From Pirellulales bacterium (GTDB lineage: Bacteria > Planctomycetota > Planctomycetia > Pirellulales > JADZDJ01): a stretch of DNA of 64,000 bases. Below are positions 1 through 64,000 of this stretch, in pieces. A model generated the notes under the pieces. It saw only the letters and a list, made by a program, of their open reading frames with translations. It was not told where the DNA came from and ran no database searches. The stretch lies in contig CAVZDC010000012.1 of NCBI GenBank assembly GCA_963773925.1, positions 128,553 through 192,552 of the forward strand, in the 5' to 3' direction. Numbering within the stretch: the first letter of the stretch is position 1; every line of letters starts with the position of its first letter. A program made the translations under genes and the position numbers.

Positions 1-637
1 AATCTGGTAGTGGTGCAGAATGTTCGAAGTGTCGTACAGAATGTAACCGCAGGCCAACGCGATCACCGCGACCGTGAAAAGAATTCCCAGGCTGAATCCA
101 AATAGGAATGAGCAGGCGATCAAGCCGATTCCGGCGCCGCCGGCCACGAATAGCCCAGTCCGCAGAAACGAAAAATCTTTTCCGGAGACAAATACGGATA
201 TCGTCAAGCGCGGCAAACAGCAGCAGCGTAATCATGCCTGCCGTTGGAAGGACGTCAGGTCCGCCGAAATGAACGGCGTAGTACATAATCGGCACGAAGA
301 TCAACGACTGGGCAAACACGTACAAGGCCAGGCCCGCATACTGCAGTCCCATCGACGTGGATCCGTTGGCCCAGGAACGGGCAACCCAGGAAACCACCAT
401 AAACAGGATGAACGCCAAAAAAAGTCCCATGTTGCCGCCGGCAACAAGGCGTCGCATCATGTCGTCGGCGAGCGTGGTATTGAGATACAGGGCCTCCAGG
501 CCGCAAAACGCCAGAATTGCACCGAGCAAATGCAAATAGGTTTTCTTGATGAAATCGACGCGCTCGTTGGGCTCCGCGCGATCGGCAGCGTTGCCCCAGG
601 TCGTGGTGGTCGGAAATTGGTTGTCACCAAAGCTCAT
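1..637 (-). CDS. BAX inhibitor-1/YccA family membrane protein (start in window, 3' end runs off the left edge; one frameshift near 270)
   Basis: Own translation from ATG at 637: MSFGDNQF...RVDFIKKTYLHLLGAILAFCGLEAL...LALYVFAQSLIFVPIMYYA. After a 1-nt slip it continues ...KDFSFLRTGLFVAGGAGIGLIACSFLFGF...YILYDTSNILHHY. Multi-TM pattern typical of the Bax1-I family. Absent from the ORF track because it has no in-window stop. Confidence 0.6.
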   Translation of the reverse strand, partial: MSFGDNQFPTTTTWGNAADRAEPNERVDFIKKTYLHLLGAILAFCGLEALYLNTTLADDMMRRLVAGGNMGLFLAFILFMVVSWVARSWANGSTSMGLQYAGLALYVFAQSLIFVPIMYYAVHFGGPDVLPTAGMITLLLFAALDDIRICLRKRFFVSADWAIRGRRRRNRLDRLLIPIWIQPGNSFHGRGDRVGLRLHSVRHFEHSAPLPD

Positions 638-881
638 ATGTGGTTCCCCTTGGTGTTCGGATGCTGGCGTCGAGAGATCGCAAAGGCGCGCGCCAAGAAT
701 CACCGCAAAAGTGTTTGCCGCACTTCACGTTAAAACCCTATCCCTGGAAACGGCATGCGTCAAGGCGAACGAGAATCGGGCCGAGTTTCCCGGCGCTTGA
801 CAGTCTTCGGCGCAAGCCGCACAATCGCCAAGGGTTGAGGCTCTTTCGTGCGATCATCTACTCTGGCACAGGATCTCCAGG

Positions 882-1599
882 ATGGCGGTTGCCAGCGCAT
901 CGCAGCAGAAAAACCGGGCGGTCAAAATCGCCAAGCTGCTGGCGGCCGAATATCCCGATGCCCGCTGCGCACTGGATTTTTCCAACCCGCTGCAATTGCT
1001 GATCGCCACCATTCTTTCGGCGCAGTGCACCGACGTGCGGGTGAACATGGTCACGCCGGCGCTGTTCAAAAAATATCGCACGGCGGCCGATTTTGCCGCG
1101 GCGAAACGGAGCGATTTGGAAAAAGCGATCCAAAGCACCGGCTTTTTCCGCAATAAAGCGAAAAGCATCCAGGAATGTTGCCGAAAAATCGCGGAAGAAC
1201 ACGGCGGCAAGGTGCCGCGCAGTATGGAGGAATTGGTCAAATTGCCCGGGGTGGGTCGCAAAACGGCCAACGTCGTGTTAGGCACGGCTTATGGAATTGC
1301 CTCCGGCGTGGTGGTCGATACGCACGTGTCGCGAGCTTACATACCGGTTGGGGCTGACAAAACAAAAAGATCCGGTGAAAATAGAACAAGACCTGATGGC
1401 GCAATTGCCGCGGCGCCAGTGGGTGGATTTCGCTCATCGGCTGATTCATCACGGGCGGCGCATTTGCATCGCTCGCAAGCCGCGCTGCGAAGATTGCGTG
1501 CTCGATGCCGTGTGTCCGAAGGTGGGCGTGACGGAGAAGCGTGGAGCGATTCGCTGCCAAACCGCCAGCGCGGGGCAAGCCCCGCGGCTAAAACTATGA
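882..1599 (+). CDS. nth: Endonuclease III (frameshifted near 1332)
   Basis: ORF 882..2171 N-terminal part carries the HhH-GPD region (LLIATILSAQCTDVRVNMVTPALF...LPGVGRKTANVVLG). It continues in ORF 1291..1599 (RLGLTKQKDPVKIEQDLMAQLP...CIARKPRCEDCVLDAVC, the 4Fe-4S Cys cluster). Confidence 0.85.
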
Positions 1600-2171
1600 T
1601 TCTTTCCGGTCACGAAATTCGAAATCACTTGGGCGGAAACATCGTCATCGATCCGTTCGATGAGCGGCGGCTGAACCCAAACAGTTACAATCTCACGTTG
1701 CACCACGAATTGATGACCTATGAGGAAGTGGTGCTCGACATGCGCAAAGCGAACCGCGTGCGGCGGATCGAAATACCGCCGGAAGGCTTGGTGCTCAGCC
1801 CCAACCAGCTTTACCTGGGGCGCACGGCGGAGCGCACCGAAACGCACGACCTGGTGCCGATGATCGAAGGCCGATCGAGCATCGGCCGACTGGGGCTATT
1901 CGTGCACGTCACCGCCGGCTTTGGCGACGTGGGCTTTTGCGGCTACTGGACGCTGGAAATGTTTGCCGTGCAGCCGGTGCGCATTTATGCCGGCGTGCCG
2001 ATCTGCCAGATTTTTTACCACCAAATCTGCGGCGATATCACCGAATACGCCAGCGAAAAGTATCAGCACAATCAAGATATCCAGCCGAGCTTGCTGTTCA
2101 AGGAGCTCAATCCCGAAGCGGACCACGATCCGCAGCTCCAACTCGAATTTGGCATGGAGCGCTCGCACTGA
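1596..2171 (+). CDS. dcd: dCTP deaminase
   Basis: In-frame ATG at 1596 inside ORF 882..2171: MILSGHEIRNHL...IEGRSSIGRLGLFVHVTAGFGDVGFCGYWTLEM, the dCTP deaminase/dUTPase-fold signature. The start overlaps the nth stop. Confidence 0.8.
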   Translation: MILSGHEIRNHLGGNIVIDPFDERRLNPNSYNLTLHHELMTYEEVVLDMRKANRVRRIEIPPEGLVLSPNQLYLGRTAERTETHDLVPMIEGRSSIGRLGLFVHVTAGFGDVGFCGYWTLEMFAVQPVRIYAGVPICQIFYHQICGDITEYASEKYQHNQDIQPSLLFKELNPEADHDPQLQLEFGMERSH

Positions 2172-2296
2172 GGTCGGGGACAGTCAGCGAGGGGCGAGTT
2201 AGCACACCGATGACGCCGCGCTGGGGATCGCCGCGAGTGCCTGGGGTAATTTGGCGAATTCGACCCGATTGCGCCCCTTTTCTTTTGCCTGAACGC

Positions 2297-3945
2297 TTAG
2301 ACGATGGCGAAGTAGTTCTCCACCGCGAAATCGAAGTATTCGTTGCGTCAGCTCCAACGGCTTGCGCTGGAACAGGCAATAATTGCGCACCTGCAGCAGC
2401 AGATCGCGCGGGTGGCAGCAGCGGAACGGCCGTCCGACCGCCTTGTAATGCGTTTCGATGACGTATCGAATCGGCTGCTCTTGATATTCGAAGCCCAGCC
2501 GCGGGCAAAACAGCTTGAACAACTCGAGGAATTCGTCTTCGGTGGGATCGACGATTTCGATTTTGTACGGGAATGCGGCGCAGAAAGGCGTCGTCGACCA
2601 GGTCGCGCGGCTCCAGGTTGGTCGAAAAAATGATCAACTGGTCGAAGGGAACTTGCAGCTTTTTGCCGCTGGCAAGGTTCAAATAGTCGTACCGCTTTTC
2701 CAGCGGCACGATCCAGCGATTCAGCAGTTCGTCGATGCGGATCCGCTGGCGGCCGAAATCGTCGATCACCAGCGTGCCGCAATTGCTTTTCAACTGCATC
2801 GGCGCTTCGTTGATGCCGGTGGCGGTATTGAGCGTCACTTCCAGGTTTTCCATCGTCAATTCGCCGCCCACGACGATCGTCGGCCGGCGGATGCGAACCC
2901 AACGCCGATCGATCTTGTGGCCGTGCAATAGCCCCGTGGTCGATTGCAGCGGCATTTCCTCGTGATTGCCGGGATCGTACAGGCGAATGATTTCCCCATC
3001 GACGCTGATGGCACGCGGTACCCAGATGGTTTGGCCGAAGGCGCGGGTCACGCGTTCGGCGATGCTGGTTTTGCCGTTGCCCGACGCGCCGAACAGGAAC
3101 AAGCCACGGCCGGAATTGATCGCCGGACCCAGCCGCGCCAGCATTTTGGGGCTAATCAGCAAATCGTCGAACGCGCCGGCCAGATCTTCCGGCGTGGGAT
3201 GCTGCTTGGTGATCGATTGTGCCGCCACGCTTTCGTTGTAGTCCTTGAGATGCACCGGCGCGGCGCCGAAGTAGGTGCAATGCTCCGTGTGGCGGCGAGC
3301 CCGTTCGCGCCCCAGATCGGTGAGCTGAAACACGTAATCGTTCATGGGCGCCGCGCTGCGGTGCACCACCCACTGATCTTGCTTCATTTGCCGCAGCAGT
3401 TCGTCGATCAGCACAAAGGGAAGCTTGACTTGCTCGGCGCATTCACGGCCGGCAGCATCGCCGCGGGCCAGCAAGAATTTGAGGATCAGCGCTTCCACTT
3501 CGCTTTCCGGCACCTTCGCTTCGCGGAACGAAGTCGGCTCTGTCGGAAAGAAGGAATTGGTGGGATCGGCGTCCGCGTCCTCCCCCGGCGTTTTGTCCGC
3601 TGCCTGCGCGGCGCGCTTGGTTCCATTGGATTTTGCCGTTGCCCCAGTGGCGGCTGTCGACGGCTGATCCCGTCCCGCCTCGGCATCGATCGTATCACCC
3701 GTTTGCTTCGCAATCCGCTCCAAGATTTTTTCCAGCTTCGCCTCGCGATCCGAGTCGCCCGAGGCATTCGGCGCAGCGGCCGATTTCGCCGGAGAATTTT
3801 TCGCGCCACCCGCCGGCGTTTCCGCCGCAGTGCTTTCGCCGATGCGTTCGGCTAACTGGGCAATCAGTTCTTCAACGGAAGAATCGGCCATAGTGGGGTG
3901 GGTTGCAGGTAGGCGGGCGCAGTGCGGGCAAATGCTCGTAGTCAT
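2297..3945 (-). CDS. AAA+ family ATPase with low-complexity N-terminus (two frameshifts near 2560 and 2340; alternative start at 3891)
   Basis: ORF 2107..3945 has Walker A GLFLFGASGNGKTSIAERV and Walker B TLVIDDFGRQ, then LLNRWIVPLEKRYDYL...IIFSTNLEPRDLVDDAFLRRIP. It continues in ORF 2199..2522 (YKIEIVDPTEDEFLELFKLFCPRLGFEY...). A third frame ends EYFDFAVENYFAIV-stop at 2297. Confidence 0.7.
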
Positions 3946-4220
3946 GTTTCTCGATCAAGCCGCAACCCAGTGCGAGCGCGGATCGGGCCAGTCTGACTTA
4001 GTGCCAGTCAAATGTAGGTTGATCGGGGGGAGGGTCAAACTGGGCCTAAAGCGGAACGGGCTTGCCGGTGCGGAATTAGCGAATATGCCGGTCGTGGCAG
4101 AATCGCGATCCCCTGGGGGGTCCGCAGACATGCCGCCATCGGCCCGCTAAAATGAGTCAACCTTCTTGGTCCGGCGTGGCTTTCACGCCGTTAAAACATG
4201 TAACGTCCAGGGTTCGATAC

Positions 4221-7035
4221 ATGGCTACCACAGCACGATCGACCGACCCGTTTGGCGCCAAATCGCAGTTCAACACCGGCAGCGGCACGGCCACCCTGTA
4301 TCCGACTTTCAAAACTGGAAGACGCGGGGCTGGGAAAGATCGCTTCGTTGCCGTTTTCCATTCGCATTTTGCTGGAGGCCGTGCTGCGCAACTGCGACGA
4401 TTACGAGGTCACGCAGGCCGACGTGAAAAACCTGGCCGCCTGGAAAGCCGAGAAGCCGGCCGAATTGGAGATTCCCTTCAAGCCGGCGCGCGTCGTGCTG
4501 CAAGATTTCACCGGCGTGCCCTGCGTGGTCGATTTGGCCGCCATGCGCGGCGCCATGAAGCGCCTCGGTGGCGATCCGAAAAAAATCAACCCGCTGGTGC
4601 CGGTCGATCTGGTGATCGACCACTCGATTCAGGTCGATTATTTCGGTTCGACAGGCGCGCTCGATCTGAACGTCGATCTGGAATTCAAACGCAATCGCGA
4701 GCGCTACGAGTTTTTGCGCTGGGGCCAAAAGGCGTTCGACAATTTCCGCGTGGTGCCGCCGAACATCGGCATTGTGCATCAGGTGAATTTGGAATTCCTG
4801 GCCAAGGTGGCCTTCCTGCGAAAGATCGGCGGCGAAATGGTCGCCCTGCCCGACACGCTCGTGGGCACCGACAGCCACACCACCATGATCAACGGCCTGG
4901 GCGTCGTGGGCTGGGGCGTCGGCGGCATCGAGGCGGAAGCCAACATGCTCGGCCAGCCGCTTTATATGCTGATGCCGGAGGTGATCGGTTTCGAAGTGAC
5001 CGGCGAAATGCAGCCCGCCGTCACCGCCACCGACTTGGTGCTCACCGTCACGCAAATCCTGCGCAAAGAAGGCGTCGTGGGAAAATTCGTCGAGTTCTTC
5101 GGCCCCGGCGTTTCAAAAATGAAGCTGGCGGATCGCGCCACCATCGGCAACATGGCCCCCGAATATGGCGCAACGATCGGCTATTTCCCAGTCGACGCCG
5201 AAACGCTGAATTATCTGCGGCTCACCGGCCGCACCAAGGAAGAAGTCGATCTTGTGGAGCGCTACTACAAAGAGCAGGGGCTGTTCCGCACCGACGAGCC
5301 CGGCACAACGCCCGATCAAATACACCAAAGTGTTGCAGTTGGATTTGGGCACGGTCGAACCCAGCCTTGCCGGTCCGAAGCGTCCGCAAGATCGCGTGCC
5401 GCTGTCGCTGATGAAAACGATGTGGCGGCACGATCTGACCGACACCTACGGCAAAAATGGCGGCACGAAAGTATCGAACGTCGGCAGTTGGGAAGGGGAA
5501 GGGGGCAATCCCAGCGCGAATCAGGCCGCCACCACCGAAGCAGTCGCCGACGGTGGTTGATGCCGATCCCGGCATCGATGGGCGTCGACGTGAAGCTCGA
5601 CGGCCAGCAAGCCACGCTCAAGCATGGCTCGGTCGTCATCGCCGCCATCACCAGTTGCACCAACACGAGCAATCCGTCGGTGATGCTGGCCGCCGGCTTG
5701 CTGGCGAAAAACGCCGTGGCCAAGGGGTTGAAGGTGAAGCCTTATGTGAAAACCAGCCTGGCGCCGGGCAGCCGCGTCGTGACCGATTATCTACAGCAAG
5801 CCGGCCTGACCGATTCGCTCAACGCATTGGGATTCCAAACCGTCGGCTACGGCTGCACCACGTGCATCGGCAACAGCGGCCCGCTGCCCGATCCCGTGGC
5901 CAAGGCGGTTACCGAAAACGATTTGGTCGCGGCGGCGGTGCTCAGCGGCAATCGAAATTTCGAAGGCCGCGTGAATTCGCTGGTCAAAGCCAACTATCTG
6001 GCCAGTCCGCCGCTGGTGGTGGCGTACGCCTTGGCGGGCACCACCGACATCGATCTGATCAAGGAGCCGCTGGGCAAAGGCGCGACGGCAAGGATGTTTA
6101 TCTGAAAGACATTTGGCCCACCAACGAGCAGGTGGCCAAAACCGTGGCCGACACCGTCAAGCCCGCCATGTTCCATTCGCGCTACGGCAGCGTGTGGGAC
6201 AGCAATCCCAAGTGGAACGCCATCAAAACCAGCGAAGGCGATTTGTACGAGTGGGACGAGAAGAGCACTTACATCCAGGAGCCGCCGTTTTTGATCGATC
6301 TGCCGCCGCAGCCCGGGCCCGATTCAGCCGATCCGCGGCGCGCGCTGCCTGGCAGCCTTCGGCGATTCGATCACCACCGATCACATTTCGCCGGCCGGCT
6401 CGATCTCGGCGAAAAGCCCCGCCGGCAAGTATTTGATCGAGCACGGCGTGCAGCCGGCCGATTTCAACAGCTACGGTTCGCGCCGCGGGAACGACCGCGT
6501 GATGACCCGCGGCACGTTTGCCAACATTCGCATCCGCAATCAACTCGCCCCGGGCACCGAAGGGGGCGTCACGCGCCACCTGCCCGACGGCGCGCAGATG
6601 AGCATCTACGACGCCGCGATGAAATACAAAGCGGAAAAAATCCCGCTGGTTGTTTTGGCCGGCGCGGAATACGGCACCGGCTCCAGCCGCGACTGGGCTG
6701 CCAAGGGCCCGATGCTGCAAGGCGTGCGCGCCGTGCTGGCCGCCAGCTTCGAACGCATCCACCGCAGCAACCTGGTCGGCATGGGCGTGCTGCCGCTGCA
6801 ATTCGCTTCGGGCCAAACCTGGCAATCGCTGGGCCTGACCGGCGAAGAGGTGTTCGACATCGCCGTGGACGACAAACTGCAGCCGCGCAGCACGATCACC
6901 GTCACGGCAAAATCCGCCGACGGCTCGACCAAAAAGTTCGACGTCAAAGTGCGGATCGACACGCCGGTGGAACTGGATTACTACCGCAACGGCGGCATCC
7001 TTCAAACCGTACTGCGAAAGCTGTTGCGCAGTTAA
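4221..7035 (+). CDS. acnA: Aconitate hydratase A (about 5 frameshifts, near 4300, 5310, 5560, 6090 and 6320)
   Basis: Read across ORFs 4152.., 4252..6105, 5252..5560, 5457..7307 and 6433..7035. Motifs: [70 protein letters not shown], ending [17 protein letters not shown]. Confidence 0.9.
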
Positions 7036-7076
7036 AGAACCCCGTTGAGCCTCTTCCCCCGGTGCCGAGCGGCATT

Positions 7077-7670
7077 TCATCCGGCATACGGCGCCACAAA
7101 ACTCCAATTTTGTCGCCGCATTCCGGCTTTCATCGGGTTCATCTCCACGTACTCGATAGCGCCACGCATCTGTTGTGGAGTGTTGATGAAAACATACCAG
7201 CTCCTTTTTCCCCATGGACTGGGCGTGCGGCCATTTCGGCGCGAATGGGATTGCATCGGATTGACGCCCAATTCGTTCAGCCGCCGGGTAGCAGCTCGTT
7301 TGAGTAATTCAGCAATTTCTTCAGCATTTCGTCGACGTAGCCCAAGAACCAGCTGCGCGTGGTCCCGCATGATCGAGCAGGCATAAACCGGTAATTGCAA
7401 GAGTTCGGCCAGCGATGCAAATCCGTCGATGATCGCCCGCGCCTGGGAACCAGTGAATCGCACCGGAGGATATTTGAGCGTGTTCCTGGTGCCGATACTT
7501 GGCGGATGATCAGGAGACTCCGCGGCGACGGATTGTCGAGTCAACAATTTCAGTGCGGTACCAACGGGACTAAGGTTTCTGGCCCCCACATACTTCCACC
7601 ACCAACCCCGCGGATCATTGGGCAGCGAGAAACCGTACGCCCCGAAAATGACATGGTAACCGATGGCCAT
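7077..7670 (-). CDS. IS200/IS605-like Y1 (HUH-type) transposase homolog, RayT-like
   Basis: ORF 7077..7670: MAIGYHVIFGAYGFSLPNDPRGWW... then IMRDHAQLVL at the HUH position (reads H-A-Q) and IEYVEMNPMKAGM (the Y..NP tyrosine motif). No terminal inverted repeats or second transposition gene seen. Confidence 0.5.
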   Translation of the reverse strand: MAIGYHVIFGAYGFSLPNDPRGWWWKYVGARNLSPVGTALKLLTRQSVAAESPDHPPSIGTRNTLKYPPVRFTGSQARAIIDGFASLAELLQLPVYACSIMRDHAQLVLGLRRRNAEEIAELLKRAATRRLNELGVNPMQSHSRRNGRTPSPWGKRSWYVFINTPQQMRGAIEYVEMNPMKAGMRRQNWSFVAPYAG

Positions 7671-7749
7671 GTCCTGAATTGTAATCGCTTTCGGAGCGCC
7701 GCCCCAAAAATCAGGGCTAAACAGCGAAAGAAAAACCGCGATTTTGCCG

Positions 7750-8240
7750 TCAGCCGATGTGGTGGCCGATCGGTTCCAGCGTATCTTCGAAGCGGCGCAC
7801 GGCTTCGTCGGGATTCAGATTGAAAATCGCGCGGCCTTCGGTCATCCAGCGGTGCTTCGGATCGAAGTAAAACACCGCGGTGGCATACTTGGCGTTGTCG
7901 ACCGCTTCCACTTCTTCCATGCCGCCGCCGGCGATCGCTTCGAACTTGATCGACACCGCCACAAAAGCGGAAAGCGTGCCCGATTGCCGATCGCGGGCAT
8001 ACGTCACTTCGTTTTCAAATTCGCAATCGGCCCAGCGCAAGCCGCGCGGCTTGCCGGAGGCGGCCGGCCTTGGTAAGAAACTTGGCCTCGAGCTGTTCGC
8101 GCATGCGATGGAACTGCTGCTGCGCATCGAGCAGTTGCCGTTGGCGGTCGCCGGCGGCTTTTTTTTTGCCCAAGCACCACCGCCAAGCACGAGGCATACA
8201 ACGAACCGATACCCGCCACAATCCATTCAATCGCCGCCAT
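7750..8240 (-). CDS. Hypothetical membrane-anchored protein (frameshifts, one at a T-run near 8160)
   Basis: Pieced from ORFs 8004..8240 (MAAIEWIVAGIGSLYASCLAVVLG, a TM helix), 8015..8443 (coiled-coil-like DRQRQLLDAQQQFHRMREQLEAKF) and 7750..8226 (C-terminal domain). No family recognised. Confidence 0.35.
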
Positions 8241-8303
8241 GGCTGCGCCCTTTCGAAATGGCCACCCGATGACAGTAATTCTACGGTCTGGAAGGCGCGA
8301 TGT

Positions 8304-11300
8304 TTAGTACCGGGCTCGATGGCAGCCAGAAAAATGTGGACGGCCATCCATCGCCCCGCCAGGCCGCCCAGACAGCATTCCCGGCGAGAAATTGGCGAAT
8401 TTGGCGACGTAGCTCTTCGTCCGCGGCCTTCGGTTTTCTTCACCGGTCACAGCGTTTGCGGGGTCAAAAGTGCTTCCAGCGTGACCGACGGCTGAATCGT
8501 CGGGCAGCGTTTTGCGGCCGGCATCCTTGATCAGCGTCACACCCGTCGTCACGTTGATCCGCACCTGCACCAGCGTGGCATTGCCGGCGTAGTCGGTGAT
8601 CGTGAAGCTGACCACGCACGAACGAACCTAGCGCATCGGTCTGCAGTGCAGACACATGCTTCGCGTCGTTCAGCTTGATGTCTTGGCGGACCAATCGCGG
8701 AGCGGCGCTGTCGTCGTTCACATAGCCTTCGATCGACAACGTGCTGCCGTTGTTCAGGTCGGCCGATGTTGATCGTGGTGATCGCATTCTTCCCCAGCGT
8801 GAAGCTCGGCGGAATGTTGTCGCCATACACGAACAACGTCCGCGTCTGGCCGAGAATGGTCCGCGTGACCAGGTTCCAGCCGTTCACCAGCGGCGTGGCA
8901 GTCGTTTCCTTCACCGTCACGTAGCCGCCTGCTTTCGCCTTCGGATCGCTGGGGTTGTAATACTTGTACGACAGCAGATATGGGCCGTTGTCCTGATTCA
9001 CGTAGCGCTTGCTCACCAGTTGCAAATCCGGCAGCGGCGAAGTGAGCGAACCGACCAGCGCATCGATGCGCGGATTCGTGGCGGCGGCATCGGCCGGCGC
9101 CACCATGCCACCCACCGCCAGGCCGTATTGGTCCATCAACTGCTGATTGGTTTGATCCACCAGTGCCGCGGGCACAAACGACGGCACGCCGCGCGGCGGC
9201 GGTCGAATCGAACGGTTTGAAATTCGCCGCCTGCTCTTTGTAATAAAGCTGCTGATTGTTCAGCGTGACCGTGCCCATGCGAATCACGTCGGGATTGAAA
9301 ATCCGCGTGATGTCGTTTTGCGAGTTGTCGAAATTCGACTGCAGCTTGATGTCGAACTGCTGGCGTGTTTTCAGCGCCGTCGCGCTCAGCGTGCCAAACT
9401 GCGGCTGCATCCGATCGGAATTGCTGTAGATATTCACGGCGCGCGTGCGGCTTTGGGCGGTTTTGATCAACAGCCCGTTGATGTCGTTGAAAAATCCGCC
9501 GTTGATGGTGGTCGTGCCGTTCACCGGCACGTCGATGCCGGTTTCCCAGCCGACGGCGTACACGTGATCGTAAATCATGTCGCGAGTCACGTCGTTGATG
9601 GCAAACCCGGTGCCCCCCGGCGCACTCACATTGCCGGTGACGGAGACATTCCTCAGCGTGGTGAGCGCGGTGTACGGCGTGAACACCCCCTTGCCGCTGG
9701 AATTATCGAACGTGGTGAAGTTTTCGATCACGTTGCGCTGATCCGGGATGGCTGCCGTCAACGCCCAACAGCGTGAACCACGTTTCCAGCCCGTCGGCAT
9801 TGGCAAACGCGATGTTGCCGCTGAATTCGCGCAGCGGCACGTTGCCCACGTCGATCATCGTTTGCCCCGGCGCTGCCCAGGCGGGATTGACCAGGTCGGC
9901 GACCGGAATCTGCGTAATGCCCAATCCTTTTTGATCCAGTCCGCGCGGGAAGAAGATGTATCCGGCGCTGCGCTGGCCGGCCACGATGTTGTTCGTGACC
10001 GACACGTTGCCCCCCTGCAGCCAGAAGCCGTTCCCCTGGTGGCCGAAATCCTGCTGCGTGACGCGGCTATCGACGTTTTCGCCCGAGCCGTGCGAATGAA
10101 TGGCGATGTTGCCGTTGAACGTGCCGATTTCGTCGCCGGCCTCGGTCACGATACGCGGCCCCCACGGCGTTGAACACCACGTTGCCTTCCACGTCGACGT
10201 TGCTGCTGTGATTCACAATGCCCCAGCCCGGCGAATCGACCACCGAGCTGTCGCTGATCGTGGCGGGATCGTCCCCTTCGTCGATGCCGGTGCGGTGGAA
10301 ATGCACGGCATACCGGCCGCGCGGATTCAAACCGGTGCGGGCCACCTGCATCTGCGTCACGCCGTTGACCACCACCGGCTTGCCGTTCTCGTCGAGCACC
10401 GGAACCATCACGCGCTGGCCGGTTCTGGAATCGATCACGTCGGTCGTCATTTGGCCGGGATGATCGGGATCCGGCGTCAGCACCGGATCGTCGATCGGCG
10501 TGCGCTTGTCGGTGCGCCCCAGGCCGTAGAACCCGGCGGCATCGACGTGCACGTTGTCGTTGTGCATGAACATCACGTGCCCGCGGCGGGCCACCGTAAC
10601 CACATTTTGCGATTCGAACGTGGCATTGCGCGAAACATCGGCCACGTAACCGGAGATCACGGGGTGCGCATACGTCAGCCCCTTCCAATTCGCGACTTTC
10701 GGATCGGTGATGGTGACCACGGTGTGGCCGTCGGCCGTGGTTGCCCGACGCTGACAATTTGCACCTGCTCGTCGTGATTCACGCCGCGGCTATTCATGGC
10801 CGTATCGCCGGTAAGCACCAGCCGATCGCCCGCTTTCCAGCCCGTGGGCGTTTGTGCCAGCACCAGCTGTGTAGCGCCGGCCTTGGCATCGACGGCCAAC
10901 TGCTCGAAGCTGGTCACGGTCGAGCCGAAAATGCTCACCTCGCCGTGCGACACCAATCCCCGGCTGAATTGCAAGGGATCCCACGCCAGATCGATCGGGC
11001 CCGTGTCGGCGAAGATCACCTGGGCGCGCACGTTAGCATCGATGCGCTGTCCCATGCCCGTGGGGCTAAGCGGGTCGGGCTTGGTGGGATCGGTGCCCAT
11101 TTGAAACACGCCCTCCGGTTCGACGATGATCGTATCGACCGACAAGAGCGTGTTGGCGTGCGGGTCGAAGCGCAGCGTGCCGTCGTCGCGGATCGTGTGC
11201 AGGGGGCTGCTGAACTGGGCATCGACGATCACCACGCTGCCCATCGAAATCAGCACGTTCGCCGCCGGCGCCGGGAATCGGGCTGGGAGCAGCGCCGGGG

Positions 11301-11609
11301 CCGACGTACGTCCATGTGTTCGGATCCGACCAGTTCTCCGGCGTCGCGCCCGGCTTGGAGATATACGTGAGCGAAGAATCAGGCACCAGCCCGCCGGTAA
11401 TTACGCCGGTCGTGGCATCGCGTGCCCCAAACACCGCCAGGTGCTCGGCATCGAGCACCACGTTCGCGTGCAGCAGCATCCGCGATTCCAGACGCTCCAG
11501 CGCTAATCTCAGTGAGACGGGCCGTTTCCGCCAGCGGCGTGCGGTCGCCGGCGTTGTGATTCAAATGTCGACGGGACGAGGTGCGAGCGCGCAGTAGACT
11601 GAGGTGCAT
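8304..11609 (-). CDS. Large secreted G8-domain / right-handed beta-helix protein (at least 8 frame switches)
   Basis: Start ATG 11609 with GAGGAG 7 nt upstream. Leader ...LRLALERLESRMLLHANV. G8-like region ENWSDPNTWTYVGPG...VIVDAQF...DGTLRFDP...LSVDTIIVEPEGVFQMGT. Then beta-helix-like repeats (NGNIAIHSHGSG, GFWLQGGNVSVTNNIVAG). Followed through ORFs 11379.., 11066.., 10675.., 10067.., 9703.., 8754.., 8549.., 8464.. and 8304... Confidence 0.65.
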
Positions 11610-11930
11610 GTCAAAACTCCTCGCGTAGCGATGGTGCAACGGCTCGCTGATACGCGCACTAGAATGCGCGGGTGGATTGCCCGGACATCGGAGCCGTTGC
11701 AGCCTGTTCCTCGCTGCAAAAAGATAACCACGATCACTCGTGGCCCCTGTGCCCAACATGCTACCGCACGATTCGGCAGGGTCAATGATATTTCCGAGGC
11801 CCGGGCGAAACTAATCGCGAATAATCTGCGACGCTGTGCGCCGCTGTCTATTGCCCAGCCTGCCCAAACGGCCAGCGTGCCGATATATTCGGTCGGTCAC
11901 GATTGTTAATTGACGGGATTATGGTGTCTG

Positions 11931-12801
11931 ATGCCCATCCTCGGTGCTCATCAATCGATTGCCGGCGGGTATTACAAGGCCGTGGAGCTGGCCGCCGAGA
12001 TCGGCTGCCAGTGCGTGCAGTTGTTCACCAAGAACAACAATCAGTGGCGGGCCAAGGCGCTCACGGACGACGATGCAACGAAGTTTCAAGAGGCGCTGGC
12101 GCGCTTAAAGATCGCGCATCCGCTGGCGCACGATTCGTATCTCATCAATCTGGCCGCGCCGGATGAAGCGCTGTGGCAAAAATCGCTCGAAGCGTATGCC
12201 GTCGAACTGTTGCGGGCCGAGCATTTGGGCATTCCATACGTGGTGATGCATCCCGGCTCGTTCACCACCAGCAGCGAAGAAGCGGGGCTGAAGCGGATCG
12301 TCACGGCGCTGGATGAAGTGCACGACAAAGTTGGGAAATTGAAGGTGAAGACGCTCTTGGAAAACACAGCGGGGCAGGGCAGTGCACTCGGCTGGCGATT
12401 CGAACATCTGGCCGCGATTCTCGGCGGCGTGAAGCAGTCCGATCGATTGGCCGTTTGCATCGACACCTGCCACCTGCTGGCCGCCGGCTATCCGATCAGC
12501 ACGCCGAAAGATTACGAAGCGACGATGAGCCGAACTCGACAAAGTGATCGGCCTGAAACTGGTGAAGGCCATCCACCTGAACGACAGCAAGAAAGACCTG
12601 GGCTCGCGCGTCGATCGCCACGAACACATCGGCCAGGGAAAAATCGGCCTGGAAGGATTCCGGTTGTTATTGAACGATCCGCGCTTTGCCGAAGTGCCGA
12701 TGTATTTGGAAACGCCCAAGGAAAACGAAAAAGGCGAGCCCGACGGCGCGCGCCTGGACAAGATGAACTTGGCAACGCTGCGCAGCTTGGTTGCCAAGTA
12801 A
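11931..12801 (+). CDS. nfo: Endonuclease IV (frameshift near 12530)
   Basis: ORF 11910..13286 N-terminal part ([19 protein letters not shown]...YVVMHPGS...LLENTAGQG...[12 protein letters not shown]) continues in ORF 12544..12801 ([28 protein letters not shown]). Confidence 0.85.
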
Positions 12802-12804
12802 AGC

Positions 12805-12839
12805 GCAGAAGGCGAAACTCGAAACCCGAAACTCTAACC
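12805..12839. repeat. Direct array of five heptamers: GCAGAAG GCGAAAC TCGAAAC CCGAAAC TCTAACC
   Basis: Read directly. It fills the 32-nt gap between the convergent nfo stop (12801) and mntH stop (12834..12836) and contains the mntH stop codon. Confidence 0.7.
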
Positions 12840-14244
12840 GCCCGCGATCACCGACCACGCACTCTGCAGCGCCGCGGGCAGCCCGTAAAGGTCCAGCGCG
12901 GTAATCAAAATCGCCGAAGCCCAGCCGGCAGCCAGCAAGAACCAACCGTTGGCGTTCGCGCCCATCCGCTTCTTGGAACTGGTGAAATGCAACAGCGGGA
13001 ACATGGCCAACGGCAGTTGCATGGCCAGCACCACCTGGCTCAGCACCAACAGGTCGGTCACGCTGCTTTCGCCGCGGATGCCGATGATCAGAATCGCCGG
13101 AATGATGGCAATCGAGCGGGTGATCAATCGCCGCACCCAGGGCTGAATGCGCCAATGCATGAAGCCTTCCATCACCACCTGCCCGGCCAAGGTGCCGGTG
13201 ATGGTGCTGCTTTGCCCGCTGGCCAACAGGGCCACGCCAAACAACACGCTGGCCAGGGTGGTGCCCAACAGCGGCGCCAGGGTTAAATAGGCGTCGCGAA
13301 TCCAGTCGGACTGCCCGTTGAAGGCCACGTATTGCCCACCGGCAATCTCAACTCCCTCTTTGCCGTAGAACACCATTGCCGCCAGCACCAGGATCGCCGC
13401 ATTGATCAAAAATGCGATCGACAAGGCGACGACCGTATCGACCGAGTTGAAGCGAATCGCCCGGCGCGTCGATTTCGGATCGGGCCGCAGCTTCCGCGAT
13501 TGAACCAAGGCCGAATGCAGGTACAGATTGTGCGGCATCACGGTGGCGCCGATGATGCCGATGGCGACCACAATCATTCCGTTCTCGCGGAAACCCGGCG
13601 TGAGCAGCGCCCGGCCCATCTCCAAGAAGCTGGGCTGCGGTTTGCGGCAGCACGAAAATCTCGATGAAGTAACAACCGCCGATCGTGGCCACCAGCGCGA
13701 GGATCACGGCCTCGATGAAGCGCATGCCAAAGCCCTGCAGCGTGAGCAATAGCAGCACGTCGAACGCGGTAATGCACACGGCCCACAACAGCGGAATGTG
13801 AAACAGCAAATTGATGGCCACGGCGCTACCCAGCACTTCGGCCAGGTCGCAGGCGGCGATGGCCCCTTCGCACATCAACCAATTGGGCCAGCGCGTCCAG
13901 CGGGGATAAAAATCGCGGCAGGCCTGCGCCAAATCCTTTCCAGTCACGATGCCCAGCTTCGCCGAGGCAATCTGCATGAAGATGGCCATGATGCTGGAAG
14001 CTGCCACCACCCACAGCAGTCCGTATCGATAGGCCGCTCCGCCTTGCAGATCGGTGCCCCAATTCCCGGGATCCATGTAGCCGACGCTTACCAACAGCGC
14101 CGGGCCGGCGAAGGCGCGCAACTGCCGCCAAAAGCCCGCGCCGTTGTGCGGCACAGGAACGGTGCTGTGCAGGCCTTCTAGCGACCGGGCCGGCGCATGG
14201 CCATTAGTCGTGCGGCAAGTCGCTCGCCTGCCTCGGTTCGGCAA
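12834..14244 (-). CDS. mntH: Nramp-family divalent metal (Mn2+/Fe2+) transporter (frameshift near 13640; a possible upstream ATG at 14266 would need another slip)
   Basis: ORF 13348..14244 (LLVSVGYMDPGNWGTDLQGG, the DPGN motif) joined to ORF 12834..13625 (GATVMPHNLYLHSALVQSR; many TM segments). Confidence 0.9.
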
Positions 14245-14329
14245 TAAGTTCTTGAACAGTCGTCATCTAAGCCGCGCAGTGTACAAAGCCATTTCCTTCG
14301 ATCAAACGCGGCGAATTGCTACCAACAAA

Positions 14330-14345
14330 AATCAATATTTTGATT
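14330..14345. promoter_or_regulatory. AT-rich inverted repeat AATCAA-TATT-TTGATT upstream of mntH (candidate metalloregulator operator)
   Basis: Read directly. It sits in the only AT-rich stretch of the 14267..14459 intergenic region, about 85-100 nt upstream of the mntH start candidates. Confidence 0.3.
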
Positions 14346-14459
14346 CGTCAAAATTATGGATGAAACATGAGACGAAGTCAAGCGTAATCCGAGAAAAATG
14401 CTAGACTACCCCTAAAGGGTGGTCAGCCACCGACAGGCCATTGCAGGATAGCGGTTATC

Positions 14460-15639
14460 TTAGAACCGGGCCGTTGCACCGGCGCCGGCGAAGAAATCTG
14501 GGGCGGCCTCGTTCAGCCCCACCCGGTTTCGACGTCGAGTTGCAAGTTGTTGGTGATCGGGAAGATGAAGCCGCCGTCGGAATTCTGCTGCGTTCTTTCG
14601 ATGGTTCGGCCGGTCGGCGCGGTCATGTACCACTCGATGTACGTTTCAAAATGCTTGGTCCAGTGATACTGCACGGCGATCGACTGGTCGAATTCGGTGA
14701 AAATGTTTTGATCCTCGTCGCGGCGGCGGAACAGATCGGTGCTCATTTCGACTTCGAACTTCTTCGTTGACCTCCCACGCATAGGCCCAAATGATGCCCG
14801 GCATAACGCCGTTTTCGGTGATGTCTGGGACTGCCCGAGGGCACCGAAGATCGAAGGAATAATTCCCATCGCCGGCAGAATGCCTTCTTGCGGCGTCAGG
14901 CAAAGTTTTGAAGCCCAGCAATAGATCTTCGCTGCCGCTGGCGTGCAGTCGCGTGGGCGGCAGCGGACCGTTCGAAATGGTGTCGTTGATAATGTCGTAG
15001 TTATATTCGATGCGCCATTCGAACCATTCGGCAAACATGCCGATCCGCCACAAAGTATCGGGAAAAGCGTGAAAGGTTTGCACGTCGCCGGCGTGGTGAT
15101 CGAGAAAGAATTCGTAGCCGCTTTCCAATTGCACCACGCCTTTGCCGACCGTGACGGGCGATTCGGTGAAATCGGGCCGGTCGCTTTCCAGCGGTTCGTC
15201 CATGCCGGGCGGCCCGCCGGAAAACGTGGTGCCGTAGCTCCACTGCATCAGCGTTTTGCGAGGCTTGCAGGGATCGGGCCCGTAGTGGATTTTCTTCTCG
15301 TCGTCGTCGTCTTTATCGCCTTTGTTGTCGTCATCGCCGCTTTTCCCATTGTCGTCGTCGGCCTCCTCCGAGGCGGCCCCTGCTTCGGACGGGCAGGCAT
15401 TTTCCTTCTGGGCACGTGCAATTCCGGCGGATTGTCGTGCAGGTAGAAAAACATCAGGCCAGGATTGCCAGCGACAGCGTTGTTCTGGTCGGCGTGACCA
15501 ATGATGGGTAGCAGCATGAAAACAACCCAGGCGGCCAGCGCGCCGAGAAGCGCGCAGGTCTGGCTTGCAAGGGCGAACTGCTAGACCGGCCGACCATTGT
15601 TCCCTCCGTGGAACGCATGCCCAGGCAGGAGTGGGGCAC
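14460..15639 (-). CDS. Outer-membrane beta-barrel protein, MetA-pathway/phenol-degradation-like transporter family, with an acidic D/E-rich insert (at least 4 frame switches; start uncertain)
   Basis: Pieces: ALLGALAAWVVFMLLPIIGHA (signal-like), EEADDDNGKSGDDDNKGDKDDDDEKK, LESDRPDFTESPVTVGKGVVQLESGYEF, IAVQYHWTKHFETYIEWYM. After a final slip the tail is NEAAPDFFAGAGATARF-stop, a C-terminal Phe typical of OM barrels. Confidence 0.55.
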
Positions 15640-15924
15640 GCCAGCAAGATGTCCTGCAGGCCCGCAGCTCCGCCGCCGCCTGAGAATCCTCGACTGTAAT
15701 TGGCCTCGGCAGCCGGGCCGGTGCGACTGGGATGTTTAATCCGTAAAATCAAGCTTATTTCGCCGCGTAACCTCTGAATATGGCAAGAGTTTCCGACGGC
15801 GAAACAGTTGACCACCGGTGAATCGACGGGTAGATTTATTAGGCACTTGTGTGGCGCGTTTCTAGCATCCGGCGGGGGCTTTGATCACGCGGATCACCAT
15901 TCCCCAGGGAAGGGGCCTATCTCT

Positions 15925-16500
15925 ATGGCCCTGACGTACTTCAAACGTTTCCGGATGGAAATCGACCTGCGCGGTCGTGATTTCTCGAGTATCCCCCTGC
16001 CCCAGCGATGTCAGTTCGTTCCTTGGCATTCGTCGCTTTTGGAGACCCACGCCGAAACGAAATACATGAGCTTTCGGGCCGAACTGGATTCCAACGTGTT
16101 TCCCTGCCTGGGCGAATACAGCGGATGCGTGCGGCTGATGGAGGAAATTGCCGGCAAGCCGGGCTTTCTGCCTGAAGCCACCTGGCTGTTGAGCTGCACG
16201 AGCGATCCGGCCGGCCCGGACGCCTTTTGCGGCCCAGTGTATTGCGGAACCGTGCAAGGCGTGATCGATCGCAGCGGAATGGGGGCGATTCAAAATCTGG
16301 GGATCGTGCCGGAATATCGCCACCAGGGCTTAGGCTCGGCCTTGATGCAGCGGGCACTGGCCGGCTTCCAGCAGGCGGGCTTGCGGCGGGTTTTTCTGGA
16401 AGTCACGGCCCAAAACTCCGGCGCCGTGCGGCTCTACCGGCGGCTGGGTTTCGCCAAGTCCCGCACCGTCTACAAGGTGGCCGACATTGCTTACGTGTAG
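15925..16500 (+). CDS. GNAT family N-acetyltransferase
   Basis: ATG 15925 inside ORF 15808..16500: ...IQNLGIVPEYRHQGLGSALMQRALAGFQQAGLRRVFLEVTAQNSGAVRLYRRLGF, the acetyl-CoA binding motif. Confidence 0.7.
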   Translation: MALTYFKRFRMEIDLRGRDFSSIPLPQRCQFVPWHSSLLETHAETKYMSFRAELDSNVFPCLGEYSGCVRLMEEIAGKPGFLPEATWLLSCTSDPAGPDAFCGPVYCGTVQGVIDRSGMGAIQNLGIVPEYRHQGLGSALMQRALAGFQQAGLRRVFLEVTAQNSGAVRLYRRLGFAKSRTVYKVADIAYV

Positions 16501-16557
16501 TGCGGTGCGATAATCTTAGCGTCGCTGCCACGCCTTTCAGGGCGTGCCACCCGATGG

Positions 16558-17835
16558 TTGGCGATTCACCTACGGAGAGGAACCAGAGTTTTGGCCCAGA
16601 CCATTCTTTCCCACGAATTCGACAATGGCCTGATTCTGGTGGCCGAGCCCATGGCGGCGGTCGAATCGGCGGCGTTCACCATTTTGACCCCCGCCGGCGC
16701 GGTGCACGATCCGCCCGATCGCTGCGGCCTGGCCACGGTAACCGCTGAAATGATGCTGCGCGGCTCTGGCTCGCGCAACAGCCGCCAGTTCGTCAGCGAT
16801 TTGGAAAACCTGGGAGTGCAGCGCGGCGAATCGGTTTCGTCGGCGCATGTGAGCTTGGGCGGGGCGACGCTGGCGAAAAATCTGCCCGCCGCGCTGCGAA
16901 TTTATGCCGACCTGCTGCGCAGGCCGCATTTGCCGCCGGATCAACTCGACGCCAGCCGGGCAGTGGCGATTCAAGAGCTGCATGCGATCGAAGACGACCC
17001 CAGCCACAAGGTGATGCTGGAACTGAAGCGGCGGCATTACCCGACCCCTGGGGCCGCCCTAGCGAGGGCGAGGTGCCGGCACTGGAAGCGATCGACGATC
17101 GACGAAGTGCGCAGGCATTATCAGCGGCTGTTTTCCCCCAAGTGGTTCGATCCTGGGCGTAGCCGGGCGCATCGATTGGCCGTCGCTGAAGGATCTGATC
17201 GGCGAATTGTTTTCCGATTGGAAGCCGCTTCCGCAAAGTTGAGCCCGTCGACGGCACGAGTGGACCGGCAATCGAACACTTGGCCCATGAATCGAATCAA
17301 ACGCAAATCGGCATCGCTTACGCCAGCGTGCCTTATCGCCATCCCGATTATTTCGAGGCCTCCGGCGCGGTGGGGGTGCTCAGCGGCGGCATGAGTTCGC
17401 GGCTGTTCACCGAAGTGCGCGAAAAGCGCGGCCTGTGCTACACCGTCTACGCCAGCTATCACACCCAGCGCGATCGGGCCTGCGTGCTGTGCTACGCCGG
17501 CACCAGCGCCGATCGGGCCCAGGAAACATTGGACGTCACGCTGGGCGAACTCAAGCGATTATCCAAGGGCGTGTTGACCGAGGAATTCGACCGACTTGAA
17601 AGCCCGCGTGAAAAGCGGCCTGATCATGCAAGGCGAGTCCAGCTCGGCCCGCAGCGCGGCCATTGCCCGCGATTGGTATCATTTGGGCCAGGCACGAACG
17701 CTGGAAGAAATCGGCCGCCTGGTCGATGCGCTGACGGTGCAGGGAATCAACGAATATCTGGCAGAAAATCCGCCGCGAGATTTTACCGTGGTGACGTTGG
17801 GGCCGACCGCACTGAAGGTAAAATCGGCCGCATGA
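16558..17835 (+). CDS. M16 (pitrilysin) family peptidase subunit lacking the HxxEH motif (several frameshifts)
   Basis: ORFs 16558.., 17280..17870 and 17596..17835: FDNGLILVAEPMAAVESAAFTILTPAG..., YFEASGAVGVLSGGMSSRLFTEVREKRGLCYTVYA, ...DFTVVTLGP. No zinc-binding HxxEH seen. Confidence 0.75.
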
Positions 17836-17846
17836 CATTCATACAG

Positions 17847-17865
17847 CCGCGACCGCTGGTCGCGG
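17847..17865. other. Perfect 8-bp stem-loop CCGCGACC-gct-GGTCGCGG between the two M16 genes
   Basis: Read directly. It lies in the 46-nt intercistronic gap. Confidence 0.5.
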
Positions 17866-17881
17866 GATAGACGAAATCGCT

Positions 17882-19122
17882 ATGAAATTTGAAACCGCCA
17901 CGCTAGATAACGGGCTGCAAATCGTCGCCGAGTGCAATCCCGGCGCGTATTCCACGGCCCTGGGTTTCTTCGTGAATACCGGGGCGCGCGACGAGACCGA
18001 CGCCGTCTCCGGCGTCAGCCATTTCCTGGAACACATGATGTTCAAGGGCACGCCCACGCGCAGCGCCGACGACGTGAATCGCGAGTTCGACGAAATGGGC
18101 GCCCATTACAACGCCTTCACCAACGAAGAGAACACGGTGTACTACGCCGCCGTGCTGCCGGAATATCAGGAACGTTCCGTCGAGCTGCTGGCCGACATCT
18201 TGCGCCCGTCGCTGCGCGAAGCCGATTTCACCACCGAAAAGCAGGTGATCTTGGAAGAGATCAAGATGTACGAAGATCAGCCGCCGTTCGGCGCCGACGA
18301 CAAAATCCGGGCGGCGTTTTTCGGCCAGCATCCGCTGGGGCGCAGCGTGCTGGGCACCGCGGCCAGCGTCGGCGGCTTGAGCGTCGATCAGATGCGCGGC
18401 TACTTCGACAACCGTTACAGCCCGGGCAACATTTCGCTGGTCGGCGCGGGCAAAATCGATTTTGCCGAGCTGTGCCGCACCGCCGAAAAAGTCTGCGGCA
18501 AGTGGCGGCCGCGTCGCCGCCACGCGCAAGCTGCCGGGCGCCTCGCCCAACGGCGGTTTTCACGTGATCCATAAAGACACCGCCACCCAGGAATATGCCC
18601 TGGTGATGTGTGCCGGCCCGACGGCCGTCGATCCCGATCGTTACGCCGCCAAATTGCTGGCCACGGTGCTGGGGGACGAAACCGGCAGCCGGTTGTATTG
18701 GGAACTGGTCGATTCAGGGCTGGCGGAACATTGCAGCCTGCATCATCACGATTATCTGGATGCCGGCGTATTTTTCACGTACATCAGTTGCGATCCGGAG
18801 CACGCCGAAGAAAATCTGCGCCGCATCCGCAAGGTTTACGCTCAGGCGGAGACGGACGGCGTCACGCAAGCGGAACTCGATCAGGCGAAAAACAAAATCA
18901 ACTCCCGCGTGGTGCTTTCCAGCGAACGGCCGCGCGGGCGGCTGTTCACCGTCGGCGCGAACTGGATTCAGCGGCGCGAATACCGCAGCGTGCGCGACGA
19001 TCTGGACGCCGTAGAAAAAATCACGCTGGCCGACCTGGCCGCCGTGTTAAAGAAGTTTCCGCTGACCAACTCCATCACCTTCGCCGTCGGCCCGCTGGAG
19101 AAGATTGCTCGCGCCGGTATAG
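17882..19122 (+). CDS. M16 family zinc peptidase with HxxEH (frameshift near 18500; 3' end uncertain)
   Basis: ORF 17882..18574 has GVSHFLEHMMFKG and NAFTNEENTVYY. It continues in ORF 18462..19445 (FHVIHKDTATQEYALVMC...LADLAAVLKKFPL...FAVGPL). No stop in that frame before acyP; the nearest alternative-frame stops are at 19120 and 19166. Confidence 0.75.
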
Positions 19123-19220
19123 GTTTCGTCCGCCCCTGGATGCCTTGGCGGAAGGCTGTTTATACTGAAGCGTGTAACGCGGCTCCAGCAGGCGTCGCAC
19201 CTTACTCGGGAGATTGGCAC

Positions 19221-19512
19221 GTGTCGGCTGCCGGGCAACAGCGTCGCACGGTGTATTACACGGGCCGGGTGCAGGGGGTTGGTTTTCGGTACACGGCCCG
19301 CAGCCTCGCCCAGTCGTTCGCCGTCGACGGGAATGGTGCGAAACCTGGACGACGGCCGGGTGCTGTTGGTCGCCGAGGGAACCGCAGACGAACTCGACCG
19401 ATTTCTGACCCAGGTGTACGAGCAAATGAATCGGTACATTCGTAAAGTAGATGTGAGCACTTCGGCGGCCACCGGCGAGTTTGACGATTTTGGCATTGAA
19501 ACCGGATACTGA
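19221..19512 (+). CDS. acyP: Acylphosphatase (frameshift near 19325)
   Basis: GTG 19221: VSAAGQQRRTVYYTGRVQGVGFRYTARSLAQSFAVDG, then ORF 19279..19512: ...VRNLDDGRVLLVAEGTADELDRFLTQV. Confidence 0.75.
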
Positions 19513-19550
19513 TTGATAACCACCAACTCGCGATTCTGCTAAACCGCCAG

Positions 19551-19568
19551 CGCGGTGCAAGCACCGCG
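19551..19568 (+). other. 8-bp stem-loop CGCGGTGC-aa-GCACCGCG after acyP (no U-tract)
   Basis: Read directly. Confidence 0.35.
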
Positions 19569-19582
19569 GCCAAATACGATTC

Positions 19583-21142
19583 ATGATCTTTCGCGGTTTC
19601 CCACCGATCCTGCTGGCCGACCTCACCGCCTGGCTCACGCCGATGTGGCTGTTTGGCTTGGGCTGCCTCGTGGGCCTCGTGGTGCTGGCAATCCTTTACG
19701 GGCTGGCGAAACTGCTTGCCCCGCGGGTGGCGGAAATCGCCGAGGGAACCTGGCGCGAAGGATTTGTGTTCCCGGTGTTGTGTCTGGCCGGCGGATTGGG
19801 GGCCTTTGCGCTCGTTTCGTTGTTGCTGTCGGCTGCGGGCGTGGGCTACTTGCCGCTGGCCGACATCAGTCGGTCGCTTTCGCGGCTGCCGCGCTCGAAT
19901 CAATTCAGCACGGAGATTACCGTGCCGGCGTTGCCGATCGATCAGCGCGGCAAGGCGCAAGAATTTCCGCTGCCGTATCGCTCGCAGGAGATGCGCGGCG
20001 TCGAAATCACCAGCAATCAAGACTTAACGATCTACCTGCGGAGTCCGTATACATATTCCTCCGGCGCACTGGTGGAAAAAATCGAGCTGAATAAGAACGA
20101 GCCCTGGAAGTGGCCCAATCCCGACGAGCGAGGCCGCACGGCCGCAAGCAATCCGTTCGGCGGCCGCACCGCCACCGTGTATGCGTTGAACCTGACCGAT
20201 CAGCCGGTCAAGCTGCAAATTTCCGGCCTCACTCGCGAAGAATATCCGGAGGTTGCCGTCGTGCCGTACACGGCGGCCAGCCTGGTGGGCCTGATGCTGG
20301 TGTATTTTCTGATGCGGTTAGGCATGCCCAAGGTAATGGCCGTGGCATCGGTCACCTCGAAGGAAGCTGTGGCGCAGCCGCTGTATCAGGTGGTGATGGC
20401 GATCGGAATCTTTGCGCTCATCGCGTTCATTTTCATTCCCTACAACACCTTCGGCGAAGACGTGAAGATGCTGAAAATGGGCGCGCTGGAATGGATCATG
20501 GCGCTTACCCTGGTCGTGGCGGCATGGACGGCCAGCGTCGGCGTATCGGAAGAAATCGAAGGCCGCACCGCGCTCACGGTGCTTTCCAAACCGATCGGCC
20601 GCATTCAATTCTTGTTGGGCAAGTTTCTCGGCGTGGTGCAGTCGGTGGCGCTGATGTATCTGTTCCTGGGGGCGGTGTTTCTGCTGACCGTATCGGGCAA
20701 GGTGGTTTACGACGTGCGCGAGGCGGTGCTGCCCGATGCCTCCTGGACCGATTGCTACGCGGAAATCGCCGGCATTGTGCCGGGGCTGACGCTGGCCTTC
20801 TTCGAGACGGTGGTGCTCACCTCGATCAGCGTGGCCATTTCCACGCGGCTTTCCATGCTGCCGAACCTGCTGATTTGCTTCTCGATTTACGCCTTGGGAA
20901 ACCTGGCCCCGATGCTGGTTCAGGCCAAAGTGAACGATCCTTACGGCATCGTGCATTTCGTGGGGCAGTTGTTCGCCACGGTGCTGCCGGTGCTGGAAAA
21001 CTTCAACGTTCAGGCGCCTATTTCGGCGGGACGGGAGGTGCCTTTGGCATATCTGGGCTGGGCGTTGTTATACTGCATAATGTACAGCACGGTGGCCATG
21101 CTCGTGGCCCTGGTGCTGTTCGAGGACCGAGATTTGGCGTGA
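19583..21142 (+). CDS. Polytopic membrane protein with ABC-2-type permease-like C-terminal half
   Basis: Uninterrupted ORF of 519 aa. Two N-terminal TM helices, an extracytoplasmic domain of about 150 aa, then 6 or more TM helices (VSEEIEGRTALTVLSKPIGRIQFLLGKFLG is typical of ABC-2 permeases). Confidence 0.5.
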   Translation: MIFRGFPPILLADLTAWLTPMWLFGLGCLVGLVVLAILYGLAKLLAPRVAEIAEGTWREGFVFPVLCLAGGLGAFALVSLLLSAAGVGYLPLADISRSLSRLPRSNQFSTEITVPALPIDQRGKAQEFPLPYRSQEMRGVEITSNQDLTIYLRSPYTYSSGALVEKIELNKNEPWKWPNPDERGRTAASNPFGGRTATVYALNLTDQPVKLQISGLTREEYPEVAVVPYTAASLVGLMLVYFLMRLGMPKVMAVASVTSKEAVAQPLYQVVMAIGIFALIAFIFIPYNTFGEDVKMLKMGALEWIMALTLVVAAWTASVGVSEEIEGRTALTVLSKPIGRIQFLLGKFLGVVQSVALMYLFLGAVFLLTVSGKVVYDVREAVLPDASWTDCYAEIAGIVPGLTLAFFETVVLTSISVAISTRLSMLPNLLICFSIYALGNLAPMLVQAKVNDPYGIVHFVGQLFATVLPVLENFNVQAPISAGREVPLAYLGWALLYCIMYSTVAMLVALVLFEDRDLA

Positions 21143-21289
21143 GGATGCCGCGCTTTTTGACGGAGCGAGTTCAGCGCGATGGATGTCCGATCCGAACCCG
21201 GCCGCGTCCGGGTGATGGAAGCGGATCGACGGTCGTTGGTGCTTATCTTTGAATCCAGTCAAATTGCTCCATCACGGCTTCTTTCCTGC

Positions 21290-23130
21290 ATGCAATATAA
21301 GTTCTTTGCCCGAGCTCGCCGTTTCGGCCGGCGCGCCATTGGCGTGCCAATCGGCGTTTACATTGCCGGCATTGCGGCCGCAGTGGCGCTGGCCATGTTG
21401 TTGGTGCTGTTGGCGCTGTTGGTCGAATTGCTGGCCACCCGCGGCGCGTTGGACAACCGTGCATGACCGACACCTGGCTTTCAACCGCCAGCCGCCATTG
21501 GAGCGCCTCGCACGGGGCAGAGACCACCGGCCACGGCCTGCTGGCTTATGTTTGGCGCCGCCATGGCGTTGTCGCTGATGGCCGCCGGAATGCTGTACTG
21601 GTTGGAATGGTCGGTGCAGAGCTCGGCGGTCCGGTTGGCCAGCGCGCTGCGAAAGCAAATCTACGTTCAGGCCCATCAACTGGGTGCGTGCGATTTGTTC
21701 GGGGGCCGCAAGATGACGTCGTCCAATCTGCTGCAGCAAAGCACCGACATCGTGCGCCGGGCCCAGGTGGCATGGTGGCGCGTGGTTCCACATGCCGCGG
21801 CGTTCGCCCTGTTGATGCTGGCACTGGCGGTTTCGATCGAGTTTCTGCCTGACGATGTCGACCATTCTGCTGGCGGGCATTGGGCTGGTGGATGGTGGTC
21901 GTGCTGCGCAAGCGCGCCCGCCGGCGCGGCACTGGCGGCCGATCGCGCGCAGCATTTCAACGAAATGTTGTTGGAACATCTGGCGTCAGAATCGATTGCT
22001 GGGCAATCTGACCAGCGAAGCGCGCATGCAGGCCCACTCGTTCGACGAGAACTTGCGGCACTTACGACGCGGCGCTGTTGGCGCGCGAAACGACCACCTC
22101 CGAGGTCGGCCCGCTGGTCACGCTGCTGCTGCTGATTGGGGCCTCGTTGGTTTTGCTGCTGGCCGGTTACAACGTGCTGCAAGAGCCGCCGCGGCTTTCG
22201 CTGGCCGACGTGGTGCTGCTGGTTTCCGCGCTGGGGGCGCTGGCCTATCCCTTGGTTCGTTGCGAACGGCTGTTGGCGCTGTTGCCTTCCGCCGACACCG
22301 CCGCCGAAGAAATTTTCGGCTACCTGGATCGCGAGCCGCTGGTCGGTCAGTTGCCGCAGGCCGTGCCGCTGGAGCGGCTGGTGCCACGAAGTGAAAATGG
22401 AAAACGTGAGCCTGCTGGACGGCTGGGGAAAGAAATTGTTGCAGGATGTTTCGTTGCACGCTTCCCGCCGGCAGTCAGACCGTGCTGTTTTCCTCCGACG
22501 AAGCGACACCGCTGGCGCTGGCCGGGCTATTGGCGCGGTTCTGCGATCCGGCGTCCGGCCGAATTCTGTTCGACGGACGGGAAATCAAAGCTGGCCACGC
22601 TCGATTCCGTGCGGCATCAGGTGGCGCTGATCCTGCCGGAAAATCTGCTGTTCAGCGGCACGCTCGCGGAAAATCTCGTGGGCGAAGACACGCACTTTTC
22701 GTTCGACGAACAAATCGAAGCGCTGAAATCGGTGCACGCTTACGATTTCATCCAGGCCCTGCCGGAAGGCTTGAAAACCATGATCGGTCCGCACGGGCTG
22801 ATGCTTTCCGCCGGGCAGGCGATCCGGCTGGGATTGGCGCGAGTGCTGTTGCGCAAGCCGTCGATCGTGGTGATCGAAGAGCCGCTGGAAGATCTCGATC
22901 AGGCGACGGCGGAAAAAGTCGGCGACGCGCTGGATCGTGCGGCGAAAGGCTGCACGCTGGTGTTTCTCGCCCGCCGGTTGGCGGCATTGCGTGCCGCGCC
23001 GCGAATTCTGGTGTTTCACGAAGGCCGACTGATCGCCGACGGCACGCACCCGGAGCTGTTGCAGCAAAACGATCTATACCGCCATTTGAACTACGTGCGG
23101 TTCAACGAATTCCGCGGCAAAGTGCGATAG
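21290..23130 (+). CDS. ABC exporter-like protein (TMD plus NBD) with fully degenerate nucleotide-binding motifs (at least 5 frame switches)
   Basis: TMD pieces in ORFs 21179.., 21548.., 21855.. and 22078... NBD: VKMENVSLLDGWGKKLLQDVSLHLPAGSQTVLFSSDEATPLALAGLLARFCDPASGRILFDGREI, LILPENLLFSGTLAENL, LSAGQAIRLGLARVLL, PSIVVIEEPLEDLD, TLVFLARRLAAL. Confidence 0.65.
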
Positions 23131-23131
23131 C

Positions 23132-23183
23132 GGTCAGCGATCGGTAGTCAGCACCCTGGCTCCTGACCCCTGACCTCTGATCA
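23132..23183. repeat. Inverted heptamer arrays: GGTCAGC GATCGGT AGTCAGC, spacer, CTGACCC CTGACCT CTGATCA
   Basis: Read directly. It occupies the gap between the convergent stops of the ABC-like gene (23130) and the Gfo/Idh/MocA gene (23184). Confidence 0.6.
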
Positions 23184-24311
23184 CTACCCCGCTTCGCGCC
23201 GCCACTGCGGCTGAGTGCTCGGCGAATGCGACCAGTGCGGCCCGCGCAATATCGGCGCGGCAGGCATGGCCAGCGGACCCACTCGCCCGCTGCTTTGGCC
23301 GTCCCAGCGGTGCTGAGCGATGACTGCAAGAATTTGCTCGGCCACAGCCAGCACGGCGCGGCCTTGCTGACCGGTGACTCGCGGCTCGCGATGTTCGCGG
23401 ATGGCGGCGACGAAATCGTGCTGCTCGTCCAATAGGGCATTCGATGCCGCCGCTTCAAATCGTTCCAGCGGCAAAAGATCTTCGAAGAGATGATCTTTCA
23501 GATGGGCCGCACTTCCGGCCCGGCGTCGTCCACGTCGAACTCGCGCTGCAATAGTTCGGTGACTGGCCGCACCACAGCGGCCGTGCGGGCGGCAAAATCC
23601 AACGTCACGCAACCCTGGTCGGACCACACCTGCATGCTCCGCGTCGGCTGATAGCTCACGCGCGCGGCGCTCAAGTTCGCCACGCAGCCATTGGCGAATT
23701 CCAGCCGCGCCTGAGCCACGTCTTCATTTTCGCCCATCACCGAAATGCCCAACGCCTGCACGTTGTTTACCGGCGAGTTGGCGAAGTGCAGCGCCAGATC
23801 GAGATCGTGAATCATCAAATCCAGCACCACGCCGATGTCGGTCGATCGGAAACGTGTAGCCGCTCGTGCGAGAGGCCTCGATGTACTTCGGCTCGCGCAC
23901 CATCGGCCATACGGCCGGTTGGTTCCAGGCCGGATTGAATCGCTCGATGTGCCCCACCTGCACGATCGCTCCGTGCTGCTGGGCGGCCGCTAAGATTTCG
24001 TCGGCTTCGGCCACGGTCGTCGCCAGCGGCTTCTCGACCAGCAGATGAATGCCGTGCTCCAACAGCGACAGGCTCACGGCGTGATGAAACCGGGTGGGCG
24101 TGGCCACCACGGCGGCATCGATGCGGCCGATCAACTCGTGATAGTCGGCCAGCACGGGGGCCTGGCATTCGGCTTGCGCCAGCCGGCGAGCTTCCGGCAG
24201 CGGATCGACCACGGCGACCAGCTCGACGCCTTCCACCTGCGAAGCCAGCCGCGCATGGATGCGGCCCAAATAGCCGGCGCCGATCACTGCCAAGCGGATG
24301 CGTTCGCCCAT
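23184..24311 (-). CDS. Gfo/Idh/MocA family NAD(P)-dependent oxidoreductase (two frameshifts)
   Basis: ORF 23724..24311 (MGERIRLAVIGAGYLGRIHA...HLLVEKPLA...VGHIERFNPAW), then ORFs 23498..23830 and 23184..23627. Confidence 0.75.
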
Positions 24312-24318
24312 GATGTGT

Positions 24319-25126
24319 TCACGCTGCGCGGCGCCGCTCCCGCGAGCGGCCGTGCTTGCCTTCCTGTTGCGTCTGAATGAAGTTCAGCAGCTCGTTCACC
24401 GCCGGCACCAGCTTGTCGTTGTTGCGCAAAATTTCGCGGGCATGATCCAGTCCGACCTTCGCTCGGTACAGTAAACGATGTGCTTCCGACAGGCAGTGAA
24501 TGGCCTCGGCGGAAAAACTATTGCGCTTCAGCGCCACCACGTTCACGCAGCGCGGGCGGGCCGGTTGACCCTCGGCCAACATGAATGGCGGCACATCGTG
24601 AATCACGCGGCTCAAACCGCCGACAAACGCATACCGGCCGATGGTGCTGAAATGATGCACGCCGATGCCGCCGCTGAGCGTGGCGTGATCGTAAATGTGC
24701 ACGTGCCCGCCCAGCAGCGTGGCGTTGGCGATGATGATGTGGTCGCCCAGCTTGCAATCGTGGGCCACGTGGCTGCAGGCCATCAGGAAGTTGTAGCTGC
24801 CGATCCGCGTAACGCCGTCCTCCTTTTCGGTGGCGCGGTTCATCGTCACGCTTTCGCGAAAGATGTTGTGATCGCCGATCACGACCCTGGTTTCACTGCC
24901 GCGGTAACTCACGTCCTGCGGCTCCGCCCCCACGACCACGCCGGGGAAAAGATGATTGTCTTCTCCCAGAGTGACCTGCCCCACCAGGGTCACACCATTC
25001 TCCAACTTCGTGCCATGCCCGATTTTCACGCCCGGTCCCAATCACGCAGAACGGCCCGATCTGCACGTCGTCGCCGATTTCGGCTCGCGCATCGACAACG
25101 GCGTGTGGGGAAATCTGCGTGGGCAT
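24319..25126 (-). CDS. lpxA: Acyl-ACP--UDP-N-acetylglucosamine O-acyltransferase (frameshift near 25040)
   Basis: ORF 24893..25126 (MPTQISPHAVVDARAEIGDDVQIGPFCVIG) joined to ORF 24319..25041. Hexapeptide repeats, then ...RIGSYNFLMACSHVAHDCKLGDH...GLSRVIHDVPPFMLAEG...NVVALKRNSF. Confidence 0.85.
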
Positions 25127-25159
25127 GTCAAATGACTATGGATGAATAGTGGCTTGTGA

Positions 25160-26150
25160 TCAGGCCGTTTTTCTTCGACCCACGATCTTCTCACCTTCCG
25201 TCATCAGCACGCGCACCATTTCGGCATTCAGCCGGTGGCCGCTGCGGTTGGCGACGAAGTGCCCAATGACGTCGCAACCGGCCAGTGCCAAATCGCCCAC
25301 CAGATCGAGCACTTTGTGCCGCGAGCATTCGTCTTGAAAACGCAGTTCGTTGCCGATCGGCCCGTCGGCGTCGAACACCAACAGATCGGAGGCCGTGGCC
25401 CGCTTGCCGATGCCTTGCGCCAACAGCCAATCGGCTTCTTCTTTCAGCATGAACGTGCGCGCCGGGGCCAGATCGCGGCGGAAGGTGGCCGGATTGATCG
25501 ACATTTGCACCGTCTGCCGGCCAATGCCCACGTTGGGGCCGTAGTCCAGGCGGAATCGCACCGTTAGTTCGCCCGTTTGACTGGGCCGGGCTTCGATCCA
25601 GCAATCGTCGTCGCCCAGGCGCGTGATCTCGCGCACGATCAGTTGCGTGCGCGGGGCGTTTTGCATCACCACGCCGGCAGATTCCAGCGCCTCGACGAAC
25701 TTCAGGCTCGATCCGTCCAGCCCGGGCATTTCGGCCTGGTTCACCCACACTTCGCAATTGTCGATTTGCAGGCCATACAGCGCGGCCAGCAGATGTTCCA
25801 CCATTTCCACACTGGCAGGGCCTTGCCGCAGCACCGTGCGGCGGGGCACCTCGACCCGCTGCGTCACTAGCGCCGCAATGCGCACCGGCAGGCGAAAGAT
25901 CAGAGCGCACGAACACGATGCCCGTGCCCGGCGGCGCAGGGCGAAATTCCACGCGCACGTCGCGACCCGACCAATAGCCGAAGCCTTCCACCGCGACCGT
26001 GCTGCCGATTGTGCGTTCGTTGCGTTGGGCGTAGCTCACGCGCGTCACTCGTCGAGAATCTTGCCAGGTGAAATTGGAAAAGCGGATCAGGAAATTGCGG
26101 TCGACGTGTCCGGATCGCTGGGCACTCAGTCGGTTCACGACCGGACACAT
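25160..26150 (-). CDS. lpxC: UDP-3-O-acyl-GlcNAc deacetylase (frameshift near 25890)
   Basis: Part of ORF 25191..26807 (RTIGSTVAVEGFGYWSGRDVRVEFRPAPPGTGIVFVRSDL) joined to ORF 25160..25885 (VEHLLAALYGLQIDN...FQDECSRHKVLDLVGDLAL...NRSGHRLN). Confidence 0.85.
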
Positions 26151-26185
26151 CGACCAACGCCAAGGTACGTTACGTTTGGTCGATG

Positions 26186-26879
26186 TTAGCGCTGCTGCGC
26201 GGCGCCCGGCGGCGGACGCACGCCCACCGGACCTGTGCCGACGGCGGAGCGATTCAAATCCTGCAAAATGTACGGCGTGATATCCATCCGCGGATCGTTG
26301 TACACGATCGCCTTGTTGATGCCGCGCAAAATTTCGTCGCGGTTGTTGCCGTCGATCGGGTCGCCGTTGAACCGCAACACCAGCACGATGCCGTTTTTGG
26401 TGGCCAATTGCTTCACCGCATCGTCGATTTCGCGCGACACGTTGAAGTACACGCGGCCTTCCTGTTCCATGAAGTCTTTCTTCTGCAACGAAACCTTCAG
26501 TTGCAGATCGCCCTGCATCTTGATCAGGTCGTTTTCGACTTGCTTGTAGTTCGGCGTGCCGGGATTGAAGGTTTTCAACTCCTCGGCTTTGTGCTTGATG
26601 GCTTCCTGATCTTTCTTGACGTCGGCTTCGGCGGCCTCGACGCGCTGCTTCATTTCTTCCATCTGCTGCTTGAAGCGCACGTGGTTCTTGAAGATGTAGG
26701 CCACGTCGACCACCGCGATGCCGTTTACGCCCAGGCGCGAACCGCCCGCCATGGGTTGGGCGCCGGCGCGGCCGGGACGCCATTCGGAACTCCCGGCGCC
26801 TGCGCAAGTGCGGGCACGGCGGACAAAATGGCCAGGGTCATACGGCCGCCAGCGCAGCCGATAAGAGCTTCGTATTCAC
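26186..26879 (-). CDS. skp: OmpH/Skp-like periplasmic chaperone (two frameshifts in the signal region)
   Basis: GTG 26879 with AAGGAG upstream. Signal-like VNTKLLSAALAAV / MTLAILSAVPALAQA, then ORF 26186..26752 (IAVVDVAYIFKNHVRFKQQMEEMKQRVEAAEADVKKDQEAIKHKAEELK). Confidence 0.7.
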
Positions 26880-27177
26880 GTTAGCACTCCTTGCTAATTT
26901 TGGGCGAGTCGTCCTTGACCAGCACCTTGCGCGATTCAACGGAACCAACGATTCCAGCCGACCGCATCCTGCCCAACTTGCGCAAGGCAGGCCAAAAGAG
27001 GGCGGTATTGTTGCGAGCGGCCGCATCTGCCGCAAGGTCAATCTGCTACGGCAAATGGCGGCCGAATTTACCTTTTTACAATTCGCACATTTGCCCTTTG
27101 AACCGCGGCGGGCCAGTGGCTATCTTCCCGCCCCCGAATGAACGACCTCGAAGTTCCAAGTCCACGCGTGCAGGGAG

Positions 27178-27575
27178 GTGCGCTGTTTGGCCAGCCAAAA
27201 ATGCGTTTTGATTGTCGATCGCTTCGCCGAATCGCGCGAAGTGCTGCGCACGGCGCTGGTGCACAACGGCGTGCGAGTTTTGGACACGGCCCGCGCCGAC
27301 TTCGGCCTGGCACTGGCGCGCTCCAACGGGGCCCGGACGGTGATCGTGCTGGATTTGGAAGTGGTCGATAATCCGGCCAAAGTGGTCGCCGACTTTGCGG
27401 CCGCCGCCAAGAGCACCGGCGGCAGGCTGATTCGTTTTGGGAAGTGCCCAACATCAGCCAGCATGCTGAATCCTGCGAGTTCTTCGCCAAACCCTACCAC
27501 TACCGGCCGCTAGTTCTTAGAATCGAAGAGTTGTTGCAGCCGAGCGCGGCCGCGCCGCGGCATAGTTTGTTTTGA
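27178..27575 (+). CDS. Single-domain response-regulator receiver protein (frameshift near 27450)
   Basis: ORF 27178..27513 (KCVLIVDRFAESREVLRTALVHNGVRVLDTA...TVIVLDLEV). The alternative frame gives the conserved tail EFFAKPYHYRPLVLRIEELL, with stop at 27573..27575. Confidence 0.55.
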
Positions 27576-27594
27576 AGCCGGCCAGGATTTCCGC

Positions 27595-29302
27595 GTGGCA
27601 TCGCTCTTCGTCATCCAGGGTCGTGATCAAGGCGTCCGCTTCGAATTGGACGCCGAGGAAAGCACTTTGCACTTGGGCCGCGACGCGGGAAATCCCATCC
27701 AATTGCACGATACGGAAATTTCCCGCCGCCATGCCGAAATCCGCCGCGCCGGCGACGCATTCCTGCTGGTTGATTTAGGCAGCTCCAACGGCACGTTTGT
27801 AAACAACGAGCGCATCGAGCAGAAAGAACTCGCCAGCGGCGATCAGGTGCAACTGGGCCGCACCGTGATGCTGTTCACCGGCTCCGGCGACAGCGGCCCG
27901 CAAAACATCGGCCAGCGCGTGCAAATCGTCAGCGCCGCGGCCACCGCCGGTTCGCGGATCGTGCAATCGGTGCCCCAGGAAGAAGGCAGCGCCATTTTTG
28001 CCCACGGCTCGGCCGAAAATCCCTGGCTCGCCCGGGCCCGCAGCAATTTGCAAATCATGTATCGCACGGCGCTGGCCGTCAGCCATACGCTGGATATCGA
28101 GCAACTGCTCTCGAGCATCATGCAGTTGATTTTCGAATGGGTCGAAGCCGACCGCGGCTGCATCATGCTCATCGATCCCGAATCGAAGCAACTGGTGCCC
28201 AAGGTGCGGCGCGACCGCGGCAAATCTACCGGCGACGATAAGCTGAACATCAGCCAAACGATTCTCGACTACGTGATGCAGCACAAGGAAGGCGTGCTCA
28301 CAAGCGACGCCCGCGAAGATCAGCGCTGGGACACCGCCGCCAGCATTTTGCAGCAAGGCGTGCGCGAGGCGATTTGCGTGCCGATGCAGGGCCGCTACGA
28401 CGTGGTGGGCGTGATTTATATCGACACGCTGACGCCGGCCCACCGGGCCATCGTCAACGCTCCCATCTCGATTCCGCGAAGAGCACCTGAAGCTGATGGT
28501 GGCCATCGCCCATCAGGCCGCATTGGCCGTGGAAGACACAATGTATTACTCCGCCATGGTGCAGGCCGAACGCCTGGCGGCCATTGGGCAAACCATCGCC
28601 ACGCTATCGCACCACATCAAAAACATCCTGCAAGGTATTCGCGGCGGCAGCTATCTGATCGAGATGGGCCTGAACGAACACGACGAGAACATGACCCGCA
28701 AGGGCTGGAACATCGTCGAGAAAAATCAGGGCAAGATCTCCACGCTGGTGATCGACATGCTCACGATCAGCAAGGAGCGCGAGCCCGATTTGGCCCCGGC
28801 CAATCTGAATCAAGTGGTGGAAGAAATTGCAGAGTTGATGCATGCCCGCGCGGGGGAATTAAGCGTGGCGCTGGAACTGCATCTCGATTCCGCCATGCCG
28901 ACCCTGCAGTTCGACAGTGAAGGCATCCACCGTGCCGTGCTGAACGTGGTGACCAACGCCCTGGACGCCTGCGAAGGGCGCTCGGAGGCGCGGGTGAATG
29001 TGTCCACTGCATTTCTGCCGGATCAAAAACTGGCGCAAGTCATCGTGGCCGACAACGGCCCCGGCATCCCGCCCGAGCAGTTGCCGAAAATCTTCCAACT
29101 GTTCGTCTCCGGCAAAGGCGCGCGCGGCACCGGCCTGGGGCTGCCGGTCAGCGAAAAGATTTTGAAAGAACACGGCGGCCGCATCCTGGTGGAAACCGAA
29201 ATGGAGCAGGGCACCCGCTTCATCCTCGAATTCCCCGCGGTCACCGAACCTGTGACGACCGGCGCCGTCGGCGAAACCAACGTCACCGGCGCCGCGGAAT
29301 GA
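27595..29302 (+). CDS. FHA-GAF-HisKA-HATPase_c sensor histidine kinase (frameshift near 28470)
   Basis: ORF 27595..28920: FHA (LGRDAGNPIQLHDTEISRRHAEI...LVDLGSSNGTFVN) and GAF (ADRGCIMLIDPESKQLV...). ORF 28496..29302: H-box TLSHHIKNIL, N-box VLNVVTNALDA, G-boxes DNGPGIP and GTGLGLPV. Confidence 0.8.
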
Positions 29303-29319
29303 ATTCTCCGTTGCGCATA

Positions 29320-29979
29320 TCAGCCTTCCCCCACGAACGGATTCGTCTGCTTCTCCTGACCCACGGTGGTCGCCGGGCCGTGGCCGGAGAGCACGATCGT
29401 TTCATCGGGCAGCGTAAACAAATGCTCGCGGATGCCGGCGGCTAGCTGATCGAAGCTGCCGTCGGGGAAATCGGTGCGGCCGATGCTGCCGGCAAATAGC
29501 ACGTCGCCGCCAAACACGACCGGCGGATTGTTCTCGCGCCAGATGAAAACCACGTGCCCAGAGGAATGCCCGGGAATCTCGCGCACTTCCAGCTTGAAGC
29601 CGGCGTACTCGATCGTCTCGCCGTCTTTCACAAGTCGATCGGCCGGCGGGCTGGTGAGCGGAATGCCGAATTTAGCCGAAAGATTCCGCGCCGGGTTGAT
29701 CAGCTTATCCGCCTCGTTCACGCCGATCACAATCGGGCACTCCGGCCAGCGCTCTTTAAGTGCCGCATTGCCAGCGATGTGGTCGCTGTGGCCATGGGTC
29801 AGCAGCAACACCGCTGGCGTGAGGCCGTGCTTTTCGACCGTGGAAACGATTTTGCCCGGCTCAAACCCTGGGTCGATTACCAGGCAATCGCCGCGGCCTT
29901 GGAGCCAGGCCACGTAGCTATTCTGATCGAACGGCCGCGAAACGATTGTGAGAATTTGCGGTTTCGGCGTACTGTTCAT
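29320..29979 (-). CDS. MBL-fold hydrolase (glyoxalase II-like)
   Basis: Intact ORF; LLLTHGHSDHIAGN and GHSSGHVVF motifs. Confidence 0.8.
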   Translation of the reverse strand: MNSTPKPQILTIVSRPFDQNSYVAWLQGRGDCLVIDPGFEPGKIVSTVEKHGLTPAVLLLTHGHSDHIAGNAALKERWPECPIVIGVNEADKLINPARNLSAKFGIPLTSPPADRLVKDGETIEYAGFKLEVREIPGHSSGHVVFIWRENNPPVVFGGDVLFAGSIGRTDFPDGSFDQLAAGIREHLFTLPDETIVLSGHGPATTVGQEKQTNPFVGEG

Positions 29980-30404
29980 GCCACGAGTTTAGCGGTGATG
30001 CGGGCAATGGCGACAGTGGGCTGCAGCTGCCATTCGCGTCGAAAGGATTGTGCCGTCTGGTGCCGCCCAGGACGGTTCGAACGGTGTGGGCAAGCGAAAA
30101 CACTACCATCGTTGCATGTAATTCTTGCTAGCTGGCATGGGCGATAAGACAACGGATGCCGAGATTGCACGGTCTGATGAAGTTTCGCTAAATGGCCGAA
30201 TTTGCAATTCGAATAAAGCGTTTAGCGGCAAATCCGACTTGCTGGCAATTCGGCTCGACTTAGACTGACTGTCGGTATAAAACTTGCATTCCCCGCCATA
30301 ATGCGGCAACTGGTCGTTCTTGCCAACGACCCCAGGATGGGAAGCCGCGAGGGCCGGTAAGCGTTATTGCACCAGCCGGTTCTGATCAACGTACAAGTAA
30401 CGGA

Positions 30405-31256
30405 GTGGATTCCATGTTTGGCATGCACCGGAGACGAATTGTGATTCGATCAATCGCGTTATCGGCGGCTGTCGTATGTACGGCGGCGCTGGCAATCGCC
30501 CAAACGCCGGAGGCCACTTACTCCGCGGCCGTGGTGCCGCAGCCGCAACAGCATCCATTGGCGCCGGCGATACAACTGGCCACCCAAGTGCAGCAGAACA
30601 TCGATTCCAACGTCCGCGATTATTCCGCTACCATCGAAAAACGCGAGCAGATCGACGGCAAATTGGGCGATCCGGAATACGCCATCATCAAAGTTCGCCA
30701 GCATCCGTTCAGCGTTTACATGTCGTTCCTCGCGCCTGAAAGGCTCAAGGGGCAGGAGTGCATGTACATCGAGGGGCAGAACGACGACAAGATGTTTGCC
30801 CATGCTCCGCCGGGCACGCTGCGCGGCAAATTCGGCACCGTGAAAATCTCGCCCACCAGCGCGCCGGCCATGCAGGGCCAGCGCTATCCGATCACCGAGC
30901 TTGGCATTTCCAACCTGACGCGCAAGCTGATCGAAGTGGGCCAGCACGACATGCAATACGGCGAATGCGAGGTGAAGTTCTTCCAGAAGGCCAAAGTGAA
31001 CGGCCGCGAATGCACGGTCATTCAAGTCGTGCATCCCACGCCGCGGCGCAACTTCATCTTCCACATGGCGCGCATCTACCTCGACGATCAGTTGCAAGTG
31101 CCCATCCGCTACGAGGCCTACGATTGGCCGACGGAGCCGGGCGGCAAGCCAGTGCTGCTGGAAGAGTACACTTACATGAACTTGAAGTTGAACCCGGGCC
31201 TGACCGACGCCGATTTCGACGTCCGCAACCCGGCGTACGGCTTCAACGTGAAGTAA
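30405..31256 (+). CDS. Secreted DUF1571-like protein, paralog 1
   Basis: Intact ORF with signal peptide (RSIALSAAVVCTAALAIAQ). Family assignment is from memory of DUF1571 proteins and needs an HMM check. Confidence 0.5.
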   Translation: MDSMFGMHRRRIVIRSIALSAAVVCTAALAIAQTPEATYSAAVVPQPQQHPLAPAIQLATQVQQNIDSNVRDYSATIEKREQIDGKLGDPEYAIIKVRQHPFSVYMSFLAPERLKGQECMYIEGQNDDKMFAHAPPGTLRGKFGTVKISPTSAPAMQGQRYPITELGISNLTRKLIEVGQHDMQYGECEVKFFQKAKVNGRECTVIQVVHPTPRRNFIFHMARIYLDDQLQVPIRYEAYDWPTEPGGKPVLLEEYTYMNLKLNPGLTDADFDVRNPAYGFNVK

Positions 31257-31288
31257 GCGCGGTATCGCGGCAGTTGGGTGCTGAATTT

Positions 31289-31307
31289 GGCTAATCGCCG
31301 ATTAGCC
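31289..31307. other. Near-perfect 19-bp palindrome GGCTAATCG-C-CGATTAGCC between the two paralogs
   Basis: Read directly, 33 nt after the paralog-1 stop. Confidence 0.5.
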
Positions 31308-31370
31308 CTCTTGCGAAACGGTGCTCGGCGACAAACAATCGAGGCATCCTGCCTTTAACGCGGATGCTCG

Positions 31371-32189
31371 ATGAACCTACCCGCCAACAACCGCGCGCTG
31401 CGCATCTTGCAATCGTTTGCTTGCTGGCCACGATGATCGGCATAAATGCTGCGCCGTCGACTGCGCGGCGACGACGCTGCCGCAGAGCATCCCTTGGCCC
31501 CCGCTTTGGCGTTTGCACGCAAGGTGCAGGCTAACATCGATGCCAACGTCCGCGATTACACAGCCACGCTCGTGAAGCAAGAGCGCATCGGCAACGAACT
31601 GAAGCCGCCGGAAACGTGCTTCATCAAGGTGCGAAACAATCCATTCAGCGTGTATATGAAGTTTCTGGCGCCCGATAATCTCAAAGGGCAGGAGGTGATC
31701 TATGTCGCCGGCGCCAACGACGGCAAGCTAATCGGCCACGCCGGCAGCGGCTTGATGGCATTGGCAGGAACCAAATGGCTCGATCCCAAAGGGGCGATCG
31801 CCATGCTGGGTCAACGCTATCCGATCACCGAACTGGGCATGTCCAACCTGGTGAAACGGCTGATCGAAGTGGGCGAACATGATGAAAAATTTGGCGAGTG
31901 CAACGTGTGGCGCAGCGACGATGCCAAAGTCGACGATCGCCCCTGCATTTCGTACACCGTGATGCATCCCGTCCGACGCCGCGAGTTTCTGTTTCACATC
32001 GCGCGGATTTTTGTCGACAAGGAGCTGATGGTGCCGATTCGCTACGAGGCCTACGATTGGCCCGCCAGGCCCGGCGATCAGCCGCCGCTGTTGGAAAGCT
32101 ACACGTACGCCCGCTTGAAGCTGAATCCCGGATTGACCGACGCCGATTTCGATCCGAACAATCCGCAATACAACTTTGTGAGGAAGTGA
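31371..32189 (+). CDS. DUF1571-like protein, paralog 2 (two slips in the signal-peptide region)
   Basis: ORF 31446..32189 aligns along its whole length with the preceding gene (shared blocks NVRDY.AT, NPFSVYM.FLAP..LKGQE, GQRYPITELG.SNL...LIEVG.HD, VPIRYEAYDWP, LKLNPGLTDADFD). Confidence 0.5.
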
Positions 32190-32220
32190 AGCCCCATGTG
32201 GCGCACGGTTTCCTCCCCGC

Positions 32221-33051
32221 TTGCGCAGAATTTGGCGATGGTTTGGTCTCCTGGCACTTGGATATTTGCTGATCGTGCTGGCGATGATGTTTCTGGAAAA
32301 CTCGCTCGTGTATTTTCCGGCGAAGTATCCGGAGGGGGATTGGAATCCGCCGGGGTTGGTGTTCGAAGATGCCTGGTTCAATGCCGCCGACGGCACAAAG
32401 CTGCACGGCTGGTTTGTGCCGCACGAGCATCCGCGGGCGGTGGCCCTATTCTTGCACGGCAACGCCGGCAACATTACCCACCGCGACGACATGCTGCGCG
32501 AGTTGCACTGCATGCGTGTGGCGGTGCTCGCGCTGGATTACCGTGGCTATGGCCGCAGTGAAGGCTCGCCCAGCGAAGCGGGAGTTCTGGCCGACGGCCG
32601 CGCGGCTCGAAAGTGGCTGGCCCAGCGCGAGGCCATTCCGGAAAGCCAGATCGTGCTGATGGGCGAATCGCTCGGCGGCGCCGTGGCGGCGATTTTGGCC
32701 GGCGAAGCGCCTGCACGCGGCCTGGTGCTGGAAAATGCCTTCTGCAGCCTGCCCGACGTGGCGGCGTATCACTATCCGTGGCTGCCGGTCAAGGTGCTGA
32801 TCCGCACACAACTCAACGCCGGCGAGGCGATCGGCAAATTCCACGGCCCGCTGCTGCAAGCTCATGCCGAGGCCGACACAATCGTGCCGCTCAAGCTGGG
32901 GCGGAAACTGTTTGCCGCGGCAAACGAGCCAAAGCAATTTCTCGTGATCGCCGGCGCCGATCACAACGATCCACGTTCGCTGGAATTCTTCAACGCGCTG
33001 GATCGCTTTTTCGACAACCTGCCGCCGGCAGACGTGGCTCAATCAAATTGA
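32221..33051 (+). CDS. Alpha/beta hydrolase (membrane-anchored)
   Basis: Intact ORF with FLHGNAGN, nucleophile elbow GESLGGAVA, and a C-terminal ..GADHND. Confidence 0.75.
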   Translation: MRRIWRWFGLLALGYLLIVLAMMFLENSLVYFPAKYPEGDWNPPGLVFEDAWFNAADGTKLHGWFVPHEHPRAVALFLHGNAGNITHRDDMLRELHCMRVAVLALDYRGYGRSEGSPSEAGVLADGRAARKWLAQREAIPESQIVLMGESLGGAVAAILAGEAPARGLVLENAFCSLPDVAAYHYPWLPVKVLIRTQLNAGEAIGKFHGPLLQAHAEADTIVPLKLGRKLFAAANEPKQFLVIAGADHNDPRSLEFFNALDRFFDNLPPADVAQSN

Positions 33052-33060
33052 TCCCCGCCT

Positions 33061-34341
33061 TTAGCGCGGATAAACGCTGTTGGGCTGCCGAGTGACGTTT
33101 TCCTCGCGCGACTTGTCGGCGGGCAGAATGAGCTCGGTGCCGGGCCGCAGATAGTCGAAATCGTTCCCCAGCACCTCGCGGTTCAGGTCGTAGATTTCCG
33201 CCCAGCGCGATGTTTTGCCAAGTTCGTGCCGCGCAATTTCGAACAGCGTATCGCCATCCTCGACCGTGTAAACGCGGCCCGTGTCCGGCAGCCGGCCGTT
33301 GCTCGCAGTCAGGCGCTGCTGCACACGCGCCACTTGCTTGCGCGGCGCAGGACACAAATCGGGATAATTGTGCCGTAGCACCGATTCGTCGGGCACCGAA
33401 AGAATTTGCCCGATTTTCATCTCATCGACTTCCGGATGCAGCTTGCGATTATGTTCGTACAGCGCCTTGAAAAACGCGCCGGTGCCGTAGGCCTTTTGGC
33501 TGATGATCCAGAAACTGTCATTGGGCTGCACGGTGTATTTGTCGCCTTCGCGCTGAATGCCGGCCGCCGGAGCAATGGCCCCGGTTGGCGCGACAGCAGC
33601 GTTCGCCGACGAATACCGCTGTGTCGCAGGCGTGTCGTTGGCTGCGATGGGATACAACTCGGCACGGGGCACGCTGGAATACCGATCGTCCTGCCCGCGC
33701 GGTTCGCTGCGGCGCGGCTCGCTGTGGCGCGGTTCGCGAACCATCGCATCGCCGTAGCGCGACCCGCCGCTCGCATGCGGCTCCAATCTTTCTCGATCCC
33801 GCGGCTCGGCTTCCGTCCGCGAAGGCTGACCATCGTGCCCCTTCTCGTTGCTGTCGGCGTAGCCGGAGCGATAGGGCTGCGGGTTGTTGGAATTCGAAGG
33901 GCTATTGGCCGCACCGTCGAACGGATCGCGCACCTTGTTGGCATATCGATCGCCCACTTCGGCAATCGGCAACGGCGTGGCGATCAGCGTGGGAGCTTGT
34001 TCGGCGGCGGACGTTCGGCGATCTTTCCGGCGGGTCTTGCGCCAGCGGCGGTTTTGCTTTCGCCGCATGCAAATGTTTTTCGCCACGGTCGGCCGGTGTT
34101 TCGCAGTGCAACCGATTCCGGCGGTTTGCCGCTTTCAGCCTTGGGGGTTACCAGCGTCGGTGGACCAGTGCGGATGGGCGAGCTTCGTTGAAGCGGATTC
34201 GGCCGCCGACCCATTCGCCGGCTGACGAGCATTGGTCAGTACCGCATGCCCCGGCCGCGCCAGTCGCTTCATCAGCAAGCCGATGAAGATCGAAAGCAAA
34301 ATGCCGATGAACACCAATCCGAGTTTGGTTTCGTGTTTCAT
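33061..34341 (-). CDS. Bitopic membrane protein with two C-terminal LysM domains (frameshifts near 34100-34150)
   Basis: ORF 34135..34341 (MKHETKLGLVFIGILLSIFIGLLM, a TM helix) joined to ORF 33061..34086 (YTVQPNDSFWIISQKAYG...; YTVEDGDTLFEIARHELG...LRPGTELILP). Confidence 0.7.
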
Positions 34342-34406
34342 AACTGCCTCCTCCGTGAGGCAAATGTTTTGCTGCGACTATCCGCTTCGCTGAAATTCGT
34401 TTCGCG

Positions 34407-35286
34407 TCAAATCCGTTCCGCGATACGCAGCTTCGCGCTGCGGCTGCGGGGGTTTCGGGCAATTTCCGCCTCGTGCGGCGTTATCGGTTTTTTGGTGATC
34501 GGCTTCAGCCGCGGATCGTTTTGAAATGCTTCCTTCACCGGGCGATCTTCCAGCGAATGAAAGCTGATGATCGCCAGCCGTCCGCCGGGCTGCAAACAAT
34601 CGGGCAATCTGCGTAAGGCAATCTCCAGGGATTTCAGTTCGTCGTTCACCGCAATTCGCAAGGCTTGAAACGTGCGAGTGGCCGGGTCGATCCGTTGCTT
34701 CCGCGCCACCGCCGGCACGGCCTGCCGCACGATATCGGCCAACTGCCGCGAGGTGTTGAATCGGGTTGTGGTGCCGCCGCTCGACAATCGCTTTGGCGAT
34801 CCGCCGGCTGAAACGCTCCTCTCCAAAGTGAAAAATGAAATCGGCCAGGTGTTCGGCGCTCAGCCGATTCACCAGCCGCGAAGCCGGCTCGCCTTTGAGC
34901 GGATTGAATCGCAAATCCAACGGACCATCGGCATCGAAACTAAACCCACGCGAGGCGTCGGCCAACTGATCGCTCGACAAGCCCAAGTCCAGCACGAATG
35001 CCATCGACCGTTTTCACTCCGATTTCCGCCAACAGTTCCGGCAGCTCGCAATAATTTCCTTGGATCAGTTCGATCGGCAATCCGCGCAGGTTTTCGCCCG
35101 CCGCCGCCACGGCCGCCGGATCGCGGTCCACGCCGATCACTCGCCCCGTCGGTCCACGCGCTCGGCGATCGCCCGCGCATGACCGCCGCCCCCCAAGGTT
35201 CCATCGACAAACACGCCGCCCGCTTGCGGATTCAGCCCCTCGAGGACCTCGGCCAGCAGAACGGGCTCATGACGTGCAGGTGGCAT
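34407..35286 (-). CDS. rsmH: 16S rRNA (cytosine1402-N4)-methyltransferase (at least 3 frameshifts)
   Basis: ATG 35286: [18 protein letters not shown]...[12 protein letters not shown]. Then ORFs 34940.., 34378.. ([19 protein letters not shown]) and 34407..34826 ([17 protein letters not shown]...ISFHSLEDR). Confidence 0.85.
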
Positions 35287-35522
35287 GGAATCTATCACCG
35301 CGGAAACACGGAAAACTGCCGCCGGCCCAATCGCCGCGATCGGCGAATGCCCATTCTAGCGCACGGCGAGCGCATAGCGCAGCAACGAATTCCGGTTTCC
35401 GCGAGCCCAAACCAGCGAAACACGCCACGATCGTGGCAACGGCATCCGCTTCGACAAGCCTTTGGCGGACGCAAGGCTGGGGTATGTACCGCTTTCGGCG
35501 GATTGGGGCAAGCGGAGTTCTG

Positions 35523-35607
35523 GAAAATGCAGAAGGCAAAAGGCAGAAATTTCGAGGGATCTTGCTGGTTTCCTGCCTTCTGCGTTCTGCTTTCTGCCTT
35601 GCATTTC
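35523..35607. repeat. Palindromic element built from heptamers: GCAGAAG GCAAAAG GCAGAAA, spacer, TTCCTGC CTTCTGC GTTCTGC TTTCTGC
   Basis: Read directly. The outer arms GAAAATGCA / TGCATTTC also pair. It lies about 240 nt upstream of rsmH. Confidence 0.65.
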
Positions 35608-36058
35608 GGCCGCCAAGGGCGAGGTGCTTCCATGTCACCCCGTGTGCCCTTGGAGACCGGTAGCCGACGAGTCGTTTAACGGGCCGACCGCGGCTGCTAT
35701 CGCCACCGACATCCATGCCGATGGCTTGCGCTTCGCAAGTCGCATCGCTCCAGCCCGTGGCCGACGGCTGGCGCAATGCATCGACTTGCAAAACCGCTGA
35801 TTGAGATCGTGATGGAAAAGAGCGGCGACCATCGATTCGATCGCCGCCCGATATTGCCCGGCTGTCGGCCTTCATCGTCAAGCGGGGTTTTTGTGGGAAA
35901 CCGATGCCAGGCGAAATTGCTTCGATAAGCCGCGCGAAAGCGCGTGCTAGCAACGCGTAAAATAATTACGGACGCCGGTCTTTTGTGAACAGGTGTTCAT
36001 GCACCTTGGGGACTAGCGGAATGCGGCTAGAATGGGCCGGCCTTGGATGTGTCTCGAT

Positions 36059-37128
36059 ATGGATTCAACACGCCGATCTGCCGTGACTTCTGAACTGGAA
36101 CAATACGATTACGATTTGCCTAAACAGTTGATCGCGCAGGAGCCGCTGGCAAATCGCTCCGACGCGCGGCTGATGATCGTCGATCGCCGGCGCGGCGCGA
36201 TCAGCCATCATCATGTGCGCGACCTTCCCGAACTGCTGCGGCGCGGCGATCAATTGGTGCTCAACGACACGAAGGTCATTCCCGCCCGACTGGTTGGCCT
36301 GCGCGACACCGGCGGACGCTGGGAAGGCCTGTTCCTGTCGCAGGAGCCCAGCGGCGCCTGGCAATTGCTGTGCAAGGCGCGCGGCAAGCTTACAGCGGGC
36401 GAAACCATTCAATTGCTCGATCCGCTGGCGCGAGGATACGCAATTGCGCCTGGTCGCCAAGTCGGAGCAGGGGGTTTGGCTGGCCCGGCCGGTTTCGGAA
36501 GAACCCCCCATGAAAATCTTGGAGCGCATCGGCCGCGTGCCGCTGCCCAAATACATTCGCAAAGGCGAAATGGTCGAAGCGGACCGACAGCGCTATCAAA
36601 CCGTTTTCGCGCGGCACAGCGGATCGGCGGCCGCGCCCACCGCGGGCTTGCATTTCACCGCCGAGCTACTGGCCCGCTTGCAAGCCGCCGGAATCGACGT
36701 CGTGAAAGTTACCCTGCACGTCGGGACTGGATACATTCGCTCCGATCCGCTCGCAAAAGCTGGCGGCCCACAAAATGCACAGCGAATGGGGACGCATCGA
36801 CGACGCCACGGTGGAACAATTGATTCGCGCTCGCAAAAGCGGCGGGCGAATTGTGGCCGTGGGCACCACCTCGGTGCGCGTGTTGGAAACGGCCGCCGCC
36901 GACGGCGTGCTCCGCCCCTGGGAAGGGCAAACGCAACTCTTCATCCGCTCGCCCTACCGCTTTCGCGCCGTCGATGCACTGATGACCAACTTTCACTTGC
37001 CCCGCACCACGCTATTGATTTTGGCGCGCACCTTCGGCGGCGACGACTTGATCCGCCGGGCCTACGACGAGGCCATTCGCCAGGAATATCGCTTTTACAG
37101 CTACGGCGATGCGATGCTTATAATCTGA
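36059..37128 (+). CDS. queA: S-adenosylmethionine:tRNA ribosyltransferase-isomerase (two frameshifts)
   Basis: ORFs 36032.., 36213.. and 36775..37128: YDYDLPKQLIAQEPL..RSDARLM, VPLPKYIRKGE, AAPTAGLHFT, AVGTTSVRVLE, LMTNFHLPRTTLL. Confidence 0.85.
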
Positions 37129-37217
37129 GAAATGCCGACACCCCTTGCACATTGCCCGAATGTATCAGTCGGCGCATCTCGCCAATCTCGACTTCGCTTC
37201 GTATATTGACCCCATAG

Positions 37218-37238
37218 CCGGAGGTCAACGACCTCCGG
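37218..37238. other. Perfect 9-bp stem-loop CCGGAGGTC-aac-GACCTCCGG downstream of queA
   Basis: Read directly. No U-tract follows. Confidence 0.4.
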
Positions 37239-37308
37239 AGAACCACCACTGTATCCTCAAATCTCTAACCCCTCCCCGAAAACCAACCACCTAGAAACGG
37301 ATTTCCCC

Positions 37309-37928
37309 ATGCCACTGGTTCACACCGAAAGCGTTTTGGTCGTCCCCGCCGAACTGTTTCACCGCTTGGGTCATTTCGAAGGATTCTCTTCCCAAGTCGA
37401 TCGCTATTTGGGCGAACTGCTCAGCCCGCAAAAACACGACGTATCGGCCCCGCGAAGAGATGGAAGAAAACGCCAGCTTCAAGCAGCTCATTCCTTACGT
37501 CATTTTCCGTTATCGAGACAAATCGGGCGCGAACCAGGTGTTCCAGTACACACGCGGCAAAGGCATGGGGGAAGATCGCCTGCACAGCAAACGCAGCATC
37601 GGCGTGGGGGGCCACATTTCCGTTCGACGACCGGATTACCGACGACGCCGTGCCTTATGCCGAAGGCATGCATCGCGAATTGGCCGAGGAAGTGATTATC
37701 GACACCCCGTACGTCGAGCAATGCATTGGGCTGATTAACGACGACCACACCCCCGTCGGCCGGGTCCATCTGGGCGTAGTGCACCTGTTCGACGTCGAGC
37801 GGCCCGCCGTGCGACCCCACGAACCTGAAATCCTCGACGCCGGCTTCCGCCCCGCCAGCGAACTGCTTGCCGATTTGGACCGCTTCGAATCGTGGTCGCA
37901 ATATTGCCTGCGGGCACTATTTGGCTGA
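37309..37928 (+). CDS. NUDIX-like hydrolase (two frameshifts)
   Basis: ORFs 37309.., 37460.. and 37650..37928. Nudix-box-like GVGGHIS...[15 protein letters not shown]. Confidence 0.5.
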
Positions 37929-37958
37929 GTGGTGACCAATTGAGGGTAGGTTCGAAGC

Positions 37959-39189
37959 ATGGCGAGCGACTACCCCATTTACATGGATAACCACGCGACC
38001 ACGCCGGTGGATCCGCGCGTGCTCGAGGCCATGTTGCCGTATTTCACCGAGCAGTTCGGCAATGCCGGCAGCACCAGCCATCGCTACGGCTGGGAAGCAA
38101 AAGAAGCGGTCGATGCGGCGCGGGAATCGATCGCCGCAGGCATTGGTGCCCAGCCGCGCGAAATCGTGTTCACCAGCGGCGCCACGGAAAGCAATAATCT
38201 TGCCTTACTCGGCGTGGCCGAGCGCGCCAAAGAGCGAAAGCCCGGCTAAGTCGGTTCACATCGTCAGCGTCGCCACCGAACACCGGGCGGTGCTCGACCC
38301 ATTGGCGCATCTGGAAAGGCATGGGTGCGAAGTCACGCTGCTGCCTGTCGAACAAGCCGGCAGCTCGCGGGCGGGCTTGATCACGGCCGATCAAGTGGCA
38401 GCAGCAATTCGCGACGACACTGCCCTGGTTAGCGTAATGCTGGCGAACAACGAAATCGGCGCCATCCAGCCGCTCGCGGAAATTGGCGCCGTTTGCCGAT
38501 CGCGCGGCGTGCTGCTGCATACCGATGCCACGCAGGCGGTGGGAAAAATCCCGGTCAACGTCGATGATCTAAAGGTCGATCTGCTCAGCTTCTCGGCGCA
38601 CAAAATCTACGGCCCTAAAGGAATTGGGGCATTGTTCGTGCGGCGCCGCGCACCGCTGGTGAAACTGGAGCCGCAAATCTTCGGCGGCGGTCAGGAAAAC
38701 GGCTTCCGCAGCGGCACCGCCAATGTGCCAGGCATTGTCGGTTTCGCCCGGGCGCTGGAATTGTGCATCGAAGAAATGCCGCGCGAACAGCCGCGGCTGG
38801 CGAAATTGCGTGATCGGCTCTACGCTGGCTTATGCGAACGCTTGGATAACATCGGCCTGAACGGCCCCGCCCTCGATCAACCAACACTGCGCCTGGCGGG
38901 CAATTTGAATGTCAATTTCGGCTATGTCGAAGGCGAAGCGTTGCTATTGGACATGCAGGATCGCCTGGCCGTCAGTTCCGGCAGCGCATGCACCTCCGCC
39001 GATCCGCAACCCAGCCACGTGCTGCGAGCTTTGGGCCTGCCGGAAGATTTAGTCCGCGGCAGCCTGCGCTTCGGCCTGGGGCGATTTAACTCCGCCCCGG
39101 AAGTCGAAACCGCGATTGAGGTGATTACCGATTCCGTCGATCGCCTGCGCAAGCTCAGCAGCATGGCGATAGAGACGAATTACCAATGA
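37959..39189 (+). CDS. iscS: Cysteine desulfurase, IscS/NifS family (frameshift near 38240)
   Basis: ORF 37959..38249 ([18 protein letters not shown]...[10 protein letters not shown]) joined to ORF 38062..39189 ([16 protein letters not shown], the PLP lysine; SSGSACTS, the active-site Cys). Confidence 0.85.
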
Positions 39190-40208
39190 CCAAGCATCAA
39201 TGACCATTGACTCCCATCAGCATTGGTCACGGATATCTGGTCGCAGTCTCGCGCGTCGAGCACCGTTTCCAAATCCGCCGCCAACGGGGCCTCAAACGTC
39301 AGTTCTTCGCCGCTCACCGGGTGCCGCAGCTTCAGCCGCCGCGCATGCAACGCTTGCCGGTTCAGCAGAATTTGGTGGTCGTTCGGGATCGCGGCGAATT
39401 TCTCCCCGCGTGATCTCCGCCCGCCCCCCGTATTGCTTGTCGCACAACACCGGGCAAGAGATGGCCGACAGGTGCACGCGAATTTGATGCGTCCGCCCCG
39501 TCTTCGGCGCACCGCGCAGCGCGGCGAAACCGTCGAACCGTTCCGCGACCTCATAGAACGTTTGCGCCGGCCGGCTGGTGGTGTGCTCGCGGCGGATCGC
39601 CATCTTTTCGCGCTGATAGGGATGCGCGCCGATCGGCATGTCGATCACGTCCCGATCCCGATCCGGCACGCCGACCACGATGGCGAAATATTCCTTCTCC
39701 ACGGTGCGCTTGCCGAACTGCTCGGCCAGCGCGTAATGGGCGGCATCGGTCTTGGCCACCACCAGCACGCCGCTGGTGTCGCGATCCAGGCGGTGCACAA
39801 TGCCCGGCCGCGTCGGCCCGCCCGCGCCGCTGAGCTTTTCGAAATGAAACGCCAGGGCGCTGGTGAGCGTGCCGGCCCAGTGCCCCTTGGCCGGATGCAC
39901 CACCATGCCCGGCGGCTTGTTGACCGCCGCCAGGTGCTCGTCTTCATACAGAATATCCAGCGGAATATCTTCCGGCACCGGCCCGGGGCGCGGCGGCTCG
40001 GGCAGCGTGATCGACAATTGCTGGCCGCCTTTCAGCCGTTGTCCCGCTTTGGCCGGTCTGGCCATTCAGCGTGACGCCGCCGGCATCGATGGCGCGCCGC
40101 AGAAACGCACGGCTGAATTGCAGGAAATTGCCGGGCCAGATAAACGTCGAGCCGACAACCGGCATGCTCCGCCTCGACCACACGCTCTATCGGCGGTTGA
40201 GAGGACAT
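39180..40208 (-). CDS. rluD: 23S rRNA pseudouridine synthase, RluA/RluD family (about 3 frameshifts; the C-terminal tail is probably repeat-derived)
   Basis: ATG 40208: [28 protein letters not shown] (S4-like). ORF 39292..40065 ([20 protein letters not shown]...[18 protein letters not shown]...[11 protein letters not shown]). ORF 39180..39554 ([23 protein letters not shown]). Confidence 0.8.
39182..39230. repeat. TGACCAA-type heptamer element, copy 1 (ACCAATGACCAAGCATCAATGACCATTGAC...CATTGGTCAC)
   Basis: Matches the left arm of the 44058..44144 element with 2 mismatches over about 28 nt. It contains the iscS stop codon (39187..39189) and encodes the last residues of the ORF assigned to rluD. 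Confidence 0.7.
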
Positions 40209-40209
40209 C

Positions 40210-41086
40210 TCACTTCGAAGCTTCAGGCGACTTCGATTTCTCGGCCGCGGCAGGCGGCGGTGCAGTTGGCGATGGTGCGGCGGGCGGACTTGCAGCCGGC
40301 CCAGTCGCGGTCGGTGTGGCTGCCGGCGCAGCGGCACCGGAAGATGCGCCCGGCATGCTCGGCCCCATGGCGCTCGGCAGATTCACGTCGCCCGGCGAAG
40401 GCGACTCTTTCAGATCAAACGAGGGTTTCAATCCCGGTACGCCCGGCCCCGTGTCCGTCTTGGGCGGCTGCGGATTTTGCGCGGCAAACCAATCGTAGAA
40501 CTCCTTCGTCGCCGGTTGATTCAGCCGCGACAAGTGCTGCCGCGCCGGCTCAGCCAACGGCACTATCGGGATAGTCCTTGGCCAATTGCACGTACGCGAG
40601 CCGGGCCTGATCCAAATCGCCCAGCGATTCGGCGGCACGTGCCACTCCGTACATCGCCCAGGAACGCAGCGACGGGTCGCGCGTGGCTTTCTGCACCTCG
40701 TCGAACAAGCCCATCGCCTTGGAAATATTGTCGCGCCCCGCCGGTTTGTTGTGATACAACGTCGTGGTGCCGCTATCGAGCAACGATTCCGCCAGCAGCA
40801 GTTGCGCCACGACCGCTTGCGACGTGCCGGGATAATCTTTCACCGTGGCTTGCAATTCCGCCAGCGCCTGCCCTTGCATGTCCATTGCGGCAATCAATTG
40901 ATCCGACGCAGCTGCGGCGTTTCGCTCGCCTGACCCCTGCATGTAGACGATTACCGCGGCAACCACCACCACGGCAATCAACCCGACCGTGATCAGGCCG
41001 GAGTACGGCCGCAGCTTCTCACCGGTCGCACTCAGCCATTCAGCCAGGGCGTTGGTGTGCAGATCGTGTCGTTCTTTGGCTTTCAT
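40210..41086 (-). CDS. Membrane-anchored TPR-like protein (YfgM-like architecture) with Pro/Ala-rich tail (frameshift near 40560)
   Basis: ORF 40550..41086 (N-terminal TM helix SGLITVGLIAVVVVAAVIVY, then helical repeats) joined to ORF 40210..40638. Confidence 0.45.
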
Positions 41087-41219
41087 CAGTTGGAGTATAG
41101 GGCTGGCGGAAGAAAAGCGTCAAGGCCGGCAAGTTGCGGCGATTGGCGCCGGTTCGGGCGACTCGGCGGACCGATAGACAAGCCGCCGCGCGCGCCGATA
41201 AACTCGCACCGCCGCTAAG

Positions 41220-41254
41220 TTCTGCCTCCTGATTCCTGACGCCCGATTCTCGAC
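41220..41254. repeat. Direct heptamer array TTCTGCC TCCTGAT TCCTGAC GCCCGAT TCTCGAC
   Basis: Read directly. It ends 1 nt before the TTG start of uvrD. Confidence 0.5.
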
Positions 41255-41255
41255 C

Positions 41256-43223
41256 TTGTCTCTCAATCCTGCCCAGCGCGACGCCGTCGAAACTCTAGCT
41301 GGGCCGCTGTTGGTATTGGCCGGCGCGGGCACCGGCAAAACACGAGTCGTTACCCATCGCATCGCCCGTCTGATGCAGCACCGCACTCGGCCCGAGCGGA
41401 TTCTGGCCGTCACCTTCACCAACAAGGCGGCCGGCGAAATGCAGCGAGCGTGCCGCGCAACTGTTGGGCAAACGCCAGAACCCAAACAGCGGCCGGAAAT
41501 CTCCACCTTCCATTCGCTGTGCGTGCGAATTCTGCGGCGGCAAATTCATCACCTGGGCTACCCGCGCCAATTCGCAATCTTCGATCGCGGCGACCAGGAA
41601 GGCATCGCCCGCCAAGTGCTGCGCGAGCTGCGCGTGGCGGGCGAAAAGCTCCGCCCCGGCGATTTGCTGTATTTCATCGGCCGCTGGAAAGCGTCGTGCC
41701 TGCGGCCGGACGACGCCATTACCGCCGCGCAAACCGACAAGGAACATCTCGCCGCCTCCGGCTACCGCCGCTATCAGGATGCCTTGAAAACGGCCGGCGC
41801 GGTCGATTTCGACGATCTGCTGCTGCTGACCGAAGAGCTGTTCGACCGGCTGCCCGACGTGCGCCGCGCGGAAGCCGGCCGCTTCGATCATCTGCTGATC
41901 GACGAATATCAAGACACCAATGCCAGCCAGTATCGGATCGTGAAGGCGCTGGCCGAGGGACATCGCAATTTGTGCGTGGTGGGCGACGACGATCAATCGA
42001 TCTACGGTTGGCGCGGCGCCGAAGTGGAACACATCCTGCGCTTCCAGCACGATTGGCCCGAGGCAAAAGTCGTGCGCCTGGAAGACAACTATCGCTCCAC
42101 CGAATCGATTCTGCGAATTCGCCAATCGGCTGATCGCTTTCAACCGAAATCGCCACGAAAAAGTGTTGCGCGCCGCGCGCCCGGCGGATTGACGCCGACC
42201 ATTTTGCAATGCCAGGACGAAACCGCCGAAGCCGATGAAGTGATCAAGGACATTCAATTGCAGATTCGCCGCGGCCTCCAGCCGCGCGACGTCGCCATTT
42301 TGTGCCGCACCAACGAACAGCCCCGGCCGTTTGAAATGGCGCTGCGGCGCGAAAAACTTCCCTACGTGCTGATCGGCGGCCAATCGTTTTACGATCGCCG
42401 CGAAGTAAAAGATATTTTGGCCTATCTGCGCGTGCTGGATAATCCCGGCGACGAGCCGTCGCTATTGCGGATCATCAACGTGCCGCCGCGCGGCATCGGC
42501 TCCAGCACCGTCAAGGCGCTGCTCCAGCGCGCGGTAGAGCAGGGCACCCCGCTTTGGAATGTCATTTCGTGCGACGCCGCCGAAGCGGTCCAAAAGTTCT
42601 GCGCATTGATCGACGCTTTTCGCCGACCCGCGGCAAGCAAATCGCTCGCCGGCTTAGCAACGGCGCTCATCAATGAGGTGAAATATCAAACCGAGCTGGC
42701 GCGCCAATACCCCGACGCCAACGAACAGCAATCGCGCTGGGCCAGTGTGCAGGACGTGATCAACACGCTGGCGGCCTACGAGAAGCGAGCAAAAAAGCCC
42801 ACGCTCCGCGGCTTTCTTGACGAAGTTGCCCTGGGCCAGCGCGACGAGGCGGCCGACCGCCAGTCGAAACTCGATCGCAACGCCATCGCCCTGATGACGC
42901 TGCATTCTGCCAAGGGCTTGGAATTTCCGCACGTGTATCTGGCTGGCATGGAAGAGGGCCTCTTGCCGCATCAAAAATCGGTCGACGCCGAAAAGCACGG
43001 CGACATGAACGCCATCGACGAAGAGCGGCGTCTATGCTACGTGGGCGTGACCCGCGCCCGCGACCGCCTGACCATGACGCTGGCCCTGTCGCGCATGAAA
43101 TGGGGCAAAAGCCGACAAACGATCCCCAGCCGATTTCTCTACGAGCTCACCGGCCAGGCCGAGAAAACTCAAACCGCCAAACCCACAAAGCACCCTCGCA
43201 AGAAGCAAGTGACTCGCGCTTAA
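41256..43223 (+). CDS. uvrD: UvrD/PcrA/Rep family ATP-dependent DNA helicase (single ORF hiding two compensated frameshift pairs, near 41443/41475 and 42110/42185)
   Basis: AGAGTGKT, FTNKAAGEM, DEYQDTN, GDDDQSIYGWRGA, LMTLHSAKGLEFP, YVGVTRAR. The alternative frame restores the conserved ILEFANRLIAFNRNRHEKVL and ERAAQLLGKRQ segments. Confidence 0.85.
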   Translation: MSLNPAQRDAVETLAGPLLVLAGAGTGKTRVVTHRIARLMQHRTRPERILAVTFTNKAAGEMQRACRATVGQTPEPKQRPEISTFHSLCVRILRRQIHHLGYPRQFAIFDRGDQEGIARQVLRELRVAGEKLRPGDLLYFIGRWKASCLRPDDAITAAQTDKEHLAASGYRRYQDALKTAGAVDFDDLLLLTEELFDRLPDVRRAEAGRFDHLLIDEYQDTNASQYRIVKALAEGHRNLCVVGDDDQSIYGWRGAEVEHILRFQHDWPEAKVVRLEDNYRSTESILRIRQSADRFQPKSPRKSVARRAPGGLTPTILQCQDETAEADEVIKDIQLQIRRGLQPRDVAILCRTNEQPRPFEMALRREKLPYVLIGGQSFYDRREVKDILAYLRVLDNPGDEPSLLRIINVPPRGIGSSTVKALLQRAVEQGTPLWNVISCDAAEAVQKFCALIDAFRRPAASKSLAGLATALINEVKYQTELARQYPDANEQQSRWASVQDVINTLAAYEKRAKKPTLRGFLDEVALGQRDEAADRQSKLDRNAIALMTLHSAKGLEFPHVYLAGMEEGLLPHQKSVDAEKHGDMNAIDEERRLCYVGVTRARDRLTMTLALSRMKWGKSRQTIPSRFLYELTGQAEKTQTAKPTKHPRKKQVTRA

Positions 43224-43247
43224 GCCCAGGGGTTGCAACCCCTGGGC
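43224..43247. repeat. Palindrome GCCCAGGGG-ttgcaa-CCCCTGGGC, copy 1, between convergent uvrD and the PIG-L gene
   Basis: Read directly. The same 9-bp arms recur at 46016..46039. Confidence 0.7.
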
Positions 43248-43266
43248 TCCGCACGAGTATCGTTCG

Positions 43267-44039
43267 TCACCGCGGCGGCTCCGGCGGCGCAGGCTGATCG
43301 CCCGGCTTCTGCCCAAACAGAAAGTGCATCAGGTCGCGCGTGCCGATCAAGCGCGGGCTGGAAAACATCTCGCCTGCGGGAAAACCGGCCGCCGTGCCAA
43401 GTTGGATGGCGAACGCCCTGACCCGCTCTTCGATCTGCTTTTCCGGCTGTGCCCCGAACTGAGTTTTGTAGCAGCGAATTGCTTCCAGCTTGGTTTGCAG
43501 CGTGTCGCCGATTTCGACTACCAGGTTGCCTGCCCCCGGCGGTACGCCAAAAGAGGTGAACGCCAACGTGTAGTACAAATAGGCCGTGATCGGTGTGGAC
43601 CGGCAAATTCTCGAAGTACTGATCCCACTTGGTCAGCCGCGCTGTAGAATACGCCGGCATCGGTAATTTGCATCGCCTGAAAATGGTCGGGCGAGGCCAG
43701 CGGCGTTTTTTCGCCGAAGCCGAGCACCAACCGCGGCCGATAGCGGCGAAACACTTTGGCCAGGGCCACGCGGGCTTCAAACGTATCGAACAGCCGCCGG
43801 TTGGGCAGGCCCAATTGCAGCCGCACTTGCACTCCCAGCTTTGCGGCGGCCGCTTTGGCCTCCGCCGCCCGATGCTCCGGCCCCGGCGAGTGCGGCGTCG
43901 GCTCGCCGTCGGTCAGATCGACGATGCCCACCCGATAGCCCTGCTTGGCGAGCTTGGCCAGCGTGCCGCCGCAGGCAATCTCCACGTCATCCGGATGGGC
44001 CCCAACCGCGATCACGTCGAGTGGCCGTTCGTCGGTCAT
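43267..44039 (-). CDS. PIG-L/LmbE family deacetylase (two frameshifts)
   Basis: ORF 43518..44039 ([21 protein letters not shown]), then ORFs 43220.. and 43267..43578. Confidence 0.75.
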
Positions 44040-44057
44040 AGCTGCTTTCCTAGGTCA

Positions 44058-44144
44058 GAATGACCAATGACCAAGCACCAATGACCAATGCGTTTCATGT
44101 CGTCTCGCCCTATTGGTCAATGGGATTTGGTCATTGGTCATTTG
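44058..44144. repeat. Inverted heptamer arrays: TGACCAA TGACCAA GCACCAA TGACCAA, about 17-nt spacer, TTGGTCA ATGGGAT TTGGTCA TTGGTCA
   Basis: Read directly. The outer 16 nt AATGACCAATGACCAA / TTGGTCATTGGTCATT are perfectly complementary. The right arm contains the cobL stop codon (44138..44140). Confidence 0.8.
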
Positions 44145-45391
44145 CTTACCGTCCCCTTCACCACGCTCAGCAAAAACGTCGGATTCAGCGCATTGAACCG
44201 GATGCGTTCCAATTGATACGTGCCGCGGGCAATATTGACCATCAGCACCTGCACGTCGCTGCCGGCGCGATGCAAGGCTTCGTCCACCGCCGCCAACAGT
44301 TCGATGCTGCCCACGTTGGCCACCAATCGCCCGCCCGGTTTGAGTTGCTTGTAAGCCAATTCCACCAGGCGGGCAATTTCGCGGCCGCTGCCGCCGACAA
44401 AAATGCAATCCGGCGAAGGCAGTTTTTCCCATGCTTCCGGCGCCCGGCCAAGCACCGGCTTCAAATTCTTCACGTGAAAGCGCTCGGCGTTGGCGCGGAT
44501 CAGATCGATATCTTCCGGATCCATCTCGATGGCGTACGCCGTGCCTTCGCTGGCCAACAGCGCCGCCTCGACCGACACCGAGCCGCTGCCGGCGCCAATG
44601 TCCCAAACAACGCTTTTGGGCCCAATGGCCATCTCCGCCAGCGCGATGCTGCGCACTTCGGCCGGCGTCAGCAGCCCGCGCTTGGGCCGCGCCTGCAAAA
44701 ATATCTCGTCCGGATTGCCGAACCGCCGCAGCAGTTGGGCATCGGAGGGCCGATCGGGCGTCGCCTCCCGCCGCACCAATATCATCACATTCAGCGGGGC
44801 AAACTTCTCGCGGGCCAATTCGGCCAGCGAGCCATGGGTCACCCGTTCATCGGGCGAGCCCAAATTCTCGCACACGTAACCAGTGAAGTAATCGATGCGC
44901 TGATCCAATAGTGCCTGGGCCACCGCGGCCGGCGGATGTTGCTCGCTGGTGAATAGCCCCACCGTATCCGCCACGCGAATTTTCTCGATCAGCGAATCCA
45001 ACGAGTGCGTGGCGAGATTCGTGAGAAACGCATCTTCCCAGCTTTCTTTCACTCGCGCGAACGCCAACTGCATGCTGCTGACGTGGGGCAGCACTTCGAA
45101 GCGATCTTTTCCCAGCTTATCGCACAGATATCGCGCTACGCCGTAAAACAGCGGATCGCCGGATGCCAGCACGACGACTTTCTTATCGCCGGCCTTGGAA
45201 ATCTGCTGCACTGCGTCGTCCAAATTCGCGCCCAGCGTGACCCGCTGCTTGCCCGCCGATTTCGGCAGCAACTTCAGCGTGCTGTCGGCCCCCAACAGCA
45301 GATCGGACTCGTCGATCAGCTTGCGGGCCTGCACGGTGATGCCCTCCAGCCCGTCGTCGCCGATGCCAATGATGTGAGTTTTGTTGGCCAC
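44138..45391 (-). CDS. cobL: Precorrin-6Y C5,15-methyltransferase (decarboxylating), CbiE/CbiT fusion
   Basis: Intact ORF: VVVLASGDPLFYG (CbiE) and VVWDIGAGSGSVSVEAA (CbiT SAM-binding site). Confidence 0.8.
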   Translation of the reverse strand: MANKTHIIGIGDDGLEGITVQARKLIDESDLLLGADSTLKLLPKSAGKQRVTLGANLDDAVQQISKAGDKKVVVLASGDPLFYGVARYLCDKLGKDRFEVLPHVSSMQLAFARVKESWEDAFLTNLATHSLDSLIEKIRVADTVGLFTSEQHPPAAVAQALLDQRIDYFTGYVCENLGSPDERVTHGSLAELAREKFAPLNVMILVRREATPDRPSDAQLLRRFGNPDEIFLQARPKRGLLTPAEVRSIALAEMAIGPKSVVWDIGAGSGSVSVEAALLASEGTAYAIEMDPEDIDLIRANAERFHVKNLKPVLGRAPEAWEKLPSPDCIFVGGSGREIARLVELAYKQLKPGGRLVANVGSIELLAAVDEALHRAGSDVQVLMVNIARGTYQLERIRFNALNPTFLLSVVKGTVSK

Positions 45392-45484
45392 GATTCATTC
45401 CCTCTCGCTTTTGGAGAGGGGCAGGGTGAGGGTGCGCCTGTTCGTGGCCCGATTCTACGTCATCGGGCAAGAAACTAAAAGCGC

Positions 45485-45509
45485 AAAAAAACCCCGGCCT
45501 GATCTGGGG
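45485..45509 (-). terminator. Intrinsic terminator after erpA (GC stem, then T7 on the minus strand)
   Basis: Plus strand reads A7-CCCCGG-cctgat-CTGGGG. On the minus strand the stem is followed by TTTTTTT. Confidence 0.6.
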
Positions 45510-45558
45510 CATCCAACGGCCAGGGCTAAACGTGCGATGCTTAATCTACGCGAATCGC

Positions 45559-45891
45559 TTACGCCTGGAACGAACTGCCGCAGCCGCAGCTTTTCGTGGC
45601 GTTGGGGTTTTCGAACGTGAAGCCGCGCTTCTCCAGCCCTTCGTAGAAGTCGACCTTCGTGCCGTCCAGGTACAAGGCGCTTTTCTTATCCACCACCAGG
45701 TTCACGCCGTGGCAATCGTATTTAGAATCGGCCTTTTCGTCGAACTTCTGGTCGAAGCCCAGGCTGTATTGGAAGCCGCTGCAGCCGCCGCCGACCACGC
45801 CCACGCGCAGCACGGTTTCGGGTCCCAGCTTCTGGTCTTCCATGATTTTTTTCACTTCTTGAGCGGCACGTTCGGTGAGGGATACAGCCAT
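45559..45891 (-). CDS. erpA: Iron-sulfur cluster insertion protein, IscA/ErpA family
   Basis: ATG 45891 (AAGGAG upstream): [17 protein letters not shown]...[14 protein letters not shown]...[14 protein letters not shown]. Confidence 0.85.
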
Positions 45892-46008
45892 GGCAGGCGA
45901 AGCTCCTTGTACGGGTGGCACGCCCTCAGTCAGCCAAGGGCGTGGAAACAGCGTTACCAATCGAACCACGCAATTATACAACCCGGCGCGCCTGCGGGAA
46001 AAGGCCAT

Positions 46009-46039
46009 AGAAAAAGCCCAGGGGTCGCAGCCCCTGGGC
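46009..46039 (-). terminator. Intrinsic terminator after hdeD; the stem is palindrome copy 2, GCCCAGGGG-tcgcag-CCCCTGGGC, followed by T5 on the minus strand
   Basis: Read directly. Confidence 0.6.
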
Positions 46040-46077
46040 CTGCATTGACGTTCAATAAACACTTGGACAGTTCGATC

Positions 46078-46638
46078 TTACTTCATCGCACTATCAATGT
46101 GCCGCAGCCACTCGCGAACCTGTCCGGCCAGCACCAATTGCATGGCGCCGGCGACAATGGCGTACACTCCGATCAGCCAAATAACCGCCACCAATCCAGC
46201 TACCGGCCACACGATCAAGGCCAACCCGAACAACATCGACAGAACGCCGGACACGATGAACAGCCATTCGCCTTGAATCAGCTTGCGCAGCCGAACGGCA
46301 AACACGATTTCCAGCACGCCGGTCAGCAGCGCTCGCACGCCGATGTACAGCACCAGCACGATGGCCACCACGCCGGGACGAGCCAGCGTAAACACGCCGA
46401 TCAGAATTCCCAACAGGCCGATCAACAGCAGCAGCCACCAATCTTCGAAGGCGTCGCGGCTGGCGATCGAGCCAACCAGTGCGATCGAACCGTCGACGAT
46501 GGCAAAGATGCCGAACACCAACAGCAGAATGTCCGCCACCACCGCCGGCGGCAGCGCCAATACCAACACTCCGAAGACCAATGCCAGGATGCCGCGAATG
46601 ACCAAAAAGCTGGAAATGCGTTTTGTTTTGTCGAACAT
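46078..46638 (-). CDS. hdeD: HdeD/DUF308 family membrane protein
   Basis: Intact ORF with six hydrophobic segments and the repeated G..ALV.G.L pattern. Confidence 0.65.
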   Translation of the reverse strand: MFDKTKRISSFLVIRGILALVFGVLVLALPPAVVADILLLVFGIFAIVDGSIALVGSIASRDAFEDWWLLLLIGLLGILIGVFTLARPGVVAIVLVLYIGVRALLTGVLEIVFAVRLRKLIQGEWLFIVSGVLSMLFGLALIVWPVAGLVAVIWLIGVYAIVAGAMQLVLAGQVREWLRHIDSAMK

Positions 46639-46778
46639 GGGCCAATCCTCACTGGTTCAATGCCGCGCGCGAATTTTGCAGGACGCCATATATATTTAGG
46701 TCATGCCGACGCCCGCGGCAACCAAATTGGCGGCGATTTCGCCAGGAATCGGATCCACCCGCTACACTGCCGGGCAAA

Positions 46779-48150
46779 CTACTTGCCGATGCAAAATCGG
46801 CTGAAAATGCGATCCAATATGTCGTCGGTATAGACGGCCCCGACGATCTTTCCCAACTCCGATCAGCGCCACTCGAAGCTCGGCGACCACCAATTCTTCC
46901 CCCGCCGCGTCGGCAGCCAACTGCCGCGATCGGACCAGTGCCGCCTCGGTCAGCCGCACACTATTGTTGATCCGGACTGCGGTGCCGGCTACAACGCCGC
47001 TTGGGGCGGCACCCAGGACCAAAGCCCGTCCGATCGCGGTTCGCAGCTCCTCCAGCCCTGCTCCCGTGCGGCTGCTGGTCGCAATGGCGGGACGAGTTAG
47101 CGTCGGCCCCTTGGCCGGCAAATCGCATTTCGTCAGCGTCACGATCGTGCTCTTGCAGCCCATTTGCGATTGCTCCCAGTCGTTCAGCGGCCGAGTAATG
47201 TCGAGGCACAGCAACCGCAGCTCGGCACGGTCGTGCTGCGCGGCCGCAGCCGATTGGGCGGCTTCGCCGATCGAATTCTGCTGCGGATCAGGATCGCGGC
47301 CGGCGGTATCGACTAGCTCGATCGCCAAACCACCGACGTCGATTCGAGCCACCAGATAATCGCGAGTGGTGCCCGGCTGGGGTGACACCAGCGCCGCCGA
47401 TCGTCGCACCAGCGCATTGAACAGGCTGCTTTTGCCGACATTGGGCGCGCCGGCCAGCGTTACCCGGGGCGCTTCGCTTGTTTCGCCCCGCGTGGCCAAT
47501 CGGGAAGCAAGTTGCTTCAGTTGCGTGCCGGCAGCAGAAAGCCGCCGGTCCAATTCGTCGGATGAAACAAAACGAATATCCTCTTCGGCGAAATCCAGCC
47601 CCGCTTCTAAATCCGCCAGCAAATCGAGCAGGTCATCCCGGAGTGCCCGCAGCGGATGCGACAATCCGCCCGCCAATTGCGCAAGCGCCGTGTTCAGTTG
47701 GCGGCGGTCGGCCGCATCGACCACGCCCAGCACGGCCTCGGCCTGCGTTAGATCGATTCGGCCGGCCAGAAAAGCGCGGAGCGTGAATTCGCCCGGCTGC
47801 GCCAGGCGCGCGCCGGCGGCGCAGACGCACTCCAGCAACCAATTCAACAGGGGCGGTGAGCCGATCGTGTGAAATTCCGCCAGCGGCTGCCGCGTGTAAC
47901 TGCGCGAAGTCGGCCACAGAAAGAGACCAATGGGGAACGGGGAATGAGGTATGGGGAATGCCGAGCGGCCGCCGATTGCGGTTGCTTCGACCAGCGTCCG
48001 CACCTCAATCGAGCGATCATCCGGCTGGAAACATCGCGCGACGATCTCAGTCACCGCCGGACCGCTCACGCGCACAATGCCGCGCGCCGCGCCGCCGGGA
48101 GCCGAGGCAATGGCCGCGATGGTGTCGTCGAGGGAGAACATAGAGAACAA
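46779..48150 (-). CDS. mnmE: tRNA modification GTPase MnmE (frameshift near 46860)
   Basis: ORF 46762..48150 has DTIAAIASAPG, GAPNVGKSSLFNAL and DTAG. After a slip the canonical C-terminus appears: ELGKIVGAVYTDDILDRIFSRFCIGK-stop at 46779. Confidence 0.85.
47929..47963. repeat. Heptamer array inside mnmE: AATGGGG AACGGGG AATGAGG TATGGGG AATGCCG (plus strand)
   Basis: Read directly. It is translated on the minus strand as ...SAFPIPHSPFPIG.... Confidence 0.5.
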
Positions 48151-48188
48151 GAAGCGGACGTGCTAAACCGCAAGCGGATCGCCGAATT

Positions 48189-50554
48189 CTATCGCCGGCG
48201 TTGCTTCTTCCGTTCGCGCTTTGCGGCGGCCGCGCTGCCGTTGCCTTCCTGCGCCGCTGACGCGGCGGCGGCCAGCTTCGCCCAAAAACCCGATTTCTGC
48301 ACCGCTCCGGGCGGCTTGGCCGCAATCGTCTTCGGCAAAAATTTCTTCTCACCAATGCCCCACAAGCTCGAGGCGATGAAATAAATACACAATCCGCTGG
48401 GCACGGTGAAGAACATGAAAGCGATGAACACCATCATGTACTTCATCATTTTCTGCTGCATCGCGGATTGCTCGTCGGTCGCCGGCGGCATGAACATCTG
48501 CTGCTGCCAGATCATCAAGCCCACCGTGAATAGCGGCAGAATGTTCAAATACGGACCCAGCGAGAGGAATCCGCGATACGCCGTGATAAACTGCGGCATC
48601 ACGCCCGTCCAATTCCAGAGCATGTCGGGGGCCGCCAGATTGGAGCACCAGCGGATGCCCGAACCCAACAGCGGCGCCTGCCGCAGCTCCACGTCGACCA
48701 TCAGCGCCCGATACAGGCCCATGAAAATCGGCAACTGCAAAAACAGCGGCAAGCAGCCCGACATCGGGTTGTAGTTGTGCTTGCGCCACAGTTCCTGCAT
48801 GGCGCGGGTTTTTTCCTCCGCCTTGCCTTTGTATTTTTCGTTGATCCGGTCCATCTCCGGCTTCAGTTCTTGCATCTTTTGAGCCATCATGCGCCTGCTT
48901 CCGCGAGATGGGAAACATGCATGCCCGCACCAACACCGTGAGCAATACGATGGCGATGCCGTAATTGCCCACGATGGAATAAAAGAAGTGCAGCACCTGC
49001 GTCATCAGCCGCGCCACGCCCGCCCAAATCGGCCAGCCATAATAGATGAGCTCGCCCAGGTTGTTCTGCGGATCGCCGTAGTGCGCCAGCAACTGCGGCT
49101 GCTTGGGCCCGGCAAACACTGTGTACGTGTGCTCAAGCGCCGCATTGGGCTCAAGCGTTTGCGTCACGCTCACCAGCCGGCAGGTCACGTCCCCCAGGGT
49201 GCGAAAGCGTTGATCTTGCGGCAGCGCGCCGACCAAAATCGCCTTGATTTGCGCCAACCACGGCGGACGATCGCGGAACGGCTCCGGCAGCAGTGCGCAG
49301 GCGAAGTATTGGGCGTCCACTCCGGCATAGGCCAAAAGTTCGCCGGGATCTTCCGAACGATACGGCGGGTTTAATTTCCCCGCCGCCACTTGCATCGGCG
49401 TGATCAGCGTGGGCTCTTTCCCCTGCAGCATCAGCGCCACGTCGCGCACTCCCACGCCGCCCCACTCCCGCGAAATCCGCGTGGAATACCACCATCCCTC
49501 GGTGGGCAAGCCGGTGGGGCCGTCGAGTTGATAGGCCACTTTTCGCGCCGCTGTGCCGACGTTGCGCAGCTCCACCTCCAACGTAAATTGATAACCTGGG
49601 CTATCCTCGGCCGTTTTGGCAAAGTCGATAGCGTTTGACCGCTTCCAAGCCCAGGTTCGTCAGCGGGCGGGTGAATTCCACCGTGTCGGCATCGACTTGC
49701 TTACCGGTCCAATAGCTCGAACGCAGCCGCACGCCCTGCAGCTCGGCATCGAGTTCCGCGTTGTCTCTCAGCTTTTGATCATCCACCTGCCACAGCGTGA
49801 GCAAGTACGAAAAGGGATCGTGTTCCTCGGGCATGGCAACCTGGATCGACTTGCCGCGACTGATCGGTGTGCCGCTTTCCGGCTGAACCACTTCGCTGGG
49901 GCGCCAGGCGAGCGTGACAGCAACGGTTTGTGATTGGCCCTCGCGGGTGAATGTCAGGTCGATTTTCTGTTCGGGCTTGGTGCCTTTGAGCACTTCTTCA
50001 AGCGCCGCGACAATCGACCACCGCCTGGCCGTTGACGGCAGTGATCACGTCGCCGGCTTTCAAGCCTGCGTTGGCCGCTGGCGTCCCGGGCCCGACCACG
50101 TTCACCTTCACGCCTTGCGGCGCATTTTCGGCGGCCAGATGCCCCAGGTATCCGCTGCGATCTTCGAAATCGCGAAACTTGGGATTGCTGATTTCGATGC
50201 GCTCCACGGCGGCGCCGTGATTGGTCAGCGTCACCATCAGCCGATACGGATTCTTCGCGTCTGGATCGACCGAACCCAACGTAAACCATTGCGGCTGTGC
50301 TTCAGGCGCTCGGCGGCCGCTTGCGCGGGAGCTTTGGAAGGCTGCGCTTCAGGCGGCTTGGCGGCGGCTTGTTCCGGCTTTGCTTCCTCCTGGGCGCCTG
50401 GCTGGCCCGCGGGGCCCGGTTTCTCGGCGGCCTGCTCGTTGGCCTGCTGCCCCGGCGGCACTTTCTCGGCCGGATGCAGCACCGACTGCAACCACAAATT
50501 GCCGATCAAAATCAAGATCGACAGCGCCACGAATAGTACAAAGCGTCGTTCCAC
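48189..50554 (-). CDS. yidC: Membrane protein insertase YidC with enlarged periplasmic domain containing a PDZ domain (at least 4 frameshifts)
   Basis: ORFs 50237.. (MERRFVLFVALSILILIGNLWL), 49998.., 49601.., 48349.. (NYGIAIVLLTVLVRACMFPISRKQ) and 48189..48890 (MQELKPEMDRINEKYK...NPMSGCLPLFLQLPIFMGLY). Confidence 0.8.
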
Positions 50555-50650
50555 AGAAACAGTCCCTCGCCGTCTGTACGCCGAGCAGGTCTAATTAAGT
50601 GAAGTGGCAGGCGAGTCCGTTCGCCGATTGGGCACCGACGACGACGAAGC

Positions 50651-51502
50651 TTATCGGCCCTCCAACAGCCGGTCGCCCAGGAAGTTATCGAGCTCGGGAA
50701 TGTCGTGAATTTTTTGCCGCGTTTTATCCACCGGATATTCCACTCGCCGGAACGCGATCTTTTCGTCCTCCTGCACTACATAACAGCCGCGCGGGTCGCC
50801 GTCGCGCGGCTGCCCGACCGAGCCCACGTTGATCATCGACTTCTCCGGCCCCAACACGTACTGATAGTTGATCTCTTCCGGACTCATGAAATTCATGCTT
50901 TCGGTGAACACGCCCGGCACGTGAGTGTGCCCCTGGAAGCAGCAGCGTTGGATCAGGGCAAAGCTCTTTTCCAACTTCTTCGGGCTGCAGATCGTGTCTT
51001 CCGGAAACACGTATTCATTCAGCGGATTGCGCGGCGAGCCGTGCACGTACAAAAACCCGTCGTCGCGATAGCTGCGAGGCAGCTCGCCGAGAAAATCCCA
51101 CCGCCGCGCGTTATCGGCAGCGTTGCCGCGGGAGTTCTCCAATTGCTGCCGGGTCCAGAAAATCGCCCGTTCCGCGCCGGTGTTGAACCCCTCGGGATCG
51201 AACAGCGCGCCTTGATCGTGATTTCCCAGCAGGCACACCTGGCACTTCATCGCCAGGTCGATGCATTCGCGCGGATTGGGCCCGTAGCCGATAATATCCC
51301 CCAGGCAGAAGATTTCCGTGATCCCCTGCGATCGGATGTCGGCCAGCACTGCCTCAAGAGCCTCGAGGTTGCTGTGAATGTCGCTGATAAGAGCTCGCTT
51401 CACGCGGCACAACCCCGCCAGAGCAGATGCAACTTCCGAATGATTCCCGGCGCCGCCCGCTGGCGACGCATACGCACTGTCATTGTATCCCGACGCAGAC
51501 AA
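50651..51502 (-). CDS. Metallophosphoesterase (calcineurin-like; the true start may be internal, near 51400)
   Basis: Intact ORF with [23 protein letters not shown] and QGHTH. Confidence 0.8.
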
Positions 51503-51648
51503 TCAGGGTAAACTGGCAGTCTAAGGCCCGTGCCGAACCTGGTCAAGCCGTTGTCGGACCGACAGTTGCGTTGCGCTTCAAAGCCGATTCGCGCCGCCGC
51601 CGGACCATCGACCCGGCCTCGCCTCTCGGCCAAAATTAGTTCCTTTTC

Positions 51649-52353
51649 ATGCGAATTCTGGCCATCGAAACCAGCGACCAATCGGGCAGCGTGGCGGCGC
51701 TGGAGGGCGGCCACGTGGTGGGCTGCTGTGACCTTGATCCGGCGGTGCGCAGCGCCGTTTCGTTGGCCCCGGCGATTGCTCAGTTGCTGGGCGATGTAGA
51801 TTGGCGGCCGCGCGACGTGCAGCTAGTTACAGTGGCCACCGGCCCGGGTTCGTTCACCGGCCTGCGCGTCGGCGTGACCACCGCCAAGATGTTTGCCTAC
51901 GCCGCGGGGGCCGAAGTTTTGGGCGTACACACCCTGGAAGCCATCGCTTGGCAAGCACCCTGGCAGACGAGGGAGCTTTGGGTGGTGATCGACGCCCAGC
52001 GCGACCAGGTGTTCGCCCGGCGTTTCTCAAGGAATTCGTCGGACGATTGGCAAGCTCAAGGGGAAGTTCTGCTGTTAGATAACGACGCCTGGCTGCGACA
52101 ATTGGCTGGCGGCGGGGCTGGGGGTTTGGCCGTCAGTGGACCGGCGCTGGCTAAACTGTCGGACCGCATTCCGCGCGACGTGACCATCGTCGACCACGCC
52201 TTGTGGCTTCCCAAAGCCGAGGCGGTCGGGCAGCTTGGCTGGCGATATTATCAATCGGGGCGCCGCGAAGATGCCGGCGCCTTAGTGCCGTACTATTTCC
52301 GACCCAGTGCGGCCGAGGAAAAGCGGCGTCGCATTCAGCCGCATGCGCCGTGA
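51649..52353 (+). CDS. tsaB: tRNA threonylcarbamoyladenosine biosynthesis protein TsaB
   Basis: Intact ORF: MRILAIETSDQSGSVA...VATGPGSFTGLRVGVTTAK. Confidence 0.85.
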   Translation: MRILAIETSDQSGSVAALEGGHVVGCCDLDPAVRSAVSLAPAIAQLLGDVDWRPRDVQLVTVATGPGSFTGLRVGVTTAKMFAYAAGAEVLGVHTLEAIAWQAPWQTRELWVVIDAQRDQVFARRFSRNSSDDWQAQGEVLLLDNDAWLRQLAGGGAGGLAVSGPALAKLSDRIPRDVTIVDHALWLPKAEAVGQLGWRYYQSGRREDAGALVPYYFRPSAAEEKRRRIQPHAP

Positions 52354-52372
52354 ACGGCCCGGTAAACAAACA

Positions 52373-52403
52373 GGCCGCCGATCGAGGTGTTCGATCGGCG
52401 GCC
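52373..52403. terminator. Perfect 13-bp stem-loop GGCCGCCGATCGA-ggtgt-TCGATCGGCGGCC between convergent tsaB and the Cys-rich gene
   Basis: Read directly. On the minus strand it is followed by TGTTTGTTT. A second 7-bp hairpin lies at 52422..52439. Confidence 0.6.
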
Positions 52404-52452
52404 AAACGCTTTGGTACCGTGTGCCGGAATCGTCCGGCATTGCCTGGCTCAA

Positions 52453-53310
52453 CTACACCAGGTCGGCTTGCTGGCAGTCGAAATTGCACCAATCGCGGCA
52501 CTGCGACAGGCAGTGCACGATATCGCAAGCCTGGGCCTGGCAGCACTTGCTGCAGCTGGTTGACTTGCACGAGTTGTTCTCGCAGCACACGCGAGTGTTC
52601 TTATCCGAGCAGGTGACCGAGCACTTGTCCAACGAGTGGCAGCGGTCGATGCACACATAGTCCGCGCCCTTGCCGCAATCGCAGCTGATTTTCTTGCACA
52701 CATCGCACCGGTTGATCACGCAGCAATCCTTGTCGGCGCCCAGCTTGCACTGGATATCGCAAGTGCCGCAGCACCGTTCAACCAGCACGTTGTCGCAGCC
52801 GGCTCCCGTATCGCAGCAAATCGAACCCTGGGTGCAACCGTTGCGATCTTTCTTGCCGTCGCAGCTCTTACTGCAGATGATTTGGCAGCAGGAAAGGCGC
52901 ACATCGTCGGCGCCATTTGCGCCGTTAATGCCGAGGCCTGCCGCTTCGCAGTTGCAAATCTGCACGCAGTCGTTGCCGTTGCCTCCGCAAACGCAAATGC
53001 ACTCGCGAACGCAGCAGCCGTCGATCTTCACGCTGTCGCAACCGTCCTTCATGTCGCACTTGATGGCGCACACGTTGCAGCAAGTGAAGCAGTCGCAGCC
53101 GTTCACCTTCGTGCCATTCAAACCACGGACTTCGATCCTCCCGTCGCTGCATTGGCTAACGCAAATGCAGTTGTCGCATTTGTCGCCTGTGATGCACAAA
53201 TTCCCATTCGTACAGGCGCAACAAACGTTGCCCGCCATCATGGCCCGATCTTCCAGGTGCTCAAACAGCAGGCTCCGCCCAGGCGCGCGCACTTTCAAAA
53301 GCCTTTCCAT
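52453..53310 (-). CDS. Hyper-cysteine secreted repeat protein (285 aa, 56 Cys), paralog A of the triplet
   Basis: ATG 53310 with GGGAGG upstream, inside ORF 52453..53634. Leader MERLLKVRAPGRSLLFEHLEDRAMMAGNV. The body aligns with the two upstream paralogs. Confidence 0.75.
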   Translation of the reverse strand: MERLLKVRAPGRSLLFEHLEDRAMMAGNVCCACTNGNLCITGDKCDNCICVSQCSDGRIEVRGLNGTKVNGCDCFTCCNVCAIKCDMKDGCDSVKIDGCCVRECICVCGGNGNDCVQICNCEAAGLGINGANGADDVRLSCCQIICSKSCDGKKDRNGCTQGSICCDTGAGCDNVLVERCCGTCDIQCKLGADKDCCVINRCDVCKKISCDCGKGADYVCIDRCHSLDKCSVTCSDKNTRVCCENNSCKSTSCSKCCQAQACDIVHCLSQCRDWCNFDCQQADLV

Positions 53311-53909
53311 CACACACCTCCCGTCACAGTGAGAAGAATTGGAGAAGAGAAACCCGTTGCTTCTTCTCAGTTCCGTCCGGCGGCACAGGCGAATCGAATC
53401 GCCCGAAGCCGTTACCGCTGCGCGTCTTCCCTTTTCCGAAGTGGCGGCCGGCTTATGCGAGCCGCCCGGAAGAAGTACACCCAACCCGAAGGCGTAATAT
53501 AGCGATTTGGGAAGATAAGGAAAGATAAATGATATGTTAAGTATGTGACGACTAGTGGCTTTAGGCGTTTCACGATGGCAAGTAAGAGTTGATTGAATTG
53601 ACCTAACTTGCTTCCATAACTTAAGATATGTCAATTACAGCACGTCCCAGTTGGAATCCAACGCGGCTTGCCGGCCGATCTATTTGGCAGAAGAAACGTG
53701 CACATTTCTCGCTTAGACGACGTCGTTCCTTAGGTCGCCCTACCGGAATCGAAAGCCGATAACGGATTGTTAGGAGAAATGATTGCCCACGCCGACAATG
53801 ATGGCGTTGCTGCCGTTATCGTTAAACAGCCCCGTTCCGCCAGCACCTGACATCCGCGCGGCCGCGCTGATCGCCTAAGGTTCAAACAGCTTTAAGCGGC
53901 GGCTCATGC

Positions 53910-55352
53910 TCATCCAATCACGTGCTCAAAGCCGGTGTCGGTTTCACTGCCGGGCGGAAAATGGTTGTGGCTTTTCACTAGCGTGTCGCCAGTGCCGTCG
54001 CCGCCGTCGAAGTTCTCCACGTCCGCCGTGCAATTAATCACCGTCAAGGTTTCGTTTTTGCCCGCGCCGAGCGTGACGTTCATTGAATCGAATTGGCGGT
54101 TAACCACGGTGTTCAAAAAAACCGCGTCTGTGCCTCCGCCCGTGTCGATATTCAGATCGCCGGTGATGGTCGAGTTCACCAGGCTCACCGTGTCCTTGCC
54201 GTCGCCCATCGCAATGCTGAGGGTCCCGGCAATGAAAAGCTTGTTGAAGCTCAGCACGTCGTTGCCGCCATTTCCGTTGATGTAGGAATCAGTCGCGGCA
54301 GTGACATTCGAAACCGTCACAACGTCGCTCCCCGCACTAAGGTCCATGGAGAACTCTTCGCCCGTGCTCTTGGAGTTAACGACCGTGATCACGTTGTGCG
54401 ATGAAGCCGGCCCCACTGCGTCGACGTAGAGCTCGCCCACCGAGGTGCAATTCGTAATGGTGGCTACATTCTTGCCCCCGGCGACATAAACGATAATCGC
54501 CTCACCGGCATGGAGGCCGGAAATGGCGACGGCGTCGTTGCCAGGGCTAAGATCAAAATCGATGTAGTTGCCCGTCGTGGAATTGGTGCCGACGACCGAA
54601 TTGTTGCCGTAAGTATCTTCCACCAGCAGCGCATTGCAAGACAGCCCGGAGAATTGCACCGCGTCATTGCCATCGCCCGGATCCTCACCGGTTACCACGT
54701 TGATGGCCCCGTCGGAACTGCAATTTCTGACAATCGCCGCGTCGCTGCCGTTGCCGGTTTGCACAGTGATGTCATCTTGCCCGAAACAGTTGGTAACCGT
54801 CACCACATCGTTGCCGCCCGCCGTAATGATAGCTAAGCCGAACGCCGTGACCTTGTTCAGCGACACAGTGTCACGGCCATTGCCGGTGGTAACGTTGCCG
54901 AAGATCGTCGTCGTGAGCACGACGTTATCAAGCGTCACCACGTTGTTGCCGGTGGAAGCTTGCTCAATCTGGAATGTTCCAACGTGCAAATTCGCCAGTT
55001 GCGTGGTCTTCGAACCTTGAACCCCCGGCGTGTAAAAAATGTTTAAGTTGCCGGTAAGAGTTCCGTTTTGGACCTTCAGCACGTCATTGCCGGCGTTCAG
55101 GTAAATGTCGATTTCGTTCACCCCGGGAAACGCTTGCGCGGAATTGCTGCCGTTCACCTTCGTGCCGATGCCCTTCACCTGCCAGTCGCCGTTCGCCAGT
55201 TGCGAAACTTGAATGTTGTTCGCCGCCGCATCTCCCGTGATTTCCAAATTGTCGACGACCACCGAGGCCGTCACGTTGCCGGCCAACAGATTGCGGTTTT
55301 CCAGTAATTCAAAGCTGGCTTGACGATTCGAGAGTGCGCCGCGTTTTTTCAT
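53910..55352 (-). CDS. Secreted repeat (beta-solenoid-like) protein, paralog B (480 aa, 5 Cys)
   Basis: Intact ORF. Leader MKKRGALSNRQASFELLENRNLLAGNV. About 17 repeats of about 22 aa (e.g. IITAGGNDVVTVTNCFGQDDIT, IAMGDGKDTVSLVNSTITGDLN). C-terminal module FDGGDGTGDTLVKSHNHF...GFEHVIG. Confidence 0.75.
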   Translation of the reverse strand: MKKRGALSNRQASFELLENRNLLAGNVTASVVVDNLEITGDAAANNIQVSQLANGDWQVKGIGTKVNGSNSAQAFPGVNEIDIYLNAGNDVLKVQNGTLTGNLNIFYTPGVQGSKTTQLANLHVGTFQIEQASTGNNVVTLDNVVLTTTIFGNVTTGNGRDTVSLNKVTAFGLAIITAGGNDVVTVTNCFGQDDITVQTGNGSDAAIVRNCSSDGAINVVTGEDPGDGNDAVQFSGLSCNALLVEDTYGNNSVVGTNSTTGNYIDFDLSPGNDAVAISGLHAGEAIIVYVAGGKNVATITNCTSVGELYVDAVGPASSHNVITVVNSKSTGEEFSMDLSAGSDVVTVSNVTAATDSYINGNGGNDVLSFNKLFIAGTLSIAMGDGKDTVSLVNSTITGDLNIDTGGGTDAVFLNTVVNRQFDSMNVTLGAGKNETLTVINCTADVENFDGGDGTGDTLVKSHNHFPPGSETDTGFEHVIG

Positions 55353-55440
55353 GGAGGCACCTGTTCAGGGAGGCCGAGTTAGCGGGTCGAGCTAGAAGTG
55401 CGGTTCTATTGTAATTGGGAGTTCGCCGTCCGTACAAAAT

Positions 55441-55471
55441 CACGGCCGTTGGATCAACTCCAACGGCCGTG
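55441..55471 (-). terminator. Perfect 13-bp stem-loop CACGGCCGTTGGA-tcaac-TCCAACGGCCGTG between paralogs C and B
   Basis: Read directly. On the minus strand it is followed by ATTTTGTA. Confidence 0.55.
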
Positions 55472-55507
55472 TTCGCTTTCAATCTCTTAAAACCCAGGAC
55501 TCTCGAA

Positions 55508-57122
55508 TTACACCACGGTCTCAAAACCCTGGTGGTATTCCGAACCGAAATTGTTGTGGCTGCGGACCAACACGTCGCCGCTGCCATCGCCGCCGTCGAA
55601 GAAGGCATCGGAAGCCGAGCTATTGATAATCGTCAAAGCGTCGTGGTTGCCGCCGTCCAATTCAACGCAAATATGGTCGGCTGCCAAAGCATTGATCGCC
55701 ACGGCATCGGTCCCGTCGCCGGTGTCGATAAATGCTTTGCCGACAACGTTCACCTTCACGATCGACACCACGTCGTTCCCGCGGCCGGTGCAAATCGACA
55801 GGTCGGTCACCCAGTCGCAACGCTCTTGCTGGCCGAATTTGCTGTTGGAAATCGCCACCGCGTCAGCACCGTCCAGGCTGCTGTCGCACAGGTCGGTCGT
55901 GTCGATCTTCGCAAAGCAGTCGGTGCACACGAAGGCTAGCGCCACCGCGTCGTTCTGATTGCCCGTATAGATCAACAGCGCCCCGCACTCGAAGCAGCAG
56001 CACTCCCAATTCTGCTCGACTTGCGTCGTCACCACGTCCGGCGTCAGCCATTCCTGTTCCTGCTGGGCAGCGTACACGTTCACCTTGGTCAGCGCCACCG
56101 CGTCCACACCGTCCTTGACCGAAGTCGACGATGGCGTGCTTGGCGTCACTTCCAACATCCGCCCTTCGCACGGGCAGCATACCTGGCCCGACGTGTCGAT
56201 CTGTAGGAACCCGTACACCGTGGTCGTGGTGATCGCCACCGCATCGTTGCCCAGGCCGGTTTCGATGCACAGACCGCTGGCCTCGCTGCCGCCGTCCTGC
56301 AACGGCTGCAGGCTATAAACCATCGGCTGATTGCCGAATCGCGAATTCACAATCGCCACGCTATCGACGCCGCTGCACGTGTCGATCGTCGTTAGGCAAT
56401 CGATCTGCACTTTGTTCAGCGCGATGGCATCCACCCCGGTGCCCCCCACGATGTTTGCGCCGCATTCCTCGCGCGGCAGCGTGCATTCCAGAATCTCGAA
56501 CCCGTCCGGAAGGTCGCTATCGTCGGGTTGACCGGGGGCTCCAACCACTGAGTCATTAACCATCGTCAAGGCGTTCGCCTTCCCGTTGCCTAACTGAACC
56601 TGCAGGGCGCCCAAAATCTGCGTGTTCGTAATTGTCACGGCGTCGGTGCCGCCGTAGGTCTGAATGCCTAAATCGTAATTGAAATGGCAACTGTTGATCA
56701 CAATCGCGTTGTTCCCCTCGCCGCCGTCGATGGCGGTTTCCCAATTCACGGTAACGCTTTGTACCAACAGCGCGTCGGTCCCGGCGCCCAGCAAAATTCC
56801 TAACCCGACGTCGCCGCTCTCGCCGTTAATCGTCAAGTTCTTCAAAGTCAGCGAATCGTTGCCGCTCCCCATGTCGACGAAAATGCCGTCGGGGGCGTAG
56901 AAGGTTTGCGCCGAATTGCTGCCGTTCACCTTCGTGCCGCGCCGGCCACCTTGTAGGTGTCGGGGGCGGTCTGCGTGATCGTAATCACATTGGCGCTTCC
57001 GTCGCCCAGTACGATCAGCGCTCCGCTGCCGGCATCGGCCGTGACATTACCGGCCAACAAATTCGCGGCTCCAGCGATTCGAAAATCCGTTGCCGCTTGG
57101 GAAGTTTGACCAGGTCTTGCAT
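55508..57122 (-). CDS. Secreted repeat protein, paralog C (at least 19 Cys; two frameshifts near the N-terminus)
   Basis: ATG 57122 with GGAGAGG upstream: MQDLVKLPKRQRIFESLEPR, slip, NLLAGNVTADAGSGALIVLGDGS...YKVAG, slip, then ORF 55508..56929 (GTKVNGSNSAQTFY...). Cys clusters QVCCPCEG, NWECCCFECG and FVCTDCF. Ends FDGGDGSGDVLVRSHNNF...GFETVV. Confidence 0.7.
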
Positions 57123-57370
57123 AGTTGCACCTCTCCGTGATGGTGAAGAAAAACTTCGATTATTGCCTCCGTGTGGCTGCGACGTGCGCGTGGGTAGTTG
57201 CGCGGGAGCCTCAGCCGGCATGTGCCTCGTTCTCTGCAGCCATCTTCTCTGTCGGGGATAATGCATCGCCCAACGCCGCAAATTCGTTGGTGCTTTGCAC
57301 GCAACCGGTCCGGTCGCCCAGCGATGACCAGCGAGTATATCGAGCAACCTTCGAAATGAGAAGTTAGGGA

Positions 57371-57400
57371 AAATAAAAAAACGGTGCCGACACGCAGCCG
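57371..57400 (-). terminator. Probable intrinsic terminator after cls (6-bp bulged GC stem, then T7AT3 on the minus strand)
   Basis: Plus strand reads AAATAAAAAAA-CGGTGC-cgacac-GCAgCCG. Confidence 0.45.
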
Positions 57401-57500
57401 TGAAGATCGGAAGTCTGGGTAGACAACAAACGCCAAACTCCACCGGTTCCCCCCTTTTTTGCAAAGCACGTACTGCGGCCTACCCAAGGTATTGATTCGC

Positions 57501-58970
57501 CTAGAGATATGGCGAAAACAGTCGCGCCACTCCATCGCGCAGGCGAACGGGCAGCCATCGGGCGTCCACGTCGGCCAACGTTACTTCAGTGGCCGTGCCT
57601 CGTTTTTCTTCGATCTGGCTGTCAATTTGCTGCGCCAGTTGGCGATCGTAAACCTCGACGTTGAACTCGAAGTTCAATCGCAGGCTGGCGCATCCCAATT
57701 GCCCGAGCCCAACAGCGTCCAAATTCCGTCAACCGTCATCAGCTTCGTGTGATCGAACGGCGACGGCGTAACCCACACGCGGCATCCGCCCAACAGCACC
57801 TGCCAGAGCGTAGCCTGCATGGCCCACTGCACGGTGCGCAGGTTCCCCTTCTTGGGCAAGATGATGTTCACTTCCACGCCGCGCACCGCCGCCACATTGA
57901 GCGCCGCGATGAGCGCATCGTCGGGAATGAAATACGGCGTGACGATCGACACCTTGTTTTGCGCCACGCCCAGCGCGCCGATCAGTCCCAACCGCATATG
58001 CCCCAGATCTTCGTCGGGCCCATAGCGAATTCCTCGGCGCCAGCATTTCGCCGGCCGACCCCAACGACGGATACCACGAATCGCCCGAAAGCACTTCGGA
58101 CGTGGTGAATGCCCAATCTTCGGCGAACACTTCCTGCAATTGTGCGACCACTGGCCCGCGCAGGCTGAAATGCACGTCTTTGGTGAGTCCTTTGCAATCC
58201 AGCTTGAGCCAGCAGCCCTCGCGAATATTCATCCCGCCGGTAAAGCCCACGGCACCATCAACCACCATAATCTTCCGGTGGCTGCGCAAATTAAAATACG
58301 CCACATACCCAGGCACCAGCGACCGCATGAAGGTTTCCGTCCGCACCCCCGCGGCCCGCAATACTCCGACGATCGAAGGCGTGGTGTAGCGCGAGCCAAT
58401 GTCGTCGATCAGCACGCGAATTTCCAAGCCGCGCTGATGCGCGCGCACCAGCGCCTCCGCAAACATCTTGCCCACCCGATCGTTATCGAAGATATAGCTG
58501 GCCAAACTAATCGACCGCTGCGCCGAATCGATGGCCGCCAGCATCGCCGGATACGCTTCGTCGCCGTTCATCAGCGGCATCTATCAGGTTGCCGACCAAC
58601 AGCGGCCGGTTCGTCACGTTTTCGATGAGATGCACCAGTCGCAAAAAGTGACGCCCCTCGGCTGCCCAGCATCTGCCTGGTCTGCTCGGGCGAGGTGGCA
58701 TGCTCCGAAGCGGCCGGCTCCGATTCCGGCTGGCCGGCGCATCAGCGTGGCCCGGCGATGAATTCGATTGATGCCGAACACCCAATAGAGCAGGGCCCCC
58801 AACAAGGGCGTCAGCAAGATCAGCCCCACCCAGCCGATCGTCGCCCGGCTGTCGCGCTTATAGAGTACGGCATGACCGACCGCTGCCAGTTCGATGACCA
58901 GCACAGCGGCACCGGTGATATGCGGCCAGAAATCGTGCAGGAACTGCGATATGGCAAGCGGGGCTGTCAT
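57501..58970 (-). CDS. cls: Cardiolipin synthase (phospholipase D family, two HKD motifs; at least 3 frameshifts)
   Basis: ORF 58614..59060 (TM helices, GWVGLILLTPLLGALLYWVFG), ORF 57729..58580 (HRKIMVVDGAVGFTGGMN), ORF 57674..57997 (DHTKLMTVDGIWTLLGSGNWD) and ORF 57501..57722. Confidence 0.8.
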
Positions 58971-59164
58971 AGGCGCAGATTTTTCACGCAGGCGCGCCAG
59001 ATCGCAGCGGCCAAATGCGCAGCCGCCGCGCCCTGTGGCACTCGGGCGGCCAGCGAACATTCACCAACCGTGAAGCGGAACCGACTGCGCAGGAGCACAC
59101 GGCTGGGGAAATTTTCCCCAGCACTGCTTGGATGCTTTGCCGGCGAAGCGCTAGCGGAATCGGC

Positions 59165-59377
59165 CTACTGGGGCGTCACCGATGCCGCTCGTGGTCCCTT
59201 TCCCTTGTTGCCTCCTTGTGTATCGAGCGTGAATTCCACCTGCTGGCCGACCTCTAAATTGTCGAACCCTTTGTCGGCCACCGTCGTGTGATGAAAGAAC
59301 ACGTCGGTGCCGTCTGTGGTGGCAATGAATCCAAAACCTTTGTCCTGCACTAACTTCTTGATGGTACCCGCCGGCAT
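59165..59377 (-). CDS. cspA: Cold-shock domain protein
   Basis: ATG 59377 inside ORF 59165..59503: MPAGTIKKLVQDKGFGFIATTDGTDVFFHHTTV. Confidence 0.9.
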   Translation of the reverse strand: MPAGTIKKLVQDKGFGFIATTDGTDVFFHHTTVADKGFDNLEVGQQVEFTLDTQGGNKGKGPRAASVTPQ

Positions 59378-59858
59378 GCGAAACAACTCCCTGGCGCAAT
59401 TGACCCAAACCGTTTCAGCCCGGCGTGCGCCGTTTTGTCGCCGGGTCTGTGCACCCCCAGCTTCCGCGCGCCGCAGGTTCATTCCAAACGATGCGCGGGC
59501 CAAGGCAACTACCGGAGAAACTCTCTCCAGCTCGATCGGCCGACCGCGGTTGATCGCCAGCGAACAAATGTCCTATGGCGAATTGGTCCCTCGCCGCAGT
59601 CGTGCCAAATCGTCGGGCATAGCCTACGGTCGATTGCGGCAGTTATCAAGTCGGACGCGAAATTTTTTGCCCGCAGCACGTTATCGTCGCCAGCCGAGCC
59701 GGAGCATTCGCGTTATACCGGGCGGCTCGCTCTGAGCCGGGCCGTCCAAGCAGGTCCTGGTTCGAATTCAGCCCGACGGCGATTGCTCTGCCTCCGAGCG
59801 GTCTGGCCCCTCGGAGGAGCGGTAAAAAACGGCAGCCGAGTGGGGATTCCAGAGATAC

Positions 59859-59885
59859 AAAAAAAACGCCCGGCCGTGCGGCGGG
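59859..59885 (-). terminator. Intrinsic terminator after the 59974..60783 gene (GC stem, then T8 on the minus strand)
   Basis: Plus strand reads A8-cg-CCCGgCC-gtgc-GGCGGG. Confidence 0.6.
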
Positions 59886-59973
59886 TTGTTACACCCAACC
59901 GCATGACCGGGACGCTCGCACAGGGAAGGATATTTAAGGGCTGCTTTGCGACACATACACCGCAACCACAACT

Positions 59974-60783
59974 TTAGTTATCTTGCTCGTCCGCCATCGG
60001 CTCCTTGGCAATCTCGGCCTGAGCATCGGCACTCAGCGTTTCGGCGGCCGGAGCTGCAGGAGCTTCCACTGCCGGAGCGGCTGGCTTGGTTTCCACCGGC
60101 CGAACTTCGGCAAGCTTCACCATCAGCACGTTATTGCTCTTGTTCGTCTCGCCAATCTCACGATGGCTGTCGACGATCGCTTGCAGCATCGGCATGCCCG
60201 GACGAATCGCTTCGATCGGCATCCGAATATTGACCGCCGCCACTTGGAAGGCGCCGATCCCGCGAACCCGCACGGCCGCAGGAATTCCGCTGCCGGTCGT
60301 CGGATCCGCAATCGCCACCAGCGACAGGCTGAACGGACGATTGATCGATGCAAAGCTGTTGTTGCGGAAAGTCACACGGAACATCGGGCCCATGCCGCCA
60401 GCGGGGTTGCCGCCGTCCAGCATTTGCACGCTGAGCACTTGCAGGTCGAAGTCATCGCAGAAACCCCAGCCGCAATATCCGTAATCGTAGCAGTAGTGGC
60501 AGCGATGGTAGCAGCACTTGTCGTGGCACTTGTCCTGTTTGCAGTCCGACGAAAACGATTTCGACGGCTTGTTGTCTTGCTTAAAAGCAATCTGCTTGTT
60601 GGGCTTGTTGTTGATGAGGTTCGCGGTCTTCGGCTGATTGTTGTTATTGTTGCTGAAGAACTTCTGGGCGAAGCTCTTGCCGCCGCCGTTGCCGCCGCCA
60701 AAGCCCTTGGCTCCGGCAAAATTGACCGCCGCGAACATCGAAACCAACGCCATCAGACCAACGCGAGTGAATCGGCTAAACAT
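59974..60783 (-). CDS. Secreted hypothetical protein with Asn-rich linker, Cys/His/Tyr-rich knot and an Ig-like (CARDB-like?) C-terminal domain
   Basis: Intact ORF. Signal peptide MFSRFTRVGLMALVSMFAAVNFAGA. Then NNNNNQPKTANLINNKPNKQ, and DCKQDKCHDKCCYHRCHYCYDYGYCGWGFC. Confidence 0.6.
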   Translation of the reverse strand: MFSRFTRVGLMALVSMFAAVNFAGAKGFGGGNGGGKSFAQKFFSNNNNNQPKTANLINNKPNKQIAFKQDNKPSKSFSSDCKQDKCHDKCCYHRCHYCYDYGYCGWGFCDDFDLQVLSVQMLDGGNPAGGMGPMFRVTFRNNSFASINRPFSLSLVAIADPTTGSGIPAAVRVRGIGAFQVAAVNIRMPIEAIRPGMPMLQAIVDSHREIGETNKSNNVLMVKLAEVRPVETKPAAPAVEAPAAPAAETLSADAQAEIAKEPMADEQDN

Positions 60784-60957
60784 GACCTATCTCCTGTACT
60801 TCGCTGTTTTTCTGTTTCGGGCCAAGCAACGTCTCTGGTCCCTCCAAGGAGATAAGCGGGGACCTGTAAGCAGATGTTACAGGCCCTCCGTCGGAAAACG
60901 CGGAAAGTGAATCCGCACAACGACTTAGAAAATCGCGGCTGCGAGCACCCCGGGGCA

Positions 60958-63157
60958 CTACGCCTCGGCTAGGAAGCACACCAAAGACCGTTCCGCCAGC
61001 AGAATTGGCCCGCGCACGGGCGGCGGCGGTCCGTCGAAGTCGGTGAAAATGTCCTCCGGCGACGCGGCGGCAGTATTGATGAATCGCCGCCATTTGATTG
61101 CCCGCACCAGCTCCGGCACCACAAAATCGCGCGGCTGCGCGTTGGGATTCAGCATCAGCATCACGTGCCGCGCCGTATCGCCCCTGTGGTCTGCTGTCGC
61201 TCGGCTAGTGCCGTGCCGCCGATCGCGCTCCGTGAGATCGGATTCCGTCGGCGCCCCAAACACGCAAACCATCGACTGATCCGCCAGTCCCCGCCAATCC
61301 ACATCGCGCCCCAGCCGATTGAACCAAGTCACGTCGGGCAATTCGCCGGGGCGGCGCCGGAATGCCGCTCAGGAAATGTCGCCGCCGCAGCGTCGGATTC
61401 GCCCGCCGCTGCGCGATTAACGCCTTTGCAAATCGCACCAGGTCGGCATGTTTATCCACCAGCGACCAATCAAACCACGAAATCTGGTTATCCTGGCAGT
61501 ACGCATTGTTATTGCCGCGCTGGGTCCGGCGGCATTCATCTCCCGCCTCAAGCATCGGCACGCCCTGGCTCAACAGCAGCGTGGCCAGAAAGTTCTTGAT
61601 TTGCCGCTGCCGCACCAACTCGATGGCGGGCCTTCGCGATGGCCCCTCGATGCCGTAATTCGCGCTGAAGTTATTGTCGTCCCCGTCCCGGTTCCCTTCG
61701 CCGTTATCTTCGTTGTGCTTGTGCTCGTAGCTCACCAGATCGTTCAGCGTGAAACCGTCGTGGCTGGTGACAAAATTGATACTGTGATACGGGTGCCGCC
61801 CGCCCGCCTGATACAAATCCGCCGAGCCGGCCAGCCGCGTGGCCAAATCACCCAGCATCTGAATGTCGCCCCGCCAGTACTGCCGTACTTCGTCGCGGTA
61901 CCGCCCGTTCCATTCCGCCCACCGCAAGTTGGCGAACGAGCCCACCTGATACGCCCCGGCCGCATCCCACGCCTCCGCAATCACCTTCGTATCGGCCAGC
62001 AGCGGATCCTCGGCAATCATCTCCACCACCGGCGGATTCGGGATAATCTCCCCGCTGCGGTCGCGGCTGAGAATGCTGGCCAGGTCGAAGCGAAACCCGT
62101 CTATGTGGTACGTCTGCACCCAGTTGCGCAAGCACAAAAACAGCATCTCGCGCACGATCGGGTGGTTCCCGTTGATCGTGTTGCCGCAGCCGCTAAAGTT
62201 GCGATAGAAGCTGCCGCCGTTGCCCAGCATGTAATACACGCGGTTCTCGAGCCCCTTGAAGCTCAGCGTCGGGCCCAGCTCATTGCCTTCGGCAGTGTGA
62301 TTAAATACCACGTCCAAAATCACTTCGATGTCGGCCTCGTGCAACGCTTTGACCATCTGCTTGAACTCGTACACCTGGCAGCCCGGTTCGCTGCCCGCCG
62401 CATAACCCTGGTGCGGCGCAAAAAACGCCATCGGGTCGTAGCCCCAGTAGTTGGGCCGCTCCAGCTTTTGCCCCCATGGCGATTCCATGGGAAACTCCAA
62501 CACCGGCATCAATTCCACCGCCGTCACGCCCAGCGATTTCAAATACGGAATCTTCTCGATCACGCCCAAGTACGTGCCCGGATGCCCCGCGCCGCTTGTG
62601 GCATCGCGCGTGAAGCCGCGGACGTGCATCTCGTAAATGATAGTGTCGGCCATCGGCCGCTTCAGGTGCCGGTCGTGCTCCCAGTCGAACGTGTCGTCGA
62701 TCACCACGCACTTGGGCGGCCGCACAATGCCGTCGTCGCTCGATAGAAAATGCCCGGCCAGCGCCTTGGCATACGGATCGATCAACCGCGCCCGACCGTT
62801 AAACCGCTGCCCCTGCTCCGGTTCAAACGGGCCGTCGGCCTGAAAATGGTAGAGCTGCCCGGCCCCCAGCCCCGGCACAAAGATGCTCCAAATATCTCCC
62901 CACCGGTCGGCATCGCGGTCGAAGTCGATCACTTCCGCCGGCTCCGGTTCATCCAAGCGGTTGTACAGCAGCAGCCGCATGGCCGTGGCCGATCGGCTGA
63001 ACACCACAAACTGCACGCCCCGATCGTGCATGATCGCCCCATACGGCAGCGGATGCGTGAACTGCAGTGCCGGATGCTGGTGAATCTGCGTGCGTATCAC
63101 GGCCGGATCCCCTTCGCCGAAGGGCTGGGATGGTCGGTGCGGTCGATCGCTGGGCAT
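60958..63157 (-). CDS. glgX: Glycogen debranching enzyme GlgX (frameshift near 61345)
   Basis: ORF 61205..63157 (YEMHVRGFT, NYWGYDP, DVVFNHT, GFRFDLAS, EAWD, FVTSHDGFTL) joined to ORF 60958..61341. Confidence 0.85.
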
Positions 63158-63421
63158 GGCTCACTCCGCAGGACAAGCGCGGCGTGCCGGCGAGGGCGCA
63201 CGCCGCGTGGCAATAGTTGGAGAGCCCGTCGTTTTCACGACTACCCGCACTAGCATATCACCTCGCTGCGCCCGGCGCTCGTTCCGGCCAAAAGAACTTG
63301 CCGCCCCACAAAATTCTCGTCCGCTCATCCCAATCATGCCACTCCCGGAAAATATCCAATCGCTCCCAGTCGCGCGAACTTTGCCGCCCGTCTCGCTCAA
63401 GCCATAACCACTGCCCCCCAC

Positions 63422-63457
63422 ATACCAGACACTAGATACCAGGAACCAGACACCCAG
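63422..63457. repeat. Direct heptamer array ATACCAG ACACTAG ATACCAG GAACCAG ACACCCAG
   Basis: Read directly. It starts 3 nt beyond the stop codon of the cytochrome c' gene (63460..63462). Confidence 0.65.
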
Positions 63458-63459
63458 TC

Positions 63460-64000
63460 TCAATCCTTCCTAAACACCTCGTGACAATCGTCGCAACTCT
63501 TCGTCAGCCCCACCATCGCCTCGGTCGCCTTTTGCTGGTCACCGGCATGAATCGCCGCGTTTACTGCGCCGGCTGCATCGCGCATTTCGGCGCAATACTG
63601 GTGCCACTTCTCGACTTGTCCGGGGCTTTTCGCCTCGTGTGTATCGGCCCAAACGGTCTGAGCGATGGCCCCCAGTACCGCCGAATTGCCGGCCGACTGC
63701 TGCTGGAGCTCACGGAAATGCTCCTCGTCGCCGTTCAGGGCCCGCTTTAAGCCCGAATTGATCGCCGACACCTGCTTCATCAATTGACCCACCGACACTG
63801 AACGTTCCCATCTCAGCCGCCCGCCCCGGCTGGTGCGGCTCCCGAAGCGGCTTTTTTCAGATCGTCAAACGTCTCCTTGGCAGCGTCATAATCAGCAGCC
63901 TTCGCCAGAGTCTGGGAAAGCTCCACCAAGGCCGGCGACGCATCCTTGTAGCGGTTGTTGGTATCGTGCAGCCCCAGCGTTAAAAACAGCGCCGTCAGCG
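63460..64000 (-). CDS. Class II cytochrome c (cytochrome c'-like), 5' end beyond the window (frameshift near 63800)
   Basis: ORF 63460..63798 is a four-helix-like sequence ending in the C-terminal heme motif CDDCH (...MVGLTKSCDDCHEVFRKD). The upstream frame continues ...YKDASPALVELSQTLAKAADYDAAKETFDDLKKAA. Confidence 0.6.

Follow-up and report, generated by a model that had tools for sequence, protein, structure and literature searches.

Inverted TGACCAA heptamer arrays between cobL and a PIG-L-type deacetylase gene in a Pirellulales bacterium: an STRR-like repeat that has probably arisen and changed in place

The 64-kb stretch of Pirellulales DNA analyzed here (the window) carries on its minus strand a gene for precorrin-6Y C5,15-methyltransferase, a cobL/cbiE-cbiT fusion (44138..45391) whose closest homologues bear Pirellulales or Planctomycetota names. 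Downstream of it, also on the minus strand, lies a gene for a PIG-L/BshB1-like deacetylase (43518..44039, with its ATG at 44037-44039), which is split by a frameshift in the assembly. The whole of the 98-nt spacer between these two genes is taken up by a hairpin built of heptanucleotide repeats. On the plus strand four units at 44061-44088, TGACCAA TGACCAA GCACCAA TGACCAA, face four units of the complement at 44113-44140, TTGGTCA ATGGGAT TTGGTCA TTGGTCA. The repeat search delimited two arms of 31 nt each, 87% complementary and 22 nt apart, and this is the top-scoring close inverted repeat of the 64-kb window. On the transcribed strand the 5' arm (44112..44142) reads AATGACC AATGACC AAATCCC ATTGACC AAT, and the 3' arm (44059..44089) reads ATTGGTC ATTGGTG CTTGGTC ATTGGTC ATT; the loop between them occupies 44090..44111. 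The outer 16 nt, 44059-44074 against 44127-44142, are perfectly complementary. Tandem Repeats Finder (TRF) assigned 4.6 and 4.4 copies to the two arrays, numbers that may be slightly off since the window assembly contains frameshift-like disruptions.

Both strands of the element are predicted to fold far better than shuffled sequences. The minus, i.e., sense, strand gave a minimum energy of -44.9 kcal/mol (z -4.6) and the plus strand one of -48.6 kcal/mol (z -7.1), and in neither case did any of 200 shuffles fold as well. The minimum-energy structure contains additional pairs within the gap, leaving about 13 nt unpaired. A preliminary description, made by a model from the letters of this stretch, had presented four units facing four complementary ones with a perfect outer 16 nt as the clearest member of a window-wide class of heptamer elements, and in all these points it agrees with the repeat search and the fold. 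Its spacer of about 17 nt is too short, as the measured gap between the arrays is 22-24 nt.

The element is closely fitted to the ends of the two genes. The stop codon of cobL, TGA at 44138-44140, lies inside the first heptamer on the transcribed strand. Moreover, the TGACCAA strand has a TGA in each of the three frames within 21 nt, so that any gene reading into such an array is terminated. On the sense strand the second arm is followed by CUGACCU, then by a Shine-Dalgarno-like motif, AGGAAA(G), at 44046-44051, and then by the ATG of the PIG-L gene; the stem-loop ends 8 nt ahead of the motif. A scan for sigma-70 promoters and terminators revealed no sense-strand site at the element. Rfam 15 at gathering scores gave no match in the whole window, including the cobalamin riboswitch, nor did Rfam at E <= 1 in the region 35100-36100, which argues against a riboswitch or a known sRNA, and ARAGORN found no tRNA or tmRNA.

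Heptamer arrays are found at other gene boundaries of the window as well. Inverted arrays of GCAGAAG/CTTCTGC (35524-35545 and 35573-35600, minus strand; z -3.5) are located in a conserved non-coding region upstream of rsmH. Inverted arrays of GGTCAGC/CTGACCC (23132..23183, plus strand), which also fold (z -3.1), take up the space where an ABC-transporter gene and a GFO/IDH/MocA gene converge, from one stop codon to the other. A direct array of CGAAACT x3.1 (12813..12834, plus strand) lies in the 32 nt separating two other convergent stop codons. The site at 39180..39232 (plus strand), composed of TTACCAA TGACCAA GCATCAA TGACCAT, a spacer and TTGGTCA, is a second, smaller member of the TGACCAA family that was absent from the preliminary list; the TGA stop (39187-39189) of the gene at 38062..39189 falls within one of its units. 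Together with the cobL stop codon, this bears out the earlier statement that several arrays supply a stop codon. Two further loci are weak and doubtful, falling below both the run-score threshold and that of TRF: a degenerate TCCTGAY periodicity directly upstream of the uvrD start (41220..41254, plus strand), which has no counterpart in the related loci L001, L003 or L002 described below, and a degenerate GTNTCTG directly after a TGA stop (63422..63457, minus strand).

Thus the window holds five clear and two weak loci, all placed at gene boundaries, as had been claimed for nearly all of the listed arrays, and the unit sequence varies by site, with TGACCAA, GCAGAAG, GGTCAGC and CGAAACT as the families at the clear loci. 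Of the seven arrays originally proposed, three are weak and the rest were recovered. Both additional inverted designs (23132-23183 and 35523-35607) are real and fold; among the direct arrays the one at 12805-12839 holds and is conserved in a relative, while those at 41220-41254 and 63422-63457 are degenerate. The proposed array inside mnmE (47929-47963) was rejected: it is coding and in frame (SAFPIPHSPFPIG, within a variable MnmE loop), degenerate, without a TRF call, and indistinguishable from a chance occurrence.

Periods were compared by a match/mismatch run score. Among tandem periods of 4-15 nt, period 7 is the only one enriched, with 5 arrays in the whole window against 0.3 expected. 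The enrichment over shuffled intergenic DNA that the preliminary description called for is present: intergenic DNA of the 64-kb window alone contains 4 period-7 arrays against 0.19 expected, a number reached by none of 200 exact dinucleotide shuffles. Of eight TRF rows with a period of at least 5 and at least three copies, six have period 7. The sequence TGACCAATGACCAA, with up to two mismatches allowed, occurs five times in the window against an expectation of 0.26.

Orthologous loci were obtained through CobL and ABC-transporter homologues. Synteny with the window extends over about 20 kb in L001 and L003, at a DNA identity of 78-82%, and a third locus, L127, is 85% identical to it over 22 kb. 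Between cobL and the PIG-L gene L001 (CobL 92% identical) contains an inverted pair in the same place, composed of 8-nt units, its arms being AATGACTT AATGACTG AATGTCTA AATGACTA facing four to five copies of TCATTCAG; its loop is unrelated in sequence to that of the window element, and its cobL is three codons shorter. In L003 (90%) the spacer is 265 nt long and has no array, in L002 (81%) the two genes overlap by 4 nt (ATGA), in L004 they are separated by 11 nt, and in L006 by 73 nt without an array. Within each genome the arms match each other without gaps (87% in the window, 83% in L001), whereas an alignment of the window arms with those of L001 gives 69% identity and needs one gap in each unit, indicating that both arms changed their period together.

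A similar picture emerges upstream of rsmH, where GCAGAAG/CTTCTGC inverted arrays are present in three species (window, L001 and L003; z -3.5 to -4.7). There the unit and the pairing are kept, and the loops of 17, about 50 and about 50 nt, respectively, are unrelated in sequence. Other hairpins are confined to single genomes: a 90-nt hairpin of 8/16-nt units occupies the yidC-mnmE spacer in L001 only, and the hairpin of the ABC/GFO junction is present in the window and absent from relatives of 85% and 81% DNA identity. All hairpins tested fold better than their shuffles (z -3.1 to -8.9). A comparison of the window hairpins with those of L001 and L003 revealed no common loop or core. Metagenome scans with the PIG-L start and with the conserved rsmH-upstream flank yielded no same-species strains or further orthologues. 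At orthologous spacers, arrays are gained and lost rapidly between species, with pairing persisting at two sites, those of cobL-PIG-L and rsmH.

The direct arrays give an indication of how such structures originate. At the orthologous site of CGAAACT there are 3.1 copies in the window (12813-12834), 3.9 in L127 and none in L128. Conversely, L128 carries AGCAACT x5.4 at 8087-8124, where L127 has a single AGCAACTAG that encodes the Ser-Asn-stop of an acylphosphatase gene; the array of L128 was thus made from the local sequence. In these between-species comparisons, of CGAAACT and AGCAACT, the lengths differ by whole units, and the alignments show that direct arrays can originate in situ.

The distribution of the TGACCAA unit is wide. 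A scan for exact TGACCAA x3, with one genome per species, identified at least 120 stretches: at least 76 contigs in Cyanobacteria (including Nostoc, Anabaena, Calothrix, Dolichospermum and Microcoleus), at least 18 in Planctomycetota (Pirellulales, Gemmataceae, Isosphaeraceae, Planctomycetaceae and Phycisphaeraceae), at least 13 in Bacteroidota, at least 4 in Verrucomicrobiota/Victivallales and at least 9 in other groups. Since a search for perfect inverted partners, which found 3 in 120 of the matches listed, is an undercount, a local alignment was used instead, with a partner defined by a score of at least 12 of 21 within 200 nt, and with controls. Among the matches listed, an inverted partner is commoner in Planctomycetota (7/18) than at cyanobacterial loci (15/76, about 20%), and one was found at 1/13 loci of Bacteroidota. 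The hairpins of the listed Planctomycetota loci have z values of -5.7 to -8.9, and many of them show one mismatch per unit. Forty of the 56 arrays with at least three copies at these loci have period 7, and other units are also present there: GTTACTG, GGCGTTG, GTTAGGG, AATCCGC/GCGGATG, CTTCTGC and CTGACAA. In 170 kb not picked for arrays, 9 of 13 arrays likewise have period 7.

Heptameric repeats have been known as an oddity of bacterial genomes since 1990. In that year Mazel et al. reportedly described the cyanobacterial STRR heptanucleotide sequences, a class originally defined as a feature of heterocystous cyanobacteria. One STRR unit had been given in the preliminary description as TTGGTCA, which we take to be that of STRR2; the occurrence of TGACCAA x3 in at least 76 cyanobacterial contigs is consistent with this. 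The loci of the window resemble STRR in being tandem, head-to-tail 7-nt units above chance, dispersed over many intergenic loci with several unit families per genome, here within as little as 64 kb. The unit TTGGTCA/TGACCAA itself is found in arrays of Nostoc, Anabaena and Calothrix, and the window unit is identical to it. Hairpin-forming inverted pairs between co-transcribed genes are also present in cyanobacteria: STRR hairpins made of 7-bp repeats were reported between hupS and hupL of several species by Devine et al. (2009, PMC2670836), who suggested that they may influence the stability of the transcript or the coupling of translation. The period-7 enrichment, the boundary placement and the cyanobacterial spread of TGACCAA thus uphold the resemblance to STRR drawn at the outset. 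The differences are that the host is a Pirellulales planctomycete of 60% G+C and that the arrays are short, 3-5 units. Because the host is not a cyanobacterium, the element is filed under the broader class of heptameric simple sequence repeats (SSRs), as STRR-like.

Other representatives of that class are well documented. Heptamers are over-represented among bacterial SSRs, and three heptanucleotides have been reported in Calothrix PCC 7601 (Rehm et al. 2015, PMC4692102). Xanthomonas genomes contain 70-75 convergent inverted pairs of GGGAATC arrays each, capable of forming stem-loops; in a given gene context the type of pair stays the same from species to species, with variation in length and sequence (PMC4692102). 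The TGACCAA element has the same composition, close convergent arrays of one unit that can form a stem-loop, and in the window and its relatives, too, the type of pair is kept at a given intergenic context (cobL-PIG-L in the window and L001, rsmH in the window, L001 and L003) as length and sequence change. In contrast, GGGAATC is G-rich, G-quadruplex-forming and the one dominant family, while the window units lack G-tracts and many unrelated ones coexist. TAACTGA repeats are amplified in intergenic DNA of Beggiatoaceae, Cyanobacteria and Bacteroidetes, a similarly patchy distribution across phyla, where they often touch start codons and differ between strains by 7-nt-step indels; they constitute a single unit family, nearly all are direct (one inverted set among 170), and Planctomycetota are not mentioned (MacGregor 2015, PMC4679880). 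Surveys of long SSRs with 5-11-nt units (Mrazek et al. 2007; Huang and Mrazek 2014, PMC4060949) concern arrays beyond chance length; the heptamer is the commonest and an over-represented unit length, attributed to polymerase slippage (Mrazek 2007, cited in PMC4679880 and PMC4692102). These surveys are statistical, and in the texts consulted no description was found of the inverted hairpin design or of the behavior of orthologous sites in Planctomycetota. A literature search for such repeats in Planctomycetes likewise found no description, in keeping with the earlier remark that none was known to have been described in this lineage. The inverted heptamer design is nevertheless not special to this genome, since it occurs across Planctomycetota, in about 20% of the cyanobacterial TGACCAA arrays listed and, as published, in Xanthomonas. 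With the TGACCAA element, a kind of heptamer SSR already familiar from the cyanobacterial STRR and from Xanthomonas gains a further lineage, and no new kind of element is involved.

Taken together, the TGACCAA element can be considered an STRR-like heptameric SSR with inverted arrays that has probably arisen and changed in place by slippage rather than having been inserted as a mobile element. REP sequences are copied from master elements, conform to one consensus throughout a genome and bear a GTAG or CGTC tag; as REPs, BIMEs or REPINs they form transcribed stem-loops affecting mRNA stability. The hairpins of the window share with them their position as intergenic imperfect palindromes between co-directional or convergent genes, and the window contains a RayT-like ORF. 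They could be imagined as non-autonomous REPIN- or MITE-like elements with heptamer-array arms, mobilized by a Y1/HUH transposase for which the product of that ORF (7077-7670) would be a candidate, a reading we hold to be unlikely. The ORF matches NCBIfam REP_Tyr_transpos (E 9e-12) with 45 bits against a curated cut-off of 80 bits, and Pfam Y1_Tnp with E 0.13; a Y1_Tnp gene is present in L002. No arrays or hairpins were found at its flanks, where a RayT gene would have its repeats, and the co-occurrence with the RayT-like gene proposed in the preliminary description came down to this sub-threshold match, with no spatial or sequence association with the arrays. The presence of hairpins does vary at orthologous spacers, as expected of insertions, yet every site of the window and L001 has a unit, a loop and a length of its own as well as an internally periodic stem, with no common consensus; a single palindromic consensus of 20-40 nt with a GTAG/CGTC tag was not found, and the ends of the TGACCAA element show neither such a tag nor a target-site duplication. 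MITEs have terminal inverted repeats round a conserved core, a target-site duplication and multiple near-identical copies; in the window, which covers 64 kb of its genome, and in L001-L003 neither a common core nor a duplication was seen. Direct arrays, moreover, demonstrably expand out of the local sequence, their length changing in whole units. In other lineages the evidence is more favorable to mobility: two Zavarzinella loci, L080 and L118, have in common a 65-nt non-array core adjoining TGACCAA x4 (92.7% identity over 96 nt), and two loci of one metagenome-assembled genome (MAG), L015 and L124, a loop motif of about 22 nt. These observations keep a mobile element in play for some lineages, and GTAG-tagged REPs have been reported in Planctomycetes (PMC3733652).

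The remaining explanations are also less likely than slippage. It is rather unlikely that the arrays are multimeric targets of a factor that binds DNA or RNA in a sequence-specific manner, e.g., a post-transcriptional regulator, with the hairpin being secondary. Such a factor was argued for in the case of the TAACTGA repeats of Beggiatoaceae (MacGregor 2015, PMC4679880), and it would suit the amplification of the identical unit TGACCAA in Cyanobacteria, Planctomycetota, Bacteroidota and Verrucomicrobiota, the recurrence of a few unit families in unrelated Planctomycetota, and the many arrays adjoining start codons or Shine-Dalgarno motifs. Yet at least five unrelated units lie within 64 kb of one genome, in both orientations, after stops, between convergent genes and upstream of starts; they are gained and lost between close species with no visible change in gene content, and there is no candidate factor. 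An intrinsic terminator separating cobL from the PIG-L gene is a very improbable role for the hairpin. A stable predicted stem-loop directly after a stop codon and the position of two other arrays between convergent gene ends would agree with termination, but the 30-bp stem is AT-rich, unlike the GC-rich stems of canonical terminators, no U-tract follows it on the sense strand (CUGACCUAGGAAAGC), and the sole terminator-like match is antisense. Furthermore, a Shine-Dalgarno-like motif and an ATG come directly after the hairpin, and the overlap or 11-nt distance of the two genes in relatives implies one operon. That the arrays are artefacts of assembly or polishing is barely conceivable, even if the genes for PIG-L, the ABC transporter and MnmE show disruptions resembling frameshifts, as is typical of long-read assemblies: homologous arrays occupy the same sites in the independent assemblies L001, L003 and L127, TGACCAA arrays are also found in isolate genomes and short-read assemblies from many laboratories, and random indel errors do not yield phased 7-nt units on both arms.

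In the preferred reading, replication slippage would make the heptamer arrays and remodel them in place, and the arrays are confined to intergenic DNA. Since the arrays are inverted, the cobL-PIG-L transcript, provided that the spacer is transcribed with its genes, would carry a 30-bp imperfect stem-loop. By analogy with enterobacterial REP and BIME elements, the most likely function of this stem-loop would be that of a barrier to 3' exonucleases, or of a processing or pause site. It may also break the translational coupling seen in relatives with the ATGA overlap. Alternatively, the hairpin might simply be tolerated, as units whose length is not divisible by three can be accommodated in intergenic DNA only. 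The matching of the arms could be kept by selection for pairing or by templated correction from arm to arm. Some observations fit slippage poorly. The joint shift from 7-nt to 8-nt units between the window and L001 is not expected if each arm slips independently; the recurrence of TGACCAA, CTTCTGC and AATCCGC in distant genomes is left unaccounted for, as are the hairpins with one mismatch per unit. As arrays adjoin a shared non-array core in two other genomes of the Planctomycetota, some inverted arrays may spread as units.

A bolder proposal, which we regard as decidedly unlikely, is that the heptamer hairpins are the substrate of a conserved sequence-aware system common to Cyanobacteria, Planctomycetota and Bacteroidota. 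This could be a factor specific for certain units (TGACCAA, CTTCTGC, AATCCGC), recognizing or writing them, or else a new mobile element with heptamer arrays as terminal repeats. If it existed, the system would let both arms of a hairpin change in concert, as in the shift from 7 to 8 nt, and could build exchangeable helical arms into structured RNAs, e.g., the conserved region of about 290 nt upstream of rsmH.

For work on Planctomycetota genomes the arrays are of practical importance. They contribute start and stop codons, give rise to spurious ORFs and can lead gene callers astray in MAGs of this phylum; they also break assemblies, several of them being located at contig ends. At least five orders of Planctomycetota contain the TGACCAA unit and the hairpin design, which are common in the phylum. 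Direct arrays can be seen arising from the terminal codons of a gene, and at a given site hairpin pairs outlast changes in unit length, copy number and loop. By virtue of this spread and persistence, the Planctomycetota may serve, as the second or third independent lineage, for studying why units of 7 nt are preferred and whether the hairpins are under selection.

The origin of one array can be followed by comparing two relatives of the window at the ABC-transporter locus. In one of them, L128, 5.4 copies of AGCAACT (8087-8124) lie immediately 3' of the acylphosphatase gene, and at the matching site in the other, L127, which is 85% identical to the window at the DNA level, there is one copy of AGCAACTAG (8240-8250), encoding Ser-Asn-stop. 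This comparison clearly shows an array that has arisen out of the terminal codons of the gene that it follows.

Elsewhere, arrays are combined with shared non-array sequence. Two loci of a Zavarzinella MAG, L080 (2082-2177) and L118 (4064-4159), have in common a 96-nt stretch of 92.7% identity, composed of four TGACCAA units and a 65-nt non-array core, which in L080 is followed by 13 copies of TTGGTCA; both copies of the stretch are situated at contig ends. It looks like a dispersed element whose arms are heptamer arrays. In another Planctomycetota MAG, MFD09964.bin.2.83, a motif of about 22 nt, TACNCAGTGCAANGTCCAAAAT, is common to the inter-array sequences of L015 (6185-6215) and L124 (6360-6395), and the flanking arrays differ in unit (GTTACTG, AAGTAAC, and TGACCAA). 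The position of the window's cobL/PIG-L hairpin is occupied in L003, a syntenic relative, by a 265-nt spacer (11065-11330), which could encode a hydrophobic protein of about 76 aa (MNTQWFSRKGWLYIPSSAPGVVLWILAALF...).

The 197-aa RayT-like ORF of the window (7077-7670, minus strand) matches the NCBIfam REP-associated tyrosine transposase model below threshold (E 9e-12, 45 bits, with a cut-off of 80), and Pfam Y1_Tnp gives only E 0.13; its flanks, when checked, contained neither repeats nor hairpins. L002, a relative whose CobL is 81% identical, carries at 5765-6358 a different Y1_Tnp protein of equal length and bare similarity to the window ORF.

Heptamer arrays also affect assembly and annotation. 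The 19 copies of GTTAGGG in L034, from a Pirellulales MAG (7496-7627), reach the contig end, and since further arrays are situated at contig ends in L080, L083, and L118, these repeats evidently break assemblies. Spurious gene calls are seeded by such arrays, as with a 283-aa antisense ORF (window 44060-44911, plus strand) that starts at the ATG within a unit ATGACCA, and with a gene call at 20489-20773 of L001, another syntenic relative. A 412-aa ORF of L033 has, between an ATG and its prepilin-type motif FTLLELV, in-frame GCGGAAT-like and CTTCTGC arrays (2401-2520), which may form part of a translated leader peptide or be the sign of a mis-called start. Three genes of the window look frameshift-disrupted: the PIG-L gene (43220-44039), split into two overlapping ORFs and of 256 aa in relatives, the ABC-transporter gene (22078-23130), with an ORF of 350 aa and of 610 aa in relatives, and mnmE, as the MnmE C-terminus (46762-46900) diverges from the conserved ending. 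As such disruptions are either assembly indel errors or pseudogenes, exact repeat copy numbers in the window call for caution.

Upstream of rsmH, the heptamer hairpin is enclosed in a non-coding region found in three species (window 35400-35760, minus strand; L001 20340-20760; L003 19580-19980), the flanks of which are approximately 90% invariant, compared with roughly 80% for the adjoining genes. A 94-aa 'gene' has been called across this hairpin in L001 (20489-20773). RNAalifold folded the three sequences into a multi-stem structure of which the heptamer hairpin is one arm, with compensatory changes in 3 of the 90 consensus pairs (n = 3 sequences). The region has no match in Rfam and may represent an undescribed leader or small RNA.

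Follow-up and report, generated by a model that had tools for sequence, protein, structure and literature searches.

The beta-helical antifreeze protein of Tenebrio molitor comprises 84 residues, 16 of them cysteines, organized in 12-residue coils (TCTxSxxCxxAx) and paired in eight disulfides. Cys-rich envelope proteins of the PVC group, i.e., YTV (PF07639) and chlamydial OmcA/OmcB, are also known, and planctomycete walls are, by an old observation, cystine-rich. Metallothioneins, bacterial SmtA and the Csp copper-storage proteins likewise have a very high Cys content and few aromatic residues. To our knowledge, bacterial proteins of at least 250 residues with 20% Cys are very rare. Planctomycete cell-wall preparations contain Cys-rich YTV proteins, and envelope proteins of the YTV/Omc kind are thought to make disulfide cross-linked walls (PMC8567305). 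The closest described fold is region IV of MpAFP/MpIBP from Marinomonas primoryensis (3P4G), a cell-surface protein (PMC3492233) that forms a Ca2+-bound beta-solenoid of the parallel type, each coil having one G-x-G-N-D turn and then u-x-u.

Here we analysed a 64,000-nucleotide window of a Pirellulales genome in which a hyper-cysteine gene, gene A, stands in a tandem array beside two paralogs of lower Cys content, genes B and C (Table 1). The gene A product resembles the Tenebrio protein in being a predicted beta-helix with ~19% Cys; however, the Tenebrio protein is eukaryotic and non-homologous, and its Cys residues are periodic, invariant and core-bridging within each coil, whereas those of A follow no period, shift between homologs and are depleted at the spacing that would span the core. 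It shares its composition with metallothioneins, SmtA and Csp, yet differs from them in length (285 residues), in its confidently predicted solenoid, in its candidate surface-export motif and in its depletion of CxC/CxxC. YTV and OmcA/OmcB differ from A in fold and are far less dense in Cys, and no YTV or Omc domain was matched in A and four orthologs at E up to 10. The turn and u-x-u arrangement of MpAFP region IV recurs in the B/C family, but its coil of 19-21 residues (repeat xGTGNDxuxuGGxuxGxux) becomes one of 22 residues in the B/C family and in A.

Table 1. Features of the gene A locus, in positions of the 64,000-nucleotide window
Feature	Position	Strand	Details
Gene A CDS, hyper-cysteine protein	52453..53310	-	285 aa, 56 Cys; stop codon counted in
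Shine-Dalgarno-like GGGAGG	53317..53322	-	6 nt 5' of gene A ATG; sequence inspection
N-terminal 29 residues MERLLKVRAPGRSLLFEHLEDRAMMAGNV	53224..53310	-	residues 13-29 resemble PF07595
Residues 28-255, cap (~28-70) and ~8 coils of 22-residue beta-solenoid	52546..53229	-	48 of 56 Cys
Residues 256-285, Cys-rich tail ending CRDWCNFDCQQADLV	52456..52545	-	kept in orthologs, not in B/C; pLDDT <50
Intrinsic-terminator-like hairpin and TGTTTGTTTA	52363..52403	-	13 bp, 10 G-C pairs; between convergent gene A and tsaB
Gene B, low-Cys paralog	53910..55352	-	480 aa, 5 Cys; ~18 coils; N-terminal motif and cap as in A
Gene C, intermediate-Cys paralog	55508..57122	-	19 Cys in 473 aa listed

Coding status of gene A in a soil Pirellulales bacterium

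Re-translation reproduced the 285-residue minus-strand frame with 56 Cys residues described in an earlier note on this DNA, running from ATG at 53310 to TAG at 52455..52453, and every peptide string cited there is found in the translation. Cys is absent before residue 30 and makes up 21.9% of the mature part and 19.6% of the whole protein. TGC encodes 54 of the 56 Cys residues and, counted by codon phase, occurs 54 times in phase 1, six times in phase 2 and never in phase 3, showing that its enrichment is limited to the gene A frame. The GC contents at the three codon positions (GC1 0.47, GC2 0.49 and GC3 0.79) resemble those of the neighbouring genes B and C. By sequence, the GGGAGG lies 6 nt from the start codon, correcting the 7 nt given earlier; past the stop codon, the hairpin itself begins after 50 nt (52403..52373), with the T-tract next to it. 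Compared with Rfam at E up to 1, positions 52000..57800 gave chance-level matches only, with no riboswitch 5' of gene A. An upstream TTG at 53634, which would open a 393-residue ORF, was dropped as the start: alignment with the orthologs begins at the ATG at 53310, and the sequences that precede it in them are unrelated.

Syntenic orthologs of gene A are present in at least six further Pirellulales assemblies, and its start and stop are common to the full-length orthologs in L004 and L002, the latter a separate assembly (Logan, run SRR22808096). In all genomes examined, a phospholipase D gene and tsaB flank the tandem array, and the surroundings also include a metallophosphoesterase gene, yidC and mnmE. 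Against the orthologs, gene A has a dN/dS of 0.18-0.37 at a dS near 1. Six-frame comparison places the minimum of pN/pS, 0.31-0.54, in the gene A frame. Four of the remaining frames reach 1.1 or more, and the antisense frame that shares the codon register falls in between, as a mirror image of the gene A frame should. Together with the frame-specific TGC, these comparisons bear out the coding status of gene A.

Indel errors or frameshifts do occur in the window and its relatives, i.e., in gene C, the YidC gene, the L001 copy of A (at its C-terminus) and the L003 copy, and the strand opposite gene A holds a 288-residue ORF (52636..53502, plus strand), which was set aside as the TGC/GCA mirror image of gene A. 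Such features would suit a non-functional gene A, whether a chance ORF, a frame shifted by indels of long-read assembly or a decaying B-like pseudogene. However, the frame stays open across 285 codons with boundaries shared by two orthologs, its homology to B falls in the annotated frame, and it carries a predicted ribosome-binding site and a strong predicted terminator; the pN/pS minimum, the GC3 of 0.79 and the frame-specific TGC also speak against this reading, which is largely refuted and almost certainly wrong. Gene A is very probably a functional gene, and would have arisen by duplication within a tandem array of surface-protein genes.

Paralogy and the predicted beta-solenoid fold

The proposal that gene A is a Cys-substituted paralog of its neighbours is upheld by BLASTP against B (E 1e-18, 29% identity over 227 residues) and by profile-profile comparison with the B family (hhalign probability 98.7%, E 1.8e-16, 212 columns spanning the cap and coils). 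The parent B/C family (LExRxLLAGNV) is an unannotated planctomycete family, of which phmmer searches recovered no fewer than 1766 clusters (50% identity). Its members share an RRLxxExLExRxLLA surface-protein motif and 22-residue G-x-G-x-D coils, and the long ones contain cadherin, Calx-beta, Big, PPC and M10 domains. With this family A has in common the N-terminal motif, the cap (AGNV...ITGD...N.I.V.Q...G...V.G.GTKVNG), the 22-residue coils and the tandem arrangement; in contrast, it is shorter (285 versus 350-590 residues) and lacks the C-terminal module GGDGxGDxLV...N.F...GFExVV, which reads FDGGDGTGDTLV...GFEHVIG in B and is 49% identical between B and C. Where B and C have this module, A and its orthologs terminate in CRDWCxxxCxxADLV. 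Relative to intact 545-residue orthologs, gene C carries two 1-nt deletions (57064/57063 and 56936/56935) that break its 5' end, so that the listed ORF has no N-terminus.

The earlier note did not recognise gene A as a described family, and the present searches agree. When A, B, C and four A orthologs were compared with Pfam and NCBIfam (E up to 1-10), A yielded nothing beyond a sub-threshold N-terminal PF07595 match, metallothionein, YTV, HemolysinCabind and Beta_helix all being unmatched, and adding PDB-sequence searches revealed no described family, all of these being searches that detect homology rather than composition. Gene C has an insignificant match to NF045559 (E 0.19), the sole hint of a RiPP at the locus. 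A RiPP precursor of the sactipeptide or ranthipeptide type was rejected for gene A on its 285-residue length, its solenoid fold and the lack of a radical-SAM or other maturase among its neighbours.

AlphaFold2 predicts a beta-solenoid for A with a pLDDT of 84.3 (mostly 88-98 in the solenoid; 93.9 overall for B), in agreement with the fold suggested earlier. In the model there is one strand per 11 residues, matching the family 22-mer consensus G-x-G-N-D-x-V-x-I-x-N-V-x-V-x-G-x-A-x-I-D-T and thus bearing out the reported 22-residue rhythm; in a manual register of the gene A coils, D occupies position 5 in seven of eight and G position 3 in six of eight. Searched against the PDB, the B-family profile found a sole relative, the Ca2+-bound MpAFP region IV solenoid (E 7.1e-7), and Foldseek matched model B to 3p4g_D (probability 1.00, TMt 0.50). 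The A-clade profile matched no PDB sequence at E up to 1; for model A, the best Foldseek match was 3p4g_A (E 0.17, TM 0.31), with nothing at E ≤0.001. Sequence profiles and predicted models together tie the B/C parent family to the Ca2+-bound, RTX-like solenoid of MpAFP region IV. Taken together, that gene A is a true gene, a paralog of B and C and a beta-solenoid is very probable.

Number, placement and turnover of the cysteines

Cys content rises from a median of 0.25% in the B/C family to 10-20% in the A clade; paralog C has 4% and its L007 ortholog 5.8%. In the mature part, five hyper-Cys homologs carry 56, 51, 53, 46 and 45 Cys residues, near-constant totals that contrast with shifting positions. 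Between A and L002, 38 Cys positions are kept, 17 lost and 15 gained, and the A positions common to L002, L007a and L006 number 38, 25 and 27, with 15-20 new ones in each. When the mature parts of six homologs are aligned, 104 of ~256 columns contain Cys somewhere, and only 10 are Cys in all six. Conservation of Cys (85, 69, 45, 49 and 26% in five homologs) is close to that of other residues (73, 52, 41, 38 and 34%), and alternatives between Cys and another residue differ by at least two nucleotides in 84% of cases. The total is odd in four of six homologs (51, 53, 45 and 29), leaving at least one Cys without a partner inside the monomer. Collectively, the near-constant totals, shifting positions, multi-nucleotide differences and odd counts suggest that selection on the A clade may act mainly on Cys density, with only ~10-15 fixed Cys positions. 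Retention of Cys number during turnover of Cys positions is not known to have been described for any bacterial protein of this fold. The parity of Cys gains and losses was also considered as a sign of disulfide pairs and dropped, six related sequences being uninformative on this point.

Judged from family column types alone, the 49 gene A Cys residues that align to family columns replace 16 aliphatic, 15 small (A/G/S/T) and 18 polar or mixed positions, the N of G-x-G-N-D among the polar ones. The earlier claim that Cys had taken over the aliphatic and small repeat positions is therefore right for those two classes but misses the 18 polar or mixed ones. Those at the 16 core positions might do no more than take the place of small hydrophobic residues, which would count against a disulfide network. 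A Ca2+-type beta-solenoid evidently accepts Cys at ~40% of its positions among close homologs, a tolerance useful in the design of cross-linkable or metal-binding scaffolds.

Probable export and possible roles of the gene A product

The segment that the earlier note called a leader contains no classical hydrophobic signal peptide and has a low AlphaFold2 pLDDT. Its residues 13-29 match PF07595 (Planc_extracel) with 16.3 bits and E 0.0078, below the cut-off of 25.5 bits, all four A orthologs match the same family below the gathering threshold, and RSLLFEHLEDRAMMA agrees by eye with RRLxxExLExRxLLA, making it a candidate planctomycete cell-surface motif. Motifs of this type have been proposed to signal export to the surface; of 52 motif-bearing proteins of T. 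immobilis, 20 were detected, eight of them confined to the SDS-soluble envelope fraction (PMC8567305). Solenoids of the MpAFP type fold only at mM Ca2+, a level missing from the cytoplasm (PMC3492233). The gene A protein is probably exported, given the motif in all orthologs, the extracellular-type domains in long family members and a presumed Ca2+ demand that the cytoplasm would not satisfy.

We favour, with a probability of roughly 0.45, an exported solenoid whose dense disulfide network follows no fixed pattern, runs inside single molecules as well as from one to the next, and cross-links the envelope or surface. In this reading, the protein would reach the cell surface through its RRLxxExLExRxLLA-type motif and fold as a short rigid rod of roughly 10-11 rungs, and its Cys residues, core and surface alike (~1 residue in 5), would become densely disulfide-bonded in the oxidising extracytoplasmic space. 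Some disulfides would lie inside the rod and others would link it to further copies or to Cys-rich envelope proteins such as paralog C, yielding a covalent cross-linker or a hardened building block in the protein-rich envelope or surface of planctomycetes. The precedent of YTV wall proteins and the Cys enrichment of paralog C and its L007 ortholog make such a network plausible. Against it, the conserved neighbourhood contains no Dsb or disulfide-isomerase gene.

A different arrangement of the same bonds, a fixed intramolecular disulfide ladder that steadies a monomeric rod in the manner of the Tenebrio protein, for ice binding or as a rigid adhesin stalk, would draw on the beta-solenoid fold, on a Cys fraction near that of the Tenebrio protein, on a closest PDB fold that is a bacterial antifreeze/adhesin domain, on the 10-15 Cys invariant across the A clade and on Cys at repeat position 12 in six of eight coils of the manual register. 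However, periodicity analysis of A and its homologs found no significant Cys ladder at lag 22 or lag 11: pairs at lag 22 are enriched only 1.26-fold and those at lags 10-12, across the core, are depleted. Framework disulfides would be near-invariant, whereas Cys here is barely better conserved than other residues, scattered over its 104 columns and often odd in number. The regular Thr/Asx ice-binding array of MpAFP is absent from A, the Thr of GTGND varies across the B/C family, and the A clade lacks the sequence match to PDB chains that its parent family has. The stacked ladder of insect antifreeze proteins, offered in the earlier note, is thus not borne out and is quite improbable.

The other suggestion made there, a thiolate-rich metal-binding surface, fares little better. 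Reduced thiols on the solenoid would bind Cu(I), Zn, Cd or Hg, or absorb oxidants and electrophiles, making the protein a counterpart, on a larger scale, of metallothioneins or copper-storage proteins, or else an adhesin for mineral surfaces. The composition is indeed metallothionein-like (20% Cys; three F, one Y, one W and three H; D, N, K and G plentiful), the Cys number is steadier than the Cys positions, as expected where capacity counts, and odd totals fit as well. Yet CxC and CxxC, the hallmark metallothionein spacings (lags 2 and 3), are observed 25 and 26 times in the six homologs pooled versus ~52 expected from shuffling, and no metallothionein or metal-binding family was matched in Pfam/NCBIfam, even at E up to 10. 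The conserved neighbourhood contains no metal transporter, sensor or chaperone genes, and the candidate surface-export motif and Ca2+-type extracellular fold would place the protein in an oxidising compartment that makes free thiols difficult to maintain; we regard this role as unlikely. The wandering Cys pattern of the A clade would by itself suit a thiol or metal sponge equally well.

Returning to the disulfide cross-linker, a bolder and more doubtful version is that the A clade forms a solenoid 'thiol brush', the first bacterial folded repeat protein selected for Cys density and not for individual Cys residues, which would covalently cross-link a protein-based envelope with a function comparable to that of the keratin-associated proteins of hair. 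This version would also bear on the cystine-rich walls long noted in planctomycetes. Within one tandem array, Cys content follows a graded series of 1%, 6%, 10%, 16% and 20%, which, if this version were true, would record how an ordinary surface solenoid underwent 'cysteinisation' step by step. The analysis also uncovers a large planctomycete surface-protein family, hitherto unannotated and kin to the MpAFP region IV solenoid. If cross-linking is true, gene A would be a new constituent of the planctomycete envelope, which is rich in protein and cystine and poorly understood.

Selection on gene A and its place in the array

Gene A, which encodes the hyper-cysteine protein, is a real gene under selection. 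Among 5.8 billion proteins, a word-indexed search turned up only three relatives; an exhaustive phmmer search added the protein clusters P0038, P0039 and P0040, and a genome scan added locus L004. Beside the full-length orthologs (see table), the copies in L001/L005 and L003 carry frameshifts. Pairwise dN/dS between A and its orthologs is 0.18–0.37, with dS near 1. The earlier note had raised the case that homologs conserve another frame; this is not so, as among the six frames pN/pS is lowest in the annotated one (0.31–0.54), intermediate in the antisense frame in codon register (0.5–0.68), as expected for a mirror image of A, and at least 1.1 in the remaining four. An Ala-rich ORF on the antisense strand was rejected as a candidate, its GCA codons mirroring the TGC of A without separate conservation. 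Gene A is unbroken, and its length agrees with that in L002, which was assembled from a separate run. Set against this constraint, frame and agreement, an artefact is an extremely improbable explanation of A. TGC encodes 54 of the 56 Cys, all C-terminal of residue 29, and is distributed over the codon phases as 54, 6 and 0, so the Cys enrichment belongs to the protein, and no DNA repeat underlies it. GC3 is 0.79, versus GC1 0.47 and GC2 0.49, a pattern shared with B and C. Weak sigma-70-like matches lie in the intergenic stretch upstream, where no Rfam family matched.

The MFD MAGs are Nanopore-only assemblies (PMC12313526), which accounts for the single-base frameshifts scattered across these loci. 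Gene C, compared with intact 545-aa orthologs in L001 and L004, bears two single-base deletions and its reading passes through three frames, which may reflect either Nanopore indel error or recent pseudogenization; the L004 copy is likewise split, at another site. The window's YidC-like ORF becomes nonsense sequence beyond ~230 aa, and therefore a frameshift is probable.

In every genome examined, the family genes form a tandem array, two to four strong depending on the genome, between a phospholipase D gene and tsaB, beyond which lie a metallophosphoesterase gene, the PDZ-YidC gene and mnmE. These neighbours are housekeeping genes that give no functional hint, and Dsb, metal-handling and maturase genes are absent from the array neighbourhood of the genomes examined. 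The graded Cys contents of array genes (1.2, 5.8, 9.7 and 15.9%) look as though Cys had been gained step by step following duplication. Since Cys are enriched in two array lineages, A and C could pair with each other through disulfides.

Features of the window (first eight rows) and of related loci
Feature	Position	Strand	Details
YidC-like ORF	48349..49993	-	
Gene A ORF	52453..53310	-	intact, 285 codons; ATG at 53310, TAG at 52455..52453
GGGAGG, Shine-Dalgarno-like	6 nt 5' of A ATG	-	sequence read
Hairpin, 13 bp (10 G-C pairs), and T-tract	50 nt past A stop	-	
Antisense Ala-rich ORF	52636..53502	+	288 aa
Intergenic, 600 nt 5' of A	53311..53909		GC 50–53% vs 60% window-wide
Gene B	53910..55352	-	
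Gene C	55508..57122	-	deletions 57064/57063, 56936/56935; 55508..56929 has own Cys clusters QVCCPCEG, NWECCCFECG, FVCTDCF (19 Cys, 4%)
Array, this window			C, B, A
Array, L001 and L004			C, A
Array, L006	1750..3963		A-like, B-like
Array, L007	5048..10175		C-like 5.8% Cys, A-like 15.9%, A-like 9.7%, B-like 1.2%
C ortholog, L007	5048..6763		33 Cys, 5.8%
Intact YidC orthologs, L001, L006, L007	13078..15123 (L001)		unusual PDZ + YidC fusions, 681–798 aa
A ortholog, L004			Pirellulales MAG MFD04944.bin.2.46; 285 aa, 51 Cys
A ortholog, L002			Logan assembly, run SRR22808096; 284 aa
A ortholog, L006			JGI metagenome; 288 aa
A orthologs, L007 (two copies)			Logan assembly, run DRR656512; 289 and 300 aa

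Cysteine content, placement and turnover

The Cys enrichment of A is extreme and frame-specific, and its conservation is of a density type. The mature part of A is 21.9% Cys; the family median is 0.25%, with A-clade outliers at 19.6, 19.0, 16.8, 15.9, 15.6, 15.5, 9.7 and 6.1%. When the Cys of A are mapped on family columns, 16 occupy aliphatic positions, 15 small ones and 18 polar or mixed ones (30% of aliphatic columns, about 20% of the others), so that core and surface would both carry them. In six homologs taken together, CxC and CxxC occur at half the shuffle expectation and CxxxC at 1.5 times, lags 10–12 are depleted, and lag 22 reaches only 1.26 times expectation; in A alone only CxxxC stands out (12 observed versus 5.8 expected). 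L004, L002, L007a, L006 and L007b (L007a and L007b being the two copies in L007) keep 85, 69, 45, 49 and 26% of the Cys of A, and 73, 52, 41, 38 and 34% of its other residues are identical. Each homolog has 4–20 Cys where A has none; 104 alignment columns hold Cys in any of the six, and only 10 in all. The five hyper-Cys homologs nevertheless keep steady mature totals (56, 51, 53, 46 and 45), L007b has 29, and 4 of the 6 totals are odd. For 84% of the Cys/non-Cys alternatives, no fewer than two nucleotides must change. Collectively, content, column types, spacing, conservation, turnover and mutational cost point to sustained selection for many Cys rather than a fixed disulfide framework.

Neither structure proposed in the earlier note suits this pattern. 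The insect antifreeze protein of Tenebrio has a periodic Cys ladder, whereas the Cys of A are aperiodic and turn over, fitting no fixed framework, and a fixed intramolecular ladder is thus quite improbable. A thiolate metal-binding surface would recall metallothioneins, whose motifs the Cys of A do not fit; with CxC and CxxC so scarce and no metal-handling genes nearby, a thiolate sponge taking up metals or oxidants is doubtful.

Parent family, predicted fold and proposed role

The claimed paralogy of A with B and C is borne out by the A–B alignment (E 1e-18) and by the match of the A-clade profile to a 30-member B-family profile (probability 98.7%, E 1.8e-16, 212 columns). The parent family comprises at least 1766 protein clusters at E <= 0.001 by phmmer (members P0004–P0182), sharing a short basic stretch, F-E-x-L-E-x-R-x-L-L-A-G-N-V, a four-strand cap and 22-residue coils of consensus G-x-G-N-D-x-V-x-I-x-N-V-x-V-x-G-x-A-x-I-D-T. 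B, C and many members conserve a C-terminal module, FDGGDGxGDxLVxSxNxF......GFExV(V/I), reminiscent of a sorting or secretion signal, in place of which A-clade proteins have CRDWCxxxCxxADLV.

A is a predicted solenoid: AlphaFold2 with the family alignment places strands at every 11 residues (pLDDT 84.3, pTM 0.79; low confidence only at residues 256–285), and B is modelled at pLDDT 93.9 and pTM 0.89. The sole PDB sequence match of the B-family profile is MpAFP region IV of Marinomonas primoryensis (3P4G, E 7.1e-7), G-x-G-N-D-x-V aligning on GTGND-x-u; in Foldseek, 3p4g matches the B model (probability 1.00, TMt 0.50) and ranks top, weakly, for A (E 0.17). MpAFP region IV is a Ca2+-bound, RTX-like cell-surface solenoid that needs mM Ca2+ to fold (PMC3492233). 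The turn Asp is kept in 7 of 8 coils of A (manual register), and A may bind Ca2+. RRLxxExLExRxLLA (PF07595; Studholme 2004) has been proposed as a signal for surface export in planctomycetes; of the 52 T. immobilis proteins with the motif, 20 were detected, 8 of these solely in the SDS-soluble envelope fraction (PMC8567305). Long family members bear cadherin, Calx-beta, Big, PPC, matrixin and PPIase domains, which fits a location outside the cytoplasm. From motif, domain partners and Ca2+-type fold, we infer that A is exported.

The thiols of exported A would then be oxidised outside the cytoplasm and hence form a dense, partly intermolecular disulfide network, making A a hardened or cross-linking element of the envelope or surface, analogous to planctomycete YTV and chlamydial Omc proteins but unrelated in sequence. 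The RTX/MpAFP-like fold and the surface motif are of known kinds; what we rate as new is the Cys-saturated clade of this family and its conservation mode, described nowhere in Pfam, NCBIfam, PDB or the searchable literature. Pfam and NCBIfam annotate only the N-terminal motif of the parent family and have no model for the solenoid part in any member, and this solenoid family may merit definition as a new domain family.
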